This document shows positions 1 to 64,000 of a stretch of DNA of 64,000 nucleotides, in pieces. The DNA is taken from IMG/VR virus record IMGVR_UViG_3300030329_001630, positions 7,592 through 71,591 of that record, one strand, 5' to 3'. Every line of letters starts with the position of its first letter. Positions within the stretch are counted from its first letter, which is position 1. Made by a program: the position numbers and the translations under genes. Below the pieces are notes generated by a model. The model saw only the letters and a program-made list of their open reading frames with translations. It searched no databases and had not been told where the DNA came from. Origin of the DNA: a virus.

Positions 1-3000
1 GAGGCATTCTTTTTTCATCGAGTCGGCTATGTTTAAACGGTGTTCTAATTTTTTCAATATAAGGTTTAATGGAGCTAGAATTAATTCTATAATATCCGGG
101 GTCTAATCCAGCATAACTGTTTTCAACATATAGGATTTTACCTAAACCGTAAGTATGGTCTCCTGCGTGTGACTTGCTTTCTTGGGCTGCTCCCTCACAA
201 CTATCGTAATAATCTTCTGGCGTTCTATTTTCATAAAGAATACCAATAGTTCTAGCCGCGTCTCCTGTTCTGTTAGCTAACTCCCCCACTTCGTCATAAA
301 AACAAATCTCTTCTACTAAATCAATAATATCAGTAGGATCTGAGGGATGTGGAGGCAGTTTTACATTAGACCAATCAGTAAACGACTGTCCAATATACTG
401 CTGGCTTTTACTGACATATCTACTGTCTTGCACAGGAACCTGTTTAACATCACGTACATACTGCCAAAGAGGAATATAATGATTATTTTGCAAATCGTGA
501 CAAACTTCACACGTTGTTCGATCTTCGTCCTCCCCGCAATCCGTACTATCATACTCACACGAAGCCCTAGAGTGGGCAATGTCGTATACAATATCACCGG
601 GAGTTAATTCAATACCGTTAGAATCTTTGACGGTTTTTTTCCAAGTCCTAGTGTCTCCACTCGTAACTTCAGAAGGAGTCATACCTTCTTTCCAACAAGT
701 GTGAGCAGGCACAGGTACAGGATCACTAGCTGGATCACACCTTTGAGTAATTGACGTACTTATTTTAATACGCCCTTTACCGTCTGCATTAATTGGTACA
801 ACGATATCACCAGTTTGGTCGCAACTTGGTGCTTCGGTATCAAACGTCGTTCCTTCGCATTCTTTGTAAGGATACCAAAAATTATCAGAAGTTGTACTAT
901 AGTTAGGCGGACCCGGATCTGCGGGAGTAACCGTCTCATCTGCATCTAAGGCTGAAAACGTATTTGTTTCTTCTGCTCTGATATTAGTCAAAGCTTTCCA
1001 GACACCTTGCGCGTTATAAACTTCCGTACCAGCCGAGTATGTCTTATTAGGCACGTAGAGGAACGCAGTGCCATCAGGATCGACCACAGAAGAAGAATAG
1101 TACGTAATCTCTTTTCCTTTGTAGTCCGGCACATTGGTTTCTACGCCGTCTAAATCAAAGAGTTTACCGTTATCACTTGAACTATAACCAGCTTTAACAA
1201 ACTTATTTAAAATATAAATATTAGTTCCAACTGTAATAGCGGTTAAAGCTTCACTAGCGGTTTTTGTATCATTCTTGTGGGTAATATACTGGTAGACCTC
1301 AGGTGCAGGCTGATCTTCAATAGAAGGGGTCTGATCTTCTACTTTGTTAGTATCGGTGTCTACTTTATAAATATAAAATAATTTATCACCCAGTTTAGCT
1401 TGATAGTTTACTACTACAAGATAGCGTAAATCATCACTAACAGCAAACCAGTAATAGAAGAAATCGTTATCTCCTAAAGAACCGTTTTTAAATACTGTTG
1501 GCGTAAGATAAGAAGTATCTGTTTTAACAGTTGTGCCGTTACCACCTGCGTCATCCATTTTTAGTTTAACAATAGTAGTGGTATCGGCGGAAGCTGTAAT
1601 ACGAATAAACGTATTTAAATTAATTGCTTTAATGATTTCTGTAGCTACGTCTGCATTAGTAGTAGCATCCCTCAAAGCAATAATAGATTCCGTTGTAGTC
1701 ACTTCGTTTTCTTTAAAATGAAATGTTTGGGTATTACCTTTAACATCTACTAATTTAATAAAACGATTATGAAATGCTTTTCCTAAAGACAAGCCACCAG
1801 TAAATACTAAAGCCATAGAAGTTACAGCGTTAGTAAAAAAGCTACCAGTAGTAATTGTAGTATTTCCGGCAACTCCTGTCGTAGCCTGAGTAAGAGTCAC
1901 AGTACCCGAAGATTCAGTTACTGTTATTTTAGCCCCTAAGGCACTGTTTTCAATACCACCTCTAAATTCTTTTCCAAAATCTGAAGCTGAAGTACCTCTA
2001 TTAATATAAGTATAATCTAATCTACTAAAGGTTGCGGGAAGAACAGACAAAGCATCTGTAAAGTTTGCTGCTGTGCCAATACTTTTATTACCTGTATCTC
2101 CGCCACTAGGCATTTCTAAATTAATTTTACCTGTAGTACCCACAACTTCGCAATGCATTTTTCCGAATCTTGCAGGAGGCTTTCCAGATAAAGACGCGCT
2201 AAATCTAGGAGATAACTGTACACGGCTGGTTGCAAATTTTGACTCAAGGACATTCGCTAAAGTTAAAACCCCTGACGAAGACGTAACGGTAAATTGAGTA
2301 CCGCTTGCGCCACTGTTTGCGCCCCCAGTAAAAGCAGCCGGAGGAGCCGCACTACACGCGGACGCAAAATCTGTAGAATCTGTAATAGTTGTATTACCAG
2401 TAGTTTTAGCATAAGGCTGAGTAATAGTAATATCTCCTCCGCCAGCCCCAGAAGTAAAGTTAGTGGGGTTTACACTACATGCAGTATCCCAAGAAGCAGC
2501 ACTAGTTACCGTAGTATTACCTACAGTTCCGCTCATGGTTTGAGTTAAGACAACTACACCTGATCCAGTGTGGACTGCACGAATCGTACCGTTATGACCC
2601 ACAGAACTAGTTACGGCCTCTACAAAATTATTAGCTGCGGCTACTTTGGATACACCATTACCACTATTAAATTCAATATTACCTGAGTTTAACTTAGGAC
2701 AATCACTACAACTGTCAATTGCTTTATAGGTTTTAGTCGTACCATAAGCGTCGGTTAAAGCTAAGGTGCCGTTATTAGTAGCAGCCCCACTAAAAGTAAA
2801 AGTAGTACTAGCAGCAACAGCCGAATTATTAACGACTACGTTATTAGGACCAAGTTGAGCACCGTGTCCGTTACTGCTTAAAAGAGCTTCTCGCAGGTTA
2901 GCTGCCACTTCATTAGCAGAATTACCTTGTAAAAACTTAACGCTGCCGCTGTCTAAGTCACCGTTGTTACCACTAGTAGCTGATTTATAAGTTTTACTAA

Positions 3001-4003
3001 CTGTAGTTGAAGAATCGCTAGTAATTAATAAAGTAATAGTAGCGGTTCCCGCAGCGGGAGTACCTGTATTAAATGTCCAAGTAGCTGACCCATGAGTGTT
3101 AGTTTCGTTATGACCATTAGTTGAGTTAATAGCAGCAGCTAAGTTATCAGAAGCTTCTGTCCCGTTAGTTCCAGCGTTGAACAACACAATGGACCCGGCA
3201 AGATCTCCGTTTGTAACTGTACCATTAGCTTGTGCTTTATAAGTTTTAGTTACATTATTAGCTGACGTAAAAGTAACGGTTTCTCCTACAGTAGCAGCGG
3301 CATTAAATGTCATTGCTAAAGAAGAGTTATTATTAAAACCGTTAGAACTATAAAACGCTTCTTGAAAGTTTAAAGCAGCTTGGTGGGCATTTTCTAAAGG
3401 AGAAGAGGATTCATCATATCCAGAACTAAACTGTAAATACCCACTTCCATCAGGAGTACCGTTAGCACCAGACAGTTTATCTTTAGCGATAAATGTCTTT
3501 TTAGTACCATCGTAAGCTTCAAGAGTAATAGTACTTTCGTGTACTGCTTGTTGTTTAAAGGTAAAAGAACTAGTAGATTCTGTTTCATAACCAGAGTTAC
3601 CTAGTTTGGTTACAATATAATTAACAGTAGTAGCATCAGAGCTAATAAGTTTAATAGTACTTCCTACAATTCCTTGCGAGTTAAAAGCCCAAGAAGCTGT
3701 TGCAGAAGTGTCTGTTACAGTCCCGACTGTTAAAGTAGCGTTAGCACCGATTGAAGTAGGTAATCCTAATCCACCAAAATCTTTAATCTGGTTTGCAGCA
3801 ATATTATCATAAGTAGTTAACTGATTAGAGTTAGCTCTTTTTTCAATAGATTTTTCTAAGGTAGGAGTAGCGTTATCTATTACCTGAGCTTCACTGGGTA
3901 ATCGTTTAGATGGGGCTTGTCTCCCTACACCACCACTAAGGCTGTAAATAGGAATTCTAGTATTAAACCCCTTTTGTCTAGATCGTCTGTCATAGGGCGG
4001 CAT
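1..4003 (-). CDS. Tail tubular protein B / nozzle (T7 gp12-like), greatly enlarged by insertions; 3' end lies beyond the left edge of the window
   Basis: Missing from the ORF track because there is no stop in the window. ATG at 4003 with AAGGAG RBS at 4011-4016. N-terminus MPPYDRRSRQKGFNTRIPIYSLSGGVGRQAPSKRLPSEAQVIDNATPTLEKSIEKR matches the gp12 pattern (L.GGisQQP..R..Q...N......l.KR). The last residues, KIRTPFKHSRLDEKRMP, resemble the gp12 'id..tMP' motif. It directly follows tubular A. Confidence 0.88.
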   Translation of the reverse strand, partial: MPPYDRRSRQKGFNTRIPIYSLSGGVGRQAPSKRLPSEAQVIDNATPTLEKSIEKRANSNQLTTYDNIAANQIKDFGGLGLPTSIGANATLTVGTVTDTSATASWAFNSQGIVGSTIKLISSDATTVNYIVTKLGNSGYETESTSSFTFKQQAVHESTITLEAYDGTKKTFIAKDKLSGANGTPDGSGYLQFSSGYDESSSPLENAHQAALNFQEAFYSSNGFNNNSSLAMTFNAAATVGETVTFTSANNVTKTYKAQANGTVTNGDLAGSIVLFNAGTNGTEASDNLAAAINSTNGHNETNTHGSATWTFNTGTPAAGTATITLLITSDSSTTVSKTYKSATSGNNGDLDSGSVKFLQGNSANEVAANLREALLSSNGHGAQLGPNNVVVNNSAVAASTTFTFSGAATNNGTLALTDAYGTTKTYKAIDSCSDCPKLNSGNIEFNSGNGVSKVAAANNFVEAVTSSVGHNGTIRAVHTGSGVVVLTQTMSGTVGNTTVTSAASWDTACSVNPTNFTSGAGGGDITITQPYAKTTGNTTITDSTDFASACSAAPPAAFTGGANSGASGTQFTVTSSSGVLTLANVLESKFATSRVQLSPRFSASLSGKPPARFGKMHCEVVGTTGKINLEMPSGGDTGNKSIGTAANFTDALSVLPATFSRLDYTYINRGTSASDFGKEFRGGIENSALGAKITVTESSGTVTLTQATTGVAGNTTITTGSFFTNAVTSMALVFTGGLSLGKAFHNRFIKLVDVKGNTQTFHFKENEVTTTESIIALRDATTNADVATEIIKAINLNTFIRITASADTTTIVKLKMDDAGGNGTTVKTDTSYLTPTVFKNGSLGDNDFFYYWFAVSDDLRYLVVVNYQAKLGDKLFYIYKVDTDTNKVEDQTPSIEDQPAPEVYQYITHKNDTKTASEALTAITVGTNIYILNKFVKAGYSSSDNGKLFDLDGVETNVPDYKGKEITYYSSSVVDPDGTAFLYVPNKTYSAGTEVYNAQGVWKALTNIRAEETNTFSALDADETVTPADPGPPNYSTTSDNFWYPYKECEGTTFDTEAPSCDQTGDIVVPINADGKGRIKISTSITQRCDPASDPVPVPAHTCWKEGMTPSEVTSGDTRTWKKTVKDSNGIELTPGDIVYDIAHSRASCEYDSTDCGEDEDRTTCEVCHDLQNNHYIPLWQYVRDVKQVPVQDSRYVSKSQQYIGQSFTDWSNVKLPPHPSDPTDIIDLVEEICFYDEVGELANRTGDAARTIGILYENRTPEDYYDSCEGAAQESKSHAGDHTYGLGKILYVENSYAGLDPGYYRINSSSIKPYIEKIRTPFKHSRLDEKRMP

Positions 4004-4014
4004 AAGTGTTCTCC

Positions 4015-4656
4015 TTAAGAACTAGGATATCTATATCGATTATAATTCCAAGTCCGGTTTCTATTGACAGCACCTGTGATAGAAGATTCAGGACCGCTAA
4101 AAATATTATATCGTTTTTGAGAGTTATCAGAACCCTTAGCCTGACTGTCATAATACAATGATAACTGAGCTAAATAATTATCGACTTCTCCGTCTCCTTG
4201 AGATAACATTTGGTATTCTCGGGCAGCTTGCATTACAATAGCCTTTTGAATATTTGTATCCATGTCTTCCCACTCAAATTTTAAAACAAGATATACTAGA
4301 TATTCAGTGTCTTTAGTCCACTGTTTAGTATTATCTGTTAAATTATATAAATAAGGAGGATTACCTCGGACAGTACCTCTAATAGGATCACCATTAGAAT
4401 TGGTGTGGGTCGAAATAAGCCAACCACTTAAAGTATTGTTAGGAAGATCAATAGTTAAACCAGAATCAACTTTATATTTATTCTGTACTTGGTTATTAGC
4501 TAAACCCCTCATTTGGTAATCGATGATTTTTTGTTCCAACATAAATTCTGCAACACTTGTATCAACACTACCTTGATTTTCTAAATCACTAACAACACCT
4601 TCGCCTGAAGAAATCAACATTTGATTTACAGCGTCAAGTTTGGTCATATAACCCAT
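4015..4656 (-). CDS. Tail tubular protein A (T7 gp11-like)
   Basis: MTKLDAVNQMLISSGE...V..L N-terminus, LYNLTDNT, and a WEDM..IQKAI...AAREYQ motif. Position downstream of the capsid gene. Confidence 0.9.
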   Translation of the reverse strand: MGYMTKLDAVNQMLISSGEGVVSDLENQGSVDTSVAEFMLEQKIIDYQMRGLANNQVQNKYKVDSGLTIDLPNNTLSGWLISTHTNSNGDPIRGTVRGNPPYLYNLTDNTKQWTKDTEYLVYLVLKFEWEDMDTNIQKAIVMQAAREYQMLSQGDGEVDNYLAQLSLYYDSQAKGSDNSQKRYNIFSGPESSITGAVNRNRTWNYNRYRYPSS

Positions 4657-4670
4657 AAGAATCTCCTCTC

Positions 4671-4710
4671 AAAGAAAAAACACCGCAGCCCCCCTTCGGG
4701 GGCCACGGCG
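4671..4710 (-). terminator. Rho-independent terminator after the capsid gene (T-phi-like position)
   Basis: Minus strand CGCCGTGGCCCCC-GAAG-GGGGGCTGCGGTG followed by TTTTTTCTTT. Confidence 0.85.
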
Positions 4711-4716
4711 ATAGTT

Positions 4717-4799
4717 TTGCAGGTAACGGCAACTCCTGCTGCCGAGATAGGATCACCTCTTTCAATAAAAGAGTCTGCAAGACATAAAAAATATCCTCC
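4717..4799 (-). other. Structured capsid 3' trailer with a 7-aa minigene (MSCRLFY) and an extended 16S-rRNA-complementary tract
   Basis: GGAGG RBS, ATG at 4785, TGA at 4762-4764. Outer stem TTGCAG/CTGCAA encloses two hairpins. GAAAGAGGTGATCC at 4750-4763. Confidence 0.4.
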
Positions 4800-4816
4800 A
4801 AAAGATCCTATTTTAA

Positions 4817-6169
4817 TTACGACCCGGTAACAACGTACTCCGCAGTACCACCGAGAGCGGACATAATCTGCGCCTTAGTAGCCGCAGTTGCGCCAGATGC
4901 TCTATCACCTGCGTAGATAAGCGAAGCGCACTCGGGACGAAGAACGCCCGTACCAGCCATCATCGAAGCAACAGTAAAGTTGGTGTTACGACGGATGTCT
5001 TCCACCGAATCAACCTTCATGCCCTGAAGCGACAGCGAAGCAATAGCCTTGCTTTGCCAAATCATACCCTTAACACCCTTCTGGGTGCGAGTGCCGGTAG
5101 TCAGAGTCAAGTTACCATCGGCTTCTAATAAGAAGTCAAGGTTGTAACGAGCTTCACCAATGACCTGCTTCTGATAAGGCACAGTAGCGGGAGGCGTAGA
5201 CGTATCCTGAGCATCCCAGTTAGGAATGTGGTTAGACTTGATGATACGAGCACTCATGTACTCAAGCGAGTCACTAAGAGCCATCATACCATCACGAAGA
5301 CCATTACCAAGACCACCGGCTTCAGCGACACCGCCGAAGAACGGACGGCCAGCACCGCCACCAAGGTCACCAGTGTCCCGAGCAACACCAAGCGCACGAA
5401 TATCGTGGAAGGTCTGCGGGGTCACAGCGCAGTAAACACCCGAGGTGTCAGCGTTAATCTCCTGCAAGTGAATCATAAAGTCTTCAATTGCAGCGAGAAC
5501 AGCCAAAGCACCGTCAGCGCGTTCAGCGTCAGTAGCATCACTTGAATCAAGATATTCTAACTTCTGGCTAAATGCGCTACCGAAGCTAGGCGAATCTTTA
5601 AGCGTCTTGGTCCAGTCATCCCCATCCTGTGCGCGGGGATCGGTTGCAAGAATCGATTCAGCCGCAGCACGAACAAGGTAAGCACCGATCTGAAGGTCAC
5701 GGGCGTTAGCAAGCGTCTGACCAGCCTGACGGGCCAGTTCCTGACGATACTGCCACTGCGTAATCATAAGGTCGATGTTATCAACTTCAAAGTAAGTTGC
5801 AATGGGACGATTATCAAGGTTGACCGCAAAGGTCGTGCTTGCGTGATCGTTAGTGTTACCAAGCAGTTCTTCACCAGCAAACCATGCAGGCTTCAGAGCA
5901 ACACTTCCCATGATCGGGAATTCCATTGAACGACCAGAAGAAATAGTACGAGACTCAACAAGAGGCTCGAAAACACGATACTGATCGAAAGCATACATAA
6001 CTTCGCCTGACCAAATAGGAAGCCAAAGTTTGTTAGCACCGGCTGCACCGCCGGAGGTGGCACCAGCCATAGTAGTACGGAAGGGCTGCGAAGTCAGTGC
6101 ATCAACGGACGGCGTAACATTTGCCGATCCAGTGCCGCCAAAAGCAGCGTTATTAGTAACATAAGCCAT
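4817..6169 (-). CDS. Major capsid protein (T7 gp10-like)
   Basis: LWLPIWSGEVMYAF, RTISSGRSMEFPIMG, YRQELARQAGQTLANARD, IIKSNHIP and GTGVLRPECA motifs. Follows the scaffold gene. Confidence 0.95.
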   Translation of the reverse strand: MAYVTNNAAFGGTGSANVTPSVDALTSQPFRTTMAGATSGGAAGANKLWLPIWSGEVMYAFDQYRVFEPLVESRTISSGRSMEFPIMGSVALKPAWFAGEELLGNTNDHASTTFAVNLDNRPIATYFEVDNIDLMITQWQYRQELARQAGQTLANARDLQIGAYLVRAAAESILATDPRAQDGDDWTKTLKDSPSFGSAFSQKLEYLDSSDATDAERADGALAVLAAIEDFMIHLQEINADTSGVYCAVTPQTFHDIRALGVARDTGDLGGGAGRPFFGGVAEAGGLGNGLRDGMMALSDSLEYMSARIIKSNHIPNWDAQDTSTPPATVPYQKQVIGEARYNLDFLLEADGNLTLTTGTRTQKGVKGMIWQSKAIASLSLQGMKVDSVEDIRRNTNFTVASMMAGTGVLRPECASLIYAGDRASGATAATKAQIMSALGGTAEYVVTGS

Positions 6170-6230
6170 AATAATTCTCCTTGAGAATTGTGTAATTGTT
6201 TAATAATAGAATAAAATTACAGCAATAGTC

Positions 6231-6260
6231 ACGGTTGAATTATCCTTTCGGGTTCAACGT
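6231..6260 (-). promoter_or_regulatory. Stem-loop in the capsid gene leader (candidate cis-regulatory RNA)
   Basis: Minus strand ACGTTGAA-C-CC-GAAA-GG-ATAA-TTCAAC-CGT: a GNRA-capped hairpin with an asymmetric internal loop in an otherwise AT-rich intergenic region. Confidence 0.4.
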
Positions 6261-6316
6261 TAGCTTGTCAATCCCACGATTAATATAAACATCTCTATTT
6301 AATAAAAACCGCTTTC

Positions 6317-7201
6317 TCAACGTGGAAGACTTTGCCAATCAGTCTTCACCATACGTTCCTCTACAGCATTTCGATAGTTAGCATCTTGCATATACCGAGG
6401 GTCTGATCTTGCCTGAGTGAACTCGCCGTAAGAAGAAAAACCTTCCACGGTGGAACGCCCAGCCGGGTTGGGGGCACGATTCTGCGGAGGAACCGGCTCC
6501 TGCGCCTTAGGTGCAGCAGCCATCGCTTTATCGTACATAGAAGCAAGACCGTATAAAGTGACCTCGTAATCAGGACCAGCAAGCCTTTGATTAACAACAT
6601 CTTGTTGTTCTTTCGGAAGGTTATTTGCTGCCCATTCAAACATGGAACCAAGTCTTTCTTCTCCCCCTACTAATTGGGCGGCTTGTCCAAAAGCTTCCCT
6701 TTGTTTTGCTTTTTGACCAACAGTCCAATCATTAATCATTTGATCTGTAAAATTGGTTTTAGCTTTGATCTCTGCAATAGTAGCTTCTGAAAACTCACCT
6801 TTAATTGCTAACTCATTACCCCAATTAACGTAATCTTCTTGAGTTAGCTCACTTTTAACCTCAGGCTCTTCACTTTCTAATTTATCCTGAATAGACGGAA
6901 TACGAAGTTCCTGATCAGTAGGAATTTCTGTAGTAGGTTTCGGAGTTTCTTCCTTTGGAGCATGGAACTGTTTTTCAAGTTCTGCATAACTCTTAGCAAG
7001 AGCTTCCATATCTACTGTTCCGTCATCTCGCTTGAATTTCTCAGGAACAGCCGTCTGTTGAACGGCCTGTTCCGCCGTACCCCGAGCAGCCATAGCTGCG
7101 TCATATTCGGGAGTACCGGGCTGAATCACCACTTCTTGTGGCTGAGTTTCATTAGTAGGTGCAGAGTTATCTACAGGTTGAGTGATATTTTCTTCGGACA
7201 T
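6317..7201 (-). CDS. Capsid assembly scaffolding protein (T7 gp9-like)
   Basis: PEKF...EALAKSYAELEK, VGGEE...MFEWAANNL and C-terminal SDPRY..DANYRNAVEER motifs. Lies between portal and capsid. Confidence 0.9.
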   Translation of the reverse strand: MSEENITQPVDNSAPTNETQPQEVVIQPGTPEYDAAMAARGTAEQAVQQTAVPEKFKRDDGTVDMEALAKSYAELEKQFHAPKEETPKPTTEIPTDQELRIPSIQDKLESEEPEVKSELTQEDYVNWGNELAIKGEFSEATIAEIKAKTNFTDQMINDWTVGQKAKQREAFGQAAQLVGGEERLGSMFEWAANNLPKEQQDVVNQRLAGPDYEVTLYGLASMYDKAMAAAPKAQEPVPPQNRAPNPAGRSTVEGFSSYGEFTQARSDPRYMQDANYRNAVEERMVKTDWQSLPR

Positions 7202-7219
7202 ATTAATTCGTTCTCCATA

Positions 7220-8782
7220 TTATGCGGTTCCCGGTGACATCATGCCACCGACAGCCTGTTGTGCCATACCTGAAGCAGCTTCCATGCCCATTTGGGCGGC
7301 CTGAGCTTCTGACTGCATAGCCATCTGCTGTGCCATAGCTGCTTGCTGTTCTTGCTGCACTTCCTGTTCAGACTTCACCCAGTTAGTTGGATCAAGACCG
7401 AGGGCAGTAATAAGCGCTGTTGTGTAAGCATCCCATTTAAAGGTTGCTAATGATTCAGGTGGAAGGTTTCGCACCATTTCACCCATTTGAATAAGTTTAG
7501 TCAAATCAGAGTCCCTAGAAAGAGCCTGAAGACCTGTAATAATTTCAACCGAAAGGACTCCGCCTTCTGCAAATTGACTGGCTAATCTAGGATCGATTAA
7601 CCGCTGATCAATCATTAAGAATACGGCTCTTTCAACAATAGGCTGCATCATTTCTCTAGCAATAGAAGAGAAAGCACCGCCAAGAATAGTTTCTAATTCA
7701 GATCCAATCATGCGAACAGCCGTAGCAGTAACACGATCCCCAGAAGGAATAGCTCCTGCTGACATTAAAAATGAGGTAGATACTTCTCTACGCATTTGTT
7801 CGACTGCTGCCATGACAGATTGAATTTGAGGATTAAGAGTATCAGAAGGTGAAATAGTAAAGATGTCTTCTCGTCTAGCTGAAATATACGAACCATTATC
7901 TCGACCAGCGACATCTTCAACATTAGTTACACCTGCTGGATTAACTCCAATCCAGAATGCACTAGAAGCTGCCATCCCCTCAAGCATAGCCTGAGTATAA
8001 GACTCTAGGGTCTGGATGTCACCGTAAATCTCTTCACAATGAGATCGACCGTAGTTCTCTCCGGGGATAGCAGTCCATCGTAAACATGAATAAGGTAATA
8101 CAGTATAAGTACCTTGATCAAGTACAGTACCATCAGTATCTTCTCTTCTGACACTCCAATTATTATTTGTTTCGTTATAGGTTAATCTAACAAACTGGGT
8201 TTTATAACCTTTACGCCCGTAAACATTAGAGCTATCGTACTGATCTAAAGCGGGTTCATTGGAATCGTCTGCAACAAACTCTAAATGAATAATTTCAACA
8301 GGATTACCGACAATATCTCTACGAATAACATAGTGATCTTGTCGGATAACTCTGAAATTAAAATCATCTTCCATTACAACAATAACATCACCAGTAATAA
8401 TAAGATGCTGTAATGCGGTAAATACTGTTTCTCTAAAATTACCACCAATGATTTTAGTGTAAACTTGGTTTGCAACAACGTCAAGAAAAGCAGCAACTTG
8501 TGGATCTAATTCTTCTCCCGTTTTTACTTCAAACTGAAAGAAGGGTAAATCATTTAAAGGAATTAAAGCGGAAAGCATTCTTGAAGCAAGATTAGTTACT
8601 CCCCTTGCAGGCATTGAAGAACTAGGTTGAATAAGAGCGTCTTGCTCTGTCCATTCTTCTGGGGGCAAAATAGAAGGAATTGTAAGTTGGGAACAATCTC
8701 TTGCTCGATCTAATTTACTAGTTCTATTTGTATCTAAAAGTCTAAATCTTTCGTAAATACTTCCTTCAGGGGGAATAGGCAT
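7220..8782 (-). CDS. Portal / head-tail connector (T7 gp8-like)
   Basis: LTIPSILP, ARGVTNLASRMLSAL.P...PFF, GENYGRS, RVTATAVR...ELE..LGG.FS, IITGLQALSR and a Q-rich tail. Confidence 0.95.
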   Translation of the reverse strand: MPIPPEGSIYERFRLLDTNRTSKLDRARDCSQLTIPSILPPEEWTEQDALIQPSSSMPARGVTNLASRMLSALIPLNDLPFFQFEVKTGEELDPQVAAFLDVVANQVYTKIIGGNFRETVFTALQHLIITGDVIVVMEDDFNFRVIRQDHYVIRRDIVGNPVEIIHLEFVADDSNEPALDQYDSSNVYGRKGYKTQFVRLTYNETNNNWSVRREDTDGTVLDQGTYTVLPYSCLRWTAIPGENYGRSHCEEIYGDIQTLESYTQAMLEGMAASSAFWIGVNPAGVTNVEDVAGRDNGSYISARREDIFTISPSDTLNPQIQSVMAAVEQMRREVSTSFLMSAGAIPSGDRVTATAVRMIGSELETILGGAFSSIAREMMQPIVERAVFLMIDQRLIDPRLASQFAEGGVLSVEIITGLQALSRDSDLTKLIQMGEMVRNLPPESLATFKWDAYTTALITALGLDPTNWVKSEQEVQQEQQAAMAQQMAMQSEAQAAQMGMEAASGMAQQAVGGMMSPGTA

Positions 8783-9273
8783 TAAACGGGCCTCGCTCTA
8801 GCGCCGTAAATCGGCGTACCAAATTCAGGACCGGCTGGACTGCCGCCTTGCATCCCGCCTCCTGTGGGTGCTTCGCCGGTCGCGGAGGGTGCGCCTGCAA
8901 CGCCCATACCCATACCAGCTAATAAACTGTTTTGAAATCCAGTAATCGTTGCCTGATTTTGGTCTTCTTCTTCTAAGTTTTCTTCGACTTCAGCAAGACC
9001 ACTTTCCAAAGCTTCTGCCTGTCTCTGTAACTCAAGTTCATTCTGTTTTTCGCGGTCAGCTAAAGCAGTAGCGTAAGAATTACGCTGTGCTTCTAATTTT
9101 AACTGTAATTCACTATTTCTTCTGTTAGTTTCTTCTGCTGCCAATGCACTTTGTCTGTTCATAGCTGCTATTTGGGCAGGACTCATAGCTGCTTGAGGAG
9201 AATTATTTGAAATGTAGTAAGGTCCGGGTAAACCATTAAACATACAACCCGGCGGCTTGAAAAATGTATTCAT
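8782..9273 (-). CDS. Hypothetical coiled-coil protein, probably virion-associated
   Basis: 163-aa ORF coupled to the portal start. Position equivalent to T7 gp6.7/gp7.3. Confidence 0.6.
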   Translation of the reverse strand: MNTFFKPPGCMFNGLPGPYYISNNSPQAAMSPAQIAAMNRQSALAAEETNRRNSELQLKLEAQRNSYATALADREKQNELELQRQAEALESGLAEVEENLEEEDQNQATITGFQNSLLAGMGMGVAGAPSATGEAPTGGGMQGGSPAGPEFGTPIYGARARPV

Positions 9274-10529
9274 TCTGGGGTATCCTTTCTAAACCCTTTA
9301 AAGCGTGCTTTCGGGGTTTTTCTTTTACTTCCGCTTAATTTTCGTTTATTTTTGTGAAACACTTCTGTCATGTCTGACACTGATTTTCTTAATTTTTTTT
9401 GCTGTTCTTCTGCTGCCGCTACCTGATCGGCCATTAGTGTTTTAGTTTCATCTACACTTCTTGCTGTCATTTCCGATTGTAACAGACTACTTCCAACAGA
9501 ATTAAAAGCAGCATCATAAAGATTACCGTAAGTTCCTCCAGCAACTGTAGCAAAAGAATGGAATAAATTATTAGCTAATGCTCGGGCATCGTCACTACCC
9601 TCTTGAAAGAACTGATGTGTTTCACCACTTCCACCAAAAAACTCATTTAAAGCGGTCATTCGATAGCTATAAGGGTTTTGCCACCTAAACCACTCCGTAG
9701 CTTCTGCTTCTCCCATCCAAGTAGAATTTCCGTCCTCATCAACGGGCAGTGGCATTCTATACGTAGTATTTCCAAAGAAATCTTGACCAGTTTCTAATTG
9801 AGAAAGTTGATTATCTAAAATCCAATCATCTTGAACAACTAAATTATCGTATATAGCTTGCTGCTCTCCGATTCTTCGAGTGATGTAATCATAAGCTCCT
9901 TGATAAGCATTTGTATTTTTTAGTCCGATTCTATCAGAAGCTGATTCAAGTTGTCCAACAGCGTGCGTTACTTGTTTTCCTGTGATGGGATCCCTATAAC
10001 TGACAGTAGTGTCGCCTCCCGGTGCATCAACTGAAAGGGTAGAAATAGCTCTTTGTCTTTTTCTTTTTTCTTTAGTATAGGCTCTGGTTAAATCACCCAT
10101 AGTTCTAATAGGCTTATTTTTAGAGCTTAATAAGCCGGTAGCTTCCTCAATATTTTGAGTAATTTTAGCTAAAGTTTTATCGGACGCTTCTAAATATCCT
10201 CCATCGTCGATTTGGATTCCGCCTAACATAGAAAAAAACTGATTATTTATATCTCTAGAAGCACCTTTCATTCTCTGTGTAAAATGAAACATTGCCCTAT
10301 TAACCTGACGTACTTGAGTTTCCCAAGTATGGCCTCCAGTTCCGTGCCACCCAGAACCGGCTCCCCATTGAGGGAGTCCTTCCTCTGCCATTTGACCGCC
10401 GCCTGTTCCAGCGTACATAGAACCCAAAAACCTATTTAGTGTATCATCAAAACCATATTGAGCGCGACCGTAGTCAACCATATCGCCCATCTCTTCTACA
10501 TCACCTACAGCATCAAATCCAGCACCCAT
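9270..10529 (-). CDS. Hypothetical protein, probably virion-associated
   Basis: 419-aa ORF with AGGAG RBS, Gly-rich N-terminus and basic C-terminus. Overlaps the next gene by 4 nt. Confidence 0.65.
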   Translation of the reverse strand: MGAGFDAVGDVEEMGDMVDYGRAQYGFDDTLNRFLGSMYAGTGGGQMAEEGLPQWGAGSGWHGTGGHTWETQVRQVNRAMFHFTQRMKGASRDINNQFFSMLGGIQIDDGGYLEASDKTLAKITQNIEEATGLLSSKNKPIRTMGDLTRAYTKEKRKRQRAISTLSVDAPGGDTTVSYRDPITGKQVTHAVGQLESASDRIGLKNTNAYQGAYDYITRRIGEQQAIYDNLVVQDDWILDNQLSQLETGQDFFGNTTYRMPLPVDEDGNSTWMGEAEATEWFRWQNPYSYRMTALNEFFGGSGETHQFFQEGSDDARALANNLFHSFATVAGGTYGNLYDAAFNSVGSSLLQSEMTARSVDETKTLMADQVAAAEEQQKKLRKSVSDMTEVFHKNKRKLSGSKRKTPKARFKGFRKDTPE

Positions 10530-10715
10530 TTATTCTCTCCTATTTTGTTTTTCGGAAATTCCTTTAAGCTTTAGAATCAGTTCCCTCGCTCCCGCTCGGT
10601 GAGCTACCTTTAGATTCAGACTTGGGTCTTCCGCGTCCTCTAAGTTTAGGTCCAGCAATGGAAACAGTTTCTCCAGATTTTCCACTAGCTTCGGATCTAC
10701 ATAAGGAAATTTCAT
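10530..10715 (-). CDS. Small conserved T7-like phage protein (gp6.5-like position)
   Basis: MKFPYVDPKLVENLEKLFP...HRAGARELILKLK, with a GAGG RBS. Resembles small proteins found upstream of virion genes in marine podoviruses. Confidence 0.6.
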   Translation of the reverse strand: MKFPYVDPKLVENLEKLFPLLDLNLEDAEDPSLNLKVAHRAGARELILKLKGISEKQNRRE

Positions 10716-10836
10716 TTTCTAAGTCCTCTACTTTTTTAATTAAATGAATGAAAAGCATTCGTGCTTCTCCAGCAGAAAGAGCTACACCGCTTCCACTTAA
10801 CCGAAGCCTTCTAATTACCTGTTCAATATTATGCAT
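10564..10836 (-). CDS. Hypothetical protein with an AT-hook-like RGRGRPK motif; overlaps the next gene
   Basis: Probable start MHNIEQ at 10836 with AGGAGA RBS at 10841-10846. Confidence 0.55.
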   Translation of the reverse strand: MHNIEQVIRRLRLSGSGVALSAGEARMLFIHLIKKVEDLENEISLCRSEASGKSGETVSIAGPKLRGRGRPKSESKGSSPSGSEGTDSKA

Positions 10837-10844
10837 TCGTTCTC

Positions 10845-12800
10845 CTAATCTGTTAAATCTACAAGTTCGCAAGATCCTCCAGTGCAAGCAAGTGTTTGGC
10901 TTGACTTTGTAGTATCTTCTAATTCATAAAGCGAGAGTTTATTCCATTTAATCAACGGCATCTTATCGCACTTTACCAAGAAGCTTACTTCGTCTACTGG
11001 CTCGAAGGGAGCTTGCTTGTAAACATGTTCGGTTTTTGGGAGGAAAGAGATTCCTTGGATATCATCGAAGTTACGATAGACCCAATCACCAATCTCCATG
11101 TATTCGTCATCTGTATACTCAATCGTAACTGAAGGGTTGTGATCAGTCCAATATTTCTTGTATACCATCCAGAGTTCGAGGTGACGCATTGCCGAGACCT
11201 CATTACGAGTTAAGGCTCCGTTAGGCGCACCGATGGGGAACTCAAAGATGATAGTGGAATCCGGGTTGTTAGCGCACCGTTCGTGCGGCACGTTCTGATC
11301 AAGCATTAGGGTAGTCAGGGGGTCTTTGATATCCATTCTAACTCTTCTGATGTAGTGCTTGGCATACCTTGGGTGGATACCCGAGGCCGAGTCCACAAGG
11401 CACGACACCGTACCTGAGGGCTTGACCGTGGTAATTGCAGCACTTGGGTTAATACCGATTCGGTTGGCCCAATCAGCATTGACCTCATGTGTCAAATCTC
11501 GCCATCTCTTTAATCGCCCCCTAAGCTGACCCATTGAAATTTTTCCATAAGTAATAGGGTTATCCCAGATTCCGGTAAGTGAAACTCCAAGAAGTCTTTC
11601 TTCTTCGCTATTCTTTTTCCATTCTTCTGAAAGGAAAGGGAAGTGCGTCAAGGATGACTGGAGTGTCCCAAGGATTGTTGCTTGTTCGATTTTGTTTTCG
11701 ATATCGATGCTACAGTCTTCTGGTCTAATAACAACTTCAGTAAGATTACAAAACTGTTTGCTTCGGAGAGTAATCTCCCCACACGGATTAGTACCAAACT
11801 TGTAGTTATTATCTCTCTGCGTGTTTTCCATGCACTTCTGAGTCCCGTATCGATTAAAGATACCCCGCTCACCGGAGCGTGACTCGTACAGATGTGCCCA
11901 CTCCTGAAGGAACTCAGATACTGAGGGCTTGGAATTATAAATAGCAGAGTTGTTAGCAAGAGAACGTTGGCTTTCCTGCTCCCACCAGTTACCTGACTTG
12001 CACTTAGCCATGTCGTAGTCCTTCAAATCTGACAGTGAGATCATAGCAGATCTACGCACCCCTCCAACAACAATAGCATTACCAATAGAACAAGCAATGT
12101 CATGAATGTCTACGGGCTTAAGCTTTTTGCCTCTCTTGTTATAAAACATATTAGTAATAAATCTGAACACATCTTCAAGAGGTCCGGGTCCAGAAGCTCG
12201 TCCACCGAATGTCTTAAGCCTAGCCCCAGATGGACGTACTTTAGAAACATCCCATGTGGGATGACACCCTTCGTACAAATGCATCATAAGCTCGTAGATA
12301 GCAATAGACCATCCTTCTTTGGAGTCTTCTACTTCAACGATCTCATCAATTCTTTCAATAGATTCGGGAACTGTAGGCCACTGATCGATTACACTTTCTT
12401 CGACAGAAAATCCTACTCCGGTGCCATTCATCAGAATGTAACAAAGTTCCTGCATAGCCTTAGGACTATCCAATGCAATATAAGAACAATTATAAGTACA
12501 CGTATTGTCCCTATCAGCAGCAGGGCCAGCAGTCATCATAGCTCTCATGCTAGGCATAATATTTTTATTTAAAATGGCTTCCCTAATGTCCCCTCTAGTT
12601 TTTAGAATAGGGAACTTTCCACACATCCAGTTCCAGTAGCGGTCAACCGTTTCAGTCCACGTTTCCCGCCTTGAGAGGTCATTACGCCACTTTGCGTAGC
12701 GGGACTGATGAATAAAGTCACCGAAAAAATTCATAGTTCGTATCCCTTCGTAGCTAATATCTGGGTTTTTTAAACCATCCAGCTTGTTTGCCAAAGACAT
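10845..12800 (-). CDS. nrdJ: Class II (adenosylcobalamin-dependent) ribonucleotide reductase
   Basis: RRETW.ETVDRY, MPSMRAMMTAG, YNCSY, GGVRRSA.ISLS, TNPCGEI, TTVKPSGTVS and C-terminal CTGGSCEL. No small subunit gene is present. Confidence 0.93.
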   Translation of the reverse strand: MSLANKLDGLKNPDISYEGIRTMNFFGDFIHQSRYAKWRNDLSRRETWTETVDRYWNWMCGKFPILKTRGDIREAILNKNIMPSMRAMMTAGPAADRDNTCTYNCSYIALDSPKAMQELCYILMNGTGVGFSVEESVIDQWPTVPESIERIDEIVEVEDSKEGWSIAIYELMMHLYEGCHPTWDVSKVRPSGARLKTFGGRASGPGPLEDVFRFITNMFYNKRGKKLKPVDIHDIACSIGNAIVVGGVRRSAMISLSDLKDYDMAKCKSGNWWEQESQRSLANNSAIYNSKPSVSEFLQEWAHLYESRSGERGIFNRYGTQKCMENTQRDNNYKFGTNPCGEITLRSKQFCNLTEVVIRPEDCSIDIENKIEQATILGTLQSSLTHFPFLSEEWKKNSEEERLLGVSLTGIWDNPITYGKISMGQLRGRLKRWRDLTHEVNADWANRIGINPSAAITTVKPSGTVSCLVDSASGIHPRYAKHYIRRVRMDIKDPLTTLMLDQNVPHERCANNPDSTIIFEFPIGAPNGALTRNEVSAMRHLELWMVYKKYWTDHNPSVTIEYTDDEYMEIGDWVYRNFDDIQGISFLPKTEHVYKQAPFEPVDEVSFLVKCDKMPLIKWNKLSLYELEDTTKSSQTLACTGGSCELVDLTD

Positions 12801-13462
12801 GGTTCTTCTTTATCTCTTAAAATTCTAACTGAGGTCGCTTGACTCAGGGCATATTCTTCTGTCAAGCCCCTTTTTTCATACTCTGCCATTACAATAGCCT
12901 CCCAATTGGCGGGGCTATTTTGTTCCAAAAGTCTATCTGCTTTTACTGGACCCACCTTAGGAATGCCCGGTATCTTATCTGTACTATCTCCCATAAGCCA
13001 TTGCTTGTAAAAGAACCGATCTGCTTGCTCAACCGTAACATAGCGAGGCTCCCATTCCTTATCAGGATTCCAGTGCCAGCCGGGAGTACATCTTAAATCT
13101 TTGTCGATAGTCACAGCGATAGCTCTTTCGCCAGAAGCTTCTTTACCCATTAGATCGTCCGCTTCTAAGTGAGGAGTATAAGCAATCTTATACAATGCTT
13201 TCATTGAGTCGATAACATCAATCATCGAGTCGGGTTTGGATACACTACTTCGGTGTTCCTTGTAGGCAGGCCAATATTTTCTGCGGTAATTATCTTCTCG
13301 ACTACAGCTAAAAGCCAGTACAGCTTCATTACATTCATAAGGAGTCCAACTAGCTACGTATTCTCTAATGTTCTGAAGAAGATACTCATCGCCGTACACA
13401 TCTACTTTACACGCTAATTTATAAGCAATGATATCCCCATCAAGGATCGCTATCGTCGGCAT
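12770..13462 (-). CDS. 5'-3' exonuclease (T7 gp6-like)
   Basis: ILDGDIIAY, YK..R, LEADDLMG, IDKDL..PG.H and GDSTDKIPGIPKVGPVKA motifs. Confidence 0.92.
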   Translation of the reverse strand: MPTIAILDGDIIAYKLACKVDVYGDEYLLQNIREYVASWTPYECNEAVLAFSCSREDNYRRKYWPAYKEHRSSVSKPDSMIDVIDSMKALYKIAYTPHLEADDLMGKEASGERAIAVTIDKDLRCTPGWHWNPDKEWEPRYVTVEQADRFFYKQWLMGDSTDKIPGIPKVGPVKADRLLEQNSPANWEAIVMAEYEKRGLTEEYALSQATSVRILRDKEEPCLWQTSWMV

Positions 13463-14177
13463 CTGCATCAAAAATCTCCGAAGGGTCGATATTTTCTTCT
13501 AACAAGATCTGTTTAATTTCCTTAAATACAGCGTCCATATCGGGATCCCTGTTTTCTCTTCTTGACTTACATAACTCACAAGTACACGGAACTTCTTCAA
13601 GCCAATCTTCGTAGGCAAATACTAAATTCTCTTCTAGTTCTTCGAGGCTTCGGTTGTTCCAGAACAAATGACAAAACGGAGTCAAAGCGTTAGGTCGATG
13701 CTTAATAGTTTTTTCAATAAGGTTTGCAAGTGCTTCGGACTCATGTTTTCTCCAAGCTCCATCCTCATCAAAAAGAGTTCGGTCTCCTGCCGCAACAAAT
13801 ATTGTCTTGCCTCCTCTATGTTTAATTGCCTCTGTTTCATTAACGTATCTGCAATCGTCAATGAGAATAACCGTTTCTGATTCTCGTTCTCCAGACGTTT
13901 CTTTAAGCAAGTGTTTTTCATATTGCTCTGTCCACCTCTCTACCCAGTAGTCTTGATTTTGTTCACGCATCTTTGCGCCCCAATTTTGGCAGTATTTTCT
14001 ATACCCTTCCGGATCTTCAGCTTTACCGTATCCAGCCTTATCGGCTTCTTCTTTAAGGGCAGCGGCAAATGGCAAATAGACGGGCGTGTAACCATCTTCA
14101 TACAGATGACGCATCAGTTCCCTTACTATCGTTGTCTTTCCTGTACCGGCCCTCCCAGAGAACGAAATTATTTTCAT
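13440..14177 (-). CDS. Deoxynucleoside monophosphate kinase-like P-loop kinase
   Basis: SGRAGTGKTT Walker A, FAAALKE, R...QNWG..MR...DYWV, IDDCRY.NE and HESE motifs. Confidence 0.82.
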   Translation of the reverse strand: MKIISFSGRAGTGKTTIVRELMRHLYEDGYTPVYLPFAAALKEEADKAGYGKAEDPEGYRKYCQNWGAKMREQNQDYWVERWTEQYEKHLLKETSGERESETVILIDDCRYVNETEAIKHRGGKTIFVAAGDRTLFDEDGAWRKHESEALANLIEKTIKHRPNALTPFCHLFWNNRSLEELEENLVFAYEDWLEEVPCTCELCKSRRENRDPDMDAVFKEIKQILLEENIDPSEIFDADADDSDP

Positions 14178-14640
14178 ATAGCCATCTCCTAATTTTGTTT
14201 AAACTATCTCCACCGTAAGATGGGATCGGGATTCCGTTTTTATTTAACACATCACACACTAGATCAGCGCAAGTCTTTGGTCTTTTTACGCCTAAATAAT
14301 TAAGCCACTTGAAATGTTTTACAACACCCCACTTAGCTAAGACAAAGAAACTATAGTTACCATCGTATCTAGGAAGATCTTGCTCTACTTTTTCTAGAGA
14401 AGATTCTACATCTCCTAAGTACATAAACAAATCAAATTTTTTTATTTTATGCACTGCTTTATTTGTAGTAAGGTAAGGATATTTCTTATTAACACCAAAC
14501 CAATAATGACACGGCCCGACTGATATACCTGCGTGCGTATGCGTCATTCGTGGGGCTAAGACTTTAAATGCAATTCTAGCCCACAAAGGTTCTTTCTTTG
14601 AAGTCTTGTAAAAGAAAACCACTAATGGGTATCTGCCCAT
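14098..14640 (-). CDS. Permuted papain-like (NlpC/P60, YiiX/YaeF-type) amidase or peptidase
   Basis: His-before-Cys order: HTHAGI ... Y ... KTCADLVCDVL..GI. Confidence 0.55.
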   Translation of the reverse strand: MGRYPLVVFFYKTSKKEPLWARIAFKVLAPRMTHTHAGISVGPCHYWFGVNKKYPYLTTNKAVHKIKKFDLFMYLGDVESSLEKVEQDLPRYDGNYSFFVLAKWGVVKHFKWLNYLGVKRPKTCADLVCDVLNKNGIPIPSYGGDSLNKIRRWLYENNFVLWEGRYRKDNDSKGTDASSV

Positions 14641-16334
14641 GATTCTCCAATCACATACTCTGCGTCCACCGGCATTCTAATACCAAGTTTTCTTCCTGCT
14701 TCTTGGGCGCAGCGTACCAGTTCCTTGCCAGTTTCTTCGGCAATCTCTGGAGGACAAGACGTTTGGATCTCGTCATGGATCCAACCCATCATCTTTACCC
14801 CCTTGGGGGAAAGGGACCGATGGGCCAAAACGATCCAGAGTTTAGAAACAACTGCGCCATTTCCCTGTAGTAGAGTGTTAAGAGCTGCGTGATCACTCCG
14901 TACAGGAACACGGCGACCATCCAAGAGAACAACACTACCATACTTAGCCGATTGGAATTGGACATTCTGAATTACTTTCTTAAGTGCAGGCAATCGCCTT
15001 AGGAATTTATCTTTAAGTTGTTGACCATCACGGGCATTACCGCCAACGATCTGACCAATCTTTTCTGATCCGGCACCATAAAGGAAACCGTAAATAAATG
15101 TCTTTGCTTGATCTCTGTTGGTCAAGCCTGCTGCTTCCATGTTGGTAGTATGAATATCACCTTCAAGGATTTCCTTGGCATAAGCACCGCCGTCAAACTC
15201 GGCCATCTGATGAGCCAACATACGTAGCTCAAGGCCACTTAGGTCAGAGCCAACTTGGACATGACCGTCGTGAGGCTTCCAAAGCCTGCGTGACTTAGGG
15301 TTCTTATCTACTTGTGCAATGTTTGGTTGTGAGTGCGTAGCGCGACCAGTTGCAGCACCTTGGTGATTGAACTGCCCATGAATCGTACCAGTACCAGACA
15401 CACAAGCCCGCAACATCCAATCGTCCACCATACCTAGCAGCTTCTGGGCATCACGGTACTCAAGGATAGAACGGGCTTCAGGAAACTTCAATGATTTCAA
15501 TACCTTTGTATCACAGTTGGGATTCCCCTTCTCACTGACAGGGGCTTTCCAACTGTACTTCACTTTAAACCGCTCGGCAATCTGCTTGGTACTAGCAGGA
15601 TTAAAGATAGTAACCTTATCTTTCAATCGCTTACCAGTCTTTTCTGACCAACGTTCTTCAACAATCGCAGGAAACGTAGCCTGAAGATTATCTTCGATGT
15701 CAGCTTTAACTCCTTGTAGTTCTCTCTGTAGTTCACTTGCTCCATTGCAATCAAACTTAAACCCATTCTTTGTCATATCGGCACACACGTGTCCGACAAG
15801 ATGCTCGAATTGAACTACTTTTTTATTGTCTTGTACCCAAGATTTTTGATAGTCGTAAATCTTTTCGTTTACAATTACATCTTGAATACAGTACTCCATC
15901 ATTTCATCAGAGTATTCTTCCCATCCGCCATCGTAGTCTTGTTTGTCTTCTCCGAGTTTCCTGCCCCATGCCTCCAAGGAGTGGCTATGTCGCCCTTTCT
16001 TGTCGTGTAGAGGGAACTTGACATCCTGTTTATCAGGATACATCAATCTAGAAACAATGAGAGTATCAAGTACAGGGCAGCTACGAACAAGACCACATCG
16101 AGCAAGAACGGGGATGTCGTACCCGATAAGATTATGACCGATCCAAAGAGAAGCCCGATTAAGAAACGCAATACCTGATTGGATTTCGTCGGGATTGAAC
16201 GTGTAGACTCTATCTGAGCCTGCTTCTTTTGCCACGATGCACCAAACATGCTCGGCTCGTTGAATGGGTTCCCCTCGTTTATTGATTGACGGATACGCGA
16301 GGCCGTTTGCCTCGATGTCCCAGATGATTTCCAT
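14622..16334 (-). CDS. DNA polymerase, family A (T7 gp5-like)
   Basis: Exo I motif WDIEANGL, GHNLIGYDIP, TGRATHSQPNIAQV, DLSGLELRMLAH, RDQAKTFIYGFLYGAG (Tyr at the 762-equivalent position) and WIHDEIQ. Confidence 0.96.
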   Translation of the reverse strand: MEIIWDIEANGLAYPSINKRGEPIQRAEHVWCIVAKEAGSDRVYTFNPDEIQSGIAFLNRASLWIGHNLIGYDIPVLARCGLVRSCPVLDTLIVSRLMYPDKQDVKFPLHDKKGRHSHSLEAWGRKLGEDKQDYDGGWEEYSDEMMEYCIQDVIVNEKIYDYQKSWVQDNKKVVQFEHLVGHVCADMTKNGFKFDCNGASELQRELQGVKADIEDNLQATFPAIVEERWSEKTGKRLKDKVTIFNPASTKQIAERFKVKYSWKAPVSEKGNPNCDTKVLKSLKFPEARSILEYRDAQKLLGMVDDWMLRACVSGTGTIHGQFNHQGAATGRATHSQPNIAQVDKNPKSRRLWKPHDGHVQVGSDLSGLELRMLAHQMAEFDGGAYAKEILEGDIHTTNMEAAGLTNRDQAKTFIYGFLYGAGSEKIGQIVGGNARDGQQLKDKFLRRLPALKKVIQNVQFQSAKYGSVVLLDGRRVPVRSDHAALNTLLQGNGAVVSKLWIVLAHRSLSPKGVKMMGWIHDEIQTSCPPEIAEETGKELVRCAQEAGRKLGIRMPVDAEYVIGESWADTH

Positions 16335-16339
16335 GTCAT

Positions 16340-18100
16340 TTAATCCTCATTAATGGACTTGCCTTCCCCAAAGGGGTTGGCTTCAAACATAACTTCACCA
16401 TCATCTCCAAATGCAAAGTCCTTTTCTGTAAGCCTTGAAGTAGTGCGGTCGTAGAACAGTGCAGATGCAATGCCGCAACGACCAGTAAGTCTGTTTTTAA
16501 GCACACGAACAATAGTAGTGTTACTGACAACAGGATCGGGGTCTTGTCGATTGCGTTCGAGTGCAACAACCGTGTTGGGTACAGACGCGAGAGCGCCTGA
16601 ACCACGCAGATCCTGCAAGGTAATACGATTACCTTCCTCGTAAGCTTTGTCTGTCTTCTTAAGCTGAGAAACAATATCAATATGAACACCAGTGCGAACA
16701 CACAATGCACGAAGTTCTTTCATAATACTGTCAATGATAATTCTTTCTGAGCTACCACCTTCAACATCCTTGTTGGCAAGACCCATCAGTCCTGCGGCTG
16801 CGGCAGTAATGTGGTCCAGAACAATAACCTCGACCCCGAGAGAGATTGCCATGAATTCCATTCGTGCGAGAAGGTTTGCCATACCATTGTTTCCCAAATG
16901 ATCGTAAACGTAGAAGCTTGTGGCGGAAAGTCTCTTTCGAGCATCCGCATATTCTTCATCGGTAAGATCATCTACAATCTCGATATCAATAGGATCTTTA
17001 CCCATCTTATTTCTCAGTTCATTCATCATTCGTGATGCTCGAATAGCACGAACAGGTTTGTTCAACATCAATGAAACCATATCATCAATAGTTTCTTTGG
17101 GAGATTCTTCAAGCATGATAGCACCAACAGAACGTCCTTCGCTCAGGTGGTGGTGCATAATCTCACGAAGGATCGTAGACTTACCTGAACCAGTGCCCGA
17201 GCAGTGCAGAGTGATTTCGCCTGAGCGTTGTCCAAGACAAAACTCTGACATCTTATCCCACGGGAATGCCCACACTTTAGCGTCAACAAGATCGTTTGAT
17301 GAATCTTCAACATCACTGACATGAAGGATTTCATCTGGGCTATACGCTTGAGCTTCCCATACAGCGTTCACCACAGCCTTGGAGTTGCCCTTAACGTAGC
17401 AGTCACTGGCATCCTTGTATGGAAGCTTGGCAATCTTAGCGCGGCCCGGAGGAAGGATCTCAGCCACCTTACGAGCAGCCTCTTGACCGGCATCATCCAT
17501 GTCAAACATCAGAACGATTTCTTCATAGCTATTAACAAATTCAAGGTTACCCTTGATGTACTTCAGCGCAGATGAAGCCCCATTCGGTACAGACACAACA
17601 GGCCACGTACCCAGAAGCTGGCTGACAGTCAAGCAGTCCAGTTCACCTTCAGTAATCACCAGTCTTTTACCGCCATTACTCTTAAAGAGATTCTGGCCGA
17701 ACAGTTCGCAGTTACTTGGTGAACCGGACCACTTAAACTGCTTGTCAGGTCCGCGCAGATGTTGCGCCACAAGTTCTCCATTACGATAGTAAGGAGCGAT
17801 GTGCATCTCCTTGCCGTTGACATTAGCCACCTGATAGCCGTACTTTCGGCAGGTCTTGTGATCAATCTTACGATCAGAGATATCTACACAAGAACCAGTG
17901 TACTTCTTGAAATCAATAATGGTGGGTTCCATCGCAATTTTCTCCTTGCTGTTGCTTGAGGGAACATAGTATTCACAACGAAAACAATACTTGTGGTCAT
18001 CTGAATAAACAACCAGATTATCGCCAGAGCGGTCGAACCCCTGTTCGGCACACTTAGGACACTGCTCTCTATCAACGACGTAGCTATCTTCTTCAATCAT
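16340..18100 (-). CDS. DNA primase-helicase (T7 gp4-like)
   Basis: Zn finger CPKC...YCFRC, TOPRIM ITEGELDC and FDMDDAG, Walker A SGTGSGKST, LDHI, DLRGSG and KNRLTG. Likely start MIEEDS at 18100; the ORF track extends it to 18139. Confidence 0.95.
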   Translation of the reverse strand: MIEEDSYVVDREQCPKCAEQGFDRSGDNLVVYSDDHKYCFRCEYYVPSSNSKEKIAMEPTIIDFKKYTGSCVDISDRKIDHKTCRKYGYQVANVNGKEMHIAPYYRNGELVAQHLRGPDKQFKWSGSPSNCELFGQNLFKSNGGKRLVITEGELDCLTVSQLLGTWPVVSVPNGASSALKYIKGNLEFVNSYEEIVLMFDMDDAGQEAARKVAEILPPGRAKIAKLPYKDASDCYVKGNSKAVVNAVWEAQAYSPDEILHVSDVEDSSNDLVDAKVWAFPWDKMSEFCLGQRSGEITLHCSGTGSGKSTILREIMHHHLSEGRSVGAIMLEESPKETIDDMVSLMLNKPVRAIRASRMMNELRNKMGKDPIDIEIVDDLTDEEYADARKRLSATSFYVYDHLGNNGMANLLARMEFMAISLGVEVIVLDHITAAAAGLMGLANKDVEGGSSERIIIDSIMKELRALCVRTGVHIDIVSQLKKTDKAYEEGNRITLQDLRGSGALASVPNTVVALERNRQDPDPVVSNTTIVRVLKNRLTGRCGIASALFYDRTTSRLTEKDFAFGDDGEVMFEANPFGEGKSINED

Positions 18101-18238
18101 CTGAGTTAAGCTTTCTAACAATGTTTTCCATAGACTCATCAGTCATAGTGATTTCCCAATAGTAACCAGCGGGATCGCCATCAGACTCAACCTGAATGGC
18201 ATCGTCAACTAACTCAGTAAGAATCTTTTTGAATACAT
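18092..18238 (-). CDS. Small acidic hypothetical protein (48 aa)
   Basis: My translation: MYSKKILTELVDDAIQVESDGDPAGYYWEITMTDESMENIVRKLNSDD. It fills the gap between rusA and primase, overlapping both. Confidence 0.5.
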
Positions 18239-18627
18239 TAATCAATTTGGTTTACTCCAATTTTAAACCAACCGTCTTGTTCAGGACTCTCGGTCCAACA
18301 CTTCACAACATAAAGCTTTTCTACTTGCCTGTCATCCTCCCATAGTATTCCATTGAGGGAATCAAAAACAGCTTTAGTAAAGTTATCAATGTCACCTCTA
18401 GGTGAAGACAACTTAGTAGTCTTAGGTTTGCAGACATATAGCTCCAGATCAACCGATAACGGCCCTTGGAGAGGTTCAAACTCCCCAAGGACCGCCTCGG
18501 CCACATCGATCATATCTTTTCTGAATTGTTTATACGCACCAGTGAAGTACGCATGTCCATGTTTGGATACCCGAGGACGGCTGGCTGCAACTGGATTTAT
18601 ATTAAAAGTCCATTCACCAGCATTCAT
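18238..18627 (-). CDS. rusA: RusA-family Holliday junction resolvase
   Basis: PVAASRPR and DIDNFTKAVFDSLNGILWEDDRQV catalytic motif. Confidence 0.88.
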   Translation of the reverse strand: MNAGEWTFNINPVAASRPRVSKHGHAYFTGAYKQFRKDMIDVAEAVLGEFEPLQGPLSVDLELYVCKPKTTKLSSPRGDIDNFTKAVFDSLNGILWEDDRQVEKLYVVKCWTESPEQDGWFKIGVNQID

Positions 18628-18636
18628 GTAGCCTCC

Positions 18637-19164
18637 TTAATCGAATGGGATTTCATCAGTGATGACAGTAGGAGCATCAGGCTGTTCGCCGTCAGTCTCA
18701 CTCACATCACTGGCCGACACTGCGCTACCAGTTCCGAACGGGTTACTAGTTTCTCGCTGTTCTGATTCGTTCACACTCTTGAGGAGTACAGCGTTAAACT
18801 TCATTGAGAGGTAGGTCTTACCCATGACCTCAACGGGGTAGCAAACAGAATTAATGTTAACCGTATCACCAGACCAACAGAACCCCTTGGGTCGCGCTTC
18901 AACATTGTCAGCAGTATACATCTTGGGTGCATACTTTGACTTGAAGGTAATAACCTTGGAGCCATCCTTGACGGTCTTGACAAAAGGCTGGTCAACCTTC
19001 CACTCGTCAGCAAGCTTCTGGAGCTTGGCTTCGAGCTCCTCGTCATGCATCACGGTGATCTTATACTCACCTTCAGCATTGAACTTGGTGTCAGGGACGG
19101 CGACATGAGAATACTTTACAGTCAGGTCACCAGTCTTAATGGTAGCAGTAGGTCGATCAGTCAT
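18637..19164 (-). CDS. Single-stranded DNA-binding protein (T7 gp2.5-like)
   Basis: PDTKFNAEGEYKI, FKSKYAP, an acidic tail ending DEIPFD, and an AGGAG RBS before MTDRP at 19164. Confidence 0.82.
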   Translation of the reverse strand: MTDRPTATIKTGDLTVKYSHVAVPDTKFNAEGEYKITVMHDEELEAKLQKLADEWKVDQPFVKTVKDGSKVITFKSKYAPKMYTADNVEARPKGFCWSGDTVNINSVCYPVEVMGKTYLSMKFNAVLLKSVNESEQRETSNPFGTGSAVSASDVSETDGEQPDAPTVITDEIPFD

Positions 19165-19360
19165 TAGTTTCGTTCTCCTTGTTAGCGTTAGCAATGACTT
19201 CTGCGAGAGACTTAATCTGATTATTGAGGTTACTACTAAGCATAGTAATTCCCCCATAGAGTTCTTCCAGATAGGTAAGAACTACCTGTGCCTGTACACC
19301 AATCGGCTGCTCAGGCATCTCTTCTTGAATGGTTTCTTCAACAACGGTTTCTTCACTCAT
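19157..19360 (-). CDS. Hypothetical acidic/coiled-coil protein
   Basis: ORF MSEETVVEE... with an AAGGA RBS. Confidence 0.55.
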   Translation of the reverse strand: MSEETVVEETIQEEMPEQPIGVQAQVVLTYLEELYGGITMLSSNLNNQIKSLAEVIANANKENETND

Positions 19361-19407
19361 AGTTATCCTTTCCGGCACAGTAAGTGCCTATTGTAATAGC
19401 ATGGGTT

Positions 19408-20067
19408 TTATGGCATCAGTTCGAGATACGGATGTCCATTCACAACTACTCCACATGCGTGAATTGGTTTAACAAGATAGTGCTCAGAATAGAGCATAGC
19501 AAGATGATCATTGTCCACCCCGCACCCAACAGACATACCAAAGATGCGGTGATTGTTAGCACCAGACATCCAATTAATAGCTGCTTTTGTATGATGATGC
19601 CCCATGACCACTGACTGGTTACGTGTTCGAGCCGCATTAAATGCCGGATAAGCAGAAGCAGCACCAGTCCCATGATAATAATAAACACCATCGATTTCAA
19701 CATTCTGTTTCCACTCCCAGTTCTTTGTTTTATATAGTTCTTTATATTCCTTCAGGTACATAGCAGGAATACCGGCATCGGCTGCAATCCTATGGACACG
19801 ACAGTCATGATTACCAATAGTGACGGTAGCGTTTGGGTACGCCTTGTACCAACGCTTAACTGTATCAAAGGCAAGTTCGTATTCCCTGATCGCGTCGGGC
19901 GATTCAGGGTTTGCTTTATGATACGAAATGACATGGTGATCGATAACGTCACCAATGAATACTGTTTGGTCAGTCCTATATTTCCTTCGTATACTTCTGA
20001 CGAAATCAAAGTAGTCGTCTTTAACAGCAGGGGCGTGTAAGTCCCCGATTACTAATACTCTACTCAT
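19408..20067 (-). CDS. Calcineurin-like metallophosphoesterase
   Basis: IGDLH, GDVID, GNHD, HG and GHHH motifs. Confidence 0.88.
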   Translation of the reverse strand: MSRVLVIGDLHAPAVKDDYFDFVRSIRRKYRTDQTVFIGDVIDHHVISYHKANPESPDAIREYELAFDTVKRWYKAYPNATVTIGNHDCRVHRIAADAGIPAMYLKEYKELYKTKNWEWKQNVEIDGVYYYHGTGAASAYPAFNAARTRNQSVVMGHHHTKAAINWMSGANNHRIFGMSVGCGVDNDHLAMLYSEHYLVKPIHACGVVVNGHPYLELMP

Positions 20068-20638
20068 TGATTTTACTCCTAATGTCTCTGCACTTACGGG
20101 AAACCATAGACTCACTTATGTCCATCATTACACCAATGGTTTTCATTGTGGTTCCCTGAGCAATTTGGTTGACAATAAACCGTTCGTGTTTTGTAATACT
20201 CGGTTTATTGACGATTTGTTCTCTGAAAGTTTCTTTTGAATCCAAAGGGTTATTGCATTCACTTGCACCGTTGCATTCATTAGAATGGGGGATATCACTT
20301 TCTGCGAACTGTTGCATTTTGTGGATATAACGGCCTTCTTCCTTACCTTCCCAGTTTCTGTGCATACCTTCCTCAAATGACCTCATGCCATCTGAGATTC
20401 TTCCCCCAAGGTAAAGGAAACAGTACTTAGTAAACGGAACACCTTTGCTTTCGTCCCACGACTTTAGCAAATTTTGAATCTGAATCCATCCCTCACTGAG
20501 CAATGCTTCTTTAGACCATCGATTGAAGTAATTGCTTTTGAGCTTCTGACCGACAATAATCTGAATCAACTCAACAAGATCATTTTCGTTAGCGATGTCA
20601 ATTGGGTTCTTTTCGTAATCTCTGAATTTATTCCGCAT
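20060..20638 (-). CDS. Sigma-70 family sigma factor (FliA/WhiG-like regions 2 and 4)
   Basis: EALLSEG...WDESKGVPFTKYCFLYLGGRISDGMR matches region 2.2-2.4. TMKTIGVMMDISESMVSRK matches the region 4.2 HTH. Probable start MRNKF at 20638. Confidence 0.75.
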   Translation of the reverse strand: MRNKFRDYEKNPIDIANENDLVELIQIIVGQKLKSNYFNRWSKEALLSEGWIQIQNLLKSWDESKGVPFTKYCFLYLGGRISDGMRSFEEGMHRNWEGKEEGRYIHKMQQFAESDIPHSNECNGASECNNPLDSKETFREQIVNKPSITKHERFIVNQIAQGTTMKTIGVMMDISESMVSRKCRDIRSKINE

Positions 20639-20903
20639 TAAAGTAATCCTCTTCTGTAAAGTTATCGTCAGGACCATCTACTACAAATTCAATGTTTACA
20701 AGATCTTCTGGAAGATCGTCTTCTTTAGACAGGTGTTTATCACCAATAGTCTGTACGTTATCAAGAATAATGTTTACCCAAGAAATATGAGGTAACATAA
20801 TCTGATACGTAGCGTTTTCTCCTTCTAGGATATTAAACTCGATTGTATCAAGAAGCTCCTCCATTGTGTGCTCCGAATTGATCGTTGTTGTGTGTTTGAA
20901 CAT
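20628..20903 (-). CDS. Hypothetical acidic protein
   Basis: Start MFKHT with AGGAGG RBS. Confidence 0.55.
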   Translation of the reverse strand: MFKHTTTINSEHTMEELLDTIEFNILEGENATYQIMLPHISWVNIILDNVQTIGDKHLSKEDDLPEDLVNIEFVVDGPDDNFTEEDYFNAE

Positions 20904-21147
20904 CAGAATCCTCCTTGAGGTAATGAATTTCTTGTACCATTTCAATAGGGATGAGATGCACAGCACCTCCTGCTTGCCCATCATGTTGGATCGTATCCGT
21001 CAAAACAATCCGGTCTTCTGTGAAATTAATGACGTAACCAATAGTGTTTACAATACAAATTTCAGCAGAAGCTGCTTCTTTAATATCTTCGGCATCTTCC
21101 CATCCGGGTCCGCCGGTTGACTGCGCGTCCTTCCATTTGACTCTCAT
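20848..21147 (-). CDS. Conserved hypothetical phage protein (VxWxDA...TIGY...IP pattern)
   Basis: MRVKWKDAQS...W...IVNTIGYVI...IVLTDT...IPIEMVQEI, a common small beta-barrel phage protein pattern. Confidence 0.6.
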   Translation of the reverse strand: MRVKWKDAQSTGGPGWEDAEDIKEAASAEICIVNTIGYVINFTEDRIVLTDTIQHDGQAGGAVHLIPIEMVQEIHYLKEDSDVQTHNNDQFGAHNGGAS

Positions 21148-21181
21148 GATTCTACCTTCGTTAAGGATAGATTTCAACCAC

Positions 21182-23746
21182 TCAGCAGAAGAGATATTCA
21201 GATTCGAGAATTTCTTCTGGAACGAGGCCACCTTGTTCTGGAATGTCTGGGAGTTCGTGACCGGAAAAGTTTTCGAGATCTTGTTTAAATAATTCGAGTT
21301 GGCTTTCTTTGTGAATTTCATAAAATGTTTCCCTTGATATACGTGTTAGATACTTTAGGTAAATAATAGGTACTCCGAAGCTATCGTGGATCATGCAAAA
21401 GTTTCTGCACCCCATTGCCAGCAAACGCAATACCACAAATACCATATGAGCAGCGTCAATTGAGTGGACCCAGTTAGGAGGGATAGCCGTAGCCATTTTC
21501 CTAACGTCCATGTCCTCAGTAAACTGCCACATTTCTGCCGTAGATCTAATACGTACATCATTCTTTAGCAGTAAAGCAATATCAGTGATATACTCTACAT
21601 GTTCAGTGTAATACTGCCTGACTTTAAATCCAGAAGGAGTTGTCCATTGAAGAGGCTTTTTCTTTCTGTCATCACTATTATAACAAACTTCAACACATGC
21701 TTTAATATACTCTTTAGCTTCGTTAGGAAGAATTAAGGCTTCTTGGAGTGCTTCCCAAATTACAGACGTACATTCCATGATGGCCCCTTGCCAGCTTAGG
21801 CCACGCCCTTCGAGCAATGGTCTACACCAGTCAAGATGTCCCTCAGATCGGATGTACTGTCTTGCACTGTAGAATGTGACTCCGTAAGGATCACACATTA
21901 CAGTCCTTTTAGGTAACCCTCTTGGCATCTTCTTGTCTTTTTCTGTGTGCTCCCAATGGGTTAAAAACATATCAAAGTATTGATTAGCATCACGTTCTGC
22001 TTCCATTTTTGCAGTAGCGTTATGAGCAATAAACTTATACATATCACCCGGTTTAGAGGTTTTACTAACATTAACAAGTTCAGCTAAGTTTTCAGCTTTA
22101 GTTGTACCTACCCAATGTTGAATACCATTGCATGTCCCGTCAAGATTCTTAGGGACATACGAGTATCCTGTTTCTAAAGCAATAAAGAAATCAATAGTAT
22201 CAGCCAGTCGCCTGAATGATATATTCTTTTTAGCTTTATCATCTTTCCAAAGATTTACAGTACCTTCAGGGTCTTCGTATACTTGACGAAGCATACTCAT
22301 ATTGTCATCGACCCATTGAGCACGTTCTTCAAAAGACGCTTTATCAAAGTCCCACCTGTTAGCTAAGTGAACCTTTAACCAGAAGTAGTCACATTCTTCT
22401 TTAACTTCATTTGATTCTAACTTAACTCCTTCAGCGAATTGAATTATACCGCAGTCGAAGTCCCCACTTTGAGGAGATAGAAACGATGACTGCGTATAGC
22501 ATCTCCCCCTAAAGTCAGAAGAATAAGCGTGCCAAAATATCAAGTCTTTAAGATCATCCGCAATAAGTAAACGCATTTCCATTTGCATTCTCTTTTGCTT
22601 AGTCTTTTCCCATAGACCCCATGCTTCAGCACGTTCGTTTTTCCATTTAGCTATTACTTCTTTTTCTTCTCCTTCAGGGAAAGGTCTACTGAATACAAAC
22701 TCATCGTGGTCGTAAGGAGGCAGGTTACACACCTGTCGATTAGACTTGTACAGATTAGTCATTACCTCAAGAACTCTTTTGTTGATGCTCCATTCAGTAC
22801 CTTGCAATGCATTAAGGGCATTGATTGACTGTTGGCTATGCTCACTATTGTTCTTGTAGTAATTGCCTGCTCTTGTGTTATGAACAGATGACTTCCTGTA
22901 TTCTAAGTGTAAAGCACCACCCCAGTCCTCCGCTGTCTTGTTAGGATAGTCGTGAGGAATAGGTGGGCACACCATTGGATAATACAACCACTTATAATAT
23001 TGGTAAAAATTATGAAATGCCTCGAAGTTTTTCGTAAACTCTTCTCGCAGTGAGATAATAGTATGTCTTTTAATCTGTCCGTTTTTTACAATAGCGATAG
23101 GGTTTTCAACAAAGGGCATAATACTTTCTTTGTTTCCTACCATTAAGGTATAGAACGATAAGGCAACCACATTTCTCTTTTGGTTATCCCATGTAGGTAA
23201 CGTTTGACACTTACGTGCAAACGCTTTCATTCTTTTCTTGTTCCAATTCTTAAAGTAATGCGACTGTCGGGCAAACTCATTGCTGTAGTTTTCTTTAGCC
23301 AGTCGTATGCCGATAGCCAGCCACAGTTCTCTTGATATAACACCTAGTATATTCTGTTTAGTTTGTGATCTTAAGTCTCCTAAGTTATAGTTATCGTACT
23401 TAATACCGTCCGATGCTTGGATCAGACGAGACGATAAGCAGCTATCAAGCAATGCCTTGACAACAATAGCAGCACATCGTTCAGCACCCAACAAGTGAGC
23501 AATAGTAAGCCAGTAAGGCTTCTTTTTTACTTTTTCATATTGTTCTTCTGTCCAATTAATGTAATCGCTAAGGTATTCTGTGTAATCAAACACGAATTCC
23601 TTCTCGCGTGGAGATGCACTAGGGGACATGTTAACATTGTTGAGGTACTTTTCAATGGATTGTTTAGCTGCTTTGTCTTCGTTGGCTAACTGAAGATTTG
23701 TTAGCCTTCTTCTTTCTTCTTTTGTGTACGTTTCCCATATTGTCAT
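21182..23746 (-). CDS. T7-type single-subunit DNA-dependent RNA polymerase
   Basis: YPMVCPP, DFRGRCY, LDGTCNGIQHW (motif A), KRTVMCDPYG (motif B), PNWVHSIDAAH and MIHDSF (motif C). AAGGAG RBS before MTIWE at 23746. Confidence 0.96.
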   Translation of the reverse strand: MTIWETYTKEERRRLTNLQLANEDKAAKQSIEKYLNNVNMSPSASPREKEFVFDYTEYLSDYINWTEEQYEKVKKKPYWLTIAHLLGAERCAAIVVKALLDSCLSSRLIQASDGIKYDNYNLGDLRSQTKQNILGVISRELWLAIGIRLAKENYSNEFARQSHYFKNWNKKRMKAFARKCQTLPTWDNQKRNVVALSFYTLMVGNKESIMPFVENPIAIVKNGQIKRHTIISLREEFTKNFEAFHNFYQYYKWLYYPMVCPPIPHDYPNKTAEDWGGALHLEYRKSSVHNTRAGNYYKNNSEHSQQSINALNALQGTEWSINKRVLEVMTNLYKSNRQVCNLPPYDHDEFVFSRPFPEGEEKEVIAKWKNERAEAWGLWEKTKQKRMQMEMRLLIADDLKDLIFWHAYSSDFRGRCYTQSSFLSPQSGDFDCGIIQFAEGVKLESNEVKEECDYFWLKVHLANRWDFDKASFEERAQWVDDNMSMLRQVYEDPEGTVNLWKDDKAKKNISFRRLADTIDFFIALETGYSYVPKNLDGTCNGIQHWVGTTKAENLAELVNVSKTSKPGDMYKFIAHNATAKMEAERDANQYFDMFLTHWEHTEKDKKMPRGLPKRTVMCDPYGVTFYSARQYIRSEGHLDWCRPLLEGRGLSWQGAIMECTSVIWEALQEALILPNEAKEYIKACVEVCYNSDDRKKKPLQWTTPSGFKVRQYYTEHVEYITDIALLLKNDVRIRSTAEMWQFTEDMDVRKMATAIPPNWVHSIDAAHMVFVVLRLLAMGCRNFCMIHDSFGVPIIYLKYLTRISRETFYEIHKESQLELFKQDLENFSGHELPDIPEQGGLVPEEILESEYLFC

Positions 23747-23858
23747 TGGACTCCTTATCACTCATAATGTTAAGTTTCTTCTTTCCAAAAATTTTCTCAT
23801 ATTCTTTATCATACTTTTTTCTATCTACATCTCTGTATCTATCGCCTTTACCGCTCAT
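23664..23858 (-). CDS. Small basic hypothetical protein (GKGD.YR...Y.KIFG type)
   Basis: Start MSGKGDRYRDVDRKKYDKEYEKIFGKK with AAGGAG RBS. The longer ORF in the track runs into the tRNA. Confidence 0.55.
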   Translation of the reverse strand: MSGKGDRYRDVDRKKYDKEYEKIFGKKKLNIMSDKESNDNMGNVHKRRKKKANKSSVSQRRQSS

Positions 23859-23875
23859 AAGGTACTCCTTTCTAA

Positions 23876-23960
23876 TAGCTCCGGGGGGACTCGAACCCCC
23901 ATGAGGTTTACCCTCGACGGATTTTAAGTCCGTTGCGTCTGCCAATTCCGCCACAGAGCC
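23876..23960 (-). tRNA. tRNA-Leu (anticodon UAA)
   Basis: GGCTCTG-TGGCGGAATTGGCAGACGC-AACGGA-CTTAAAA-TCCGT, long variable arm, GGGGGTTCGAGTCCCCC-CGGAGCT-A. No encoded CCA. Confidence 0.93.
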
Positions 23961-23964
23961 ATCA

Positions 23965-24038
23965 CACTTCGGGAAGGACTCGAACCTTCGACCTGCGGAT
24001 TAGAAGTCCGCTGCTCTATCCGACTGAGCTACCGAAGC
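23965..24038 (-). tRNA. tRNA-Arg (anticodon UCU)
   Basis: GCTTCGG-TAGCTCAGTCGGATAGAGCA-GCGGA-CTTCTAA-TCCGC-AGGTC-GAAGGTTCGAGTCCTTC-CCGAAGT-G. Confidence 0.93.
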
Positions 24039-24559
24039 CCTTTCTTCTTAGAGATTTTCCACAATTCAGTCCAAGCAGGAAGCCTAGCATTTACTAAATG
24101 GAACGCTGCTTCTTCAATAGGTACGCCAGATTCAATACAGCAAGCTACAGTATAATAAGAAGCATTAGGGTACAACATTAAGCCTTCATTATGTAAAAAT
24201 TTAGTAACTCTCTTTTCTGTTTCTTTTGTTGCACTACCTTCTAAGATACAATCAACAGCGAAGAATACAGAATCTGGTTCTCCTTTAACGAAAGAAGATC
24301 CCCAGCCCGGAATCTTGTAATGATTTAACAGATGGGTTTTGATTTCATTCTCGTAGTTTAATTCAGAGCACCTCGAAATAAATTTATGTGTTTGCATAAG
24401 AGGGGCATGAATTTCTCCAAGTGTAAGAAGCCCTCCTGCAATGGAGGTAAAGTAATCTTTTCCGACTTCCGCAAGCGCTGCTACCGAAGCCGCCGAAGCG
24501 TTATTCCTTAATGCAATTTCATTTTGAAATGAATACATTTCTTCTAATAAGGTGTGCAT
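24029..24559 (-). CDS. Truncated citrate-synthase-like (citryl-CoA lyase fold) protein, catalytic residues partly substituted
   Basis: NNASA, DYFTSIAGGLLTLGEIHAP, KIPGWGSSFVKGEPD, LYPNASYY and ARLPAW align in order with citrate synthase motifs NAST, G.LHGGA, GFGHRVY..DPR, PNVDFY and R..GW. Confidence 0.65.
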   Translation of the reverse strand: MHTLLEEMYSFQNEIALRNNASAASVAALAEVGKDYFTSIAGGLLTLGEIHAPLMQTHKFISRCSELNYENEIKTHLLNHYKIPGWGSSFVKGEPDSVFFAVDCILEGSATKETEKRVTKFLHNEGLMLYPNASYYTVACCIESGVPIEEAAFHLVNARLPAWTELWKISKKKGLR

Positions 24560-24578
24560 AATTTCTCCTTTCTGAGAA

Positions 24579-24650
24579 TACCCTCGGCAGGACTCGAACC
24601 TGCGACCGATCGGTTAAAAGCCGAATGCTCTACCACTGAGCTACGAGGGC
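24579..24650 (-). tRNA. tRNA-Lys (anticodon UUU)
   Basis: GCCCTCG-TAGCTCAGTGGTAGAGCA-TTCGG-CTTTTAA-CCGAT-CGGTC-GCAGGTTCGAGTCCTGC-CGAGGGT-A. Confidence 0.93.
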
Positions 24651-24757
24651 AGGTGCCCCTTGAGTGTTCAAGGGGCGGGGGGACATGGTGTAAGTTTTGA
24701 GGAAACTAGGCATCCCCCCTTTCATTATAAGAGGTTATGCACACCATGCCATAAAAC

Positions 24758-25741
24758 TTAGAAAGCCAACGCGGCCTTCATGATTTTGTTAGAAGTTTCT
24801 GCCTTCTTACCCATCAGCATTTCACCAGCCCGATTCTCGTAAGAAGCCTTACGCCCTCGGGTTGAGATCTTGTGCTGAACATCGGAGGTTACTGCGTTAG
24901 CAGCAAGCCACATTGAGGGTCGGATCCCGTCGATTTCACGTTCGTTCTCAAACGTGATCTTGACGCTTTCCATGAATCTCGTTGCTTCCTTAACAGCAGC
25001 GGTCTCATTCTTGAGGATCTTGGGATCAGTCACCATCGTAAATGCCTGTCGCCAGAATTCATTGAGGCGATCATGAGTGACATCCTTCTGAGCGAGGGAG
25101 TTTACGGTAGTGTAGAACCACTCACGGTTCTTCTTGTATTCTCCAAGCGCAGTACGCATGTCAGCCAGCTTGGTCTGGAAGTCTCCGTTGTGGCTGATCG
25201 AGTAGGTCTGGCCCTTAGCATTGCTCAGTGCCATCTGAAGAGTGTTCTGGCAAACGATACGAATTGACGTACCGAAGCCACGAAGAGAGAACTTGCCGTC
25301 GTGCCCATTGCACAGGCAGAAGTAAGTATCAAGAACGTCACGCTCTTCCTTGCCAACCTCAATGCTGGATCCCTTGAGCAGGATCACGACACGCTTGCCG
25401 CCCATCATTGAGAAAGCTGACTCGACTTTGACATCATCGGACACGGAGTACGCAAGTTCTGCAAGCTCCACATTCTGGAAGATGTTGTAGTCACTGGAGA
25501 CATAACCAAGGGCTTCCTTGGTGTCTTCACGGTACGTCATGCACCGGTCGGAATCCATCACAGTAACACCATTGCTGGTGTAGCCAAACACGCCATCCGT
25601 CTTGTAGACGTACCAATCGAGTCCGGCCTTTTCAACCGCACCGAGAGGACTCATCTCATCCTGAATAACGTAGCCCAGCCCGTGCCAAGCCTTGTTCTTG
25701 TGAAAGACAGCGCCGTCAGTGGTGGTAATTTCGTGTGACAT
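24758..25741 (-). CDS. DUF932 / TIGR03299-like phage protein
   Basis: MSHEI...AWHGLG, AGLDW.V.K, Y...QN, ESA..M.GGK, NGHDG and TSIRIVCQNTL motifs. Confidence 0.85.
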   Translation of the reverse strand: MSHEITTTDGAVFHKNKAWHGLGYVIQDEMSPLGAVEKAGLDWYVYKTDGVFGYTSNGVTVMDSDRCMTYREDTKEALGYVSSDYNIFQNVELAELAYSVSDDVKVESAFSMMGGKRVVILLKGSSIEVGKEERDVLDTYFCLCNGHDGKFSLRGFGTSIRIVCQNTLQMALSNAKGQTYSISHNGDFQTKLADMRTALGEYKKNREWFYTTVNSLAQKDVTHDRLNEFWRQAFTMVTDPKILKNETAAVKEATRFMESVKITFENEREIDGIRPSMWLAANAVTSDVQHKISTRGRKASYENRAGEMLMGKKAETSNKIMKAALAF

Positions 25742-25884
25742 AGTATGTTGACCTTTCTTAGTCAAAGAGATCTAGGGCTTTACCGATAAAGCCCAAAATG
25801 ATACCAGTAAAAACAAGAAACAAAAAGTAATCAAAACAACCTATTCCATACAGTAAAAATCCATCTGCTCCGTTCATTATATCG

Positions 25885-26226
25885 TCACCTTAGGTACACC
25901 TTCTTTACAAATTCTTTTTCTAACATGATACTATCTATCCCAAGTCTTCCTGCCGTTTCTTCATGATAAATCCATTCTTCTGCCCAAATAGCAACACGAT
26001 GGAATACTGCTTCTGCGGAATGAAGAGGTACAGTAAACTTCCATTCTTTGTAACCAAGTACATCACCATCTTGGATTATACATTTGCAGGGAAATTCTCT
26101 TATTACAGCTTGCCTGCACTCATCAAAAATAACTTCCTTTAATTCTGCTTGCACTTTTTCATCTGTTGCAACAGTGTTAGGGACCATTATTGTGTAACGA
26201 ACACAATCACGTTCAGTCATCTGCAT
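25885..26226 (-). CDS. Hypothetical early protein
   Basis: ORF with AGGA RBS, overlapping the upstream gene. Confidence 0.6.
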   Translation of the reverse strand: MQMTERDCVRYTIMVPNTVATDEKVQAELKEVIFDECRQAVIREFPCKCIIQDGDVLGYKEWKFTVPLHSAEAVFHRVAIWAEEWIYHEETAGRLGIDSIMLEKEFVKKVYLR

Positions 26227-26389
26227 ATTCCTTTAAACCGATTTCATGTACGGGATCAATGTCTTTAGGTGAGCTTCCTTCACATAACATATCGTGCTGT
26301 TCGGGTGTAATAAAGCAAATCGAACAGCCGTCTACTCCTGTGTATGTCTCACCATCGCTTAATACCAAGATTGTCATTAGCTTACTCAT
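26213..26389 (-). CDS. Hypothetical early protein
   Basis: MSKLMTILVLSDGETY..., with GAAGGA RBS. Confidence 0.55.
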   Translation of the reverse strand: MSKLMTILVLSDGETYTGVDGCSICFITPEQHDMLCEGSSPKDIDPVHEIGLKEYADD

Positions 26390-26576
26390 CTGAGTTTCCT
26401 TCAAGAAAATTTTCCCATTCCTGTTGAGTCATATCTACTGAATCATCAGTATGGGCCGGGTTATCGCCAGCCCACTCGGACCAGTGTTTCTTTTGAGGCT
26501 TAGGTTTCTTTTGTTTTTTAATCTTATCTTTTGCACGATCAGTTTTACGCCAATCGTTATGATCCTTGGGACTCAT
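26382..26576 (-). CDS. Hypothetical early protein
   Basis: 64-aa ORF in a tightly packed operon. Confidence 0.5.
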   Translation of the reverse strand: MSPKDHNDWRKTDRAKDKIKKQKKPKPQKKHWSEWAGDNPAHTDDSVDMTQQEWENFLEGNSDE

Positions 26577-26670
26577 ACGTCAATTCTTCCTGCCTCTCTT
26601 TCTAAGGCCATACTTGTTTTTCTTTGAACGCCTCGGCTTACCCGCAGTACGTCCCCTAAACTCTTTAAAC

Positions 26671-27345
26671 TTAATGCTCTTTTTCGCCAAAGTTCCACTC
26701 CTGTGGTTGACATTTATTGCAAAGGGCTGCCCAACCGTTGGGGAATTTATCAGCCGTGATAGTGGAAACTTGCTCGGCGCACCATTGGATCTCGTGCTGG
26801 GCGTGGTCATCAGACCTCAGGTTGTAGAACCTTGCCCATGCTGCCAAGCTGCCACTTACGATGAACTCAGTCATGGCTGCCTGAGGCAACACCATCCGTG
26901 CCATCTCAGGCGCAATGCCTTGATTAATAAGAGTATTGTAATGATGGACCATTGACTCCATGAGTTCAATAGTTTCATCGCTTACGTATTCAATCCTTGA
27001 TGAACTTCCTTGTTTAATGCTACCTTCTGGCTTTCCACGCCAGACTTCGGCCCTAAACAATTCAGGCTCATAAGAAACATATCTCCTGCTTACCTCATTA
27101 TAGGCAAAGCCAACAGTATGTTTAAACCATTGGCGTGCCACGAAGATAGGAACCTTTACTCGTAGCTTAAGAAAGCAGTGAGCATAGGGGGTCCAATGAT
27201 CGTTCTTTGCAAGGTAATGTAAGAGCTTAGTATCCTGCTCTCTGAGATTTTCAGTTTCCTTATTAAAAGAAACACGGGCAGCATTAACAATATCTTTGTC
27301 ATCACCCATGTGATCGACATAGTTAACACTCATTTCTGTGAACAT
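26671..27345 (-). CDS. thyX: FAD-dependent thymidylate synthase ThyX
   Basis: IVNAARVSF, HWTPY.H, PIFVARQWFKH...NEVSRRY, PEMARMVLPQ and LRSDDHAQHEI. Confidence 0.95.
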   Translation of the reverse strand: MFTEMSVNYVDHMGDDKDIVNAARVSFNKETENLREQDTKLLHYLAKNDHWTPYAHCFLKLRVKVPIFVARQWFKHTVGFAYNEVSRRYVSYEPELFRAEVWRGKPEGSIKQGSSSRIEYVSDETIELMESMVHHYNTLINQGIAPEMARMVLPQAAMTEFIVSGSLAAWARFYNLRSDDHAQHEIQWCAEQVSTITADKFPNGWAALCNKCQPQEWNFGEKEH

Positions 27346-27539
27346 GTAACTTCTCCAGTAATATCCTCTCGTTCATCTGTATCCTGATTAATCAAGGTAA
27401 CCCGAACGTGATCCTCCTCACCGGGATAGGTCAACTCAATCTCTTGTCGAATGACATCGAGATTGTTATCTCGGTTATCGCTGTGCATGTCAACGGTGTG
27501 ACCTATAGAACCACGGTACATAATTTCTGCGATATACAT
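27330..27539 (-). CDS. Hypothetical early protein
   Basis: ORF with AAGGAG RBS. Confidence 0.6.
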   Translation of the reverse strand: MYIAEIMYRGSIGHTVDMHSDNRDNNLDVIRQEIELTYPGEEDHVRVTLINQDTDEREDITGEVTCSQK

Positions 27540-27548
27540 ACTCGCTCC

Positions 27549-27806
27549 TTATTCAAGAATATTAATAATACGAGCAACAATGCTCTGTGCTTTTTTTGCT
27601 GTTTCCAAAGTGCTTCTATTCAGTTCTTCGTTCTCGTACTGCATGTGCATCTGACCTGCGATTTGATCGAGGTCGATGAACAAGTAACGAAGATCATTTT
27701 CGCTACCTTCGTAGTCACTAAGGTGCTCCTTCTTGACGCTGCAAGACTTAGCCTTAGCGAAGTGGTTGTTAATGTCATTGAAGATGTTGTTCAAAGGGTC
27801 AGTCAT
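27549..27806 (-). CDS. Hypothetical early protein
   Basis: 85-aa ORF in a packed operon. Confidence 0.55.
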   Translation of the reverse strand: MTDPLNNIFNDINNHFAKAKSCSVKKEHLSDYEGSENDLRYLFIDLDQIAGQMHMQYENEELNRSTLETAKKAQSIVARIINILE

Positions 27807-27979
27807 TACTTAGTTCTTTCTGATTCAAAAATGTGCTTGTTGTCTTCTGATTCGAGGTGTGCCATGAACCGCTCGGCATCCTCACGATTATCGAAACCAT
27901 CTTCAATAGTATTGGTGGAATCAACTACAACGTTGAACCACTTGCCGGTCTGAACAATCTTGTAAATCATTTGCACTCC

Positions 27980-28360
27980 TTAGTGCTTGGTTAGATAGGA
28001 CTTAAGAACTTCCCAATACTTATCTTCACCCATCTTATCAGGGTTATCAGTCATATAAGTCTTGGGCTTGATGTACTTACCTTTCATCTGATTTTTCCAT
28101 TGCTGTGCAATAGAAGGGAACACATTCAGCATCCCTTTATCGGTAGACTTTCCTTTCTTGTCAGTGACAGCCCTCCAGTCCACATAAGGATCGTGGACAT
28201 TCAGCAGCCCTTGCATGTGCAACTGCTGTGCTTCATTCAGGTTGTCTTGGTTACGCCTACGGTCAACGATGAGATACACCTGCTCGTTAGCAACCAGCGT
28301 AGTAGCAGCGGGTTGGGTTCCGAACACGCAGAATCCATCACGGTCATACAGTTTACTCAT
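27980..28360 (-). CDS. Hypothetical early protein
   Basis: 126-aa ORF with AAGGA RBS. Confidence 0.6.
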   Translation of the reverse strand: MSKLYDRDGFCVFGTQPAATTLVANEQVYLIVDRRRNQDNLNEAQQLHMQGLLNVHDPYVDWRAVTDKKGKSTDKGMLNVFPSIAQQWKNQMKGKYIKPKTYMTDNPDKMGEDKYWEVLKSYLTKH

Positions 28361-28586
28361 AGCTTTTCCTTATGTAGCTATACCAATAACGTGGGTTTTT
28401 TGGACGCTACATATCTATCGGATTAGTTTTTGCTACTCTTGAGCAATCTATAGCATAATAAAACTACTAGTATCAATACAAGTAGAGCAGCCCCTGTATC
28501 AACAGGTTGGTCATAAGGCCCGGAGACCCCCTCTGAGCCGCTTGGCCCAGAGGGGACTCGGGATACCTCGAAAGCCTTGCAACCCA

Positions 28587-28859
28587 TTAGGCGGTCGCAC
28601 CGTTGGCGATAGCCCATGCCTTCTGCTCACGCTTGCGCTGATCCATCAGGCGGTTGAATCCATCAGGCCCGGAGTACTTCCAAGTCTTGCAAGTGGACTT
28701 GCCGTGCTTGGCCTCGTAATTCTTCTTGATTCGGATCACCTCATCCATGAGGCCGCCCTGAGTATCTGCGAAGATCTTGACCTTCCAACTCTTGTTGCCT
28801 TCACCGTTGGTGAGGTAGAAAGTGACGGTGGCGAAGTACTTCTTGTTGTCGTTACGCAT
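28587..28859 (-). CDS. Hypothetical basic early protein
   Basis: 90-aa ORF downstream of a terminator hairpin. Confidence 0.55.
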   Translation of the reverse strand: MRNDNKKYFATVTFYLTNGEGNKSWKVKIFADTQGGLMDEVIRIKKNYEAKHGKSTCKTWKYSGPDGFNRLMDQRKREQKAWAIANGATA

Positions 28860-28889
28860 GGTATAAAACTTTCTGCCAATGTGGCATAG

Positions 28890-28926
28890 AAAAAAAAGAG
28901 GGGACGGCCAACATGACCGCCCCCTT
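28890..28926 (-). terminator. Rho-independent terminator in the early region
   Basis: AAGGGGGCGGTCA-TGT-TGGCCGTCCCCTC followed by T8. Confidence 0.75.
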
Positions 28927-28946
28927 GGAATTACATTTCAAACAAT

Positions 28947-29372
28947 TCAAGAACCGGGTACAGCCTGAAGCATTCCAAGCGTCCAGTCAATTTTGCTCTT
29001 AGCTCGACCTGTTGTACGCTTGATTACGGGACAACCCTGTCTGCACCAGAGGCATACCTCATGGATTTCTGCATCTCTCTTGACAGACGCAAAATCACGA
29101 CGCGGAGAGCACGCAGAGAAATCACCCAAGTGAGTGACGTACCAAACGACATCCTCCGAACCGTAGGAACCCGATTTTTCGTCGTAGTCTTTTTGGTCAA
29201 TGTCCCTTTCGATGAAGTACCATTCTTGGCCGTGAAGGCCACTCTGAAAGAAGTACTTTTCGCGTCCATCCAACCCAGCCCTAATGCTGAAAAGGATTTC
29301 ATTTTTGTAAAGCCATTCGTATTCCAACTTATGCATGTGCATATTCCTTGTAAGAGTCAAAGATAGGGTCAT
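28947..29372 (-). CDS. Hypothetical early protein
   Basis: ORF track. The true start is probably MHMHKL near 29342 (AAGGA RBS). Confidence 0.55.
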   Translation of the reverse strand: MTLSLTLTRNMHMHKLEYEWLYKNEILFSIRAGLDGREKYFFQSGLHGQEWYFIERDIDQKDYDEKSGSYGSEDVVWYVTHLGDFSACSPRRDFASVKRDAEIHEVCLWCRQGCPVIKRTTGRAKSKIDWTLGMLQAVPGS

Positions 29373-29583
29373 CCCTGAACTTCAGGTTAGTTCCCCAAAA
29401 GCGGTACACCGTTATAGAGTACCTAGTAAGATTCCGAAGAAAGTCTTTTTCTTTACTAAGTTTATCACACAGTTCCTTAGCGTGTCTAAGTGCGTCCTCC
29501 TTTTTGTCGAAGTGCCACCTTGCGATAAAAGTAGCACACTCTGAAGTATGGTCATGTACGTAGATACGAAACTCTTCAGTCAT
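29329..29583 (-). CDS. Hypothetical early protein
   Basis: ATGA-coupled ORF with GAGGA RBS. Confidence 0.55.
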   Translation of the reverse strand: MTEEFRIYVHDHTSECATFIARWHFDKKEDALRHAKELCDKLSKEKDFLRNLTRYSITVYRFWGTNLKFRDDPIFDSYKEYAHA

Positions 29584-29843
29584 TCGTCATCCTCAGGTTC
29601 ATGGTTTTTTACAAATGTTTCTACAGTTTCTTTAGTCAAGCCGGGGATACTAGACCTAAAGTAATTCTGCGCGACGGCAATAATATCACAATGAAAGCTA
29701 TCGTAAAGTTCTGTCAGCAGGTCATCGAGATCCTCGATACCCTCAAGCTTATCACCGTAGTCTTCACGAAGAAGATCAGTAAGAGCATCTTCAAGTTCTT
29801 GTTCGAGACAAATATTCATCGGTTCAGTTTCCTTACCGTTCAA
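29580..29843 (-). CDS. Hypothetical acidic early protein
   Basis: Very Asp/Glu-rich helical ORF. Confidence 0.55.
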   Translation of the reverse strand: MNGKETEPMNICLEQELEDALTDLLREDYGDKLEGIEDLDDLLTELYDSFHCDIIAVAQNYFRSSIPGLTKETVETFVKNHEPEDDE

Positions 29844-30067
29844 AGATATGGAGCAATACGCTCAAAAGATTTAAGATCCACTACGTCGTGGTCTCTCCAC
29901 AAGTCATCCAGATTCAAGGTGATCAAACTACAAGTGATCTTTGCTTCGGGCCGCCGACGCTGCTCTTGAGCAAGCCACTTGTGTTTTTGTTTGTTGATCT
30001 CACGAATTCTCTTCTTGATTTCTTCCCCGTCTCTTACTTCAATATTTTTCCTAGAACTAGCCATCAA
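29840..30067 (-). CDS. Hypothetical early protein
   Basis: ORF overlapping its neighbours. Confidence 0.5.
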   Translation of the reverse strand: MMASSRKNIEVRDGEEIKKRIREINKQKHKWLAQEQRRRPEAKITCSLITLNLDDLWRDHDVVDLKSFERIAPYL

Positions 30068-30407
30068 TCAAATCCCTTTCGTAATCTTCGGCTTCCATTC
30101 GTGATTGTTCCCAATCACTTACCATATTACAACAATAATCCACAACAAAATCAGTAACCACCTTGAGGCACCAGCTACTATAGCCAAGCTCCAAGGGAGA
30201 AGGAAACGGATTGTACTCATCGTGGTACGAGTGACGGAGACTATAGCAAACAGAATCTCCGTACTTGTTCATAACTTCTACTGCCAAACCAATCGTGATC
30301 ATCCCCGTAAGTTGTGACTCTTTGGCTATGTCAGCAATCTTCCAAATGTCCCAGTCATTCTTTTTGGTGATGAAATTAATAGCTTCACGGGCTTCGTCAA
30401 TATCCAT
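30057..30407 (-). CDS. Hypothetical early protein
   Basis: 116-aa ORF with GAAAGGA RBS. Confidence 0.6.
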   Translation of the reverse strand: MDIDEAREAINFITKKNDWDIWKIADIAKESQLTGMITIGLAVEVMNKYGDSVCYSLRHSYHDEYNPFPSPLELGYSSWCLKVVTDFVVDYCCNMVSDWEQSRMEAEDYERDLIDG

Positions 30408-30421
30408 TGGTCAAGTTCCTT

Positions 30422-30796
30422 TCAACAATCGTGTCTATTTTCGTCGGGGACAATCGCAAGCTTCCCGCCAATATTAGTGTCTTGGATGAGGTTCACATGG
30501 ATCATCCAAAGACGGAAAATGTTCGGCTTCCAGTTGATGAGATTGGGAACACTTCCCTGCGCGTGCTCACCCGGCGAGTCACCCCACCGAGCAGTGTACT
30601 CCCAGTTCTCGGGGTTACGCCACCCATAATATTCGTCGAACTGCCCTACCGTGTAAAAGTAAAGATCGTGCAAACGATCAGGGAACTCAGGGTCGAAGCT
30701 CACTCGACCAACAAAATGCTCTTCATACTCCGGCCACTCAGGACCGCCGTCAGGGTGTCCAAGAGGTTTGAACTGAGGGGATTTATCAAAACTCAT
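30422..30796 (-). CDS. Hypothetical early protein
   Basis: 124-aa ORF with AAAGGAG RBS. Confidence 0.6.
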   Translation of the reverse strand: MSFDKSPQFKPLGHPDGGPEWPEYEEHFVGRVSFDPEFPDRLHDLYFYTVGQFDEYYGWRNPENWEYTARWGDSPGEHAQGSVPNLINWKPNIFRLWMIHVNLIQDTNIGGKLAIVPDENRHDC

Positions 30797-30858
30797 CGAT
30801 CAAGTCTCCTTTCTAAAGTGAAAGGGCAGTTTATACTGATGCCCAGCAGTAGAATCAA

Positions 30859-31278
30859 TTAGTCACGGTTCTTCGCCTGCGAGGCAAAGTGCCTGAATTC
30901 TCCCTTTTCCAGAATTCGCCTTTCGGCGTAAGCCGCACCGAGATCGAAAATGGTCGAGTAGTGGGCATCGTCAGCCTCCTCAATTTCAGCACGAATGTCA
31001 GCCTGACGAACCCGAAGTGGCTGACCAAACTCTGCTGCGCGAGTCAGGTCACGGAGAACCTTTGCGGGCATCTGGACAGTGACCGTATCGTAGTCGGGAA
31101 CATCCTTAGTGATTTCACGCCAGTGGTTGCAGTTCTCGATGGCGAGCTTGAGGTATTCACGCTCGAAGATCAGGGCGTGAAAGCGTTCACGCGCTTCCCT
31201 CTGCTTTTCGTGGAGGCAATCGATCCGATCTTCAAAGGGATCGGCATTGGGATCAGAGAGATCAATCTTATCAGACAT
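30859..31278 (-). CDS. Hypothetical early coiled-coil protein
   Basis: 139-aa ORF with GAAAGGA RBS and GC-rich codon usage. Confidence 0.65.
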   Translation of the reverse strand: MSDKIDLSDPNADPFEDRIDCLHEKQREARERFHALIFEREYLKLAIENCNHWREITKDVPDYDTVTVQMPAKVLRDLTRAAEFGQPLRVRQADIRAEIEEADDAHYSTIFDLGAAYAERRILEKGEFRHFASQAKNRD

Positions 31279-31308
31279 GTTGTTTCCTTTCGAGAAACAG
31301 GGTTGGGT

Positions 31309-31578
31309 TTAGTTGGAGAGACGAGTCTCAATTTCGTGCATTTGCATCTTTTGAAGAAGCAAAGCAAACTCCTCGCCAGAAAGGTCATCTCGAAGGTCGA
31401 ACAGATCTACGCCGCTGACGAAGTCCGGTTCCAAGGGGAAGTTGCGATTCTTTACCGAACCGTGAAAAATGACCTCAGCACCGTTGACCTGCTGGATCTT
31501 GGCAGAGTACCAGTCACCAACGGGAGCTTTGAGCATACGACGAACGACGTTGAGGGCAGGAGTGTCACACTTTTGCAT
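31309..31578 (-). CDS. Hypothetical early protein
   Basis: Probable start MQKCDT at 31578 with GAAAGG RBS. Confidence 0.55.
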   Translation of the reverse strand: MQKCDTPALNVVRRMLKAPVGDWYSAKIQQVNGAEVIFHGSVKNRNFPLEPDFVSGVDLFDLRDDLSGEEFALLLQKMQMHEIETRLSN

Positions 31579-31878
31579 TGTTGTTGCCTTTCGTGAAAGA
31601 AATAAGCAGGGGCCACCATACGAACAGGTGTACCCAGAAATGCCGTGAGAGGGCCGGAGAGGCCGCCTGACGGACGAGAAGAACAAACAAGGGGGAACTG
31701 CCCGAGTCCGGGCGGGGGCCGCAGTCGGGATTCTACGGCTTCTGAGGGGTAGTTGTGCTTAAGGGGGAGGTGCCGAGTCCGTGGCTGCCCACGCGGAGGG
31801 CCTGTGATAGTGGAAGGAGGCGGACGGGGCTTGTACCACGGGGGTTGTAGCACGGGGAGGGGTGATGAGGTGATCATT

Positions 31879-32529
31879 TTAGGCCGTCACGTCAACAATG
31901 TTGTTGAGAGGGGTGTGATTGTGCTCATTTGCGGCTCGGTAGTCGCTCTCGAAGCGATTCAGAGCGAATCCCTTACCCCGAGCGGCGCAAAGAGTGGTGT
32001 GAGTACCGAACGGCTGCATCCCGTTGTCGGGCGTGTACGTGACACGCAGGGATCCGATCTCGAACCAAGCCGTGACCTTCAGGACACGCGCCTTCTCGCT
32101 CTTGGCGTAGAAGCAGGAACGAGCATGACACGGCAGAGCCTCACCATCAGCGAGGGTCCAGTTCTGGATCGATGTCGTGCCGTCAGCGAAGAAGATCTTC
32201 ACCTTCGACTTCAGACGCGAGTGGCTCTCCGCGTTGTTGACCGTCACGACCGTACCATCCGAGTGGGTGATAGTGGAGATGTCGCCATTGTAGTTGATCA
32301 CGCTGTCACGGGTCTCCGCGTTGGGTCGGAAGAAAGCCTCCAGCATGTCAGCCTCGTACTTGAGGTCGGACATGGTGTGGAACGAGATCAGATCATCGCC
32401 CCTCTTGTGGTAGGCGAAGCACTCCTTCTCCTCCGAGCGGAACTGCTTGCCCCTCTCGTACTTGATGAAGTCTCCGTTGGGAGTCGAGACGCTGAACGAA
32501 ATGGCTGACGATTTGAGACCAATATGCAT
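31879..32529 (-). CDS. Hypothetical early protein
   Basis: 216-aa ORF with GAAAGGAG RBS and GC-rich codons. Confidence 0.65.
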   Translation of the reverse strand: MHIGLKSSAISFSVSTPNGDFIKYERGKQFRSEEKECFAYHKRGDDLISFHTMSDLKYEADMLEAFFRPNAETRDSVINYNGDISTITHSDGTVVTVNNAESHSRLKSKVKIFFADGTTSIQNWTLADGEALPCHARSCFYAKSEKARVLKVTAWFEIGSLRVTYTPDNGMQPFGTHTTLCAARGKGFALNRFESDYRAANEHNHTPLNNIVDVTA

Positions 32530-32838
32530 TGGTGTGCTCCTTTCAAGAGCATGATAGAAAAAGGCTGCCTACGCGGATTCGTTGGCAACCGATGAAGGTG
32601 AAACGCTGCCTACGCGGAGGCTACCTCCGAGGACAGACTGATGATAGTGGATCAGACTCCTCCGAAGAGGGCTGATCGATCCTTGGAACCGGGTGAAGGC
32701 CGCATCCTTGCTTGAGATCATCCGTGATCTCCCTACGCTAGAGGCTCATCTCCTTACAGCATTGCGATGAATGCTAATAGTGTGAAAAAAGGAATCCATT
32801 CAAACGGGTTGATGCGCTCTTCCATGAGGCACCTCCTT

Positions 32839-32872
32839 AAAAAAAGCAATGCCCTCGTTGGAGGGCACGCTT
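32839..32872 (-). terminator. Rho-independent terminator
   Basis: AAGCGTGCCCTC-CAAC-GAGGGCATTGC followed by a T-run. Confidence 0.7.
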
Positions 32873-32878
32873 CATGAC

Positions 32879-33082
32879 TCACCAGACAGGAGGGATTTCC
32901 TCCTCCTCAGTCAAGCAAGTAGCAAACGTTTCATCCAACTGCTTGTTGAGAGTGGCACGGAAGTTCTCACAGTCTTCTACAGTGAGCTTCTTTTTTCTTG
33001 CCTTCTGCTTGAGAAGCTCCGTAAGAAGAGAAAACTTCCGAGAGAACAACTCAATAGCGTTGATGGTTTTCATGTCAATCAT
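32879..33082 (-). CDS. Hypothetical early protein
   Basis: Start MIDMK at 33082 with GAAGGA RBS. Confidence 0.55.
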   Translation of the reverse strand: MIDMKTINAIELFSRKFSLLTELLKQKARKKKLTVEDCENFRATLNKQLDETFATCLTEEEEIPPVW

Positions 33083-33347
33083 CTGAGTTTCCTTCATTTA
33101 TCGAACTTTCAAGAACGTAGTAAAGAACAGCCATACTAAACGCAGTGAAACCAAAGCAGGTAAGATATCCAATCATCGGTCGTTGTATCCAATGAACAGA
33201 GGTGCGAAAGCCATAACGGCACAAACAACAATCAACAGCGTCAACATGATGCAAGCATACATGATGTGCTCCTTCCAGAGCGAGGTGATAGTGGAAAGAC
33301 AAAACAAGCCGTCATCCCCGGTAGGGGATGGGCTTGTGCGTGTGCGA

Positions 33348-33773
33348 TTAACGGGTAGGTACTGCGCGATCACCCGCGTACGAATCGGTGCTGAAACGAC
33401 CGTGGCTGGTGACTGAGGCGAGATCGGAGAACGCCTTCTTAAGCTCCAAGTTGATCTTATCGATGTTAGCACCGGCTTCTTCGATTCTCTCGGTAAAGAC
33501 CTGAAACATCTTGTCGTACTGATAGTCTTCCTTCGTCCACTTCATGTATTCATTGCCTTCCCTCTCGGCAGTGTCAGTGTCGCCCGCATCAAGAGCCGCG
33601 TACATCGCGCGGCCGTGAGTCTTAAGGCCCTCTGAGATCGCGGGCTTGGAGGTCGTGTGAGTCTTACGCTGTTCCACGAACACATCAAAAGCGGCCTCGC
33701 ACTCAGCCTTGCGGGACTGAAGAGAAACGATGAGTTCGAGAACAGCACGGAGAGTGAGGGTAACATTAGACAT
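33348..33773 (-). CDS. Hypothetical helical protein, probably the first early gene
   Basis: 141-aa ORF with GAAAGGA RBS, immediately after the putative genome end. Confidence 0.65.
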   Translation of the reverse strand: MSNVTLTLRAVLELIVSLQSRKAECEAAFDVFVEQRKTHTTSKPAISEGLKTHGRAMYAALDAGDTDTAEREGNEYMKWTKEDYQYDKMFQVFTERIEEAGANIDKINLELKKAFSDLASVTSHGRFSTDSYAGDRAVPTR

Positions 33774-33789
33774 GGTGTGATCCTTTCAG

Positions 33790-33860
33790 ATCGGGGGGTA
33801 CGGGGGGAAAGAGGATACGTTTCCTCTTATCTCCCCCTCTGTAAATTTCCGACCCCCTAA
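33790..33860. other. Probable junction of the physical genome ends (terminal-repeat region)
   Basis: G/C homopolymer-rich tract (minus strand GGGGGTCGGAAATTTACAGAGGGGG...CCCCCCGTACCCCCC) with an internal hairpin. It marks the switch from late genes to GC-rich small early genes. Confidence 0.45.
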
Positions 33861-34351
33861 TCGATTTTCCACCCACCTAACACAAGGGAAAGGTCGGTTC
33901 CACCGACTGTATTATCACCATCAAGATCCCAAACAGAGTTTTCCTTACCCCAGTCATTCAAGAGATCACTTAAGTCATCAGCAGTAAACTCTGTTTTAAT
34001 AATATAAAATATAAAATACCGGGGGCACTGCGTAGGGTTATCCTGCAAGTCAGTGCGGTTCCGCTCCCAGCTAACGAAGAGATGATCGTCAAAGATCTGT
34101 ACTTCATCAAACGAAAGCATGGGTTGGCCCGGATCTGAAGAGATCCAAGGACCGGCCAAGCGGCCCGGTACAAGATCAAAAGTGTAGTTTATACAAGCAG
34201 TTGTATTCTCGTCCCAATGCAATCGGGCCTCACCCTTGTACACAGTACGTGGACCTTCTTCGTAAACTTCATAATATATTTCTGAATTATCATCCCAAGA
34301 ATACTCAGAAAAGAACAACGGGAGCGTAGCCAGAACAAGGTACTTAATCAC
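33857..34351 (-). CDS. Putative secreted protein with a C-terminal dockerin/EF-hand-like module (Phycisphaerae-type)
   Basis: GTG start at 34351 with AGGAG RBS and hydrophobic N-terminus. C-terminus ADDLSDLLNDWG...WDLDGDNTVGGTDLSLVLGGW. Confidence 0.65.
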   Translation of the reverse strand: MIKYLVLATLPLFFSEYSWDDNSEIYYEVYEEGPRTVYKGEARLHWDENTTACINYTFDLVPGRLAGPWISSDPGQPMLSFDEVQIFDDHLFVSWERNRTDLQDNPTQCPRYFIFYIIKTEFTADDLSDLLNDWGKENSVWDLDGDNTVGGTDLSLVLGGWKID

Positions 34352-34387
34352 GATAGACTCCTGACAGCGGTCCAAGCCGCAGTAAAA

Positions 34388-34594
34388 TTACATTTTAATA
34401 TTTTTAACAATAGAGTATTGTTTATCATCGAGTTTCTGAAGGCGGGATGTACAATCCCTGATACGCCTGTCGTGTGCTTCAATCTGTTTTTCATGGAGGC
34501 TCACCTTAGAGGTTAACCTCCAGATCAGCCCGAAGATGCCCAGTAGAGCGGGTCCAGCGATGCTGATTGCAATAGTAATAATGATCTCTTCCAT
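34388..34594 (-). CDS. Small membrane protein (N-terminal TM helix plus coiled coil)
   Basis: MEEIIITIAISIAGPALLGIFGLIW followed by a heptad-like tail. Confidence 0.6.
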   Translation of the reverse strand: MEEIIITIAISIAGPALLGIFGLIWRLTSKVSLHEKQIEAHDRRIRDCTSRLQKLDDKQYSIVKNIKM

Positions 34595-34692
34595 AGTAAT
34601 CCCCCCGGTTATCTATAGTGATCCCTAATAATAAAATAACTAATAATATATGTAGTGAGTAACCTTTAGTTACAATACACTGGGTTTTTAAT

Positions 34693-37600
34693 TTACTCCG
34701 TTTGTTTCTGGATTATATTAAGAACATCTAAAGTCTGCCTTAAGGCTTCTCTAGATGCTGTCCCTTGCTTAATGACCCCTATAGCATCTACGATGTCTTG
34801 AGGCTGTTCCGTCTTTATGTCGGGCTGTACTGCCTGTGTCTTAGGAATAAGAGGACTAATACCCGTACCAGTATTTTTGGTGGGATCAGAGACAGGAACA
34901 GGGGTTCTACCTGAGGGATCCATGATACCAATGGGGTGCTCCCATGCTGATAATGCATCGATCTGTCTAAACCCTGCCTGAAGAAGCCATCCCCAAGGGA
35001 TAGGCATCCTATGCATCGAGTTGGCAGCACCTTCAGTAATGTTACCTTCAGACATGTCCTTGATTCCTCCCATGATTCGGGGGATAGTCTGAAGAAGACC
35101 ATTGATCTGCATGATACCAGCCGAGTTAAACGGAGTAGTATTCACAGCCCTATCTCCTCGTAACATCTGTAAGAAGAACGCAGCAGCCATCTGGTTGGCT
35201 CCCAAGAAGGGAACTGCCATAAGAGCTTCCTGAATTTCTGTCCAAGGATCTTTCTTGATTTCAGCAATCATGTCATCAATATTTTTATGGGTCTGCAATT
35301 GAACTAACTTATAGTATAACCATCCGGTTAAGGTATGAGCCAGAACCGTATTTGCCAGAACAAGAGGGCCAGCTAAACCTGCTCTTCTGATTCCGTGGAA
35401 AGTAGAAGAGGAATAGGTAATAAGCCTAGACAAGAGGGTAGCTAAAATACCACCAGATTTAGTACCCACTGGGGCATTAGAGAGTACGGGCTGTTTAGCG
35501 TACTTGACAGCAGCATTAAATGCTAGTTCTCTTACGGCGTTTACTGTTTGGAACTGCTTTGCCCTAATAACAGCCGGGTTAATTTCCTTCCCGTCTGCGT
35601 CAAGAACTTTTTCGGGCAAACCGAACGTAATGTTCTTTCTGAGTTCATCGAAGGGAATCCCAGTCTTTCGGATAACGTCATAGTTATCAACAAAAAGCTT
35701 TTCAAAGAATGGGAACAGTTCTTCGCTGAATAAACCAACCTTAATCATCTCCATAACATCCATAGACGTAAGAGCATCTACTTTCATCTTTTTAAGCTCT
35801 TGTCTGACAATACGGGGAGAAAGATTTACAAAGTCGCCCCCAGAAGCCTCGATAAGCCTGCTTCTGATTTCAGACATACTAGCTTTAATTCTTCTGGTAG
35901 GAACTATTCCTGTTGGGGACTCAGCTTGAATAAAGGTATCTGCGATTCTGTTTACGAACTGCCTTACGCCAATACTTCTAGCTGATGCTGTTTGTTTATC
36001 CATACCGAAAGCTAAAACCCTATACAATTCCTTAATCTTTACGTTGGCTTTAACAGATTCATCAGGTGAAATATCCATCCCAGACCTTTGGATCAAAGTA
36101 GCAGCATGGTGTAAAGCATTCATCGTAAGGAAACCCAAGCCTTCTAAGGTTTGATCCACATCTTTCCTGCTCTTAACTAAAGTAAACGCATCGACCATAT
36201 CACTCTGGAATCCAGTAAGATTATGTTTAAGTGCTGACACCATACTGTGAGGAGTTTCTTCAATAGCAGTAGCAATAGCCAAGCGTGGTGCAATACTAAG
36301 AGCAGTACCAAACTCAGACGCTAAGTTAATGACATGTAAGAACGTATTATCCGTGGGTTTATCGTCTGTTTTAAAAGTACCGATAGAGTAATCATACATT
36401 CTTTCCATGTGCTTTAAGGCACTTGAGAATTTATGGCGTTCGTCTTGTGTGAGAGTACGCATAACAGAATTAGGATCTACTTCAAAGTTCTTATCGTGTA
36501 CTAAGAACTTAATAATTTCTTTTCCGGTAGTTCCAGTTTGAGCGATATCCTGATACATCTTAATAACATCTCTCATACCGAGACCTTTAACCCCAAAGGC
36601 GGGGCCGAACGTTGACTTATCATAAGCCTGCGCTGCAACGCCTCTTCTGATTGATGAAATAAACTGAAGAGGGTCTGTTTCAATAAACATACCAAGTTGG
36701 CGGTTTCTAAGGAAATCTCTAGGCGTTAAGAAGTTATCTCCTATAAAGGAATAACTAGAGGAACCAACTTTAACCATATATTTCCATGCCAGATACTCTG
36801 CTGGGGTAAACTTAGATAAGTTAGCTCCGGCCTTTAACTGAGAGTCTCCATATCTTGTGTTTACTTGCTGAATAAGATCAGTTAATACATTATTCTGATT
36901 AACTTCTTGATCTCCAAAAAGTTCGCCTCTACTTAAAAGATTTCTATATTTAGTTTGAATCTCTTCGGGAAGATCCTTAAATAAGACATTTCCTCTATCT
37001 ACTTCAGATAAGAATTTACCTAATTTGCCATTACCTTTGGCTTGGATAAGCCCTGCTAATACGTTATCTAAGTCATTGATATCAATACCCTCTCCTCTTC
37101 GGGACGGTCTAATAAGGTTATCAGCTAAAGCTATCTGTAAAAGATCGGAATCTACGTATGAATTAGGAGTAGGATCAAGTTTTTCACGAATGATATCAAC
37201 TAATGTGTTTCTGAGTTGCTCTCTTAATATACCCGAATCAGGGGAACTTTCTAAATCTGCGTCATCAAAAACGGCTTTTCTAAACTTAATGGGATAAGCA
37301 CCTTTTTCTAAAAGTTCGTCGCCCATTCGAGGAGAAACCATTCCGCTATCTACCATCTTGCGTACCACGGTTGACCAGAGACCTGTCTTAGGATCAGCCC
37401 ACATTTCCACAATAGGTACAACAAGATTGGCGTACTCATCAAAGTCTTTACCATTGTTTTGTTCGATTAGCTGTTTACCGATAGGTACTTCCTCATATTC
37501 TAACGCCCTTACTCTTTCTTTAAGCCGTGCTGTGATCCCCTCTTTATTGGTATAGTTTAAAGTTAAATCTTGGAAAACAGACTCAAAGAACTCCCAAGGT

Positions 37601-40600
37601 AAGAACGTACCACTACGCTGGCCGCCGGTTGGGCCGACCGTAATGTTTGCTCTTTTCATGTTAATAAGGGCGTGCTGCAACGAATCAAAATCTCCGGCTA
37701 AAGCCGTACCTAACGCATGGATAGTAGGCATGTTTGTAGTAAACGCACCACTTGTAAAATAACTTGTTGCGTCAGCAGCAGAAATTAAAGCGGTGGTTAA
37801 AACCGTTTGCGGCACTGATGCATCCGTCTGATAAGCAAAGTTTCTAGCACCGAACGGAGAAGCCAGCGTATCTGTTATTCTAGCAACTTCGTTAGGACTA
37901 ATAAGTCCCAAAGCCATGCGCGAAATAAACGTAGAAGCCGGAGTTTCAATTCTATTACCTAACCCTGCTGGAATCAGCTTTTCTTCTGCTGCTCGGAGGA
38001 TAACTGCTCTTTCCATATCTGCATCATTTTCGGTCAGTCTCTTAATTGTTTCTAAATCTACCATACCGGTTTCAGCATCTCTAGCCTCTTCAGCAATTTC
38101 CCGAGCTTTCGTATCGTATTCAGCAGCATTTCTTCTACTTGCCTGAGCAGCCGATGGGAATTCCATTCCTCTAGTAAGGTCATCCATAGTTAGAGGATCA
38201 ACACCATCTGGAAGTTCTAAGGGATCGTGATCGGTGCCATACATTATGCGATTTTCTTCTTCCCTCTTCCTAATAATAGGAGTTCGGGTCGGTTGCATTC
38301 TACCAGAAAGAGTCTCAAGAGGAGCCGAGAATAATGCATCCGCATCTCCTAAGTTTAAAATCTCGGTTATTTCTCTTGCAGCACTAATAAACGTATAGCT
38401 ATCTTCAATTCCGTCTGCTAAGTCCTTACTGGCTTTGATGGTATCAAAAGCAGAAGGAATCTTTTTAATAGCTGAAATAGCAAACATCGCCCCAAACAAC
38501 TCACTTGTAGCAACGTTTAAATCGTCCTTAGTAAGAAGCTCTTCTCCTAATTGTTTAAGTCTAGCGATGTATTTTGCATCTGTTGTGACTTCTTCACCGT
38601 GAATCTTTTGTTCGGCTGTTTTGACACTTTCCAGCTCTACGCGCCTAACTTCATTAATAAAAGCTCTTTTCTGCTCCGTATCAAGACGAGTACCTACGTG
38701 GTGCCCGATTTCTTCAAGAATTACGGCAGCAGGCCCAAGCTCAACTTCCTCTCCGTAGAGACTACGTAATGCCGAATGAACGGACAGGACGTTGGTATTA
38801 GGATCGTAATGACCTGCTGATTTTAAGTGAGGCGTTACGTTTAACTCGAAACCGCCTGAATCTCGGTGAGAAACAAACAATTTGAGTAGGCTTTCTTGAG
38901 ATGTAGTAAAGAAGGCTAATTTAAGAATTATAGCGTCGTTGTTGTTTAGCGTTCCGTTAGCAACAAGCCCGTCCCAGTAGTTTCCTACAGTTTTATGTAC
39001 TGCGCTTTGTTTTTCAAAAGCACTTGCTCGATGGTGAGCCGTGTTTACTTTTACTTCATTACCGTCTTTCATTGGAGAAGTAGGAGCAACTTGTTCTCTA
39101 ATCCTTATTTCATCTACTGCTTGCATTGCACCTTCTGTTCTAGGTGAGTAGTAAATATTATTAACTTCTCTTGAAACTTCCCGTGCTACTCGCCATGACT
39201 CAGCAAAAACAGCTATTCTAGAATTGTGGTTATAAACGTCAGTAATTTTAGCTCCTTCAAAAGCTGTACCAGCGAAGTCATTAAGATTCTGTGTTATTTG
39301 ACCATCAGAATTCCATTTTCTGTTTATAGCGAATATCATTTTGCTTAACTCGGCCCACTCTTCCTCAATCTCAGCCTTAAGCGGCATTCCGTTGGATCTA
39401 TGGTTTGGGTTAAACAAGTAATCTTCTTGTTGTCTCAGATTAATGTAAGTTTCTTTCGGTGCTTTGTTGCCGTCCGTAAGGAAATAAGCTTTAATAGCAA
39501 GCCCCCACTTATAGGAACCGTCCTTGCTTAACGCTGTTTTATAGGATTTAATGTTGGTAATAATACCCTCGTCCCAACTCAACCCAGCTAAAAGCTCATC
39601 ACCCAGAAGCTCAGTAGCCTGCTTCTTGTACTTCCACGTATCTTCTTTACTGTTAAGCTCTAAGAACCGAGCGGGTCGAGCCTTTCCGTTTACAATTGTC
39701 TTGTACCTGTTATCTGATACAAACTTTCTAGTTAAATTTCGTTTTTTCATGTTTGCAGCTAACTGCTCAAAGCCAATAGAAAGAGCGGCAGCATTTTCTC
39801 TGGCTTTGTTAATACTTAAACCAGCGTATTTAGTAAACGGATCGTATCCTCCCATGTTAGAAGAACGTTCAGCGTTCATAGGAAGGTCTCTCTTAAGTAA
39901 GGAAGCCAACAGCATTCTGTCAACCACTCTACTATTTTGGGTAAAGTTCAATGCTTTAATCTTATCTTGCATAGTAAGTCTAACAATACCCTGACCTGTA
40001 ACCTTGTGAGGATAGATTAAATTACCAAAAGCATCAACGAAAAATCTCTGATCTCTATCATACTTTATTTGATTTATCTTAGCATTCATCGCCTCTTCAA
40101 AAGTTTTACCGGGATAATTCTTACTGATAAACTCATCAATGTCTCCCAACTGCTCTGATAAGTTAGCCATAACAGCTTCTTTGATTGCGGGTTTAGACAT
40201 GTAAGCGATTGCAGAGTGGTTATCTCCAAACTTAGTTACAACGTTTTCTTCGCCTTCCTTGAAGTAACGAAGAATGTCCTCTACGTCTGCCTTATTGAAA
40301 GCTTCAAGGATGTGCTCATAATTCTCGTTCCTTTTCCTAAACTCTATTCCCTCGTCTAAGCCTTCTTGTCCTCTTACTTTAAGATCCCACCATTCTACGA
40401 ATAAACTGATGTGATTTGCTGTAATCTCATCCTCATCAATCACACCATCAAGCATCCTCTTAACAGCCTGATGCCACATTCCTACTTGGGCATAATTAGT
40501 AAAGAAAAGACCAGACGAGTCTTTAGTTTGTACGCTGGCTGGGGCGTGATAGAGAGTAGAGGCTTCTTTTACTGTCACAGGGTTTAACGGAGAATCAAGA

Positions 40601-43600
40601 ATAATTGTACCCGGTACTTCAGCTTCTCCCATTAACCACGCGGCCATGTTTCCAGCATCAAGGTTTTTAAGAGCAGTGTTTTCCATTGCTTCACCAAATG
40701 TTTTACCATGACCGATGGTTTTTAACCTATCGCCGGTAAAGCTAAGGGGAGACCAAATGCCATTCTTGGCATCGTCTGCCCACCCACCGTCAATAGTTAA
40801 AATCTCTGAGTATCTCAATTCTGCATCAGCCTGTACTTCTCGTATGTTCTCGATAATTGAGAGATACTCAAGATCCTCAAGGGCTTCTTTTTCTGCTTCT
40901 TCGGGTGAATAATCCCGAGTAAGTAATCTTTCTTCTACTTCCCTTTTTCGTGTATTAGCCATAGACTGGAGCGATGCAATATCAGACAACATTTTGTTCT
41001 GTTCTCGTTCTGCATTTAAGTGACGATAAATCTGATATACTTCAAAGTATTCTCCGTTTCCTATGTGGTCATTCACGGCTTTTATATTAACCTGATTAGC
41101 CCAAGTCTCTAAAGAGGCTTTCAAAGATTTAGCCATAATCTCAGGACTGGGTGCTGACTTTAAGTCCCCAAACATTCTCTCTGCAAGAGGAATATCGGTT
41201 CCCTTGCCTTGGTAAAGAGGAATTGTAGTAAGATCTTCTGGGGGAACAGTCCTTAATTCTTTAGCGGTGAAAACAGGAGGTCGTTGAGTTTTATCTAATT
41301 CCTCGCTTCGATCCCTAAGAGTAATAAAATCAGAAACTTCTTGAGATCTGTTTATCTGTGACTTTCTTAAAGATGGAACAGGCGAATCTTTAAACGGTCT
41401 TAAAATAGTCTTGGGGAGGTGACCTAAAATATGAGGCATTCTTCCCGTTGACATTACAATATCCCCGATCTGTTCTTTCATGAAATTACCGATGTTGTCG
41501 GGTCTTTCTTCTCTAGCTGAATCAATGATTTCGCCCACAACACGAAGAAGTTTAGTAGCCCTTTTTAATTTGAACTCTTCGTCGTTTAACTTATTTTTAA
41601 TATTTGTATCTGTTGGATTCTCGGCAAGCTGTTGCTTAAGACCTCTTACCCTTACTGCTAAGTTTTTTACTTCTATGTCGTATTGATTAGCTAAAATCCT
41701 TGCTTGAGTTCTAAGATCATCCCCCAGTTTTGAGGTCTCTTCCCACGCAGAATACCATCTATCTGCTGTTAAGTCTTCAAACTCGTCTCCAAAACGTTTA
41801 TTTAAGAGCGGGGTAATATCGTAAATTTCGCTAAGTTCTTTAATTACTTGGAGAATTGTCCTATCCCTTACTTGTTCGTCAGTAAGGTCACCTTTCGCAA
41901 TTCGTCCCACACCAATAGGAGCATCTGTACCTAAAGTACGGTGCCCTGTACTAGGAGTAGGATCAAGGGCACTGGTAGCAAAGATACGACCCTCAAAAGC
42001 TAGGTTAAGTCTTCTAAATACTTCGTCTCCCCCTGCTGCAAACTTAAACAAGGGCGACATAACGGCTTTTAATCTGTCTTTTAGAGTACCGTCTCCAATA
42101 TCCCCAGTTACAATAGTAAGGAACTTATCCAGTTCTGCTTCATCGAAACCATAACCAGTCCTGCTATAGCTATCCAAGGAATTAAGAACAGCGTTGTCAT
42201 CCATGTATTTAATAAAAAGCTCGTCAATTTGTCTTTGTTTTTCGGTTGCGTTTAAGCTTTTATTATTTACGATTTTCGTAACTTGTGTTTGAATACCGTT
42301 TACTTCCTTTTCCAGCAATTTAGCAGCTTGGTTTCTCTTGCCTGAGTCTAAGGCATGTAATTTATTCATTACAACAGTAATCATTTCATCTTCTGGATCA
42401 ACTGATTTCCCTAAAATTAAACCGCCACGATTAATCTCTGCTAAATCTTCAAACTTCATTAAGGATTCTGCTGCCGGTACATCTCTTTGAGCTTTAGCAA
42501 AATTATTAAGAATGTTACCTAATTCTTTGTTACTTATTCCGCTGGTAGGACCGTATACGTTGTCTTTAATCCAACCCAAAGATGCGTGAGAACTGCGATC
42601 AGCTAAAAGATGGCCCCATAATTCGGAAACACCACCGATATGCTCTCGCCAGTCTGCGCCTAAAGCTCCTTGTACAATACCTTGGTACTGTTCTTCTACT
42701 AATACATCTTTAAGCTTTGCAATCAGAGAGTCACGACCAGCCCCGTAAGAGTCTGTCATAACCGCAGATTTAAACATAGCCTTAGCTTCACCTTCGTCAT
42801 CAAACGCTGTTACAAGTTTACCGAGATTGTCCCAAGCTTCTTTATTTACACCCGCTGGAGGCGTACCCTCAAGATTACGCATAACGCCCTTTGTAACTTC
42901 GTTATAAACAGTGGTTTGTTCCCTCGCCCACCAGTCCTGTAAGTCTTTTCTGAGTTGAATTCCTTCTTCGCCTAAACTATCAGCAATTTCCCCAAAAAGT
43001 TTATTAATGCTTTCTGGATTTGCTCTACTGCCCATAACTAAAGAAAGCATAATGTTTGCACCGGATGCGTCTGCATCCACCTGCATATCATCAGGGAAAA
43101 ACATTTTTGTTACAATGTCTTTATCGTCATCGGACAGGTCATTAAAGTGTTTTGCCATCCACCCAACAAACTCTGCTTCAGTTTTAGGTAAAGTAGTTTT
43201 GTACTTCTCTTTAATCGGCCTAAGCTTATTTTTTAAAAGTTTATTAAAGTTTGCGCGTCCAAGTTCTACAAGGTTATCGTAACCGAACTCTACTTTATAC
43301 ATGATGTTTAACGCATCTCCTAAAGAGCCAGTCATTGAGGCTAACGTTGAGAATCCAAGGCCAATACCACGGAAAGGGTAAACAATGTTTGGCCGTTCTG
43401 TGGTTCCGGCGTTTAAATCATACGCAAAGTCCCAATGCGGTGTTCCCGCTGCATCGTCCACTCTTCCTAACTGAGTTCTAAACATAGTTGATACAGAGTC
43501 GTGAACCGTTAACATAAGGGCCGGGGTGATATTCCTCATCCTCACTTGATTACGTAAAATAAGATCATCAATCGATGTCCTCATTGTATCGTCCGGTCCT

Positions 43601-46600
43601 TTAACCGACCATTGGGGAATAAACCGGAAAGACTCGTTTTGAATAGAAGACCCTCTAATGGGGACGGAATCAATATCCTTAGATAAGTCTCTAATAACTT
43701 CTTCTAATTTATTAATATACTCAGCGTCATTCCCTGCTTCCCTCGCTGCTGTGTATTTCTGTACAATCTGATCTAAGATATAAGCATTTCTTGCTTGTTC
43801 AAAGTTAGCCTGCACCTTTTCATCTGTATCAGCCTGAATATAAATACTTCTGTCTCGCGCTGTGTCTAGAGTTCGCGCTGCGACTACACCCTTTTTACTC
43901 GGCTTTATTTCAGTAACAGCGTTAATTTTCTTAGTGTAACCGTCGCCTATAATAGAGGCTACGACAGCCGTTGCTGCTCTTTGCGGCCCGATGTAATCTC
44001 TTGTGCTACCTAACTCAGAAAAGTCGTTTAGCTCATCCTTAGGGGGTAAACTATTATTAACGTATTCTAAGATAAGCTTAGGAACACTATCGTCGCCCGT
44101 TTTAAGGGGTACACCGCCTGTGTCAATAAGTGTTTTCAGAGCTTCGTGGCCTCTCGCGCCCTCGTTATTATAGATGCTTGTTAATCTTCTTACCAGACTA
44201 GTGTTAAATTCATTTTTCCAATCCTCTTGCGTATAGCCGTCTACATCGGCTCCCTCATCAGCAGCGTATCTTTCATTGTTTTGGCTGAATTTTCTAGCTG
44301 CCCAAAGGGATTTTCCTTCATCCTGTTGATCAAGGTGATTTAAAACATTTCTGATGTTTCCTCCAGCAGTATAGACAACTTCGCCGTTTTCTGTACCAGC
44401 GATTGCATGACCAAAACGATTATTAATGCTGTACTTCATTCCTGCATTAACGTAATCTTTCATTTCGTCATTAACACGGCCTAACCTGTTGATTAAAGCG
44501 TCTAAGACTTCTCTACCGTTATACACACCACGGTTAGAATACTGAATGATATCTGGCAGATTAATTAAAAAGCCGTACCCCTTTTCAGCCGTTTCAATAA
44601 TACTCAATAAGTCTAATCTGCTAATAGAAGCATCGATCTCTAACCCGGACTCTGATAAAACAGATCTAACTGTAGAGTGGGCGTGGAGATGTGCCCGAAG
44701 CATAGTAATGATTTTAAGAAGAGGTTCTGCGTGTGCTTCAGAAGATCTTAATTCGATAGCAAATCTACCTAACTGTCTGTCAATCCACTGCTGCCTTATA
44801 GTGCTTTCCCACTCGTTTTTAGCAGCCGTCGTAAAGATATCAAATAGTCTTCTTTGTTCGTTTTTTGCTACTCTTAGGTTTTCTGCGTCAGTCGCACCAA
44901 GTGTTTCCCCCTTTTCTCTAGCCACCCTTTGTTTTCTTGAAAGCCTCAAACGTGTTTCAACAACATCGGAGTACTCCTTACTTGTGTGGGCTTTCGTTCT
45001 TACCATCCGTCTAATCATAGCGTCAGAGACGGTTGGTGAGTCAGCAGCGTCCTCGATGAGACCCCTAAGGTGGGCTTTCGCAAACTCTGACATCTGACCA
45101 AGATCATCATACGGTTCAAAGTCTGCGAATAAGCCCTTAGTACTATCGTCTGCACCTTCAAAGTATTCTTTTAACTCGTAAGCTTTTTGTTCTTTAAGTG
45201 TTCTATTGGCTTTTTTTGCTCTTGACTTAAGACCTCTTCCCCACTTGACCCCTACTCTTTTAGCTATAAGATCTAACACAGGGACTGATAAATCATTAAC
45301 AACGCTGCTAAAGTCTTCATCACCGATTCTTCTTAAAGTCTCTGCTAAGTCAACTTCTGATCGGGCAATTACTTTAGCAACTACATTCGGGTCTGCGCCG
45401 TACACCCACGTAACATTAGGATTGTTACGGTTAACAGGAGTAGCTTGCTGTACTTTATTCCAATTATTCTCCAGTGTTTTTATTTCTTGGTAAGTACGCA
45501 TAATGACAGCTTCGTTGTGTATCGGTGCGCCTTCTTCTTGTGCATCCAAAAGTCTTTTCACAAAGCCCAGTTCTGCGAGGAAGGACGATTCTGACTTAGA
45601 TACATCTTTGGTAGAAAACTCTTTTACAAGAATATCTCCCATTTCTCGTGTCATGTCGCTAAGTTTTTGTTTGGTGTATTCTACTGCTGCCGCTTCTTTA
45701 TTTGGATTAAGAAGATAGTTAATAAACTCTCTTACGTCCTCTGATGTTTCCTGTGCGCTGGCGATCCTTCTTAATTCTTTTTCAGTAAAGGCGTTCCTAA
45801 CCCACAGTTCTCTTCGAGCCACAAGCGATACTGGTGTTTCAGGGTCAAGAAGATACGAAAGAATAGGGCGCATTCCTAACTCGTTCGGTTCTCCGTATAA
45901 GCGACTACGAACAGTTTGCCGCCTGTACCATGCTACCCATCTCCATGCTTCATTCGGGTTTTTCTGGAAAAAGTTTGCAACGTTATGTGCAAGGTTCACA
46001 TCCGCTAAAAGAACGTCAGATTCTGCCGCCTTTAAGTCGTCTTTAACTTTTTCTACAGGTCTAAGATCATCAACTTCTTCAGTTGGAATTTGTTTAGCTT
46101 GAAGCCCTTCTTTTTGTTTTTCAAGCTTATTAGCTTTTGCATTTAAAGCGCTTTTCTTTGTGTTCCATTTTTTTAGAGCAGCTTTTTCTTCTTTAGTTCT
46201 GTCTTTAGGCTTTTTGCCCATAATTTCCTGAGGTTTAGCTTCCTCATGCTCTTCTCTGGCGGCTCTAGTTTGAGTAAGGTCTTCCTCGATTGCCTCAATG
46301 CGGTCTGCGTTTTCTTTAGCTGCTGCTTCAGACTGTGTTTTTCTTTCCAGTGCAGCTTCTGTTTGTTTTAGTTCTTCTTCGAGTGATGCTACCTTTTCTT
46401 GCGTCTGTGCCTTTTGTTCTTCGCCGCCTCTTACTGTTTCCACAAAAGAATCACTTAGAGGCATGTTTGAATCATCGTCTCTAAGGGGTCGTGATAATTC
46501 CTCTTCCATAATTGCTGTGGGTTCTTCGGATTCATACTGTTTTGCTGCTAAACGAATATAGGTTTTTTTAGCAACACTGTATTTTTCAAGGATATTCTCA

Positions 46601-48900
46601 TCTGTACTTAAACCGAGTCTTTCTCGTTTTGCATCGTGCTGCCTCTGCAACGCCATAGTAAGATCATTGTTTAATTCATCAAAGGAAGAAGACTCCAAAC
46701 GTTTGCCGCCCCAAGCATTTTCAACCGCCGCAGTAAAGTCTAAATCAGCATCTTCTGCTAAGTCATAAAGAGCATCTACTCTGCTTTCAAAACCTTCCAT
46801 AAGACTTGCTAAGTCATCTTGAGCCGCTGTTCTTGCGTCTTCGTCTAAGTTTGTGTCTTCGATTTTTGCTTTTAAGGTAGTAATCTCAGTTTTATCTAAA
46901 GCGTCCCAAGCTTGGGTTAAAGCCATTTGTTTTTTAGCCGTGATTATATCAGGAGGAGTCATTAAAAATCTTACTGTATCTCCGGCCCATTTGACTGGCT
47001 TACCCCACCACGATCTAGTAGCTTCTCCACTGTCCGGCCCATTTAAGCTTTTCAGTACCTGTCTTGTTGCAATTGCTCTGCTTAATCTACCTGTTTGCGT
47101 GAAAACCTCACCAATAGTGGGCGACAGGACCGCACCCAGTCCAGTACTAGCAATCATCATAGTGCCGAATACACCGGCCTGCTTCCTTTCAAAAGCAATC
47201 ATGGCAGCTTCTTCTTCTCCTAAGATAAGCCTGTTAAACTCATCTTCATAAGAAGTCATGTAGTTGTATTCAATCGCACCCCACGCTGCTCCTTCCAAGC
47301 CACCCGCAATAGCTCTCCAACTTGCACGGGCCTTAAAAGATTTTCCTAAATATTCTTCTTTATTTAAATACCTCCACAAGTTTTTTCCGTTTGCTCCTAC
47401 TCCCAATCCTTTTACTCTACCGCCTCCTAATGTAAACTTAATAGACGGGAATAAAAGCTCAGAAGCAATCTGAGTGGGTAAAAATCTTCTAGTAAAGCCA
47501 ACACCCTCCATTACATTTGGAGTCCATTTACTGATAGCAGCTTTAATTTTAGTGGCTCTTGAGTTGCCCTTGCCCATCGTCTCAATAACTTTCATTGCTC
47601 TGGCAAATCTTGAGGTTTCTTTAGCAACCCTTAATCCTAAAAGACCGGTACGAGCAACTAACGCACCACCTAAAGAAACAGCAGTTAATCCTACTGTAGC
47701 TGCAATATCTAAGGCAAGAGCCGGATCTGTAGTAAAGCCGTACCCAAGCATGTTAAGCATACCAGAAGCACCCCACTGCCCCTCACTTCGCTGTAAGAAA
47801 TTGCCTAAAACTTGTCCTTCTCTTGCTCTATTGACAGCAGCAAAGAACTGATACGAGTTTTTGCTTCTCTTTAAAGCGTCAACGATTTGTGGGTTATCTG
47901 CTAAAAACGCAGCCATATCCTCACCAAGAACATCAGCCCCAAGTAAATTACCGCTACCATCTGTAATTGCTTTGAGCATTTTAGCAGCATCCGCTTCCCA
48001 TCCCTCTTCTGTTTGTTTTAAAAGAGCATCAGCGCGGGTTTCTGTCCAGAAGGGAGCAGCAGGGCCGTCTTCGGGTATTTGTCCCGTTGCCCAATCCCAC
48101 CCAAGAGTAAAAGGACTTAAAGGAGTAAAATAAGAAAGTTCCCACATATTTCGGAAGAACCACCAATCGTTTGGTCCTTCATCCATATTATCAATATATT
48201 TTCTAATCGCTGCCTGACGATCTCTCATTTCTTTGGCTTTGTCTTCTCCAAGAAAAGCCTCAAAAATACTATCGATACCTTTAAGTTGGGCCTCTTGTAA
48301 CTGAAGTTGGACCGCCCTTGATGCTCTAACTCTAACTGTAGAGCCTAACGCAGATCCGTAGTTCCTTGCTGCCACTCTGTTTTGATAACGCGACATCGAA
48401 TAGCCGTTAGCTAAATTATACATTCTAACCTGACCATCGCCCGAATAGTTCGCTACAAAATCTTCGGGGTTAATAACCTGAGAAAGGTCTTTCCCTGTAC
48501 TAGCCGCCTCTCGAAGGCGTTCAACTACATTAGCCTCGGTTAAATCGTGTATATCTGGGCCGTCTTCTTCGGAAGACCTTTCAACTAATGCTTGTAAAGC
48601 CGCCAATCTTTTTTTATTAGCTTCTTTTCTTTCTAACGTTTCTGTGACACTAAACCTAAACGGAGACATAAGATTTTCGTATTTAGCTTGGATAAGATCC
48701 TTGTAAGCAAATTTGGTTTTAAGATCAACTAGCTGGCTAACAGCAAAGAAATCAACATCGTTAATATGGTTTTCGTAGGCATCTGCCCTATCTAAATGGT
48801 CTTTAATAGAAGGTGGATTAAAAAGTTTCATCCTATCCTGCATTTTTTCAGCTTCTAAGTAATTCTTATACCAATCCGAGTTATACGCAAGTCTTGTCAT
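34693..48900 (-). CDS. Giant (4735 aa) internal virion / ejection protein with single-subunit RNA polymerase-like and zincin-like motifs
   Basis: Third of three genes of increasing size, matching the gp14/15/16 arrangement. Contains VDADASG, VYNEV, KAMFKSAVMTDSYGAG, MNKLHALDS and GHYDP...ILEEIGHH. Confidence 0.75.
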   Translation of the reverse strand: MTRLAYNSDWYKNYLEAEKMQDRMKLFNPPSIKDHLDRADAYENHINDVDFFAVSQLVDLKTKFAYKDLIQAKYENLMSPFRFSVTETLERKEANKKRLAALQALVERSSEEDGPDIHDLTEANVVERLREAASTGKDLSQVINPEDFVANYSGDGQVRMYNLANGYSMSRYQNRVAARNYGSALGSTVRVRASRAVQLQLQEAQLKGIDSIFEAFLGEDKAKEMRDRQAAIRKYIDNMDEGPNDWWFFRNMWELSYFTPLSPFTLGWDWATGQIPEDGPAAPFWTETRADALLKQTEEGWEADAAKMLKAITDGSGNLLGADVLGEDMAAFLADNPQIVDALKRSKNSYQFFAAVNRAREGQVLGNFLQRSEGQWGASGMLNMLGYGFTTDPALALDIAATVGLTAVSLGGALVARTGLLGLRVAKETSRFARAMKVIETMGKGNSRATKIKAAISKWTPNVMEGVGFTRRFLPTQIASELLFPSIKFTLGGGRVKGLGVGANGKNLWRYLNKEEYLGKSFKARASWRAIAGGLEGAAWGAIEYNYMTSYEDEFNRLILGEEEAAMIAFERKQAGVFGTMMIASTGLGAVLSPTIGEVFTQTGRLSRAIATRQVLKSLNGPDSGEATRSWWGKPVKWAGDTVRFLMTPPDIITAKKQMALTQAWDALDKTEITTLKAKIEDTNLDEDARTAAQDDLASLMEGFESRVDALYDLAEDADLDFTAAVENAWGGKRLESSSFDELNNDLTMALQRQHDAKRERLGLSTDENILEKYSVAKKTYIRLAAKQYESEEPTAIMEEELSRPLRDDDSNMPLSDSFVETVRGGEEQKAQTQEKVASLEEELKQTEAALERKTQSEAAAKENADRIEAIEEDLTQTRAAREEHEEAKPQEIMGKKPKDRTKEEKAALKKWNTKKSALNAKANKLEKQKEGLQAKQIPTEEVDDLRPVEKVKDDLKAAESDVLLADVNLAHNVANFFQKNPNEAWRWVAWYRRQTVRSRLYGEPNELGMRPILSYLLDPETPVSLVARRELWVRNAFTEKELRRIASAQETSEDVREFINYLLNPNKEAAAVEYTKQKLSDMTREMGDILVKEFSTKDVSKSESSFLAELGFVKRLLDAQEEGAPIHNEAVIMRTYQEIKTLENNWNKVQQATPVNRNNPNVTWVYGADPNVVAKVIARSEVDLAETLRRIGDEDFSSVVNDLSVPVLDLIAKRVGVKWGRGLKSRAKKANRTLKEQKAYELKEYFEGADDSTKGLFADFEPYDDLGQMSEFAKAHLRGLIEDAADSPTVSDAMIRRMVRTKAHTSKEYSDVVETRLRLSRKQRVAREKGETLGATDAENLRVAKNEQRRLFDIFTTAAKNEWESTIRQQWIDRQLGRFAIELRSSEAHAEPLLKIITMLRAHLHAHSTVRSVLSESGLEIDASISRLDLLSIIETAEKGYGFLINLPDIIQYSNRGVYNGREVLDALINRLGRVNDEMKDYVNAGMKYSINNRFGHAIAGTENGEVVYTAGGNIRNVLNHLDQQDEGKSLWAARKFSQNNERYAADEGADVDGYTQEDWKNEFNTSLVRRLTSIYNNEGARGHEALKTLIDTGGVPLKTGDDSVPKLILEYVNNSLPPKDELNDFSELGSTRDYIGPQRAATAVVASIIGDGYTKKINAVTEIKPSKKGVVAARTLDTARDRSIYIQADTDEKVQANFEQARNAYILDQIVQKYTAAREAGNDAEYINKLEEVIRDLSKDIDSVPIRGSSIQNESFRFIPQWSVKGPDDTMRTSIDDLILRNQVRMRNITPALMLTVHDSVSTMFRTQLGRVDDAAGTPHWDFAYDLNAGTTERPNIVYPFRGIGLGFSTLASMTGSLGDALNIMYKVEFGYDNLVELGRANFNKLLKNKLRPIKEKYKTTLPKTEAEFVGWMAKHFNDLSDDDKDIVTKMFFPDDMQVDADASGANIMLSLVMGSRANPESINKLFGEIADSLGEEGIQLRKDLQDWWAREQTTVYNEVTKGVMRNLEGTPPAGVNKEAWDNLGKLVTAFDDEGEAKAMFKSAVMTDSYGAGRDSLIAKLKDVLVEEQYQGIVQGALGADWREHIGGVSELWGHLLADRSSHASLGWIKDNVYGPTSGISNKELGNILNNFAKAQRDVPAAESLMKFEDLAEINRGGLILGKSVDPEDEMITVVMNKLHALDSGKRNQAAKLLEKEVNGIQTQVTKIVNNKSLNATEKQRQIDELFIKYMDDNAVLNSLDSYSRTGYGFDEAELDKFLTIVTGDIGDGTLKDRLKAVMSPLFKFAAGGDEVFRRLNLAFEGRIFATSALDPTPSTGHRTLGTDAPIGVGRIAKGDLTDEQVRDRTILQVIKELSEIYDITPLLNKRFGDEFEDLTADRWYSAWEETSKLGDDLRTQARILANQYDIEVKNLAVRVRGLKQQLAENPTDTNIKNKLNDEEFKLKRATKLLRVVGEIIDSAREERPDNIGNFMKEQIGDIVMSTGRMPHILGHLPKTILRPFKDSPVPSLRKSQINRSQEVSDFITLRDRSEELDKTQRPPVFTAKELRTVPPEDLTTIPLYQGKGTDIPLAERMFGDLKSAPSPEIMAKSLKASLETWANQVNIKAVNDHIGNGEYFEVYQIYRHLNAEREQNKMLSDIASLQSMANTRKREVEERLLTRDYSPEEAEKEALEDLEYLSIIENIREVQADAELRYSEILTIDGGWADDAKNGIWSPLSFTGDRLKTIGHGKTFGEAMENTALKNLDAGNMAAWLMGEAEVPGTIILDSPLNPVTVKEASTLYHAPASVQTKDSSGLFFTNYAQVGMWHQAVKRMLDGVIDEDEITANHISLFVEWWDLKVRGQEGLDEGIEFRKRNENYEHILEAFNKADVEDILRYFKEGEENVVTKFGDNHSAIAYMSKPAIKEAVMANLSEQLGDIDEFISKNYPGKTFEEAMNAKINQIKYDRDQRFFVDAFGNLIYPHKVTGQGIVRLTMQDKIKALNFTQNSRVVDRMLLASLLKRDLPMNAERSSNMGGYDPFTKYAGLSINKARENAAALSIGFEQLAANMKKRNLTRKFVSDNRYKTIVNGKARPARFLELNSKEDTWKYKKQATELLGDELLAGLSWDEGIITNIKSYKTALSKDGSYKWGLAIKAYFLTDGNKAPKETYINLRQQEDYLFNPNHRSNGMPLKAEIEEEWAELSKMIFAINRKWNSDGQITQNLNDFAGTAFEGAKITDVYNHNSRIAVFAESWRVAREVSREVNNIYYSPRTEGAMQAVDEIRIREQVAPTSPMKDGNEVKVNTAHHRASAFEKQSAVHKTVGNYWDGLVANGTLNNNDAIILKLAFFTTSQESLLKLFVSHRDSGGFELNVTPHLKSAGHYDPNTNVLSVHSALRSLYGEEVELGPAAVILEEIGHHVGTRLDTEQKRAFINEVRRVELESVKTAEQKIHGEEVTTDAKYIARLKQLGEELLTKDDLNVATSELFGAMFAISAIKKIPSAFDTIKASKDLADGIEDSYTFISAAREITEILNLGDADALFSAPLETLSGRMQPTRTPIIRKREEENRIMYGTDHDPLELPDGVDPLTMDDLTRGMEFPSAAQASRRNAAEYDTKAREIAEEARDAETGMVDLETIKRLTENDADMERAVILRAAEEKLIPAGLGNRIETPASTFISRMALGLISPNEVARITDTLASPFGARNFAYQTDASVPQTVLTTALISAADATSYFTSGAFTTNMPTIHALGTALAGDFDSLQHALINMKRANITVGPTGGQRSGTFLPWEFFESVFQDLTLNYTNKEGITARLKERVRALEYEEVPIGKQLIEQNNGKDFDEYANLVVPIVEMWADPKTGLWSTVVRKMVDSGMVSPRMGDELLEKGAYPIKFRKAVFDDADLESSPDSGILREQLRNTLVDIIREKLDPTPNSYVDSDLLQIALADNLIRPSRRGEGIDINDLDNVLAGLIQAKGNGKLGKFLSEVDRGNVLFKDLPEEIQTKYRNLLSRGELFGDQEVNQNNVLTDLIQQVNTRYGDSQLKAGANLSKFTPAEYLAWKYMVKVGSSSYSFIGDNFLTPRDFLRNRQLGMFIETDPLQFISSIRRGVAAQAYDKSTFGPAFGVKGLGMRDVIKMYQDIAQTGTTGKEIIKFLVHDKNFEVDPNSVMRTLTQDERHKFSSALKHMERMYDYSIGTFKTDDKPTDNTFLHVINLASEFGTALSIAPRLAIATAIEETPHSMVSALKHNLTGFQSDMVDAFTLVKSRKDVDQTLEGLGFLTMNALHHAATLIQRSGMDISPDESVKANVKIKELYRVLAFGMDKQTASARSIGVRQFVNRIADTFIQAESPTGIVPTRRIKASMSEIRSRLIEASGGDFVNLSPRIVRQELKKMKVDALTSMDVMEMIKVGLFSEELFPFFEKLFVDNYDVIRKTGIPFDELRKNITFGLPEKVLDADGKEINPAVIRAKQFQTVNAVRELAFNAAVKYAKQPVLSNAPVGTKSGGILATLLSRLITYSSSTFHGIRRAGLAGPLVLANTVLAHTLTGWLYYKLVQLQTHKNIDDMIAEIKKDPWTEIQEALMAVPFLGANQMAAAFFLQMLRGDRAVNTTPFNSAGIMQINGLLQTIPRIMGGIKDMSEGNITEGAANSMHRMPIPWGWLLQAGFRQIDALSAWEHPIGIMDPSGRTPVPVSDPTKNTGTGISPLIPKTQAVQPDIKTEQPQDIVDAIGVIKQGTASREALRQTLDVLNIIQKQTE

Positions 48901-48923
48901 TTTATCTCCATTCTCATGGTTTG

Positions 48924-51900
48924 TTATCGCGTGTTAGTATCGCCTAAAATAAATCTATTTACATTTGTTGCCATAGTGGCATTTCTTTCTTGTTTTTCAA
49001 TACTTCCTCCGAGTCCGGGGATAATTAAGTTCCACGGAAATCCGAGGGAGGGATAGTGATCAAGCAAGTTTCTTGATTGTCCTCCGCTTAATGCCATATA
49101 TCCATTAGAGGCATAATCAGTGTTAATCCACTCCTTGGGGTGGGCAAATGTTCGGGATACGGCCCAACTAGGATGGCCCTCCCACTCAGGGTTAGATCTG
49201 TCGTTCAATCGCAACCAGCTTGTATTTTCTGATGACATTCGGGGATAGGCATCACCGCCTTGGTAGATACTCCCCTTTTGGCCTGTCATCCACTGAGTAA
49301 AATCTACAACGGCATTTAGAGCAGGTTCCACATTTTGCTTAACATCGTAATTAATCCTACCTAAGTTTCTTTTCTGGCTTTGGTAAACCGCCGCATCATA
49401 TAGTTTTAAAACCTCATCAGGGATAGTAAAAAATCTTTTTGCTTCTGAAGACGCTACTTGAGAAAGATCTTCTGGATTTCCGACAGAAACTTTACCTACA
49501 TAAGTGACGTTATCTCCGGCCTTACCTCGGCTAAGAACGGCCTTAATTCGAGGGCGGACTATAACATTTGTTTTTTGGTCTAACCCGGCTTCAAACATAT
49601 CAGTTTTAATAACTTCTAACAACCCAATGACTGTTTTTCTACGCTCTTCGGGAGTAGCTTCCGCGTATTCTTCAGTTTGAGCGTAGTCTTGTAAAGCTCG
49701 AACAGCTAATTCATAACCAATCATCTGCTGCTCTTGCGAAGCACGGTTTGATCCGTATTCTGTTACGTCATAAGCTGCTAGACCTTCGCCTGATAAGGGC
49801 GATCCACCTGTCATAACTCCCGGTATACTAGAACGGACAGTTGTATCTTGTGTAAAGACTTTAGTTGTACCAATGGTATCAGTTTGGCTTTTATATGTTT
49901 CTTGATATTTTTCAGCACCACCTTGGTAATTAATTCCCGCAGACATTAAAGAAACGGACATTTCTCCTGTTCCTAACTCCATTTGAGAAAGTTGTCCCTC
50001 TAGTCTTTTTCTACCAATTTCGCTTGTAGCTAATCTTGCCCCGGCGGGAACCGGAGACTTCGACGCTGAAAAATGATCTCCTCTTTCTCTACTAGCTAGC
50101 TCTAATTTCGGATCGAAGAACATATAAAGAGGATCTGTCATTACTTGGTTTGTTTCAGAGTCAAGAGGAGGATCTAATACCCTAAAAGTGGGGTGAGCTT
50201 CAGACACTTCTTCTGCATTTAGGGGAATAATTGAAACACTAATTTCAAGATGTCCTTCCTTAATATCCTTAATTATTGCTTCCGTAAGTTCGTGATGATT
50301 TCCTTTATAGTACTCTCCATTTTTTGAGGCAAACCACTTAGCTCTAGCGTCTGATCCGGGTGTTCTTTTTCGGAACACTCTACGAGTCGTATCTCCTTCA
50401 GAACCCACAACACTTGTATTCCATGTAGGCACTAATTGAATTGTAATCTGAGAGCGATTAGGTAAAGAAGAAACTATTGTTCGACCTGTATCATCGTCTA
50501 GGATTGTTTCTATTGGGCGGCCTCCCCCCATCGTATGATTATAAATGGCTTTAACTTCGCTTACATCATCAAATCCATCTCTTAGTTCGGCGTTGGCTCC
50601 ATCGTGTACTACGTCTAAAAGAGCTTTCATAGTAAGTTCAGATAAAGTATCTACCTGTTGAGGAGACGGTCCTACGTCTCCTTCTGGTGTAAATGAATGT
50701 AAAAGTTGACTAACAAATTTATTGGCTTCTCCGCGATGAGCGTCTTCATTGCCGTAATAAGGCATATTTGTATTCCAATGATGGGAATAGTCTACATCGC
50801 TGTCCTTCACCTCACCTCGGCTTGTGCTAAGGTGTGGTGCCAGCATTCCCATGTTGTTTGGTCCACCAAGAGTCTTATACAGATATCCGATGTTTGCTGA
50901 AGGATTAGATACCCTCATATCCGCAATAAAAGCCGGATTTGGTGTTAAATGCGTAGGAGGATTCTCCATCCAATTAAAGAAACGAATATGGTTATTAACA
51001 TACGTATCTCTTTGTGGTCCTATACGAGAATCGCTTTCATTCCCCTCTAACCTAATAGGCACAACAGAGGTTGATTCGATTAACATCTTGTCAACAATCA
51101 TACTTCTCCATTTTTCAGAAGCGTCCGGTGTTCTTGATCTTTCGTAAAATCTGTTAAAGAAAGCTTTATCATTATCTGAATTCATGCCCATTAACGTAGG
51201 TAAAATACCCGTAAAAAATGTACGCTTAAGTTCTCGGGGCACATAAGCTATACCCTGATCATTAAAAGAATTAGTCAGTCTTCTTACGATTTCAAAATCA
51301 TTATCTAAAGCAGGATCATCGCCTCCTTCTAAATAAGCGGCTAAATCTTTATCCTCAACGTTGTTAATTCTACTTGCAATACCCTTTAAGTGATTATCCA
51401 ATACTACAGTTGTTTGAGGATTTCTTGCTGATCCTTCACTCATTACAACACTTTCAACAAGAGATTCAAAAACATCGGGGTTATCAATATTAAGTTTAGT
51501 TTTATCATCGCTTTGTACAAACAAAGGTTGACCGTTTTTAGTTCGTGCAGTTAAAGCTGTAGTTCGTAAATCTGTTTTTAAATTATCTAAGATTTCTTGC
51601 GCTCTCGTAAGCTCGACTAATAATTCGTCTTGACCTTGGAATTTATCTTGGCCTTCTCTTGTCGAATCATCAATTGCTCCTTGAACAGAAGTTAAATAAT
51701 CCATGTTAGGGAAATACGTAAAATCGCCTGCTTCGGTAGTTTCTTGGTCGGGTACAGAATATCCATGCTTTTCTAAAATAGCTGGAAGAATCTCAAATTC
51801 GCTAATCTCAGCAACAGCGTTTCTTACCGATGCGTTAATTTCTTTTGGCACGTTATTACGTGACCACGACATAAACTCATAAGGATAAGAATTCTCGGTA

Positions 51901-53810
51901 AAGGAAGTACTTACCCCCAACTGCCAACCTTCTATAAGACCGGTTGATCTTCGTTGGTCTCCTTCTCTTACTTCCGCTACCGTTTCTGGGGAAGTTGCTA
52001 AAAGTATTCCGTTATCTTGGGCTATTTTTCGTACATCTTCAGCCGCTCTTTGTTTTTCTTCTGGAGAAGACTGATCTGGGTTAGCTACTAAAACGTTTCT
52101 TGCCATTGACAGTTTTTGCCGCCGGTCAGTTTCCATTTTTGTGAGCATACCTGTTCCAAAGTGAAACATATAATCCATAGGCGAAGGGGAGTAAGCCGCG
52201 TTTATTAACCTATTTTCTAGACCTTCTAAAATAACAGACGTATTATCTACAGGTCCGTCCGTTAGCTTAGTCAAAATATCTACCTCATTCCCCTTTGCGG
52301 GTGCTTTTCGCTCTGTATCTACCTCGGCCTCTATAACCTGAGTAGAAACTTCTGCATCATCCGCTGATGGGGTATTCACCGCTGGGTTTCTGGCTTGTTC
52401 GTAGGAATCCATAAAAATTCCCCCGCTTTGGGCATCTAATCCAGCCGATACTTCGGCTCGTACAGTAGCGTCATTGGCTTCTACAATAATGTTACGCCAA
52501 GAGTTTATACGCCCAATATAGGCAGCCGCATCTTCTTTCGGAATTGGATCTCCCTCAGGAATAGTCGCAATTTTCTTAGCGTCTTCTACTTCTTTTTGTC
52601 TTTCTGGAGAAAGACTTTCAAACCACATTTGAACAGGCGCAGAGTTCCAATCAATATTATTAATTTCTTGACTAAGGATATTACCATCCACCGTTTTTAA
52701 AATATAAGCCTGATGTCCGCCTAAAAGTTTACCTACTTGTCCTAATTTATAGAGATCTGCTCCTCTTTCTCCTGTGGACTCCGCACCACGGGCAATAAGA
52801 GATCTAATAGGATTTCTTGTTTTGTAGGTGTCACCGAACGTCGTAAGCCAGTTTTCTTTAAAAACCGTTTCAGAAGGAGTATTAATAAGATTATCTAATT
52901 TAACAGCAAAAGTAATTTCTCTATTTGTGACTTCACGTTCCAGTTTCTTATCAGTAGCAAACTGGGATGCCATGATTTCAATATCTTGGTAATAAAGGCT
53001 ACCTTCGTCAGGTATTTCGTCTTCTTCAAAAGAATTTAAAATCCAGTTTCGTACAAAATCCGGGGTCTCTAAATCTTCTGGTTCTAATCCGGGTTCTTGT
53101 TGAAGAAGAACTAAAGCCCTTTGAGCATTTAACTGATTTGTGGTCCTAACATTTTCTGTTGCTTTTACTGTAGCTTTATCTACTTCTTGCCCAATAAGCT
53201 CTTTAATCCCTTGTGCATATTGGGGATATCTTTCCGTTAAAGAATCTAAAGCATCTTCCCACATCATCATTTGAGATTCTGCTGACCTATCTAAAGTATT
53301 CTTTTTAACCTCAGCAATAGCATTAGAAATATTTTCCGTATCTGTTAAAGCCTCACTACGGGTTCCATAAACAATTGACTGTATTTCTGCTTTACTTTTT
53401 CCACCAACAGTTACAGCCTTATCTTGTACACCAGCCCACAGGAGTTTCTTTTCCCAGTCTTTTTCTTTTTCGGGTATCTTTTGAGCGTCAATTTTAGCTT
53501 CTTCAATTCTAGCAATTTCTCTTTCTCTCTCGTCTTCAACAAGGGCTGAATCAAATTGTACTTTTTTTACTTTTGCGTAGTCTTGAGTACCCGTAGTAAT
53601 ACCCTCTGCTGCTGCTAAAATAAGATCAACTGGAGTAATATCATCGGTGGCAAAAGCAAGAGGGGAATCTTTTCCAAAAGTTGTTCCTAAGTTTTCTGAT
53701 TGGGCGACTCTTTTTGGTGTGATTAACTCTCTTGTTTGCATTTCTTGGTTAAAAGGTAAATTAGCGTCGATTCTACCTGTACCTTCTTCTCTTTGCTTTT
53801 TAATAGGCAT
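48924..53810 (-). CDS. Large internal virion protein (T7 gp15-like position), 1628 aa
   Basis: Long, helical, acidic ORF between the gp14-like gene and the giant gene. AGGAG RBS. Confidence 0.65.
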   Translation of the reverse strand: MPIKKQREEGTGRIDANLPFNQEMQTRELITPKRVAQSENLGTTFGKDSPLAFATDDITPVDLILAAAEGITTGTQDYAKVKKVQFDSALVEDEREREIARIEEAKIDAQKIPEKEKDWEKKLLWAGVQDKAVTVGGKSKAEIQSIVYGTRSEALTDTENISNAIAEVKKNTLDRSAESQMMMWEDALDSLTERYPQYAQGIKELIGQEVDKATVKATENVRTTNQLNAQRALVLLQQEPGLEPEDLETPDFVRNWILNSFEEDEIPDEGSLYYQDIEIMASQFATDKKLEREVTNREITFAVKLDNLINTPSETVFKENWLTTFGDTYKTRNPIRSLIARGAESTGERGADLYKLGQVGKLLGGHQAYILKTVDGNILSQEINNIDWNSAPVQMWFESLSPERQKEVEDAKKIATIPEGDPIPKEDAAAYIGRINSWRNIIVEANDATVRAEVSAGLDAQSGGIFMDSYEQARNPAVNTPSADDAEVSTQVIEAEVDTERKAPAKGNEVDILTKLTDGPVDNTSVILEGLENRLINAAYSPSPMDYMFHFGTGMLTKMETDRRQKLSMARNVLVANPDQSSPEEKQRAAEDVRKIAQDNGILLATSPETVAEVREGDQRRSTGLIEGWQLGVSTSFTENSYPYEFMSWSRNNVPKEINASVRNAVAEISEFEILPAILEKHGYSVPDQETTEAGDFTYFPNMDYLTSVQGAIDDSTREGQDKFQGQDELLVELTRAQEILDNLKTDLRTTALTARTKNGQPLFVQSDDKTKLNIDNPDVFESLVESVVMSEGSARNPQTTVVLDNHLKGIASRINNVEDKDLAAYLEGGDDPALDNDFEIVRRLTNSFNDQGIAYVPRELKRTFFTGILPTLMGMNSDNDKAFFNRFYERSRTPDASEKWRSMIVDKMLIESTSVVPIRLEGNESDSRIGPQRDTYVNNHIRFFNWMENPPTHLTPNPAFIADMRVSNPSANIGYLYKTLGGPNNMGMLAPHLSTSRGEVKDSDVDYSHHWNTNMPYYGNEDAHRGEANKFVSQLLHSFTPEGDVGPSPQQVDTLSELTMKALLDVVHDGANAELRDGFDDVSEVKAIYNHTMGGGRPIETILDDDTGRTIVSSLPNRSQITIQLVPTWNTSVVGSEGDTTRRVFRKRTPGSDARAKWFASKNGEYYKGNHHELTEAIIKDIKEGHLEISVSIIPLNAEEVSEAHPTFRVLDPPLDSETNQVMTDPLYMFFDPKLELASRERGDHFSASKSPVPAGARLATSEIGRKRLEGQLSQMELGTGEMSVSLMSAGINYQGGAEKYQETYKSQTDTIGTTKVFTQDTTVRSSIPGVMTGGSPLSGEGLAAYDVTEYGSNRASQEQQMIGYELAVRALQDYAQTEEYAEATPEERRKTVIGLLEVIKTDMFEAGLDQKTNVIVRPRIKAVLSRGKAGDNVTYVGKVSVGNPEDLSQVASSEAKRFFTIPDEVLKLYDAAVYQSQKRNLGRINYDVKQNVEPALNAVVDFTQWMTGQKGSIYQGGDAYPRMSSENTSWLRLNDRSNPEWEGHPSWAVSRTFAHPKEWINTDYASNGYMALSGGQSRNLLDHYPSLGFPWNLIIPGLGGSIEKQERNATMATNVNRFILGDTNTR

Positions 53811-53822
53811 TGTTGATCTCCT

Positions 53823-54527
53823 TTATTGTTGAATAGTGATCGGTGTCCAGCCACCGCCGCCACCGCCGCCGCCAGCCATCCCTCCGCTATATTGCTGGGC
53901 AGCATTCAAAGCACCGTAAATGCCTCCTACCATAGAAATTCCTTGAGCAGCACCTTTAATGCCTCCCATCATGGTAGCCATACCGACATCTTGCATCTGG
54001 GGAGGCAGGCCCGGAATAAAGGCACCCATCGTAGTGGTAGATAAATCTGTGCCTTGTCGGAGATTATTTTCATAGTTTTGTTTTAAAGCTCTCGATGCGT
54101 TTATCTTAGAGAAAAACTCATTCTTCCAGTTTTCTCCTCCCTGTAATTCCATTTGCTTTTTAATCTGCTGGGCAGTACCAGAGGATAAACTCATTTTAGC
54201 TGAAAGCTGTGAAGTAACAGATGAGTTAATAGCTTTTTGCTGTTTACTTAATTGTTTAGCTCTTTGTTCAAAAGTTTTTGCTAAATCAATTTGCTGTAAT
54301 GCGTAATTTCTAGTTGATGCTTCAAATAAATGTCTATTTTGGGCATTTCTTGCTGCGTTTTTTTGTGCTACCTGTACCTGCTGCTCCCCATAACGCCAAG
54401 CCTCTAAAGCTGTATTATGATTATATTGCCCCATTGCCGCCGCGTTTTGAGATTTTGCAGCAGAGTTAGCGGCATATGCGCCGACACCTGCCATAGCTAC
54501 CGCACCAACTGCTAATGCTACACCCAT
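53823..54527 (-). CDS. Internal virion protein (T7 gp14-like)
   Basis: Ala/Gly-rich hydrophobic N-terminus, Gln/Ala coiled coil and Gly-rich hydrophobic C-terminus. Confidence 0.7.
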   Translation of the reverse strand: MGVALAVGAVAMAGVGAYAANSAAKSQNAAAMGQYNHNTALEAWRYGEQQVQVAQKNAARNAQNRHLFEASTRNYALQQIDLAKTFEQRAKQLSKQQKAINSSVTSQLSAKMSLSSGTAQQIKKQMELQGGENWKNEFFSKINASRALKQNYENNLRQGTDLSTTTMGAFIPGLPPQMQDVGMATMMGGIKGAAQGISMVGGIYGALNAAQQYSGGMAGGGGGGGGWTPITIQQ

Positions 54528-54528
54528 A

Positions 54529-55020
54529 TTATTTCTCCATAAATTTGATTATCTTATTTATATTATTAGAAAGATCCTCAGTATACACCCTAAGTATGGG
54601 ACAGTTAGCTTCCTCTAATACTCTAGACAGACACCACCTAGACCAATCAATAATGTCAGTAACTGGATTAAAAGGATTATAAAAATTTACTAATTTCTGT
54701 TCCTTTTCTTCTACCCTAATGACACTCTTATCTTGTTGTTGTCTATCTTGTCTTTCCAAGACAACCATACGGTCTATGTTATATACTGGGGTTTTTAGCA
54801 ACGAGCTAGGCCAAAGTTTTATAATCTTATTTTTCCATCTATCTGTATTAATATATTTATTTACTTCAATAGGATGAGGCTCCCAATAACCATCGGGGTT
54901 TTCGTCCCTAGCTGTAAATTCCCAAAACTTTCTACCTATTACAGGTAACCCTGAATCTCGTAAAGATTTCATTACAAAAGAAGAACCGACACGCGGTCCT
55001 ATTCCCGTTACAATTCTCAT
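54529..55020 (-). CDS. Sulfotransferase-like P-loop protein
   Basis: IVTGIGPRVGSSFVMKSLRDSG...DENPDGYWE resembles the IVSGLPRSGTSmmM..L..GG...D..NP.GYyE pattern of small sulfotransferase-family proteins. Confidence 0.6.
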   Translation of the reverse strand: MRIVTGIGPRVGSSFVMKSLRDSGLPVIGRKFWEFTARDENPDGYWEPHPIEVNKYINTDRWKNKIIKLWPSSLLKTPVYNIDRMVVLERQDRQQQDKSVIRVEEKEQKLVNFYNPFNPVTDIIDWSRWCLSRVLEEANCPILRVYTEDLSNNINKIIKFMEK

Positions 55021-56711
55021 TGTTTAAATTTCCTCAACAACCTATTCCTAAACGGCTCGGGGGTCTTCATCCGAAACTCCTTACCGTTAACTTCTACTTT
55101 ACCAATAGTACGGTCATAGGCAATAGCCATAATACGCCTATCGTCGTTCATCCAGTCTTTCACTACGGCCTCCTGACGGGCGATCTCAGACGTTTCAATC
55201 ATCTTATCGACGTTGACCCCCATTGCTTCCTCCCAATAGCTCACAGAGGCTGCTAGTGCGTCTACGCGGTCATCGTGAGCAAGGCTTCCCCGTACCTCTG
55301 TGATACGAGTTATTTGTTTCTGGGTCTTTTCCTGACGGATAGACTTTCGGTCAATAACTAAACGATGGGAAGCCATGACTGGTTCAAGGGTATCGATAAT
55401 TCTTTTATTCTTATTTCCGGTGACCCGATACTCTTCGATTCCCGCTTTACAGCCCATGCGCTGCATGACGGGCAGCAGAATCTGACCGAACATAGCGTCA
55501 CCAAAGTTTGACTCAAATCGAATTAACTTTACATCCGTTTCGATTGCGACTTGTACGATCTTTTTAAGCGTCCCTTCGTCGTACCCACCTTCGTAACCCA
55601 ATAGCTCCGTAACAAAAACATAACCATTAAGATAACCACTAACGCAAACGGCTGTTTCATCAGCCCCTCTTCCGCTTGGGTCAATATGCATGACTTTTTG
55701 GACATAAGGTTGGTAATTTTGAGAAATCCACATAGGTTCATAAATGACATCTCCGCTTAACCCAAAAGAGGGCATTGATTTATTAATCTGTTTAGAGGCC
55801 CACACTACTTTCTCGGGGGCTACCTCATAATCAAGATCTAATACCACCAAATCAGCCAACTTAAGAGGATATCTTTCGGCATCCGCTAAGGTCGTATCGA
55901 GGTGGTAGTGCAAAGAAAACAATTTAGGTCCAACTTTTGCTTTACGCTCCATTAGGAGATCCAGCGGGAATCGCTCAGGTTGAGTGGATTCTCCGGGCTG
56001 AAGATCTAATTCTTTAATGTAATCCGCGCAGTTTTCAATCTGACCTTCTACAGAAGCGTCAGGCATCAGAGCCGGGAACTTGTGGATCGGATACCCATCA
56101 GCCATCTTACGGTAGATAGACTCCGAGGTTTGAGGCGTACCCAGAATGCGTACACCGCCTTCTCCGGGGTTACGGATCTGCTCGATCTCCCAGACTTTCG
56201 TGAGAAGCCGCTCACGGCTCTCTGCCGTCTCGGAGTTCTTTTCGATCTCCACATCATCTAGAATCACCCAATCGGCGTGTGACCCGGTTATCTGGCCTGT
56301 AACACCACGGGCAAAGCAACTCATATCCTGACCGTGGGCAGTACGGTTTTCGACGTTGAATCCAAAAGCATTATCCTTAGTGTTTGGTCCGGGTTCCATG
56401 TGTTGACAATACGGGACAAGGGACAGAATACGGCGAGTCATAGAAATAAACTCTGTAGACTTATTAGCCGTAGCTGACATAACCATTACAGTTGTATTAG
56501 GATCCTTTAAAAGAAGCCATGAGGCAAAGCAAGCTGTCAAGACAGACTTACCGGCACCACGGCCAGCCTGAAGCTGGAAGCCGTCAGGACCATGCTGAAG
56601 CTTTTCAGCCATAGCGTACTGTAATGGCGTAGGCTCCCCCAAGCCTAGATATTTAAAACAAGCCCATAAATGGTTTCTAAAGTCTTCGATCATTTCTGGG
56701 GGTATATTCAT
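55017..56711 (-). CDS. terL: Terminase large subunit (T7 gp19-like)
   Basis: QAGRGAGKS, GQITGSHAD..ILDDVE, LGTPQT, YPLKLADL, IDPSGRGADET, ESNFGD and HDDRVDALA. Confidence 0.95.
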   Translation of the reverse strand: MNIPPEMIEDFRNHLWACFKYLGLGEPTPLQYAMAEKLQHGPDGFQLQAGRGAGKSVLTACFASWLLLKDPNTTVMVMSATANKSTEFISMTRRILSLVPYCQHMEPGPNTKDNAFGFNVENRTAHGQDMSCFARGVTGQITGSHADWVILDDVEIEKNSETAESRERLLTKVWEIEQIRNPGEGGVRILGTPQTSESIYRKMADGYPIHKFPALMPDASVEGQIENCADYIKELDLQPGESTQPERFPLDLLMERKAKVGPKLFSLHYHLDTTLADAERYPLKLADLVVLDLDYEVAPEKVVWASKQINKSMPSFGLSGDVIYEPMWISQNYQPYVQKVMHIDPSGRGADETAVCVSGYLNGYVFVTELLGYEGGYDEGTLKKIVQVAIETDVKLIRFESNFGDAMFGQILLPVMQRMGCKAGIEEYRVTGNKNKRIIDTLEPVMASHRLVIDRKSIRQEKTQKQITRITEVRGSLAHDDRVDALAASVSYWEEAMGVNVDKMIETSEIARQEAVVKDWMNDDRRIMAIAYDRTIGKVEVNGKEFRMKTPEPFRNRLLRKFKQ

Positions 56712-56712
56712 A

Positions 56713-57051
56713 TTATTTCCTTCTTGGTCTTATAGCTAAGGGCATACAAGCTAATAGTAATAGTGCCCCCGGTCCCGGTATATTTGACGCGGAAAGATCA
56801 TCTACTTGGGACTTTACCGAATTTAAAGTTTCTAGCCACGCTATTAAACTATCTAACGTTTCTTTCCCAAACACAGCACCAATACCAATGACAATACACA
56901 TTAAAATAAAAACCTTTTTATCTAATTTTTGAATTTTTTGGTCTTTGCTTTTATTTGCTTTCTGACACTGGGTTAATTCGTATTGTAGATGATCCGATTC
57001 TTTTTTACGACAGTATTCACAAATTTGTTCTGGTTCTTTAAGCAAGCTCAC
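56713..57051 (-). CDS. Membrane protein with a C-terminal PEP-CTERM-like sorting signal
   Basis: Coiled coil, TM helix (VFILMCIVIGIGAVFG), then IPGPGALLLLACMPLAIRPRRK at the C-terminus. Confidence 0.6.
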   Translation of the reverse strand: MSLLKEPEQICEYCRKKESDHLQYELTQCQKANKSKDQKIQKLDKKVFILMCIVIGIGAVFGKETLDSLIAWLETLNSVKSQVDDLSASNIPGPGALLLLACMPLAIRPRRK

Positions 57052-57302
57052 TTACGGCCTCTGTTTCTGGCCCGATTACGAGAAGCTTTTTCTTTAACGA
57101 CACGACCCGATTTAGTATGGGACATATCTTTACCGTCACCGTTACCATAAGTACCTGCCTTACGGTTAGCAGCGTTTAATTTAGCTCGATACTTTCTGCG
57201 TTCAGGTGTACTATGATAAGCTGTATCGTACTTCTTTTTCTTAGCTTTAGATTGTGGGTTTTTATCATAATAATGTTTAGAGTTCTTTTTTCCTGCTGGC
57301 AT
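57048..57302 (-). CDS. Small basic HNH-like protein
   Basis: RAKLNAANRK...GDGKDMSH...ASRNRARN, a pattern typical of minimal HNH-like proteins next to podovirus terminases. Confidence 0.6.
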   Translation of the reverse strand: MPAGKKNSKHYYDKNPQSKAKKKKYDTAYHSTPERRKYRAKLNAANRKAGTYGNGDGKDMSHTKSGRVVKEKASRNRARNRGRK

Positions 57303-57318
57303 AGTATCTCCTTAAATG

Positions 57319-57385
57319 CCCACCTTGGATTTCACCCCAAGGTGGGACTCTGACTGGTCCTGCCGGTAAGTTCAACAGAACCAAG
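57319..57385 (-). other. Intergenic double hairpin downstream of the small terminase gene
   Basis: Perfect 10-bp stem CCCACCTTGG/CCAAGGTGGG (57319-57346) preceded by TGGTTCTG/CAGGACCA. No clear U-tract. Confidence 0.5.
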
Positions 57386-57393
57386 GCGCGAAA

Positions 57394-57594
57394 TCACGTA
57401 CCGAATTTAAACGGAGGATCTAACGACATCTTATTAACAGTCTGTTCGATGCCTTCGAGATCAATTTCGTCCTTAAAGTCAACAATCACACGGCACACAA
57501 CCTGATAAAGACCGGGTGTGCATTTAGATGGGTCATCAAGATCTTCTGACAACCTATTAATTAATTTGTTTTTTAGTGCTGAGATATTACTCAT
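57394..57594 (-). CDS. Putative terminase small subunit (T7 gp18-like)
   Basis: 66-aa helical protein upstream of terL, ending DPPFKFGT. Size and position fit. Confidence 0.55.
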   Translation of the reverse strand: MSNISALKNKLINRLSEDLDDPSKCTPGLYQVVCRVIVDFKDEIDLEGIEQTVNKMSLDPPFKFGT

Positions 57595-57603
57595 AGCTCT
57601 CCA

Positions 57604-58056
57604 TTAGGTGGATGCGACAAATACCTCTACATCAACGTCAGCAGTATTGGCCTGAGCATTAAATGTATCGATCTCAGAGAATGCAGACCAAGCTGCTCCG
57701 TTAGTAAACGCCTCAAGATCGTCGTTATACATACAGAAAGTTTGACCTGCCTCAAGCTTGACATAAGCGGTATCACCACTAGTGTCTAACATACCCAGAG
57801 TAATGTAGTTAGTATTGTCTTTGTTAGTAATTCTAATATACTTAATATTAGCTTTAAGGAATGCTCCAGCACCCACGGTAGCACCGAGAGTAAGAAGCGT
57901 TCTAGCTGCCGAAGTATCGACAGTAACAATTCGATGATCAACTTCATTAATAGAAGCAATCGTTAACGTGTTAGTAACTCCACGGTCAACTCCGTTAAGA
58001 GTCACAGACTCAGTGTGAGTCACAGTAAGTGTAGCTGGTGTGATTGTAGATGACAT
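57604..58056 (-). CDS. Hypothetical beta-rich (probably structural) protein
   Basis: ATLTVT..E.VTLNG...KYIRITNKD...N.I...DVEVFVAS pattern, common in marine phage proteins. Confidence 0.65.
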   Translation of the reverse strand: MSSTITPATLTVTHTESVTLNGVDRGVTNTLTIASINEVDHRIVTVDTSAARTLLTLGATVGAGAFLKANIKYIRITNKDNTNYITLGMLDTSGDTAYVKLEAGQTFCMYNDDLEAFTNGAAWSAFSEIDTFNAQANTADVDVEVFVAST

Positions 58057-58059
58057 TGT

Positions 58060-58230
58060 TTATCTCCCTGATCTTGCTTTTCTGGTTGCGGTAGAGTTAG
58101 ACGTTCGTTTCACCGCTCTCTTTGCTTTTAAATTCGTAGTGGGGACTTTAAGTGATTTTCCTGCTCTCCCGCGTCCTTTTTTAGCAGTGGCTTTTTTCTT
58201 TCTATCTTTTTTATCTTTGTAAAGCGCCAT
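58060..58230 (-). CDS. Small Lys/Arg-rich protein (56 aa)
   Basis: My translation: MALYKDKKDRKKKATAKKGRGRAGKSLKVPTTNLKAKRAVKRTSNSTATRKARSGR. AAGGAG RBS. Confidence 0.55.
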   Translation of the reverse strand: MALYKDKKDRKKKATAKKGRGRAGKSLKVPTTNLKAKRAVKRTSNSTATRKARSGR

Positions 58231-58242
58231 GATTTCTCCTTA

Positions 58243-59286
58243 TTATCCAACAACTGATACTCTAGGAGGATCAGATTTATACGGATGTGCTGCGGGTAAA
58301 GACCCGGTTTGTAAATATTTGTGAGCCAAGTAGCCCTCTAATTTTTTAGCGATTGTCTCATATGTAGTCGCATCATCATCGTCCTGTTTAAAATAAATTA
58401 CTTCAAATAATTCACCAAGGAAAGGACTATTGGGAGTAGTAGCAATGTTATTCATAACCATTAACTCATCGGGGCTACTAAGATCCAGTGTAGCGGTACT
58501 ACCACTTGCTGATCCTGCGTCCGTACCATTAATACGAAGCGAAGCAACATTATTTTTACTACCTGCTACAAAGATATAAGTTGTATCCGCAGCTATCGAC
58601 GAGTTCCATCTATTTGTAGTAAGCTTATATTGTGTTCTTACAGAAGTACCAGAAGTCATATAGAGGGCAAAGCTACCGTCTGCGGTAAGTTGACCAAGAT
58701 TTACTAAATATTGAGTAGCTGTTGATGAAGAATGCGTTTTTAAAAAGACGGCTACGCCAAAATTTTCTGCTGATACGTCTACATTAAAGTTAGTCGTTAA
58801 AGAGATATCTTTAACAAGGTTATCAGCCGCAGCAGCCGTAGCACTTCTGAATGAATTTAAAGTAGTTGCAGCTTTAGCGTTTAAAATAGGTTTATCAGCA
58901 CCAACTGATTGTTCTACATTATTGCCAATACCAGAGTTATCAGCCCAAGATTCTACAAAGTCACTTCCATCAGTAGGCTGCTCAAAAGTTTCAGGTTTTA
59001 ACCAAAGTTTTGTTGACATACTCTCAACTAAAATAGGAGTTTGGATCGGCCCTAATTTATAATTCCAGTTCCTTTCCCACATTTCGGGAATCCTATAAGG
59101 AACAGTATAGCCCTCTAAAATACCCTCTCTTAAAGCAAGGATATAATCCTCTGTACCTCTACCTAAAAGAATATTCCTATTTTGTTTAAGAGAACAGTCT
59201 GTATCCCCATTAACAGGACCATCAATGGTTAATGACATAAGAGGGTCTAACGAAGAATAAGAGGTTGTTCTTGCTGATTTAGCCAT
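58243..59286 (-). CDS. Concanavalin A-like / LamG-like domain virion protein (putative receptor-binding)
   Basis: LWLK...WADNSG.GN...Q, beta-sandwich core, F.GEL.EVI, and EGYLAHKY...LPAAHPYK motifs. Confidence 0.7.
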   Translation of the reverse strand: MAKSARTTSYSSLDPLMSLTIDGPVNGDTDCSLKQNRNILLGRGTEDYILALREGILEGYTVPYRIPEMWERNWNYKLGPIQTPILVESMSTKLWLKPETFEQPTDGSDFVESWADNSGIGNNVEQSVGADKPILNAKAATTLNSFRSATAAAADNLVKDISLTTNFNVDVSAENFGVAVFLKTHSSSTATQYLVNLGQLTADGSFALYMTSGTSVRTQYKLTTNRWNSSIAADTTYIFVAGSKNNVASLRINGTDAGSASGSTATLDLSSPDELMVMNNIATTPNSPFLGELFEVIYFKQDDDDATTYETIAKKLEGYLAHKYLQTGSLPAAHPYKSDPPRVSVVG

Positions 59287-59294
59287 CTAATACC

Positions 59295-59387
59295 TCACTT
59301 TTTCTTCTTCTTTTTCTTAACCTTTGGAGCCGTAACAACTTTTTTTACTTTAGCTTTACCTGTCTTTTTTCCGTACATTCCGGGCAT
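59295..59387 (-). CDS. Tiny Lys-rich peptide (30 aa)
   Basis: MPGMYGKKTGKAKVKKVVTAPKVKKKKKK with AAGGAG RBS. Confidence 0.45.
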   Translation of the reverse strand: MPGMYGKKTGKAKVKKVVTAPKVKKKKKKK

Positions 59388-59389
59388 AA

Positions 59390-59563
59390 TTAATCTCCTT
59401 TTTCTAGTGAACGAAGACGCTCTTCGTGATCTTCTGTTAATTTAAAAATAGTTTTTAACTGCTCTGTTAAAGCAGCAATTTGAATGTTCATTTTCCAAAG
59501 CATACCAATAATCCCCGTGCCGATTAAAAGTTCGACAAAAGGAATAATATTTGTAGTATTCAT
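59390..59563 (-). CDS. Small TM plus coiled-coil protein (lysis-cassette candidate)
   Basis: My translation: MNTTNIIPFVELLIGTGIIGMLWKMNIQIAALTEQLKTIFKLTEDHEERLRSLEKGD. AGGAG RBS. Confidence 0.55.
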   Translation of the reverse strand: MNTTNIIPFVELLIGTGIIGMLWKMNIQIAALTEQLKTIFKLTEDHEERLRSLEKGD

Positions 59564-59565
59564 GA

Positions 59566-59976
59566 CTATCTCCTAGAACTGACAGCGGACTGCCCAAAAT
59601 AAAAACCAATAATAGCAATAAGGGCTGTGCGTAATTCAGTAACAAGAAGAAATCCTTTGACTTCATGGAATTGCTCTGTAAATAATCCAAAGATACCGCC
59701 AAACTCTCCTTCTACCCATGTAGGGATTCCAAAGAATGAGAGAATGAAAGGGGCACCAACCATTGCAAATAAAACACTGATAACAATGAATCGCCGTACC
59801 CACGTACCACCCGCACCGCCCCGTGCCTCCGCACGGTCAGCAGAGTCATCGGCAGCAGCTTGGGTTTTAATAGCCAACTCAGCAAGAGCCGACTGTCGTT
59901 CTACCATAGAGCCAATTAATTTGAAGATAAAACCGGAGACACCTCCGCCGATAAGGGACAGCAATTCAACTGGCAT
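59566..59976 (-). CDS. Putative holin (3-TM type)
   Basis: N-terminal hydrophobic helix, WVRRFIV TM segment, and C-terminal AIIGFYFG. Confidence 0.65.
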   Translation of the reverse strand: MPVELLSLIGGGVSGFIFKLIGSMVERQSALAELAIKTQAAADDSADRAEARGGAGGTWVRRFIVISVLFAMVGAPFILSFFGIPTWVEGEFGGIFGLFTEQFHEVKGFLLVTELRTALIAIIGFYFGQSAVSSRR

Positions 59977-59979
59977 GGC

Positions 59980-60069
59980 TTAACCCTCCCAGATAGTCTT
60001 AGCAAAGACTTTGAGTGCTTCCCAAAAACCTTTGAAAAAATTCACAAATGTTTTAAAAATAGCTTTCAT
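59980..60069 (-). CDS. 29-aa amphipathic cationic peptide
   Basis: MKAIFKTFVNFFKGFWEALKVFAKTIWEG with a GAGG RBS. It fills the gap immediately upstream of the holin. Confidence 0.55.
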   Translation of the reverse strand: MKAIFKTFVNFFKGFWEALKVFAKTIWEG

Positions 60070-60076
60070 ATTAACC

Positions 60077-60349
60077 TCATTTCTTTTTCTTTAAAAAAGC
60101 ATTAAAAGTAATAGCAAAAGCTAATCTTTCTGCGGCTGTATTATTATCTGCCGGAGTAAATACAATAGTTGATCCAGATCCATCTGCAATTGTAGTAAAT
60201 GAACTCTGAACTCCAGTATTTCCTCCAGTAGCCGGATCAACACACTGATATGCAGTAACTAAAGCTTGGTCTGTATTCGCCCAAGCGAGGGACGCAATAT
60301 TTCCAATAAGTGTCTGACCCGAAGTAGTGGGGGTTGTGTTTAATGCCAT
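60077..60349 (-). CDS. Small virion-type protein, paralogous ends with the upstream gene
   Basis: Starts MALNTTPTT and ends AFLKKKK. GAGGTG RBS. Confidence 0.6.
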   Translation of the reverse strand: MALNTTPTTSGQTLIGNIASLAWANTDQALVTAYQCVDPATGGNTGVQSSFTTIADGSGSTIVFTPADNNTAAERLAFAITFNAFLKKKK

Positions 60350-60358
60350 GACATCACC

Positions 60359-61192
60359 TCATTTCTTTTTCTTTTTGTAAGCAAGGAAAGCCCTTGCAAC
60401 TCTTCTTGCTCTCCCTAACTGGGTAGCATCTGCGGTTGTAGTAGGGGACGTAAGTTCTGTACTATTGTTAACTCTAGTTAACCCAGCTTTTTCGTCAGAT
60501 CCAGCTACGCTATTTACAAACTTACCTTCAATAACTAATTCATCTTCAAAAGGAACACGTTTACTTAATCCTCCTGTAAATGACAGGGGGAACGTTTGTT
60601 CTAAGTCGGTCCAAGTACCTGTAATAACAGTACCGGGATTGGCAGAACCATCGGTATTTGTGCCATCTCCTGCTGTACCGGCTGACCAAGTATAGAAATT
60701 AATAGTAGTATTACCAGAAGTACCGGGATCGTTTTGTGTAAAACTTAAAGAAACTTTACCGTTTGTTGTATTATCTCCCTCTTGCACTAAAGTAAATAAC
60801 GTATTTTGTGTAGAACTTGCGTTTTCAACAGCAAGTCTAATTTGAGTTATAGTATCTCCTTCTAAAAGAGCATTTGTTAGTCCTACTGTAATACCAGCAA
60901 CGTTACTTTTTCTAGTACCGCCGATATTATCTCCAGCAGCTACTACCACTCCTGTTCCTACAGCAGTTCCACCACCACTAGTATCGTTCCTACTAAATAC
61001 ATAATTTTGAGAAACTCCGCTTGAGCTAACAAGGTTAAAATAATCTCCTGTATTAGGATTAGCCCAAGCATTACCTGCGTCCCCATCTGCTACATTAATA
61101 GCTGTTTCAGCTTTACCGTCATCATCAGTACTGCCGTACCGCCATGTGTGTCCACCTAAGAGGCCCGTAGTAGACGTAGTATTTAAAGTCAT
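60359..61192 (-). CDS. Virion-type protein containing one copy of the domain repeated in tail tubular B
   Basis: Starts MTLNTTSTT and ends AFLAYKKKKK. Internal ...FTQNDPGTSGNTTI...FTGG. Confidence 0.65.
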   Translation of the reverse strand: MTLNTTSTTGLLGGHTWRYGSTDDDGKAETAINVADGDAGNAWANPNTGDYFNLVSSSGVSQNYVFSRNDTSGGGTAVGTGVVVAAGDNIGGTRKSNVAGITVGLTNALLEGDTITQIRLAVENASSTQNTLFTLVQEGDNTTNGKVSLSFTQNDPGTSGNTTINFYTWSAGTAGDGTNTDGSANPGTVITGTWTDLEQTFPLSFTGGLSKRVPFEDELVIEGKFVNSVAGSDEKAGLTRVNNSTELTSPTTTADATQLGRARRVARAFLAYKKKKK

Positions 61193-61193
61193 G

Positions 61194-61448
61194 TTATTCC
61201 TCTTTCTTTTTATATCCCATCATTTTATTAAGGGCTTCTCTTCGTTTTTGACAAGGCGCACAGGGTTTTACTTTACCTGCGGTAGCCTTACTAATAACAT
61301 TTTTAACGGTATCACCAAGTCCTCTTGATGGTCCGCTGTATTCCGAGCAACCCCCACAATCTTCTTCTGTAGGAGTACCTTCATACTTTCCGATCTCACA
61401 AAATCTTTTTTTCTGTTCTTTGTAAACCGTTAAATGGGTACAAGACAT
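61194..61448 (-). CDS. Small Cys-rich protein (RGLGD...CxxC..RR..LN type)
   Basis: CEIG...CGGC...SRGLGDTV...KPCAPCQKRREALN. Confidence 0.65.
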   Translation of the reverse strand: MSCTHLTVYKEQKKRFCEIGKYEGTPTEEDCGGCSEYSGPSRGLGDTVKNVISKATAGKVKPCAPCQKRREALNKMMGYKKKEE

Positions 61449-61457
61449 ACATTCTCC

Positions 61458-64000
61458 TTAATCAATGTCTGAGCAAACACACTCATCAATAATAGGACAC
61501 CAAGTTAAATCAATAATTCCATCGGGGTGATCGAAATCAACAAAGAAATGATCCCTTATTCCCTGACAAGTTGAACGGCATTCGGCATCTGGGTTATCTA
61601 TCCAACTCCTTGTACCATCTTCAGCCACTTGGATTTTTTCTAAAAGTGTATTAGCGTTAACGCTTCTAGCATCAGTTGGTCCCTGCCTAGTACAAGTACC
61701 GCCTTTCCACCTACAAACATTATGGTAATATAAAATGGGATTAGCAACGGACAACACAATACCTCCCACATTAGGAATACCCCCACTAGTCAGAGCCTCA
61801 CCTAAATCAAGTAAATCACAATGGGCTGCGGACATAAAGTTAGTATTAGTTGTCTGTAAAGCTAAACCATCTTTAGTTTCTTCTGAACTCGATGTAATCA
61901 CAGTTCGAGCAGTACGGGGTTTAACTTCTTCTAAGGTATCATCTACAGAAGGCTTCCAAACAGTTTCTTGAAACGTTGTCATAGCGGCTACATCAACTTT
62001 AAAATTACCCGTAGAACCATAAGGATTATGGATAATTCCTCCTGTAGAAGTACGACCAATTCTAGGACTCTTTCTAGCAAAAACTACTTCACCTGAAGTA
62101 ATATTTTCAGCTTTAATATTCGCCGTAGTAAGATGTGTATCACTTCCATCCTTATTGGCTCCGGTAAGGAACAACGGAAATTGAGGTGAAATACTACCTT
62201 GGTTGGTTAATTTAGTTGTCCTAACCTGCCTAATATTCTTTAGAACAGGAGTATGACTACCAGTCCAGTAATACGGAACCGTAGCGGTTGACGCTGATCC
62301 ATCAGCTTTAGGTAAGTTAATATTAAAATTAGAACCAAGTTTCCCAATAGCGTTGGGACCGTAATCAAAAGAACAATCAAACAAATAAGTGGAAAGATCG
62401 CTTAAAGTTCTGATTTTTCCAATTTCCGTACCTGTAGCATTAAACCAATAATCTGTTCCTGTTTTTTGCTCTAAACAAATATTAGCTAAATGTACATTAG
62501 TCAAGATTTTTTTACCAAACTGTAGGCCATAATCTAATCCCGCAATTTTCGTATCAGGATTACCTGCCCAAACACTACCAAAAGCAATACCAGAAGATTT
62601 AGCACTATACTGACAGCTATCTGTAGAAGACATAGTATCACTGCACTGCCTTTCAGCAAGACCAGATGTAACAACTATATTATCAACGTAATAGTGATTC
62701 ATAACAGGAGAAATCTGTTGGTTTGTAGCAGCCATGTCTTCGTAATGAACATCACAAATAGCCATATTACGAACTTGAAAAACACCAAAGTTATTTGGGT
62801 GACCGAAATCACTCTTATAATCATTATCGTAACTCTGCAACAAATCTTTATTTCTTAAAGAAGGAGCAGCAATCTGCCAAATACGACCATAGTGGTTATC
62901 AAACTTAAGGTTCATCATAATACGGTTATCAATAAAGACATTAAAGTTCCGAATAGGTCGTGGATAATCGCTTGGTGTAGTTTCGGTAGGATCAGAAGTA
63001 AAAGAAGTAATATTATAGTCTTTAACTGCTGTTCCGTCTGGGAGTACAACATTCTTCCAATACTGAGGAGCGTTTCCAGTCCACTGGACAAAATCATTGT
63101 GTAATGCACTAGGCTGAGTAATACCATCGCTTCCTCTTACCCAGATATCCATAAGAACAGAGTGCCCTTGATTACCCATTAAGTCAACAGCGCAGATATC
63201 AGCAGTCTTATGCTTTACGATAATAGGGTTCTTTAAAGTAGGTCCAGTAGTATTATGGGAATAAAGATATTTACCGAATGTTCCCATATTCCACTTAGAA
63301 GTTCCTTCAGAAATAGGCATTAAAGAAGTATTATATAAACCAAGTTTAATACAATGTTCTGGCTTAGTTCCTAAACACATATAAGGACTAGTAGTGTTAA
63401 GATCAGAACCAAAGATACCCTTACAAGACCAACCAGCACCCGACGTACAGATGTTATCGCCGCAATCAATATTAGGTAAAAGAGCCGTAGTTACATCCGT
63501 TTGGATATCAATACTGTCCTTACAAATAAAAGGCCACCATGTTTTTGAGTGTTGTTTGCATCCGCATGCTTCTTCGCACTGGGAACAGCCAGATGTAGTA
63601 CAATCAGTACAATCAGTTCCGCTATCTGAATTAGCACCACAGCAATCAGACCCACAAATACTGGTGGGTTGGGCACAAGGCGCGGTAGTATCTGTAGAGA
63701 TAGGCGGAGGACATTTAGCATACGTAATTGTTCCAGTTATGTTACCGGAACTATCTCTTTTCTTTGTGTCCCCGCAAATAAGATTGGATGAGCCATCGAC
63801 CATATCAGAAGCAGTAATGTTAGCTGTACACTTACTATTAAGCTCAACGTTTTCAACGATAAGACGGCAGTTATCTCCACTAGTTTGGATACAACCAATA
63901 TCAGAGTATTCTTTTCCGTTAGATTGATGTCCCCGCATAGAAGTCATAATTGTGAGGTTTTTAACATTAAGGGCAAAATTCTTTTGGATAAATTCTGCTA
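61458..64000 (-). CDS. Large Cys-rich putative tail/virion protein; 5' end lies beyond the right edge
   Basis: The frame stays open from 63947 to 64000 (AEFIQKNFALNVKNLTI-MTSM) with no RBS before the ATG. About 35 Cys in the 829 aa shown. Confidence 0.7.
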   Translation of the reverse strand, partial: AEFIQKNFALNVKNLTIMTSMRGHQSNGKEYSDIGCIQTSGDNCRLIVENVELNSKCTANITASDMVDGSSNLICGDTKKRDSSGNITGTITYAKCPPPISTDTTAPCAQPTSICGSDCCGANSDSGTDCTDCTTSGCSQCEEACGCKQHSKTWWPFICKDSIDIQTDVTTALLPNIDCGDNICTSGAGWSCKGIFGSDLNTTSPYMCLGTKPEHCIKLGLYNTSLMPISEGTSKWNMGTFGKYLYSHNTTGPTLKNPIIVKHKTADICAVDLMGNQGHSVLMDIWVRGSDGITQPSALHNDFVQWTGNAPQYWKNVVLPDGTAVKDYNITSFTSDPTETTPSDYPRPIRNFNVFIDNRIMMNLKFDNHYGRIWQIAAPSLRNKDLLQSYDNDYKSDFGHPNNFGVFQVRNMAICDVHYEDMAATNQQISPVMNHYYVDNIVVTSGLAERQCSDTMSSTDSCQYSAKSSGIAFGSVWAGNPDTKIAGLDYGLQFGKKILTNVHLANICLEQKTGTDYWFNATGTEIGKIRTLSDLSTYLFDCSFDYGPNAIGKLGSNFNINLPKADGSASTATVPYYWTGSHTPVLKNIRQVRTTKLTNQGSISPQFPLFLTGANKDGSDTHLTTANIKAENITSGEVVFARKSPRIGRTSTGGIIHNPYGSTGNFKVDVAAMTTFQETVWKPSVDDTLEEVKPRTARTVITSSSEETKDGLALQTTNTNFMSAAHCDLLDLGEALTSGGIPNVGGIVLSVANPILYYHNVCRWKGGTCTRQGPTDARSVNANTLLEKIQVAEDGTRSWIDNPDAECRSTCQGIRDHFFVDFDHPDGIIDLTWCPIIDECVCSDID

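What the first reader, a model, noticed from the sequence alone, without database searches (positions are those of the whole stretch)
1490..3755. Matryoshka architecture: six copies of one domain nested inside each other within tail tubular protein B
My translation of the unlisted ORF shows about 750 aa inserted just after the gp12 N-terminus. First halves of a repeat (A/S..TF...TI.L...G.TKTY.A......F..G......A.N...A..S.NGH) occur one after another. One complete copy follows (nt ~2445-2818, VAASTTFTF...VVVLTQTMSGTVGNTTVT...PTNFTSG). The second halves (.TVT...G.vtLtq...G..GNttI......P..FtGG) then occur one after another. This N0-N1-N2-N3-N4-[5]-C4-C3-C2-C1-C0 order implies each domain is inserted into a loop of the previous one instead of being tandem. 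The result would be a stalk made by an out-and-back polypeptide projecting from the nozzle, perhaps extending reach through a thick host envelope.
Basis: seen in the sequence. Interest (0 to 1): 0.82.

Follow-up and report, generated by a model that had tools for sequence, protein, structure and literature searches.

The report
Six self-nested domains in phage nozzle
The tail nozzle protein of this uncultured T7-like phage carries a roughly 760-residue insert made of six copies of one small surface domain set inside one another like Russian dolls, so the chain most likely runs out and back to form a stalk on each of the six nozzle subunits.

Summary
Observation confirmed and the nesting reading supported. 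The gene lies on the minus strand (window 2..4003, running off the window; 1,828 aa in the whole genome). It is a T7 gp12-type nozzle protein.

Residues 85-845 are absent from close nozzle relatives of 866-1,004 aa. This stretch holds three element types, N, M and C, of one ~125-aa domain. Their order is N N M N M N M N M C C C C M C. That order parses without error as five copies nested in each other. A sixth, diverged copy encloses them, with its first strand lying upstream of the nest.

- Sister phages carry three inner levels instead of five, still balanced. In them the third domain is uninterrupted where ours is split.
- With the tip domain left out, the two arms are predicted to zip together (ipSAE 0.79, best of 3 controls 0.00).
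- In an AlphaFold2 model, single PDB domains align across residues 97-737 and 86-845.

The fold resembles the outer domains of myophage sheaths, FliD and flagellin. The function is inferred only; I favour an adhesive or spacing stalk.

Recursive self-insertion is published for the cyanobacterial RNA polymerase Si3 insertion. Unchecked notes from this scan report similar nests in other phage genomes, one of them in a nozzle protein.

The parts
2..4003 (-). Nozzle (T7 gp12-type, tail tubular protein B) gene. Only aa 1-1334 lie in the window; the full gene is 1,828 aa (G000:C1 6108..11594).
   Evidence: ORF list and translation. PF25675 Phage_nozzle 7.4e-62 on aa 1326-1821. phrog_457 tail. PDB T7 gp12 6r21 and relatives match aa 1333-1819.
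3752..4003 (-). Conserved nozzle N-terminus, aa 1-84, shared with nest-less relatives.
   Evidence: Pairwise alignments to P0092, P0104, P0116, P0121 and P0124. Weak hhalign match of aa 18-64 to T7 gp12 7-53 (E 0.11).
3704..3751 (-). Strand beta0 (aa 85-100; strand at aa 88-93 in the model). Proposed first strand of the outermost domain D5.
   Evidence: AF2 secondary structure E4-9. 32 of 50 VIA rows align one ~90-100-aa solved domain to model range 1-4..754-764. D5's contiguous part aligns to the domain profile only from strand 2 onward.
3575..3703 (-). N0 (aa 101-143): first part of D0. It has no M after it.
   Evidence: HMM hit 2e-15. Predicted contacts of aa 129-139 with aa 664-668, and of aa 103 with aa 704.
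3326..3574 (-). N1+M1 (aa 144-226): first part of D1.
   Evidence: HMM hits. Predicted contacts of aa 144-149 with aa 626-629 and 652 in C1.
3092..3325 (-). N2+M2 (aa 227-304): first part of D2.
   Evidence: HMM hits. Best match of P0012's contiguous D2 N-M part (SW 133).
2816..3091 (-). N3+M3 (aa 305-396): first part of D3.
   Evidence: HMM hits. In the interface list of the two-arm prediction.
2444..2815 (-). D4 (aa 397-520): the one uninterrupted copy, at the tip of the hairpin.
   Evidence: HMM N, M and C contiguous. AF2 alone gives pLDDT 88.3, pTM 0.85. Fold matches to sheath, FliD and flagellin outer domains.
2318..2443 (-). C3 (aa 521-562): second part of D3.
   Evidence: HMM hit 5.3e-18.
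2153..2317 (-). C2 (aa 563-617): second part of D2, with an unusual RFGK(M/L)H tail.
   Evidence: HMM hit. Best match of P0012's C2 (SW 60), which has the same tail motif.
2015..2152 (-). C1 (aa 618-663): second part of D1.
   Evidence: HMM hit. Best match of P0012's C1 (SW 74). Predicted contacts with N1.
1793..2014 (-). M0+C0 (aa 664-737): second part of D0.
   Evidence: HMM hits M 1e-7 and C 2e-14. Predicted contacts with N0. 9 of 50 VIA rows span model 13-15..651-654, which is aa 97-738.
1469..1792 (-). D5 main part (aa 738-845): diverged sixth copy, strands 2 onward. It is the base of the module.
   Evidence: N HMM hit 5e-8. hhalign against the D4-family alignment gives 92% probability, E 6.6e-7, D5 columns 6-104 to domain positions 17-128.
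2..1468 (-). Start of the conserved nozzle body (aa 846-1334 in the window), shared with nest-less relatives.
   Evidence: 47.3% identity to P0092 over 770 aligned residues. A profile of 41 nest-less relatives aligns end to end with T7 gp12.

Best explanation
The gene encodes the hexameric tail nozzle (T7 gp12 type) of an uncultured 71.6-kb T7-like phage.

A surface loop just after the N-terminal strands has acquired a ~760-residue module (aa 85-845). Its position corresponds very roughly to T7 gp12 residues 60-65. The module consists of six homologous ~110-125-aa alpha/beta domains with the topology strand1-strand2-strand3-strand4-helix-hairpin-strand.

Each domain is inserted into a loop of the one outside it, in the order D5 > D0 > D1 > D2 > D3 > D4. 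Three different loops serve as insertion sites: after strand 1 (D5), after strand 3 (D0) and after the helix (D1-D3). The chain therefore runs outward through the first parts, turns in the one uninterrupted domain D4, and returns through the second parts. Both ends of the module meet at the same loop of the nozzle.

The result should be one six-domain stalk per subunit, six per virion.

- Shown here: the sequence grammar, the comparative series (no module, 3+1 levels, 5+1 levels) and the homology of the copies.
- Model-level only: the pairing of the halves and the role of the upstream strand in D5.
- Inferred: the function. The fold is that of the exposed, dispensable outer domains of myophage sheaths, FliD and flagellin. 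I therefore think the stalks are accessory surface appendages that bind or space the tail from the host surface (about 40% for adhesion).

The architecture also explains how length can change in steps. Deleting any inner subtree is one contiguous deletion that leaves every outer domain intact.

The confidence of 0.8 is for the nested architecture, not for the function.
For: - Nozzle identity and gene order: portal, scaffold, capsid, tube A, nozzle.
- The module is absent from P0092 and four other relatives.
- Element order parses with 0 errors at depth 5 in P0002, P0003 and P0011. A random order of 5 N, 5 M and 5 C is valid with chance 273/756,756.
- HMM false hits: 6, 3 and 5 in 100 shuffles, and none in the rest of the protein.
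- P0012 and five IMG/VR loci have N0[N1M1[N2M2C2]C1]M0C0 plus D5. Pairwise alignment with P0012 has one ~265-aa gap covering our D3[D4], at or near the M2|C2 junction.
- Tree of the nozzle body (23 rows): nest-bearing proteins form one clade (100/100), split into a 5-level clade (100/99) and a 3-level clade (100/100).
- 21 proteins of <=700 aa have exactly one contiguous N-M-C.
- Two-arm prediction without D4 (ESMFold2): ipSAE 0.79/0.79/0.80, best of 3 controls 0.00; 767-779 contacts; partner pLDDT 88-89; runs agree in >=96% of contacts. By the tool's calibration this mark was reached by 58 of 80 solved complexes and 2 of 110 mismatched pairs. Lowest-error pairs are N0 with M0/C0 and N1 with C1.
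- AF2 of aa 85-860: mean pLDDT 75.0, pTM 0.49.
- VIA alignments of single solved domains to the AF2 model: 9 of 50 rows span model range 13-15..651-654, 32 of 50 span 1-4..754-764, 7 of 50 span 312-313..430-435 (similar).
- D5 is homologous to the domain from strand 2 onward.
- Fold: 8kee_A sheath Z 10.1 (rmsd 3.7, 104 aligned), 9cb9_A Z 9.5 (rmsd 2.5, 89 aligned), Foldseek E 2.7e-4.
Against: - No experimental structure exists. All pairing evidence comes from predictors run with a 5-row alignment.
- Two of the five AF2 models had mean pLDDT ~45, and pTM was only 0.49, so the overall shape (straight rod or folded back) is unknown.
- Explicit predicted contacts were listed only for D0 and D1. 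D2 and D3 pairings rest on the interface list, chain topology and orthology with P0012.
- The MAFFT multiple alignment A1 places P0012's gap differently from the pairwise alignment, so the exact edges of the two-level difference are ambiguous.
- The D5/beta0 link rests on a strand with pLDDT ~65-71.
- Fold-search Z values of 7-10 are only modestly above the tool's stated background of 7-8.
- In 4 of 9 IMG/VR loci the parse has 1-4 errors. I attribute these to one missed or one spurious HMM hit each.
- Several more distant proteins (P0008, P0009, P0021, P0024, P0071) do not parse cleanly.
- Conservation is highest in the inner domains and lowest at the base. That is not the pattern of a hypervariable receptor-binding tip.
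Confidence: 0.8

Rival explanations
1. Two unrelated tandem arrays. An array of N(+M) units folds on its own, followed by an array of C units that folds on its own. The 'complete copy' is just the junction of the two arrays.
For: The raw pattern of A-type repeats followed by B-type repeats fits this on its own. Some database proteins show M-C units without a detected N (P0016, P0059, P0066).
Against: - It does not predict that the first N lacks M, or that a lone M precedes the last C. Both are conserved in P0002, P0003, P0010, P0011 and P0012 and in the loci.
- It does not predict equal losses of N, M and C between the 5-level and 3-level forms.
- N-M-C is one contiguous domain in at least 21 proteins and folds as one unit (pLDDT 88.3).
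- The arms are predicted to bind each other (0.79 against 0.00).
Confidence: 0.04
2. The copies are nested in sequence and in evolution, but in the assembled hexamer the N arm of one subunit pairs with the C arm of a neighbour. This domain swap would give a collar around the nozzle rather than six free stalks.
For: The two arms bind when supplied as separate chains, so pairing in trans is physically possible. Published Si3 domains are said to exchange secondary-structure elements (PMC11515920, passages read). AF2 pTM is low at 0.49.
Against: The uninterrupted D4 joins the two arms with no long linker, which favours pairing in cis. The single-chain AF2 model forms D0 and D5 within one chain. 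No hexamer was modelled, so this was not tested directly.
Confidence: 0.08
3. The architecture is as in the best explanation, but the stalks do not bind the host. They act as structural struts or cement, bracing fibres or the adaptor or stabilising the closed nozzle, or as a steric shield.
For: Outer sheath domains of the same fold have been proposed to stabilise tails as well as to aid adhesion (PMC9230969, passages read). Inner domains are more conserved than basal ones and no hypervariable tip is seen. The insertion site lies near the platform end of the nozzle if the low-confidence T7 mapping holds.
Against: No partner was identified and nothing here tests binding. The most conserved polar motifs of the family (GH after the helix, LTQ, GNT) are fully kept only in the two distal domains D3 and D4, by my reading of the alignments. 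That pattern would suit a distal binding site.
Confidence: 0.25

Closest known systems
Si3 insertion of cyanobacterial RNA polymerase beta' (RpoC2): recursively inserted SBHM / HABAS domains
   Same: Homologous small domains are inserted into one another inside a loop of a large host protein, giving an elongated appendage. A 2026 survey reports a six-level recursive architecture (PMC13114784, passages read). [quoted passage not shown] Si3 is 'well-ordered and elongated' (PMC10895346, abstract).
   Different: The fold is different: here the matches are to sheath, FliD and flagellin outer domains, and no SBHM chain appeared in the lists. The host protein (phage nozzle) and biological setting (virion surface, not a transcription enzyme) also differ. 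Here the nest is a simple unbranched chain using three insertion sites, and relatives with 0, 3+1 and 5+1 levels are available.
Outer (additional) domains of myophage tail sheath proteins (e.g. cyanophage A-1(L) 8kee, PhiTE 9cb9, Mu 9khy)
   Same: Best fold matches of D4: Z 10.1, 9.5 and 8.6; Foldseek E 2.7e-4. These domains are exposed and lie away from the functional core. In some sheaths they are built from an outgoing and a returning stretch of chain (PMC9230969, passages).
   Different: No sequence-level match to any PDB chain. Sheath proteins carry one to a few such domains, not six copies of one domain nested in series. The host protein is different.
Flagellin and FliD (D1-D2-D3 out-and-back architecture)
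   Same: D4 aligns to FliD D2/D3 and to flagellin outer domains at Z 7-8.2. From my own recall, not from a call, flagellin and FliD are classic hairpin-like chains whose outer domains sit inside inner ones.
   Different: In those proteins the nested domains are not all copies of one family, and the depth is three to four. They are filament or cap proteins, not phage nozzle proteins.
T7 gp12 nozzle (6r21) and its tip domain (residues ~146-281)
   Same: The C-terminal ~490 aa are homologous to gp12. The repeated domain also resembles gp12-family residues ~143-247 in fold: Z 7.6-8.0 for D4 alone, up to 8.8 for D5. The T7 paper likens the tip domain to T4 gp11 (PMC6702177, passages), and T4 gp11 also appears in my lists (Z 5.9-6.8).
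   Different: T7 gp12 has one such domain, inside the propeller. Here six copies sit in a different loop near the N-terminus, and close relatives lack the whole module.

Membership tests
T7-type nozzle protein (gp12 / tail tubular protein B; Pfam PF25675) | Significant match to the family profile | tested here: met
   PF25675 at 210.1 bits against a cutoff of 27, E 7.4e-62, but only profile positions 301-789 of 794 on aa 1326-1821. hhalign to T7 gp12: 98.1% probability, aa 1331-1819 to T7 306-787.
T7-type nozzle protein (gp12 / tail tubular protein B; Pfam PF25675) | N-terminal third colinear with gp12 | tested here: inconclusive
   For our protein only a weak match: aa 18-64 to T7 7-53, E 0.11. 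A profile of 41 nest-less relatives aligns end to end with T7 gp12 (99.8%, E 3.9e-30, P0092 13-881 to T7 2-794), with low per-column confidence near the insertion site. Our aa 1-84 and 846 onward align to those relatives.
T7-type nozzle protein (gp12 / tail tubular protein B; Pfam PF25675) | Gene order portal - scaffold - capsid - tube A - nozzle | tested here: met
   Head-tail_con (window 7220-8782), T7 capsid assembly (6317-7201), major head protein (4817-6169) and Tube PF17212 (4015-4656) lie directly upstream on the same strand.
T7-type nozzle protein (gp12 / tail tubular protein B; Pfam PF25675) | Hexamer with seven-bladed propeller closing the channel | not tested
Recursively self-inserted domain architecture (as in RNAP beta' Si3) | The copies are homologous to one another | tested here: met
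   N, M and C HMM hits at 1e-7 to 5e-18 for D0-D4. D5 against the D4-family profile: 92%, E 6.6e-7.
Recursively self-inserted domain architecture (as in RNAP beta' Si3) | Parts occur in well-nested (bracket) order | tested here: met
   0 parse errors in P0002, P0003 and P0011 and in 5 of 9 IMG/VR loci; the other 4 have 1-4 errors.
Recursively self-inserted domain architecture (as in RNAP beta' Si3) | A relative has the host domain uninterrupted where this one is split | tested here: met
   P0012 has N2-M2-C2 contiguous. Its parts match our N2M2 (SW 133) and C2 (SW 60) best.
Recursively self-inserted domain architecture (as in RNAP beta' Si3) | First and second parts of each copy form one domain in three dimensions | tested here: met
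   Met at the level of predictions only. Two-arm ipSAE 0.79 against a best control of 0.00, with N0-M0/C0 and N1-C1 contacts. Discontinuous VIA ranges for D0 and D5. Explicit pairs for D2 and D3 were not listed. No experimental structure.
Recursively self-inserted domain architecture (as in RNAP beta' Si3) | SBHM / HABAS fold of the repeated unit (membership in Si3 itself) | tested here: inconclusive
   The best fold matches are sheath, FliD and flagellin outer domains. No SBHM entry is among the rows shown. I file this as 'works like Si3', not as a member.
Sheath / FliD / flagellin outer-domain fold | Fold similarity covering most of the domain | tested here: met
   D4 model (pLDDT 88.3): 8kee_A Z 10.1, rmsd 3.7, 104 aligned; 9cb9_A Z 9.5, rmsd 2.5, 89 aligned; 5fhy_B Z 8.2, rmsd 2.8, 107 aligned. 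Foldseek 8kee_C E 2.7e-4. These Z values are only a little above the tool's stated background of 7-8.
Sheath / FliD / flagellin outer-domain fold | Sequence-level homology to a solved member | tested here: not met
   phmmer of D4 against all PDB sequences gave 0 hits at E<=10. No Pfam family on the whole protein's module or on 10 single-domain relatives; one of the 10 has an unrelated Laminin_G_3 domain.

The most novel reading that the evidence does not exclude
Self-nesting of this one small, insertion-tolerant surface domain may be a general way for phages to tune appendage length. Three loops accept a copy of the same domain. Any inner subtree can be lost by one contiguous deletion without harming the outer domains, so stalk length can change in whole-domain steps. 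Here that is 3+1 against 5+1 levels in sister clades, and none in the next relatives.

The same domain family nests itself independently in unrelated virion proteins: the 2,270-aa P0004-P0007/P0014 group with a branched depth-3 tree, and 1,480-3,550-aa proteins with about 10 copies. That would make it a natural model for how proteins grow by recursive domain insertion, and a scaffold for engineering rods of chosen length.
Probability: 0.4. Interest if true: 0.72.

Novelty: new variant of a known kind. Interest (0 to 1): 0.62.

Why it matters
Domain insertion is common, but recursive insertion of a domain into copies of itself is rare in print. The deepest case I found, in passages of a 2026 survey, is the six-level Si3 module of cyanobacterial RNA polymerase.

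This locus shows the same principle at comparable depth in a virion protein. It uses a different, unannotated fold (no Pfam family). It also comes with a clean comparative series: relatives with no module, a 3+1-level clade and a 5+1-level clade.

It predicts six previously unseen stalks on the tail of a group of ~70-kb T7-like phages. That prediction can be tested by cryo-EM or by expressing aa 85-845. It also suggests that such rods could be shortened or lengthened by whole domains.

Unchecked AI notes of this scan report similar self-nested stalks in other phage genomes, so the phenomenon may be widespread in phages.

Tried and rejected
**Searches and checks that gave nothing**
- Whole-protein self-BLAST listed only the identity match. 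I replaced it with 80-aa windows.
- tblastn of the window part of the protein against 50,697 phage records: no match.
- Pfam and PHROGs on aa 1-1334: no family. The nozzle match appeared only with the full-length protein.
- phmmer of D4 against PDB sequences: nothing.
- ESM Atlas: only viral 'hypothetical protein' clusters with no common Pfam family.
- DNA-level direct repeats in window 1400-3800: only short 15-45-nt matches at 60-93% identity. The copies are old, not recent duplications.

**Ideas considered and set aside**
- I first read D5 as a plain tandem copy after the nest. I set that aside after the VIA ranges and the hhalign start at strand 2.
- I asked whether D5 is the phage's own nozzle-tip domain. 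I rejected this because P0092 and other relatives lack D5 together with the nest.
- Mapping our N-terminus and middle region directly onto T7 gp12 gave only weak hits (E 0.11-0.34). The profile of nest-less relatives worked, but confidence is low at the insertion site.
- I looked for a duplication history in pairwise identities of the N, M and C parts and saw no consistent pattern. The idea that D3[D4] is a copy of D1[D2] is not supported.
- Per-domain conservation showed no hypervariable tip.

**Literature**
Searches for nested or recursive domain insertion in phage tail or nozzle proteins found no description of this architecture in a phage protein. One search returned 0 papers. The library lacks most subscription journals, and I did not consult supplementary files.

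**Earlier findings of this scan**
A look-up by sequence found nothing.

**Rows left out of the tree**
L003 (truncated at the contig end), L006 (same product length and HMM pattern as L005), P0010 (fragment), P0011 and P0012 (each the same length as a locus product already included, L005 and L008), and 27 of the 41 full-length nest-less relatives.

Full report
**What is at the coordinates**

In the whole 71,591-bp genome the gene is 1,828 codons long (G000:C1 6108..11594).

Only its last ~490 residues match a known family. PF25675 Phage_nozzle gives E 7.4e-62 on aa 1326-1821, covering profile positions 301-789 of 794. phrog_457 'tail protein' matches too. T7 gp12 and four other solved nozzle proteins also match within aa 1302-1819.

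The genes upstream on the same strand are portal, scaffold, major capsid and tube A. So this is the nozzle (tail tubular protein B) of a T7-like phage. Its portal is only ~35% identical to the nearest deposited phages.

**The repeats are real**

Cutting the protein into 80-aa windows and comparing them with the whole gave 38 off-diagonal matches at E<=0.01. They form two families, aa ~109-500 and aa ~451-741.

I divided the unit into three elements:
- N: three strands.
- M: a strand plus a helix ending in a GH motif.
- C: a hairpin with LTQ and GNT motifs and a tail ending in FTGG.

I built an HMM for each and iterated on the protein and seven relatives. In our protein the hits read N N M N M N M N M C C C C M C, followed by one more N (aa 734-771).

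As controls, 100 shuffles of aa 85-845 gave 6, 3 and 5 hits in total for N, M and C. The reversed sequence gave none. The other 1,067 residues of the protein gave none.

**The order is a nested bracket structure**

Under the grammar D -> N D* M D* C, the 15 elements parse with no error to depth 5:

N0 [N1 M1 [N2 M2 [N3 M3 [N4 M4 C4] C3] C2] C1] M0 C0

A random order of 5 N, 5 M and 5 C is valid with chance 273 in 756,756.

The more telling comparison is with the real rival, two tandem arrays. That rival does not predict that the first N lacks an M, or that a lone M sits just before the last C. Both features recur in P0003 (50% identity), P0010 (59%, a fragment), P0011 (43%) and P0012.

**N-M-C is one domain**

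Of the 83 hits in the exhaustive representative search, most matched the stretch that holds the uninterrupted copy D4. Twenty-one proteins of <=700 aa have exactly one contiguous N-M-C, 104-134 aa long. Others have plain tandem N-M-C units (P0015, P0018, P0019, P0029, P0052, P0056).

D4 folded with 34 such relatives gave pLDDT 88.3 and pTM 0.85, as one compact strand-helix-strand domain.

**Comparative series**

- *No module.* A search for shorter relatives found 57 proteins, 41 of them full-length nozzle proteins of 800-1,010 aa. P0092 (883 aa) aligns to our aa 1-84 and then directly to aa 846 onward. P0104, P0116, P0121 and P0124 behave alike. The whole module, D5 included, is therefore a lineage-specific insertion.
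- *Three inner levels.* P0012 (1,501 aa) and five IMG/VR loci (L007-L011) carry N0 [N1 M1 [N2 M2 C2] C1] M0 C0 plus D5.
- *Five inner levels.* Four loci (L003-L006) carry the five-level form.

Five of the nine loci parse without error. L003 has one spurious overlapping M hit, L005 and L006 miss M4, and L011 misses one C.

In a pairwise alignment our protein and P0012 are colinear except for one ~265-aa gap. The gap covers our D3[D4] and falls at or near the M2|C2 junction. P0012's contiguous D2 matches our N2M2 (score 133) and our C2 (score 60, shared RFGK(M/L)H tail) best. The multiple alignment A1 places the gap edges differently. The balanced difference of two N, two M and two C is firm, but its exact edges are not.

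A maximum-likelihood tree of the nozzle body (23 rows; omitted rows listed under Tried and rejected) puts all nest-bearing proteins in one clade (100/100). That clade splits into a five-level clade (100/99) and a three-level clade (100/100), with nest-less proteins outside. This fits one acquisition and one change of depth. The direction of that change is not resolved.

**Structure predictions**

*Two-arm test.* I folded aa 85-396 (N0 to M3) and aa 521-745 (C3 to C0) as two chains, leaving out D4. The verdict was 'supports binding':
- ipSAE 0.79, 0.79 and 0.80, with the best of 3 controls at 0.00.
- 767-779 contacts; partner pLDDT 88-89; runs agree in at least 96% of contacts.
- By the tool's calibration this mark was reached by 58 of 80 solved complexes and 2 of 110 mismatched pairs. 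Those counts hold only roughly, because my own 5-row alignment was used.
- The lowest-error pairs join aa 129-139 (N0) to aa 664-668 (M0), aa 103 (N0) to aa 704 (C0), and aa 144-149 (N1) to aa 626-629 and 652 (C1).
- Every N and M element of the first arm is in the interface list.

No similar solved complex is known by sequence, so a pass from memory is unlikely.

*Single-chain model.* AlphaFold2 on aa 85-860 with the same alignment gave mean pLDDT 75.0 and pTM 0.49. Three models scored 73.5-75 and two ~45. Coordinates are not returned, so I read the domain make-up from structural alignments. Among the 50 rows:

| Rows (of 50) | Model range | Residues | Unit |
|---|---|---|---|
| 32 | 1-4..754-764 | aa ~86-845 | D5 with beta0 |
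| 9 | 13-15..651-654 | aa 97-738 | N0 to C0 (D0) |
| 7 | 312-313..430-435 | aa 396-519 | D4 |
| 1 (weak, Z 2.8) | 59..576 | aa 143-660 | N1 to C1 (D1) |
| 1 | 231..434 | aa 315-518 | not assigned |

In each of the first three groups a single ~85-100-residue solved domain is aligned across the range. One search shows the same pattern.

**The sixth level**

D5 (aa 738-845) is homologous to the domain: hhalign gives 92%, E 6.6e-7. It aligns only from strand 2 onward. In the model its own N-terminal stretch is helical, while a strand at aa 88-93, upstream of the nest, completes the sheet.

So the most likely order is D5 > D0 > D1 > D2 > D3 > D4. This outermost link rests on the model alone, and the pLDDT of that strand is ~65-71.

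**Fold and position on the nozzle**

D4's best structural matches are:
- outer domains of myophage sheaths: 8kee_A Z 10.1, 9cb9_A Z 9.5, 9khy_a Z 8.6; Foldseek E 2.7e-4;
- FliD D2/D3 and flagellin outer domains, Z 7-8.2;
- residues ~143-247 of T7-type nozzle proteins, Z 7.6-8.0;
- T4 gp11, Z 5.9.

These values are only modestly above the tool's stated background. The top 25 rows are nevertheless all exposed virion or flagellar proteins, apart from one secreted lytic polysaccharide monooxygenase. The domain has no Pfam family. Its nearest ESM Atlas clusters are viral hypothetical proteins.

A profile of the 41 nest-less relatives aligns end to end with T7 gp12 (99.8%, E 3.9e-30). It places the insertion site near T7 residues 60-65, after the N-terminal strands that the T7 paper assigns to the platform domain (PMC6702177, passages). 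Per-column confidence there is low. Where the stalks point was not determined.

**Mechanism**

*Shown:* six homologous domain copies in well-nested order, a balanced change of depth between sister clades, and absence of the module in the next relatives.

*Model-level:* pairing of the halves into domains along an antiparallel out-and-back path.

*Inferred:* each of the six nozzle subunits carries a six-domain stalk. By analogy with the exposed, dispensable outer domains of sheaths and flagellar proteins (PMC9230969, passages), the stalk probably acts in reversible adhesion to, or spacing from, the host surface.
- Evidence bearing on this is thin. The family's most conserved polar motifs are fully kept only in D3 and D4 (my reading), but no hypervariable tip is seen.
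- A structural or stabilising role is a live rival.

One property follows from the architecture itself. Removing any inner subtree is a single contiguous deletion that leaves all outer domains intact, which makes stepwise shortening easy.

**Comparison with what is known**

Recursive insertion of a domain into its own homologues is published for the Si3 module of cyanobacterial RNA polymerase beta'. The sources I read were PMC13114784 (passages, 'six-level'), PMC11515920 (passages) and PMC10895346 (abstract).

Out-and-back chains are also known in sheath proteins. From my own recall, they are known in flagellin and FliD too.

I found no paper describing self-nesting in a phage nozzle or tail protein. 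The library lacks most subscription journals, and supplements were not consulted.

Unchecked AI notes of this scan report similar self-nested stalks in other phage genomes. One first-reader note describes a nozzle protein with what looks like the same element order.

I therefore rate this as a new variant of a known kind: a new fold family and a new host protein, at a depth equal to the published maximum.

Noticed in passing
window 467-979 (minus strand; aa ~1009-1179 of the nozzle protein): A second lineage-specific insertion in the nozzle body relative to P0092, in gaps of 81, 32 and 24 aa. The span holds 8 cysteines. Through P0092 it maps very roughly to the T7 gp12 tip-domain region (T7 ~180-200). 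It may be an elaborated, disulfide- or metal-stabilised nozzle tip.
   Followed up: partly
P0004-P0007, P0014 (database proteins of ~2,270 aa; P0005 is a 1,108-aa fragment): An unrelated large protein family with a different N-terminus and no Pfam hit on record carries the same domain. Its order is N[NMC]MC, then N[N[NMC]MC]M[NM[NMC]C]C. This is a branched depth-3 tree in which one domain hosts insertions at two sites. It parses with at most one error.
   Followed up: partly
P0008, P0009 (~1,480 aa), P0024 (3,548 aa): P0008 and P0009 have about 10 N, 10 M and 10 C elements, with N parts mostly first and M-C parts later, and apparent depth up to 9. P0024 has more elements and apparent depth 7. 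Each has 3-4 parse errors, so the true trees are unresolved. P0008 and P0009 end in a region that looks like a coiled coil by eye.
   Followed up: no
L001 3858-6092 and 2-3844 (genome, downstream of the nozzle gene, minus strand): A 744-aa ORF with only a faint match to the T7 tail-fibre N-terminal domain (PF03906, E 0.041, below the cutoff), followed by an ORF of at least 1,281 aa. These are likely fibre or spike genes, so the phage probably has fibres in addition to the nozzle stalks.
   Followed up: no
window 34693-48900 and 48924-53810 (minus strand): Two giant ORFs of 4,735 and 1,628 aa in a 71.6-kb T7-like genome. This is far larger than the internal virion proteins of T7 (size comparison from my recall).
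   Followed up: no
window 30000-34000: G+C rises to 0.51 over about 4 kb against 0.38-0.46 elsewhere, and the GC skew changes sign there. This is possibly the genome end or early region.
   Followed up: no

What the first reader, a model, noticed from the sequence alone, without database searches (positions are those of the whole stretch)
20060..20638. Phage-encoded FliA/WhiG-like sigma factor next to a T7 RNAP: possible three-tier transcription system
The protein has sigma region 2 (WDESKGVPFTKYC...GRISDGMR, compare FDP.RG.KF.TYA..RIRGAI.D.LR) and a region 4.2 HTH (TMKTIGVMMDISESMVSR, compare TMKEIG..L.lSESRVSQ). T7-like phages normally bypass or inhibit host RNAP and do not supply a sigma factor. 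With the embedded RNAP domain, the genome may use injected RNAP, then T7 RNAP, then reprogrammed host RNAP. Alternatively the sigma may hijack a host FliA-type (motility or cell-cycle) regulon or act as a core-RNAP sink.
Basis: partly seen in the sequence, partly recalled or inferred. Interest (0 to 1): 0.8.

Follow-up and report, generated by a model that had tools for sequence, protein, structure and literature searches.

The report
Phage sigma factor beside T7-type polymerase
An uncultured marine T7-like phage carries, just after its own RNA polymerase gene, a small and unusually fast-changing sigma-factor gene, which suggests that it reprograms the host's RNA polymerase as well as bringing its own.

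Summary
Window 20060-20638 (-) encodes a 192-aa sigma-70-family protein with a sigma-2 and a sigma-4 domain, a short disordered linker and no sigma-3. Single-sequence Pfam hits are all below threshold. The family profile, however, retrieves mostly true sigma factors: 116 of 145 carry Sigma70_r2 and 115 of 145 carry Sigma70_r4. Profile-profile comparison with FliA/WhiG gives 99.5% for the whole protein and 97.2% for the N-terminal half alone. An AlphaFold model gives sigma-2 and sigma-4 as the best structural matches for its two domains.

The gene sits in a conserved block: single-subunit RNAP, two small ORFs, sigma, phosphoesterase, SSB. This block is present in all 10 related marine phage loci examined, down to 70% RNAP identity.

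Sigma is the fastest-evolving gene of the block. This window's allele is 51-57% identical where the flanks are 76-98% identical. Synonymous sites are saturated, so the allele was probably swapped in.

The most likely function is a phage sigma that redirects host core RNAP. That is inferred: no promoters, RNA data or host were found. The 'three-tier' scheme and hijack of the FliA regulon are not supported. This is a new variant of a known kind, of moderate to high interest.

The parts
20060..20638 (-). Sigma-factor gene, 192 aa (stop codon 20060-20062)
   Evidence: ORF. Start set by 7 homologues. RBS and overlapping start and stop. Sigma-70-family assignment.
20360..20596 (-). Sigma-2 domain (residues about 15-93): three helices, regions 2.1-2.4
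   Evidence: hhalign of the N-terminal profile against FliA/WhiG: 97.2%, E 3.1e-11. AF2 helices 18-34, 43-60 and 69-89, pLDDT 87-95. VIA matches: 3ugo Z 8.6, 1sig Z 8.6, pro-sigmaK Z 8.4.
20240..20359 (-). Linker (residues about 94-133) in place of sigma-3; low confidence and variable
   Evidence: Residues 109-137 have pLDDT below 50. About 50 FliA region-3 columns have no counterpart. This is the most divergent part at nucleotide level (identity 0.37-0.60).
20063..20239 (-). Sigma-4 domain (residues about 134-192) with the region 4.2 helix-turn-helix and a conserved C-terminal Asn-Glu
   Evidence: A1 profile against WhiG 7lq4, stretch 135-185. AF2 helices 134-143, 150-160, 165-172 and 176-191. 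VIA matches: 3mzy Z 8.6, SigD4 Z 8.2, sigmaF Z 8.1. N191 and E192 are nearly invariant in 16 sequences.
20084..20620 (-). Divergent island: nucleotide identity to the sister phage falls to 0.37-0.77 here, against 0.8-0.9 on both sides
   Evidence: 30-nt and 150-nt identity profiles of the window against L005. Sigma pS is 0.862 (saturated) against 0.13-0.53 in eight flanking genes.
21182..23761 (-). T7-type single-subunit RNA polymerase, 859 aa, first gene of the conserved block
   Evidence: PF00940, 216.9 bits. PHROG 414, E 2.1e-141. Only about 25% identical to RNAPs of cultured phages.
20848..21147 (-). Small ORF 'orf157' (probably 99 aa from an internal Met), function unknown, between RNAP and sigma
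   Evidence: ORF. The Atlas holds it from residue 59. Conserved in position in 10 loci, 49-92% identical.
20628..20903 (-). Small acidic-tailed ORF 'orf118' (probably 91 aa), function unknown; its stop overlaps the sigma start
   Evidence: ORF. The Atlas holds it from residue 28. Conserved in position, 40-84% identical. The AF2 model is of low confidence (pLDDT 58.6).
19408..20067 (-). Metallophosphoesterase gene; its ATG overlaps the sigma stop
   Evidence: Pfam Metallophos, E 8.2e-10. PHROG 221, E 9.6e-49. Start read directly from the sequence.

Best explanation
The gene encodes a minimal phage sigma factor of 192 aa. It has FliA/WhiG-like sigma-2 and sigma-4 domains joined by a short flexible linker, the two-domain layout otherwise typical of ECF sigmas.

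It is translated from the early-to-middle operon that starts with the phage's own single-subunit RNAP gene. I infer the mechanism as follows. Sigma-2 docks on the beta-prime clamp helices of the host core RNAP and sigma-4 docks on the beta flap. The resulting holoenzyme is directed to a class of phage promoters that has not yet been identified. The phage would then run two polymerases side by side: its own T7-type enzyme and a re-specified host enzyme.

The gene is an old, fixed part of this marine phage lineage, yet it is the fastest-evolving gene of its block. In this genome it has been replaced by a deeply divergent allele with a changed DNA-recognition helix. I read that as a change of promoter specificity, of host adaptation, or of both.

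Shown here: family, fold, domain layout, synteny, purifying selection, the allele swap. Inferred: core binding, promoter-directed transcription, timing.
For: Family and fold:
- NCBIfam TIGR02479, E 1.7e-6, and TIGR02937, E 7.1e-5.
- 116 of 145 profile hits carry Sigma70_r2 and 115 of 145 carry Sigma70_r4.
- hhalign against FliA/WhiG: 99.5% and 97.2%.
- The two AF2 domains best match sigma-2 and sigma-4 (Z 8.6 each).
- All 48 rows listed by Foldseek against PDB are sigma or RNAP-sigma entries, but none reaches E<=1e-3 (best 2.8e-3).
- BFVD gives 4 hits at E<=1e-3; the two that carry names are phage sigma factors.

Kept by selection:
- dN/dS is 0.16 in the one pair that is not saturated (L003 against L005).
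- R80, D83, G91 and G162 are invariant across 16 sequences that are 24-55% identical to the window.
- The block RNAP, two small ORFs, sigma, phosphoesterase, SSB is present in 10 of 10 related loci, including one with only 70% RNAP identity and 28% sigma identity.

Operon context: overlapping start and stop codons with both neighbours.

Core binding: ESMFold2 complex of residues 1-105 with E. coli beta-prime 220-350 scored 0.47 (runs 0.44, 0.47, 0.52), best of 3 controls 0.01, verdict 'weak support'. The runs agree in at least 67% of contacts and the partner's pLDDT is at least 70. The mark was reached by 116 of 157 solved complexes and 2 of 215 mismatched pairs, but at 0.60 or under by only 18 of those 157 and by both mismatches that passed. 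Sigma-2/beta-prime complexes are solved, so the pass may only reflect likeness. E. coli is a stand-in host.

Precedent: phages phiEco32 and 7-11 encode their own sigma for host RNAP (abstract of PMC12276001; listing of PMC8948821).
Against: - No sigma-dependent promoter was found. There is no repeated motif. Sigma-70-like sites are at chance, 33 against 29.8 +/- 5.9. FliA-consensus sites are not enriched.
- Single-sequence Pfam matches to Sigma70_r2 and Sigma70_r4 fall below the gathering scores. N-terminal-only profiles against PDB sequences put SUMO-1 first (E 0.011 and 0.05) and sigma factors only at E 0.14-1.6.
- The host is unknown.
- Very fast protein evolution would also fit a role with fewer constraints than promoter recognition. 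Sigma dN is 0.38 against 0.007-0.094 in the flanks.
- The T7-type RNAP alone could in principle transcribe all the genes.
- The in-silico binding support is weak and may come from the model's memory of solved complexes.
Confidence: 0.55

Rival explanations
1. Core-RNAP sink or host shut-off factor. The protein keeps the sigma fold only to occupy host core RNAP and displace host sigmas. That would silence host transcription while the phage's own RNAP does the work. Specific promoter recognition would be unimportant.
For: No cognate promoters were found. It is the fastest-evolving gene of its block, and the linker and sigma-4 diverge most. It sits just before the SSB gene, where T7 (recalled, not tested) carries gene 2, an inhibitor of host RNAP. 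The weak in-silico support for beta-prime contact (0.47 against a best control of 0.01, with the caveats given there) fits this reading as well.
Against: The helix-turn-helix of region 4.2 is retained in all 16 family members. Its substitutions concentrate at the positions aligned with the FliA recognition helix. That pattern looks like changing specificity, not decay. dN/dS of 0.16 shows constraint over the whole length. Known phage inhibitors of RNAP are, as far as I recall, not sigma homologues.
Confidence: 0.17
2. Hijack of the host FliA (sigma-28) regulon. The protein stands in for host FliA and switches on or titrates motility or cell-cycle genes.
For: The nearest named relatives are FliA/WhiG. 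Most alleles in sister phages carry a recognition-helix string like that of the FliA alignment consensus.
Against: There is no sigma-3. The score against the FliA/WhiG model is 28 bits against a cut-off of 189.6. The stretch aligned to FliA region 2.4 is different and specific to this family. This window's allele changes two positions of the recognition helix. FliA-consensus sites are not enriched in either genome. No relative was found in one genome from each of 185,579 bacterial and archaeal species, so there is no sign of recent capture from a host; that scan depends on short patterns.
Confidence: 0.05
3. Specificity factor for a phage polymerase. The sigma-like protein would work with the phage's single-subunit RNAP, or with a possible virion polymerase, and not with host RNAP.
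For: It is tightly and persistently linked to the RNAP gene in 10 of 10 loci. No T7-style repeated promoter was found that the RNAP could use unaided.
Against: The RNAP is 95.7% identical between this phage and its sister while sigma is 54.7% identical. That is not what obligate partners would show. The sigma-2 and sigma-4 folds are built to dock on multisubunit RNAP (plus general knowledge). No single-subunit RNAP is known to me that uses a sigma-70 homologue (recalled).
Confidence: 0.04
4. Not a sigma at all, but a LuxR/GerE-type helix-turn-helix regulator with an unrelated N-terminal domain.
For: The best single-sequence Pfam hit is GerE, E 3.7e-4. NarL ranks second in the profile search against PDB. 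The N-terminal profile puts SUMO-1 first in PDB sequence searches.
Against: N-terminal-only hhalign to FliA region 2 gives 97.2%, E 3.1e-11. TIGR02479 matches residues 37-102 alone at E 1.7e-6. The N-domain model is all-helical at pLDDT 87-95 and matches sigma-2 at Z 8.1-8.6, which does not fit a ubiquitin-like fold. 116 of 145 profile hits carry Sigma70_r2.
Confidence: 0.03

Closest known systems
FliA/WhiG (sigma-28, group 3) sigma factors, NCBIfam TIGR02479
   Same: They are the closest named relatives by sequence. The alignment covers regions 2.1-2.4 and 4.1-4.2 (hhalign 99.5%). 17 of 18 sampled hits and 101 of 145 profile hits belong to the FliA/WhiG family.
   Different: There is no sigma-3 domain. 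The protein is 192 aa, against about 240-260. It scores far below the family cut-off (28 against 189.6 bits). The region 2.4 stretch is specific to this family, and this allele has an altered recognition helix. It is phage-borne, and no bacterial relative was found.
ECF (group 4) sigma factors
   Same: The architecture is the same: two domains (sigma-2 plus sigma-4), a short linker, and about 170-200 aa. ECF sigmas H, L, E, W and K appear among the structural matches at Z 7.1-8.1.
   Different: By sequence it is closer to FliA/WhiG than to ECF. Only 16 of 145 profile hits carry Pfam Sigma70_ECF. TIGR02937 scores 22.5 bits against a cut-off of 42.9. No anti-sigma partner was identified.
phiEco32 gp36 (and the phage 7-11 sigma): podophage-encoded sigma that redirects E. 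coli RNAP, helped by gp79
   Same: Both are small phage sigmas in lytic podophages that, on my reading, re-specify host core RNAP. The gp36-containing complex 9m7y_F matches the model at Z 6.8. The mechanism is taken from the abstract of PMC12276001.
   Different: As I recall, the phiEco32-type phages have no polymerase of their own, whereas this phage has a T7-type RNAP. I ran no direct sequence comparison with gp36; tblastn of this sigma against 50,697 phage records found nothing. A gp79-like partner is unknown here; the two small neighbouring ORFs are untested candidates.
T4 gp55 late sigma
   Same: It is a phage-encoded, highly reduced sigma that acts on host core RNAP. The complex 7d7d_F matches the N-domain at Z 6.7.
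   Different: As I recall, gp55 has only a sigma-2-like part and depends on gp33 and the sliding clamp. The protein here keeps a full sigma-4 helix-turn-helix.
Phage N4 transcription programme (virion RNAP, then RNAPII, then host RNAP)
   Same: It would be the model for a phage that uses several polymerases in sequence (abstract start of PMC4496689 in the listing). Genome size is similar (71.6 kb) and there is a giant ORF.
   Different: Here the structural and replication genes are T7-like. The RNAP is a single 859-aa chain. A virion RNAP domain is not established. As I recall, N4 uses host sigma-70 with its SSB, not a sigma of its own.

Membership tests
Sigma-70 family (any group) | Sigma-2 domain (regions 2.1-2.4) | tested here: met
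   hhalign with the N-terminal profile only: 97.2%, E 3.1e-11. TIGR02479 on residues 37-102: E 1.7e-6. VIA matches 3ugo and 1sig, Z 8.6. Caveat: single-sequence Pfam Sigma70_r2 scores 12.1 bits, below the cut-off of 24.
Sigma-70 family (any group) | Sigma-4 domain with the region 4.2 helix-turn-helix | tested here: met
   A1 profile against WhiG 7lq4 region 4. hhalign 99.5% through region 4.2. VIA matches 3mzy Z 8.6, SigD4 Z 8.2, sigmaF Z 8.1. Single-sequence Pfam Sigma70_r4 scores 14.4 bits, below the cut-off of 24.1.
Sigma-70 family (any group) | Binds core RNAP (beta-prime clamp helices, beta flap) | tested here: inconclusive
   ESMFold2 with E. coli beta-prime 220-350: score 0.47, best of 3 controls 0.01, verdict 'weak support'. 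The mark was reached by 116 of 157 solved complexes and 2 of 215 mismatches, but at 0.60 or under by only 18 of those 157 and by both mismatches that passed. The runs agree in at least 67% of contacts and the partner's pLDDT is at least 70. The pass may reflect memory of solved complexes, and E. coli is a stand-in host.
Sigma-70 family (any group) | Confers promoter-specific initiation | not testable with these tools
   No cognate promoter motif was found. In vitro transcription or TSS mapping is needed.
FliA/WhiG (TIGR02479) | Score above the curated family cut-off | tested here: not met
   28 bits against a cut-off of 189.6.
FliA/WhiG (TIGR02479) | Sigma-3 domain between sigma-2 and sigma-4 | tested here: not met
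   About 50 FliA region-3 columns have no counterpart. Residues 109-137 of the model are disordered, with no helical domain.
FliA/WhiG (TIGR02479) | Recognises the sigma-28 promoter consensus (consensus recalled) | tested here: inconclusive
   Consensus-like sites are not enriched on the coding strand of G000 or G001 (5 and 5 against 3.3 and 5.25 in shuffles). This only shows that the phage does not visibly use such promoters.
ECF sigma (group 4; TIGR02937, Pfam Sigma70_ECF) | Two-domain sigma-2 plus sigma-4 architecture without sigma-1.1 or sigma-3 | tested here: met
   AF2 model and hhalign.
ECF sigma (group 4; TIGR02937, Pfam Sigma70_ECF) | Score above the curated cut-off | tested here: not met
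   TIGR02937 scores 22.5 bits against a cut-off of 42.9. There is no Sigma70_ECF hit for the query.
ECF sigma (group 4; TIGR02937, Pfam Sigma70_ECF) | Cognate anti-sigma encoded next to it | not tested
   The two small upstream ORFs have no family. The orf118 model is too poor to search with.
N4-like three-polymerase programme | Virion-packaged giant protein containing a single-subunit RNAP domain | tested here: inconclusive
   The window's 4735-aa ORF has no Pfam, PHROG or PDB-sequence hit and no BLASTP similarity to the phage's own RNAP. The sister's orthologue hits PF00940 below threshold (17.9 and 15.9 bits, cut-off 22). Motif-A- and motif-B-like strings are conserved in both.

The most novel reading that the evidence does not exclude
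A deep-branching marine lineage of T7-like phages runs a multi-polymerase programme on a T7 chassis. The programme would combine its own single-subunit RNAP, a host RNAP re-specified by a phage sigma, and possibly a polymerase domain buried in the 4735-aa virion protein. The sigma gene behaves as an exchangeable specificity cassette. Whole alleles with different recognition helices are swapped by recombination between genomes that are otherwise about 90% identical. This would force, or follow, matching changes in a set of phage promoters or a change of host.
Probability: 0.15. Interest if true: 0.8.

Novelty: new variant of a known kind. Interest (0 to 1): 0.6.

Why it matters
T7-type phages are the textbook case of a virus that frees itself from the host's transcription machinery by bringing its own polymerase and switching the host's off. 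A sigma factor fixed next to that polymerase gene across a whole marine lineage would mean that these phages keep using the host enzyme and re-aim it. That blurs the line between the T7 strategy and the phiEco32/T4 strategy.

The gene is minimal (192 aa). It is related to FliA but has the ECF layout. It evolves several-fold faster than its neighbours and has been swapped as a cassette. That makes it a natural experiment in how sigma specificity and promoters co-evolve, and a possible source of compact orthogonal sigma factors. If the giant protein's polymerase-like motifs are real, the lineage would also link T7-like and N4-like transcription schemes.

Tried and rejected
Searches and tools that gave nothing:
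- Megablast of 19000-24000 and tblastn of sigma against 50,697 phage records: no match.
- phmmer of sigma against PDB: only E 0.17 to FliA.
- The search for related loci with A3 in viral contigs added nothing new. P0015 and P0010 found no viral locus.
- The genome-contig scan with A4 found no relative. The scan depends on short patterns, so this is not proof of absence.
- Cluster look-ups gave no names.
- The Atlas gave only viral hypothetical proteins for orf157 and nothing for orf118.

SUMO-1 rival:
- SUMO-1 came top in N-terminal-only PDB sequence searches (E 0.011 and 0.05, about 41 residues).
- I rejected it as chance. The E-value worsened with the broader profile. The model of this region is all-helical. 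hhalign and VIA both point to sigma-2.

Promoter hunts:
- The repeat finder found no multi-copy conserved motif.
- k-mer counts in 24 gaps found only the ribosome-binding site.
- The gaps are as conserved as the coding DNA in the sister genome.
- The sigma-70-type scan was at chance, and the FliA-consensus scan showed no enrichment.
- A T7-promoter-like string occurs once only.

Giant protein: no Pfam, PHROG, PDB or BLASTP evidence in the window's copy.

Co-occurrence check: 0 of 5 gut 'Bacteriophage sp.' records that carry a FliA-like ORF have PF00940.

Sequencing runs: no RNA holder was listed among 20 rows from 12 studies, all marine, seawater or viral DNA metagenomes, 8 of which may be the source of this DNA.

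The orf118 AF2 model has mean pLDDT 58.6, too poor for a fold search.

The first dN/dS script gave false values for some genes, because mafft dropped '*' and shifted the frames. It is superseded.

Literature: five searches. Judged from titles and abstract starts only, none describes a T7-like phage that encodes a sigma. I did not open the supplementary tables of PMC9429907, which list sigma-bearing phages and could hold a counter-example.
Full report
WHAT IS THERE

The window is bases 7592-71591 of a 71,591-bp IMG/VR virus record that CheckV rates as complete. Almost all genes lie on the minus strand. PHROG and Pfam annotation gives a T7-like layout:
- three tRNAs (Leu, Arg, Lys)
- an 859-aa single-subunit RNAP (21182-23761)
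- two small ORFs
- the gene in question
- a metallophosphoesterase, an SSB-like protein and RusA
- a T7-type primase-helicase and a DNA polymerase
- a dNMP kinase, an exonuclease and a ribonucleotide reductase
- portal, scaffold, major capsid and tail-tube proteins
- on the other side, large terminase and two giant ORFs of 1628 and 4735 aa

The RNAP and the portal are only about 25% and 35% identical to those of any cultured phage. This is therefore a deep-branching, uncultured member of the T7 supergroup. DNA runs that hold it are marine, seawater or viral metagenomes, and related loci come from TARA and JGI marine samples.

THE OBSERVATION

The ORF 20060-20677 (-) has 205 codons. A purine-rich RBS precedes this ATG. 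The ATG overlaps the stop of the upstream ORF, and the stop overlaps the ATG of the phosphoesterase gene. The gene is therefore embedded in an operon.

Single-sequence Pfam matches are all below the gathering scores: GerE 20.5 bits, Sigma70_r4 14.4 bits, Sigma70_r2 12.1 bits.

Better-powered tests settle it:
- NCBIfam's FliA/WhiG model matches residues 37-102 of the 205-aa ORF at E 1.7e-6. The general sigma-70 model matches 50-204 at E 7.1e-5.
- PHROG 351, 'RNA polymerase sigma factor', matches at E 9.1e-5.
- A profile of eight family members found 264 proteins at E<=1e-3 among 1.84 billion representatives. I scanned 144 of the best 150, leaving out five longer than 600 aa, plus the query. Of these 145, 116 carry Pfam Sigma70_r2, 115 carry Sigma70_r4 and 25 carry Sigma70_r3. 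124 match TIGR02937 and 101 match TIGR02479 at E<=1e-10.
- Of 18 two-stretch hits of 243-283 aa, 17 are FliA/WhiG proteins and one is a NarL-type regulator.
- Profile-profile comparison with those 17 gives 99.5% (E 5.4e-23, 170 columns) for the whole protein. For a profile of the N-terminal 105-110 residues alone it gives 97.2% (E 3.1e-11, 76 columns aligned to regions 2.1-2.4). One caveat: the 17 were themselves retrieved by the family profile, although their FliA/WhiG labels come independently from NCBIfam.

STRUCTURE

An AlphaFold2 model built from 16 sequences has mean pLDDT 76.5. It shows a three-helix N-domain (helices 18-34, 43-60, 69-89; pLDDT 87-95), a disordered stretch (109-137, pLDDT below 50) and a four-helix C-domain (134-191).

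The model was aligned to 48,161 representative PDB chains without Foldseek. The N-domain's best matches are sigma domain 2: Taq sigmaA with -10 DNA (3ugo, Z 8.6, rmsd 2.0 over 67 residues), E. coli sigma-70 (1sig, Z 8.6) and pro-sigmaK (Z 8.4). The C-domain's best matches are sigma domain 4: sigmaH 3mzy (Z 8.6), SigD4 (Z 8.2) and sigmaF (Z 8.1). The tool warns that Z near 8 can be commonplace for helical proteins. Here, though, both domains independently point to the matching halves of one family.

Foldseek against PDB found nothing at E<=1e-3 (best 2.8e-3). All 48 rows it listed are sigma factors or RNAP-sigma complexes. Against BFVD there were 4 hits at E<=1e-3, and the two with names are phage sigma factors.

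A RIVAL SIGNAL

N-terminal-only profiles searched against PDB sequences put SUMO-1 first (E 0.011, and 0.05 with the broader profile), with sigma factors at E 0.14-1.6. I treat this as chance. It covers about 41 residues, it weakens as the profile broadens, and the region is confidently helical in the model.

WHAT KIND OF SIGMA

By sequence it is nearest to FliA/WhiG, but it is not a member of that family. It scores 28 bits against a cut-off of 189.6. About 50 region-3 columns of FliA have no counterpart. The stretch aligned to FliA region 2.4 carries a different motif that is conserved within this family.

By architecture it resembles ECF sigmas: sigma-2 plus sigma-4 with a short linker. It also misses the TIGR02937 cut-off (22.5 against 42.9 bits). 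It has family-specific features: a conserved N-terminal motif, conserved linker segments, and a nearly invariant C-terminal Asn-Glu.

No relative was found in one genome from each of 185,579 prokaryote species (a pattern-limited scan), nor in cultured phages. As far as I could see, the family is confined to marine viromes.

CONSERVATION AND EVOLUTION

All nine close loci (L002-L010), so far as each extends, share the order RNAP, orf157, orf118, sigma, phosphoesterase, SSB, RusA, primase-helicase, DNAP. So does a much more distant locus, L017. Sigma is thus an old, fixed component of the lineage's transcription and replication module and not a stray insert.

Sigma is also the least conserved gene of that module.

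Amino-acid identity to the window:
| Protein | Close loci L002-L010 | Distant locus L017 |
|---|---|---|
| RNAP | 81-96% | 70% |
| Phosphoesterase | 82-91% | 79% |
| SSB | 76-95% | 74% |
| RusA | 94-98% | not covered |
| Primase-helicase | about 95% | not covered |
| DNAP | 90-92% over full-length hits | not covered |
| Sigma | 51-57% over the full length | 28% |

Nei-Gojobori estimates:
| Pair | Sigma | Other genes |
|---|---|---|
| Window vs L005 | dN 0.379 | dN 0.007-0.094 (eight neighbours) |
| L009 vs L005 | dN 0.268 | dN 0.022-0.218 (six other genes) |
| L017 vs L005 | dN 0.80 | dN 0.116-0.600 (five other genes) |
| L003 vs L005 (not saturated) | dN/dS 0.16 | dN/dS 0.01-0.10 for seven genes; 0.22 for orf118 |

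The L003-L005 pair shows real but relaxed purifying selection on sigma.

Between the window and L005, sigma's synonymous sites are saturated (pS 0.862, against 0.13-0.53 in the flanks). The drop in nucleotide identity is confined to 20620-20084, inside the ORF, with 0.8-0.9 on both sides. The simplest reading is that this genome acquired a deeply divergent allele of the same gene by recombination.

The allele changes two positions in the segment that aligns with the FliA recognition helix of region 4.2. In known sigmas, as I recall, these positions face the -35 element.

HOW IT MOST LIKELY WORKS

I infer the mechanism from the fold and from established knowledge of sigma-70 proteins. Sigma-2 binds the beta-prime clamp helices. 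Sigma-4 binds the beta flap. The linker threads the RNA exit channel as it does in ECF sigmas. The holoenzyme then recognises phage promoters.

The only test of binding I could run was an ESMFold2 complex of residues 1-105 with E. coli beta-prime 220-350:
- Score 0.47 (three runs: 0.44, 0.47, 0.52); best of three controls 0.01; verdict 'weak support'.
- The runs agree in at least 67% of contacts, and the partner's pLDDT is at least 70.
- The mark was reached by 116 of 157 solved complexes and 2 of 215 mismatched pairs, but at 0.60 or under by only 18 of those 157 and by both mismatches that passed.
- Sigma-2/beta-prime complexes are solved, so the pass may show likeness only. E. coli is a stand-in host.

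The weak point is that I found no promoters. There is no repeated motif. There is no excess of sigma-70-type sites (33 against 29.8 +/- 5.9) or of FliA-type sites. I also found no T7-style repeated promoter for the phage's own RNAP. The gaps are no better conserved than the coding DNA. No RNA run was listed.

The main rival is therefore a sigma-shaped sink that merely occupies host core RNAP. It would be the functional counterpart of T7 gene 2, which, as I recall, occupies the same place just before the SSB gene. I give it 0.17. What counts against it is that the helix-turn-helix is retained and varies at its recognition positions in all 16 family members, together with dN/dS of 0.16.

I rank three other readings lower: hijack of the FliA regulon (0.05), a cofactor for the phage's own RNAP (0.04; the RNAP is 95.7% identical where sigma is 54.7%) and 'not a sigma' (0.03).

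THE 'THREE-TIER' IDEA

PF00940 hits only the 859-aa RNAP in this genome. The 4735-aa ORF has no Pfam, PHROG or PDB-sequence match. It also shows no BLASTP similarity to the phage's own RNAP.

In the sister genome G001, the orthologous 4728-aa ORF gives a sub-threshold PF00940 hit to profile positions 117-187: 17.9 bits in the genome search and 15.9 bits on a 1092-aa piece, against a cut-off of 22. The two proteins are 28.7% identical over this region. They share strings that resemble polymerase motifs A and B at about residues 1937 and 2040-2052. The window's piece gives no PF00940 hit, and a two-sequence profile finds nothing in PDB. An injected polymerase is therefore possible but not shown.

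WHAT IS KNOWN

Phage sigma factors are common. In one survey, 13.4% of 4,350 reference phage genomes carried at least one (PMC9429907, passages read). The phiEco32 and 7-11 podophages use their own sigma together with an accessory protein on E. coli RNAP (PMC12276001, abstract; PMC8948821, listing).

What seems new is a sigma fixed beside a T7-type RNAP gene across a lineage. Five full-text searches listed no such case (titles and abstract starts only). 0 of 5 gut-phage records with a FliA-like ORF carry PF00940. The supplementary tables of PMC9429907, which I did not open, could hold a counter-example.

VERDICT

The three-tier scheme and the FliA-regulon hijack are not shown. It is a new variant of a known kind. 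The allele-swap and fast-evolution pattern is an unexpected addition. Interest 0.6.

Noticed in passing
window 34693-48900 (-); about residues 1937-2052 = roughly window 42745-43092: The 4735-aa ORF has no family hit. It shares polymerase motif-A- and motif-B-like strings with the 4728-aa orthologue of the sister phage. That orthologue gives a sub-threshold PF00940 hit (17.9 and 15.9 bits, cut-off 22). The two giant proteins are only 28.7% identical over this region, although the replication genes are about 95% identical.
   Followed up: partly
window 14100-14700 (ORF 14098..14640, -): This is a second sharply divergent island between the window and the sister phage (nucleotide identity 0.48-0.69, against about 0.9 in the flanks). 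It covers a 180-aa ORF with no Pfam hit, between the DNA polymerase and dNMP kinase genes.
   Followed up: no
window 20628-21147 (-): The two small ORFs between the RNAP and sigma genes also evolve fast (40-49% identity in L017, where the RNAP is 70%; dN/dS up to 0.5). They have no known family. orf118 has a strongly acidic C-terminus. They are candidates for sigma or RNAP accessory proteins, but this was not tested.
   Followed up: partly
window 23875-24651 (-): A cluster of three tRNA genes (Leu-TAA, Arg-TCT, Lys-TTT) lies directly upstream of the RNAP gene. A sigma-70-like promoter match (10 of 12 positions) sits at 24752-24724 (-) just before it.
   Followed up: no
window 34608-34625 (-): There is a single copy of a string whose core resembles the T7 class III promoter (resemblance recalled), about 15 nt upstream of the 68-aa ORF (34388-34594) that lies immediately downstream of the giant gene. 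No second copy exists within 3 mismatches.
   Followed up: partly
window 59928-59954 (+), inside ORF 59566..59976 (-): A near-consensus sigma-28-type site (12 of 13 positions) lies on the non-coding strand and is conserved in the sister genome. On the coding strand the same bases form a hairpin followed by a T-run, so it is probably a terminator-like element.
   Followed up: no
window 27400-34400: This region has ORFs on both strands, none with a PHROG hit, and a higher G+C content (0.42-0.51, against about 0.40-0.44 elsewhere). It holds two strong terminator-like hairpins at 28925-28899 and 32868-32849 (-). It aligns only in patches with the sister genome.
   Followed up: no
G001 (record behind L005), bases 14-1160 and 71728-72873: The ends of the sister record repeat each other over about 1.1 kb. 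The same stretch of this genome matches both ends. This points to a circularly permuted or terminally redundant assembly.
   Followed up: no
sigma residues 1-17 and 191-192 (window 20588-20638 and 20063-20068): Two motifs are specific to this family and have no counterpart in FliA. One is a conserved N-terminal segment. The other is a nearly invariant C-terminal Asn-Glu, extended by Tyr-Ser-Ile/Val in a distant subgroup. Their function is unknown.
   Followed up: no

What the first reader, a model, noticed from the sequence alone, without database searches (positions are those of the whole stretch)
42100..43560. Second, virion-type single-subunit RNA polymerase domain embedded in the 4735-aa ejection protein
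Seen in the sequence: the giant protein has, in T7-RNAP order and spacing, a motif-A-like QVDADASGANI (nt ~43060-43085, aa ~1940), a VYNEV helix (T7 DIYGIV), a motif-B KAMFKSAVMTDSYGAG (nt ~42735-42780; T7 KRSVMTLAYG) about 100 aa later, and MNKLHALDS (nt ~42343-42370; T7 PNFVHSQD) about 130-140 aa after that. Established knowledge: T7-like phages have one non-virion RNAP, and injected single-subunit RNAPs are the hallmark of N4-like phages. Inference: this phage keeps a normal T7 RNAP (21182-23746) and also packages an RNAP-fold protein in its gp16 slot. That protein could transcribe the ~10 kb of early genes upstream of the T7 RNAP gene, or pull the genome into the cell.
Basis: partly seen in the sequence, partly recalled or inferred. 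Interest (0 to 1): 0.93.

Follow-up and report, generated by a model that had tools for sequence, protein, structure and literature searches.

The report
Diverged RNA-polymerase module in giant ejection protein
An uncultured marine T7-type phage carries, inside a 4,735-residue cysteine-free protein that it probably injects with its DNA, a very diverged but real piece of a T7/N4-type RNA polymerase, so it may bring its own polymerase into the cell as phage N4 does, although activity and a complete polymerase fold are not shown.

Summary
The fourth (MNKLHALDS, called motif C / PNFVHSQD) lies in a variable, gapped stretch and is not a motif.

The region aa ~1991-2116 is a true relative of the fingers of single-subunit RNA polymerases. 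Profile-profile comparison with T7-like RNAPs gives 95% probability, E 2e-8. T7 RNAP and human mitochondrial RNAP are the only 2 of 48,161 solved chains with Z >= 8, for two separate models. The four O-helix residues (K/R, K, M, Y) are kept.

A complete right-hand fold is not shown. AlphaFold leaves the palm below pLDDT 50, and motif A is not supported by profiles. The invariant T-I/V-H-D lies upstream of motif A, and a T/DxxGR-like segment (z 4.1 against N4 vRNAPs) lies downstream of motif B. That is a non-canonical order.

Injection is inferred only. The gene order small / medium / giant matches N4 gp52 / gp51 / gp50. There are no cysteines in 12 of 12 giants, nor in N4's three ejection proteins.

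The scan found the same family before on other DNA (e1-5890148) and reached the same conclusion. Verdict: new variant of a known kind.

The parts
34693..48900 (-). Giant ORF, 4735 aa, no cysteine; putative ejected internal virion protein (IVP-D / N4 gp50 analogue)
   Evidence: 11 giant relatives of 3971-4707 aa; conserved neighbours
41911..43623 (-). RNAP-like module in the wide sense, aa ~1760-2330 (all conserved polymerase-like motifs lie here)
   Evidence: invariant columns in 18 of 18 sequences; hhalign 1700-2450 vs T7-like RNAPs prob 90%, E 1.6e-6
42553..42930 (-). Fingers subdomain, aa ~1991-2116: the only part with significant sequence and fold support
   Evidence: hhalign prob 95.3%, E 2.1e-8, to own RNAP 566-688; VIA Z 9.5 / 9.4 to T7 RNAP 569-689 and human mtRNAP; PF00940 model 117-187 on a relative
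42736..42783 (-). Motif B / O-helix, aa 2040-2055, [K/R]2040-x3-K2044-x3-M2048-x3-Y2052-G
   Evidence: z 18.7 vs T7-like profile, z 6.6 vs N4 family profile
42895..42909 (-). VYNEV, aa 1998-2002, start of the helix equivalent to the 'DIY' helix of T7-like RNAPs; Y1999 invariant
43051..43083 (-). Motif-A-like D1942-A-D1944-x-x-G1947-x-N, aa 1940-1950
   Evidence: invariant in 18 of 18; right distance from motif B; resembles N4-family E-x-D-G; not significant by profile comparison
43495..43524 (-). P1793-A-x-M-x-T-[IV]-H1800-D1801-[AS], candidate motif C, but upstream of motif A
   Evidence: P, H, D invariant in 18 of 18; same P(-8)...D spacing as N4-family motif C; hhalign maps it to RNAP 760-794 (E 0.03) and to N4 934-960, both at noise level
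41938..42021 (-). T/DxxGR-like segment, aa 2294-2321 (F-[FY]-R-x-L...G-R2305-x-[FY]...D-x4-K-x2-R2321), downstream of motif B
   Evidence: R2305, R2321 invariant; maps to T/DxxGR in both profiles: z 4.1, 0 of 50 shuffles (N4 family), z 2.3, 1 of 50 (T7-like); E 0.039 in the N4 scan
42343..42369 (-).
   Evidence: pLDDT below 50
47641..47712 (-). Only strongly hydrophobic, Gly-rich segment of the giant, aa 397-420; weak likeness to N4 gp50 aa 117-140
   Evidence: hydropathy; 48% identity over 23 aa, E 0.11: a lead only
48924..53810 (-). 1628-aa cysteine-free protein just upstream; IVP-C / N4 gp51-like position
   Evidence: no family hit
53823..54527 (-). 234-aa cysteine-free protein with hydrophobic N-terminus; IVP-B / N4 gp52-like position
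21182..23761 (-). Ordinary T7-type single-subunit RNAP, 859 aa (the phage's first, non-embedded polymerase)
   Evidence: PF00940 E 6e-64; phrog_414 E 2e-141

Best explanation
The 4735-aa gene encodes an internal virion (ejection) protein of an uncultured ~71.5-kb T7-type podovirus. The phage probably packs it in the capsid and passes it unfolded through the tail and the periplasm together with two smaller cysteine-free partners, as N4 does with gp52, gp51 and gp50.

Its middle part (aa ~1760-2330) is a very diverged module of the T7/N4 single-subunit RNA polymerase family. The fingers, with the complete nucleotide-binding O-helix (K/R2040, K2044, M2048, Y2052), are shown by sequence profiles and by fold. 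A D-A-D motif at the motif-A position, an invariant T-I/V-H-D and a T/DxxGR-like segment are conserved, but they stand in the order C-like, A, B, T/DxxGR-like instead of T/DxxGR, A, B, C.

The most likely function (inferred, not shown) is an injected RNA polymerase. It would start transcription of the first-entering genes before the phage's own 859-aa T7-type RNAP is made, and would help draw the DNA in.
For: Family and conservation: 9 giant relatives of 3971-4707 aa among 12 hits in 1.84 billion representatives, and 2 more. 25 of 1200 aligned positions are invariant in 18 of 18, and 12 of them sit in the five motif clusters.

Sequence homology of the fingers: hhalign vs 41 T7-like RNAPs gives prob 62% / 75% and 95.3%, E 2.1e-8 for aa 1990-2130. 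Against 10 N4-family vRNAPs it gives 77%, E 2e-5. PF00940 hits the giant ORF of a relative at 17.9 bits, E 2e-5, and 1 of 10 members at E 3.4e-4. Column-shuffle z is 18.7 and 6.6.

Fold: T7 RNAP (Z 9.5, rmsd 2.7, 99 aligned) and human mtRNAP (Z 9.4, rmsd 2.7, 91 aligned) are the only 2 of 48,161 chains with Z >= 8. The next best is 7.1. The aligned T7 residues 569-689 agree with the hhalign mapping. A second model repeats this and adds N4 mini-vRNAP at Z 5.1.

T/DxxGR-like segment: it maps to that motif in both profiles, z 4.1 (0 of 50 shuffles) and z 2.3 (1 of 50).

Ejection-protein reading: the order TerL, p163 (missing in 1 of the 5), p234, a 1.3-1.6k-aa protein, then the giant is kept in 5 of 5 related loci inspected; the downstream p172 is seen in only 2 of them. 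There are 0 Cys in 12 of 12 giants, in p1628 and in p234, against 1.2-2.5% in the phage's replication enzymes, RNAP and terminase; portal and capsid protein have 0.4-0.6%. N4 gp50, gp51 and gp52 also have 0 Cys.

Co-occurrence: a T7-type RNAP is found in 2 of 2 relatives that are at least 90% complete.

Precedent: the N4 vRNAP is embedded in an IVP-D homolog (PMC4819975, passages read).
Against: No Pfam, PHROG or PDB-sequence hit for this giant itself. Foldseek found nothing in PDB or BFVD.

Both AlphaFold models are poor (mean pLDDT 62 and 51), and the motif-A and H-D stretches are below 50, so no palm, thumb or converging active site was seen.

Motif A and the H-D motif are not significant in profile comparison. 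Matches of their strength (E 0.014-0.08) occur at 4 other places in a 78-window control scan.

No conserved acidic motif stands where motif C should be. The motif order is not canonical and is not a simple circular permutation.

The VIA tool warns that helical models can reach Z up to about 13 by chance.

There are no virion, expression or activity data. No similarity to N4 late (virion) proteins was found by tblastn.
Confidence: 0.57

Rival explanations
1. The module is a relic. A polymerase was once fused into the ejection protein, but only the fingers and scattered palm pieces survive. It now serves a non-catalytic role, for example gripping DNA or nucleotides during genome delivery, or as a structural bead of the ejectosome.
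For: Only the fingers reach significance. The palm is not modelled. Canonical motif C is absent from its place, and T/DxxGR is out of order. PF00940 stays below its cut-off.
Against: Residues that matter only for catalysis and nucleotide choice are invariant at 18-41% identity to the query: K2044, M2048, Y2052, D1942, D1944, H1800, D1801. A relic would be expected to lose them.
Confidence: 0.3
2. The protein is not a virion or ejection protein. It would be a giant cytoplasmic or secreted phage protein that happens to contain a polymerase-like domain.
For: No virion data. No hit to T7 gp16, N4 gp50 or any structural family. The block lies after the terminase gene, not in the classical T7 gp13-16 place.
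Against: Complete lack of cysteine in 12 of 12 giants and in two upstream neighbours mirrors the three proven N4 ejection proteins. The small / medium / giant order is the same. The gene sits in the late structural/packaging half of the genome.
Confidence: 0.07
3. The motifs are a chance resemblance and the region has nothing to do with polymerases.
For: phmmer, hmmsearch and BLASTP against PDB sequences and against the phage's own RNAP find nothing. Foldseek finds nothing.
Against: hhalign E 2e-8 and shuffle z 18.7. Two ssRNAPs are the top 2 of 48,161 chains in two models, on the same residues. PF00940 hits relatives. In the protein-language-model search, 10 of the ten best hits with a family share an RNAP family or clan (a lead only).
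Confidence: 0.03

Closest known systems
Phage N4 gp50 virion RNA polymerase (Schitoviridae), with ejection partners gp51 and gp52
   Same: A giant single chain with a single-subunit RNAP module in its middle. No cysteine. Preceded by a small and a medium cysteine-free protein in the same order. Motif A has acid-x-Asp (N4 family E-x-D-G, here D-A-D). T/DxxGR-like segment with the same R...D/N...K..R spacing. The phage also has a second, T7-like RNAP (for N4 this is recalled).
   Different: No detectable sequence similarity outside the polymerase motifs. The protein is 1,235 aa longer. The fingers are closer to T7/mitochondrial RNAP (Z 9.4-9.5) than to N4 mini-vRNAP (Z 5.1). Motif order is non-canonical. 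In tblastn against N4 positions 25-70 kb, the window's portal, capsid, terminase and primase-helicase proteins found nothing. The second RNAP is one 859-aa chain, not a heterodimer.
T7-like single-subunit RNAP (PF00940; T7 gp1, mitochondrial RNAP)
   Same: Fingers fold and the O-helix residues R/K-x3-K-x3-M-x3-Y-G. The DIY-type helix precedes it at the same distance.
   Different: Below the Pfam cut-off. No N-terminal promoter-binding domain, thumb, specificity loop or C-terminal motif C in place could be recognised. Embedded in a 4735-aa protein.
T7 gp16 / internal virion protein D family, which hosts cargo domains (Hardies et al. 2016, PMC4819975; passages read)
   Same: Largest protein of a block of increasing size (163, 234, 1628, 4735 aa) in a podovirus with T7-like portal, capsid and tail tube A/B. 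Largely helical. The concept of a cytoplasm-destined domain inside an IVP.
   Different: Homology to gp16 was not shown here. The block lies after the terminase gene. No lytic transglycosylase domain was found.
Same family in a related genome, found earlier by this scan (e1-5890148; 4,719-residue protein)
   Same: Same architecture and same conclusion. That protein is probably the one in my loci L002/L003 (4,719 aa from the first start codon in L003; about 31% identical to this one).
   Different: Different genome. Here I add the column-shuffle and sliding-window controls, the N4-family profile, the out-of-order T/DxxGR-like segment and the cysteine comparison with N4.

Membership tests
T7/N4-type single-subunit RNA polymerase (PF00940 superfamily) | Motif B / O-helix: R/K-x3-K-x3-M-x3-Y-G | tested here: met
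   K/R2040, K2044, M2048, Y2052 kept in all rows; hhalign 95.2%, E 2.6e-8 on 36 columns; z 18.7 and 6.6 vs shuffles
T7/N4-type single-subunit RNA polymerase (PF00940 superfamily) | Fingers subdomain fold | tested here: met
   T7 RNAP Z 9.5 (rmsd 2.7, 99 aligned) and mtRNAP Z 9.4 (rmsd 2.7, 91 aligned) are the only 2 of 48,161 chains at Z >= 8; repeated with a second model. This region has pLDDT 60-89
T7/N4-type single-subunit RNA polymerase (PF00940 superfamily) | Motif A with catalytic Asp about 100 aa before motif B | tested here: inconclusive
   D1942-A-D1944-x-x-G invariant in 18 of 18 at the right distance; profile comparison not above shuffles; pLDDT below 50
T7/N4-type single-subunit RNA polymerase (PF00940 superfamily) | Motif C (hydrophobic strand-H/F-D) 180-280 aa after motif B | tested here: not met
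No invariant acidic residue between aa 2056 and 2330. An invariant T-I/V-H-D exists, but 143 aa before motif A, and its profile matches are at noise level
T7/N4-type single-subunit RNA polymerase (PF00940 superfamily) | T/DxxGR motif 115-135 aa before motif A | tested here: not met
   Nothing conserved of that kind upstream. A T/DxxGR-like segment lies 261 aa after motif B instead
T7/N4-type single-subunit RNA polymerase (PF00940 superfamily) | Pfam PF00940 at or above its gathering score (22 bits) | tested here: not met
   No hit for this protein; 17.9 bits in a relative; 1 of 10 members at E 3.4e-4
T7/N4-type single-subunit RNA polymerase (PF00940 superfamily) | Complete right-hand fold with palm and thumb; catalytic residues converge | tested here: inconclusive
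   Two AlphaFold2 models, mean pLDDT 62.2 and 50.7, palm stretches below 50; coordinates could not be inspected
T7/N4-type single-subunit RNA polymerase (PF00940 superfamily) | DNA-templated RNA synthesis | not testable with these tools
   needs protein and assay
N4-type virion RNA polymerase (Schitoviridae gp50) | Giant cysteine-free chain encoded after a small and a medium cysteine-free ejection protein | tested here: met
   0 Cys in the giant, p1628 and p234; 0 Cys in N4 gp50, gp51, gp52; gene order
N4-type virion RNA polymerase (Schitoviridae gp50) | Sequence similarity to gp50 N- and C-terminal domains or Pfam vRNAP families (PF21867, PF21894, PF21624) | tested here: not met
   hmmscan of 10 members at E <= 1 lists none of them. 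In the hhalign scan, 3 of 46 windows reach E < 0.05, all in the polymerase part. Only a 23-aa hydrophobic match, E 0.11. These families appear only as a language-model lead
N4-type virion RNA polymerase (Schitoviridae gp50) | Other Schitoviridae hallmark genes in the genome | tested here: not met
   tblastn of 12 window proteins against N4 positions 25-70 kb: no structural or terminase match at E <= 1; tail tube A/B, Gp2.5-like SSB and primase-helicase match PHROG families that I recognise as T7-type
N4-type virion RNA polymerase (Schitoviridae gp50) | Present in virions and ejected into the host | not testable with these tools
   no isolate; nearest cultured RNAPs are only about 25% identical
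T7 gp16 / IVP-D | Detectable homology to gp16 family, or lytic transglycosylase domain | not tested
   No gp16 profile was built. Pfam and PHROGs give nothing. Only position and size argue for it

The most novel reading that the evidence does not exclude
The polymerase is active and its palm is built in a rearranged chain order: motif C hairpin first, then motif A, the fingers with motif B, and the T/DxxGR element last. That would be the first permuted member of the T7/N4/Pol-A-type right-hand polymerases, comparable to the C-A-B permutation known (recalled) in birnavirus and permutotetravirus RNA-dependent RNA polymerases. It would sit in a second, independent lineage of phages that inject their own RNA polymerase.
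Probability: 0.22. Interest if true: 0.9.

Novelty: new variant of a known kind. Interest (0 to 1): 0.72.

Why it matters
Injected RNA polymerases have been taken as the hallmark of N4-like phages (and, with a different fold, of crAss-like phages; recalled). Here a separate, uncultured, apparently marine lineage with T7-type tail tube, single-strand-binding and primase-helicase genes has its own giant cysteine-free protein with a polymerase module. The module is closer in its fingers to T7 and mitochondrial RNAP than to N4.

If it is active, polymerase injection arose, or was kept, more widely among podoviruses than thought. Such phages would be independent of host transcription from the first second of infection. 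The unusual motif order would be a new test case for how right-hand polymerases can be rewired. The module is also a candidate for a new, very divergent single-subunit RNAP for biotechnology.

Tried and rejected
Direct sequence searches with the region found nothing:
- phmmer and an 8-sequence profile against PDB sequences.
- BLASTP against the phage's own RNAP.
- Pfam and PHROGs.
- tblastn against 50,697 phage records.
- The word-indexed protein search at near lengths.

Foldseek of model 1 against PDB and BFVD gave only helical noise. hhalign against the single N4 mini-vRNAP sequence gave nothing. A 10-member N4 family profile was needed.

Motif C, upstream candidate. I tried to place it by profile comparison. 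The upstream T-I/V-H-D stretch aligns to the PNFVHSxD...IHDS part of T7-like RNAPs (E 0.03), and aa 1850-1916 aligns to their C-terminal tail (E 0.08-0.44). The 78-window control scan shows equally good matches at unrelated places: aa 2783-2801 to RNAP 758-776 at E 0.014, aa 4042-4061 to RNAP 780-799 at E 0.025, and aa 2230-2258 to RNAP 304-332 at E 0.041. I therefore do not count any of these.

Other motif candidates considered and dropped:
- D2253 ('FDE') as motif C: it is N in 2 of 18 sequences.
- The E of 'EGR' as a catalytic acid: absent in several rows.
- 'FRGLGFGF' as T/DxxGR: its R is missing in 6 of 18 rows.
- A DxDxD two-barrel-type motif: the third position is S, Q or E, never D.

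The second AlphaFold job on a narrower region (aa 1741-2360) was worse than the first.

Literature: two full-text searches found no description of this lineage or of a permuted T7-type polymerase. Supplements were not consulted (closed). Only abstracts and passages of PMC4819975, PMC10654107 and PMC13434306 were read.

Not used: complex prediction, the look-up of sequencing runs and read laying.
Full report
WHAT AND WHERE. The window is positions 7592-71591 of a 71,591-base virus record. Its first 99 bases recur at its end, so it is a circularly closed assembly of about 71.5 kb. Nearly all genes lie on the minus strand. Reading that strand gives:
- small early genes, three tRNAs, and an 859-aa T7-type RNA polymerase (PF00940 E 6e-64, phrog_414 E 2e-141);
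- a Gp2.5-like SSB, primase-helicase, DNA polymerase, exonuclease and ribonucleotide reductase;
- portal, scaffold, capsid, tail tube A, and a 1828-aa tail tube B;
- two large unassigned proteins, one of which wraps the record ends, and the large terminase;
- then 163-aa, 234-aa, 1628-aa and 4735-aa proteins.
The finding lies in the last of these, ORF 34693..48900.

THE OBSERVATION. All four strings exist where stated. To judge them I collected relatives. A full HMMER search of 1.84 billion representatives with aa 1251-2400 gave 12 hits. Nine are giants of 3971-4707 aa at 25-32% identity, two are near-identical fragments and one is a 227-aa fragment. A profile search added two giants, one at 38% identity. 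Pattern scans gave 4 viral and 7 metagenomic loci, 9 distinct contigs.

In an 18-sequence alignment, 25 of 1200 positions are invariant. I left out near-duplicates L003, L012 and P0007, and the three fragments. The fourth, MNKLHALDS, sits in a gapped, unconserved stretch that both models leave below pLDDT 50. It is not a motif.

IS IT POLYMERASE-RELATED? Simple searches say nothing. Sensitive ones agree with each other:
- PF00940 hits the giant ORF of two near-identical relatives at model positions 117-187 (17.9 bits, E 2e-5, below the 22-bit cut-off), and 1 of 10 members at E 3.4e-4.
- Profile-profile comparison with 41 T7-like RNAPs (alignment A4) aligns the DIY-type helix and motif B in register: 62% and 75% probability with the tool, and 95.3%, E 2.1e-8 for aa 1990-2130 against RNAP 566-688 in my own hhalign run.
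- A profile of 10 N4-family vRNAPs that I built gives 77%, E 2e-5 on N4 mini-vRNAP 603-701.
- Shuffling the alignment columns 50 times gives z 18.7 and 6.6 for motif B.
- The four residues that are invariant in the T7-like O-helix (R614, K618, M622, Y626 of the phage's own RNAP) are matched by K/R2040, K2044, M2048 and Y2052.

FOLD. AlphaFold2 on aa 1401-2600 with the 18-row alignment gave mean pLDDT 62. Foldseek found nothing. The exhaustive VIA search of 48,161 chains put T7 RNAP first (3e2e_A, Z 9.5, rmsd 2.7 A, 99 residues, model 597-716 = aa 1997-2116 on T7 569-689). Human mitochondrial RNAP came second (Z 9.4, rmsd 2.7, 91 residues). These are the only two with Z >= 8, and the next best is 7.1. 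The T7 residues are those expected from the sequence mapping.

A second model (aa 1741-2360, mean pLDDT 51) gave the same two leaders (Z 9.4 each, next 6.0). N4 mini-vRNAP came at rank 27 (Z 5.1, rmsd 3.7, 112 residues, starting at the motif-A position). The tool warns that helical models can score high by chance. What counts here is that both leaders are ssRNAPs and that the residue ranges agree with an independent method. I regard the fingers as established.

THE PALM IS NOT ESTABLISHED. The D-A-D and T-I/V-H-D stretches are below pLDDT 50 in both models. Motif A gets no profile support, although it is invariant, correctly spaced and resembles the N4-family E-x-D-G.

No conserved acid stands where motif C belongs. 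The invariant P1793...H1800-D1801 has the look of motif C, with the same P(-8) as N4-family motif C. hhalign pairs it with motif C of both families. But it lies 143 aa before motif A, and the scores (E 0.03-0.45, z 1.2-1.4) equal those of unrelated places in a 78-window control scan.

Downstream of motif B, aa 2294-2321 (F-[FY]-R-x-L...G-R2305-x-[FY]...D-x4-K-x2-R2321) matches T/DxxGR and its following loop, residue spacing included. The match holds in both profiles, with z 4.1 (0 of 50 shuffles) against N4 and z 2.3 (1 of 50) against T7-likes. It is the third-best of 46 windows in the N4 scan (E 0.039).

The apparent order is thus C-like, A, B, T/DxxGR-like. That is neither canonical nor a simple circular permutation. 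I cannot tell whether this is a rewired active palm or the debris of one. An earlier first-reader note (e1-6183622) had already remarked on the upstream VHDS.

IS IT EJECTED? There are no data on particles. Three indirect points:
- The order TerL, 234-aa, 1.3-1.6k-aa, giant is kept in 5 of 5 related loci I inspected, with the 163-aa gene in 4 of them. The rising sizes recall T7 gp13-16 and N4 gp52-gp51-gp50 (PMC13434306 abstract).
- All 12 giants (3971-4735 aa), the 1628-aa and the 234-aa proteins have no cysteine at all, while the phage's RNAP, DNAP, primase-helicase, RNR and terminase have 1.2-2.5%. N4 gp50, gp51 and gp52 likewise have none, and 9 of 10 N4-family vRNAP pieces have none. This fits proteins that must cross the oxidising periplasm unfolded (my inference).
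- The giant's only strongly hydrophobic segment (aa 397-420) resembles N4 gp50 aa 117-140 (48% over 23 residues, E 0.11). This is a lead only.
Hardies et al. showed that the N4 polymerase sits inside an IVP-D homolog and that IVPs host cytoplasm-destined domains (PMC4819975, passages). The block here is after the terminase gene, so 'gp16 slot' is right by neighbourhood, not by map position.

MECHANISM. Most likely (about 0.55-0.6): an injected polymerase, as in N4, that transcribes the first DNA to enter until the 859-aa RNAP takes over. Shown: polymerase-family fingers with an intact nucleotide-binding helix; conservation of candidate catalytic residues; the cysteine-free ejection-type context; and co-occurrence with a T7-type RNAP in 2 of 2 near-complete relatives. 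Inferred: packaging, ejection, activity, template and timing.

The main rival is an exapted, inactive remnant (0.3). A possibly related observation: the 10-mer TCCACTATCA occurs 6 times exactly, always on the coding strand, 4 times within 31805-33295 just downstream of the giant gene. No other 12-mer recurs 4 or more times on that strand. Its CACTAT core recalls T7-type promoters (recalled). Which polymerase, if any, uses it is open.

COMPARISON AND NOVELTY. The thing works like N4 gp50 but is not a member of that family. There is no similarity outside the motifs, the fingers are nearer to T7/mtRNAP, and the genome backbone is T7-type. It fails three defining tests for a canonical T7-type RNAP: motif C in place, T/DxxGR in place, and the Pfam cut-off.

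The nearest cultured phages have RNAPs only about 25% identical. Two literature searches found no description. This scan met the same family in a related genome before (e1-5890148) and concluded the same, and my tests agree with it. I class it as a new variant of a known kind. The permuted-palm reading (about 0.2) is the bold possibility.

LIMITS. The alignment is shallow (18 rows, Neff about 3.6). Supplements were closed. Some motif names and T7/N4 residue roles are recalled; the N4 numbers R424, D559, K670, Y678 and D951 were checked against the sequence.

Noticed in passing
window 34693-54527 (giant, 1628-aa and 234-aa genes): Total absence of cysteine in the giant (4735 aa), the 1628-aa and the 234-aa proteins, and in 11 of 11 giant relatives. 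The three proven ejection proteins of phage N4 (gp50, gp51, gp52) are also cysteine-free. This could serve as a cheap marker for ejected proteins of podoviruses.
   Followed up: partly
window 38701-38718 (aa 3395-3400 of the giant): Motif L-E-E-x-G-H: in the 10-sequence family alignment E3396, E3397, G3399 and H3400 are invariant and L3395 nearly so. It looks like a zincin HExxH with the first His replaced by Glu; no family hit.
   Followed up: no
window 11249, 26757, 31805, 32268, 32642, 33286 (- strand): TCCACTATCA occurs 6 times exactly, all on the coding strand, 4 of them in 1.5 kb just downstream of the giant gene. Two are followed within about 25 nt by CCTCCGCGTRGGCAGC, which has 3 copies. 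Candidate promoters; the core resembles T7-type promoters.
   Followed up: partly
window 20060-20677 (-): 205-aa protein next to the T7-type RNAP gene, with weak matches to phage sigma factors (phrog_351 E 9e-5) and a GerE/LuxR-type HTH (E 3.7e-4, below cut-off): a possible sigma-like regulator.
   Followed up: partly
record ends: window 61458-64000 and L018:1-3844: The first 99 bases of the record repeat at its end (circular assembly). The ORFs open at both ends join into one gene of roughly 2,100 aa of unknown function after a 744-aa gene: probably fibres or further virion proteins.
   Followed up: partly
L018:6108-11594 (window 2-4003 is its 3' part): Tail tubular protein B is 1828 aa, more than twice the usual size. 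Only its last ~500 aa match the tail family phrog_457.
   Followed up: no
window 30000-34000: G+C rises to 0.51 against ~0.40-0.45 elsewhere. ORFs of 150-250 aa appear on both strands. The short minus-strand ORFs carry a repeated strong ribosome-binding stretch (TGAAAGGAGCACACCA, 3 copies).
   Followed up: no
locally built N4-family alignment (L017, L019-L027): In 10 of 10 N4-family vRNAPs, motif A is E-x-D-G (an acid two residues before the catalytic Asp), and in 8 of 10 a Pro stands 8 residues before the motif-C Asp. Both features recur in the giants (D-A-D; P1793...D1801).
   Followed up: partly
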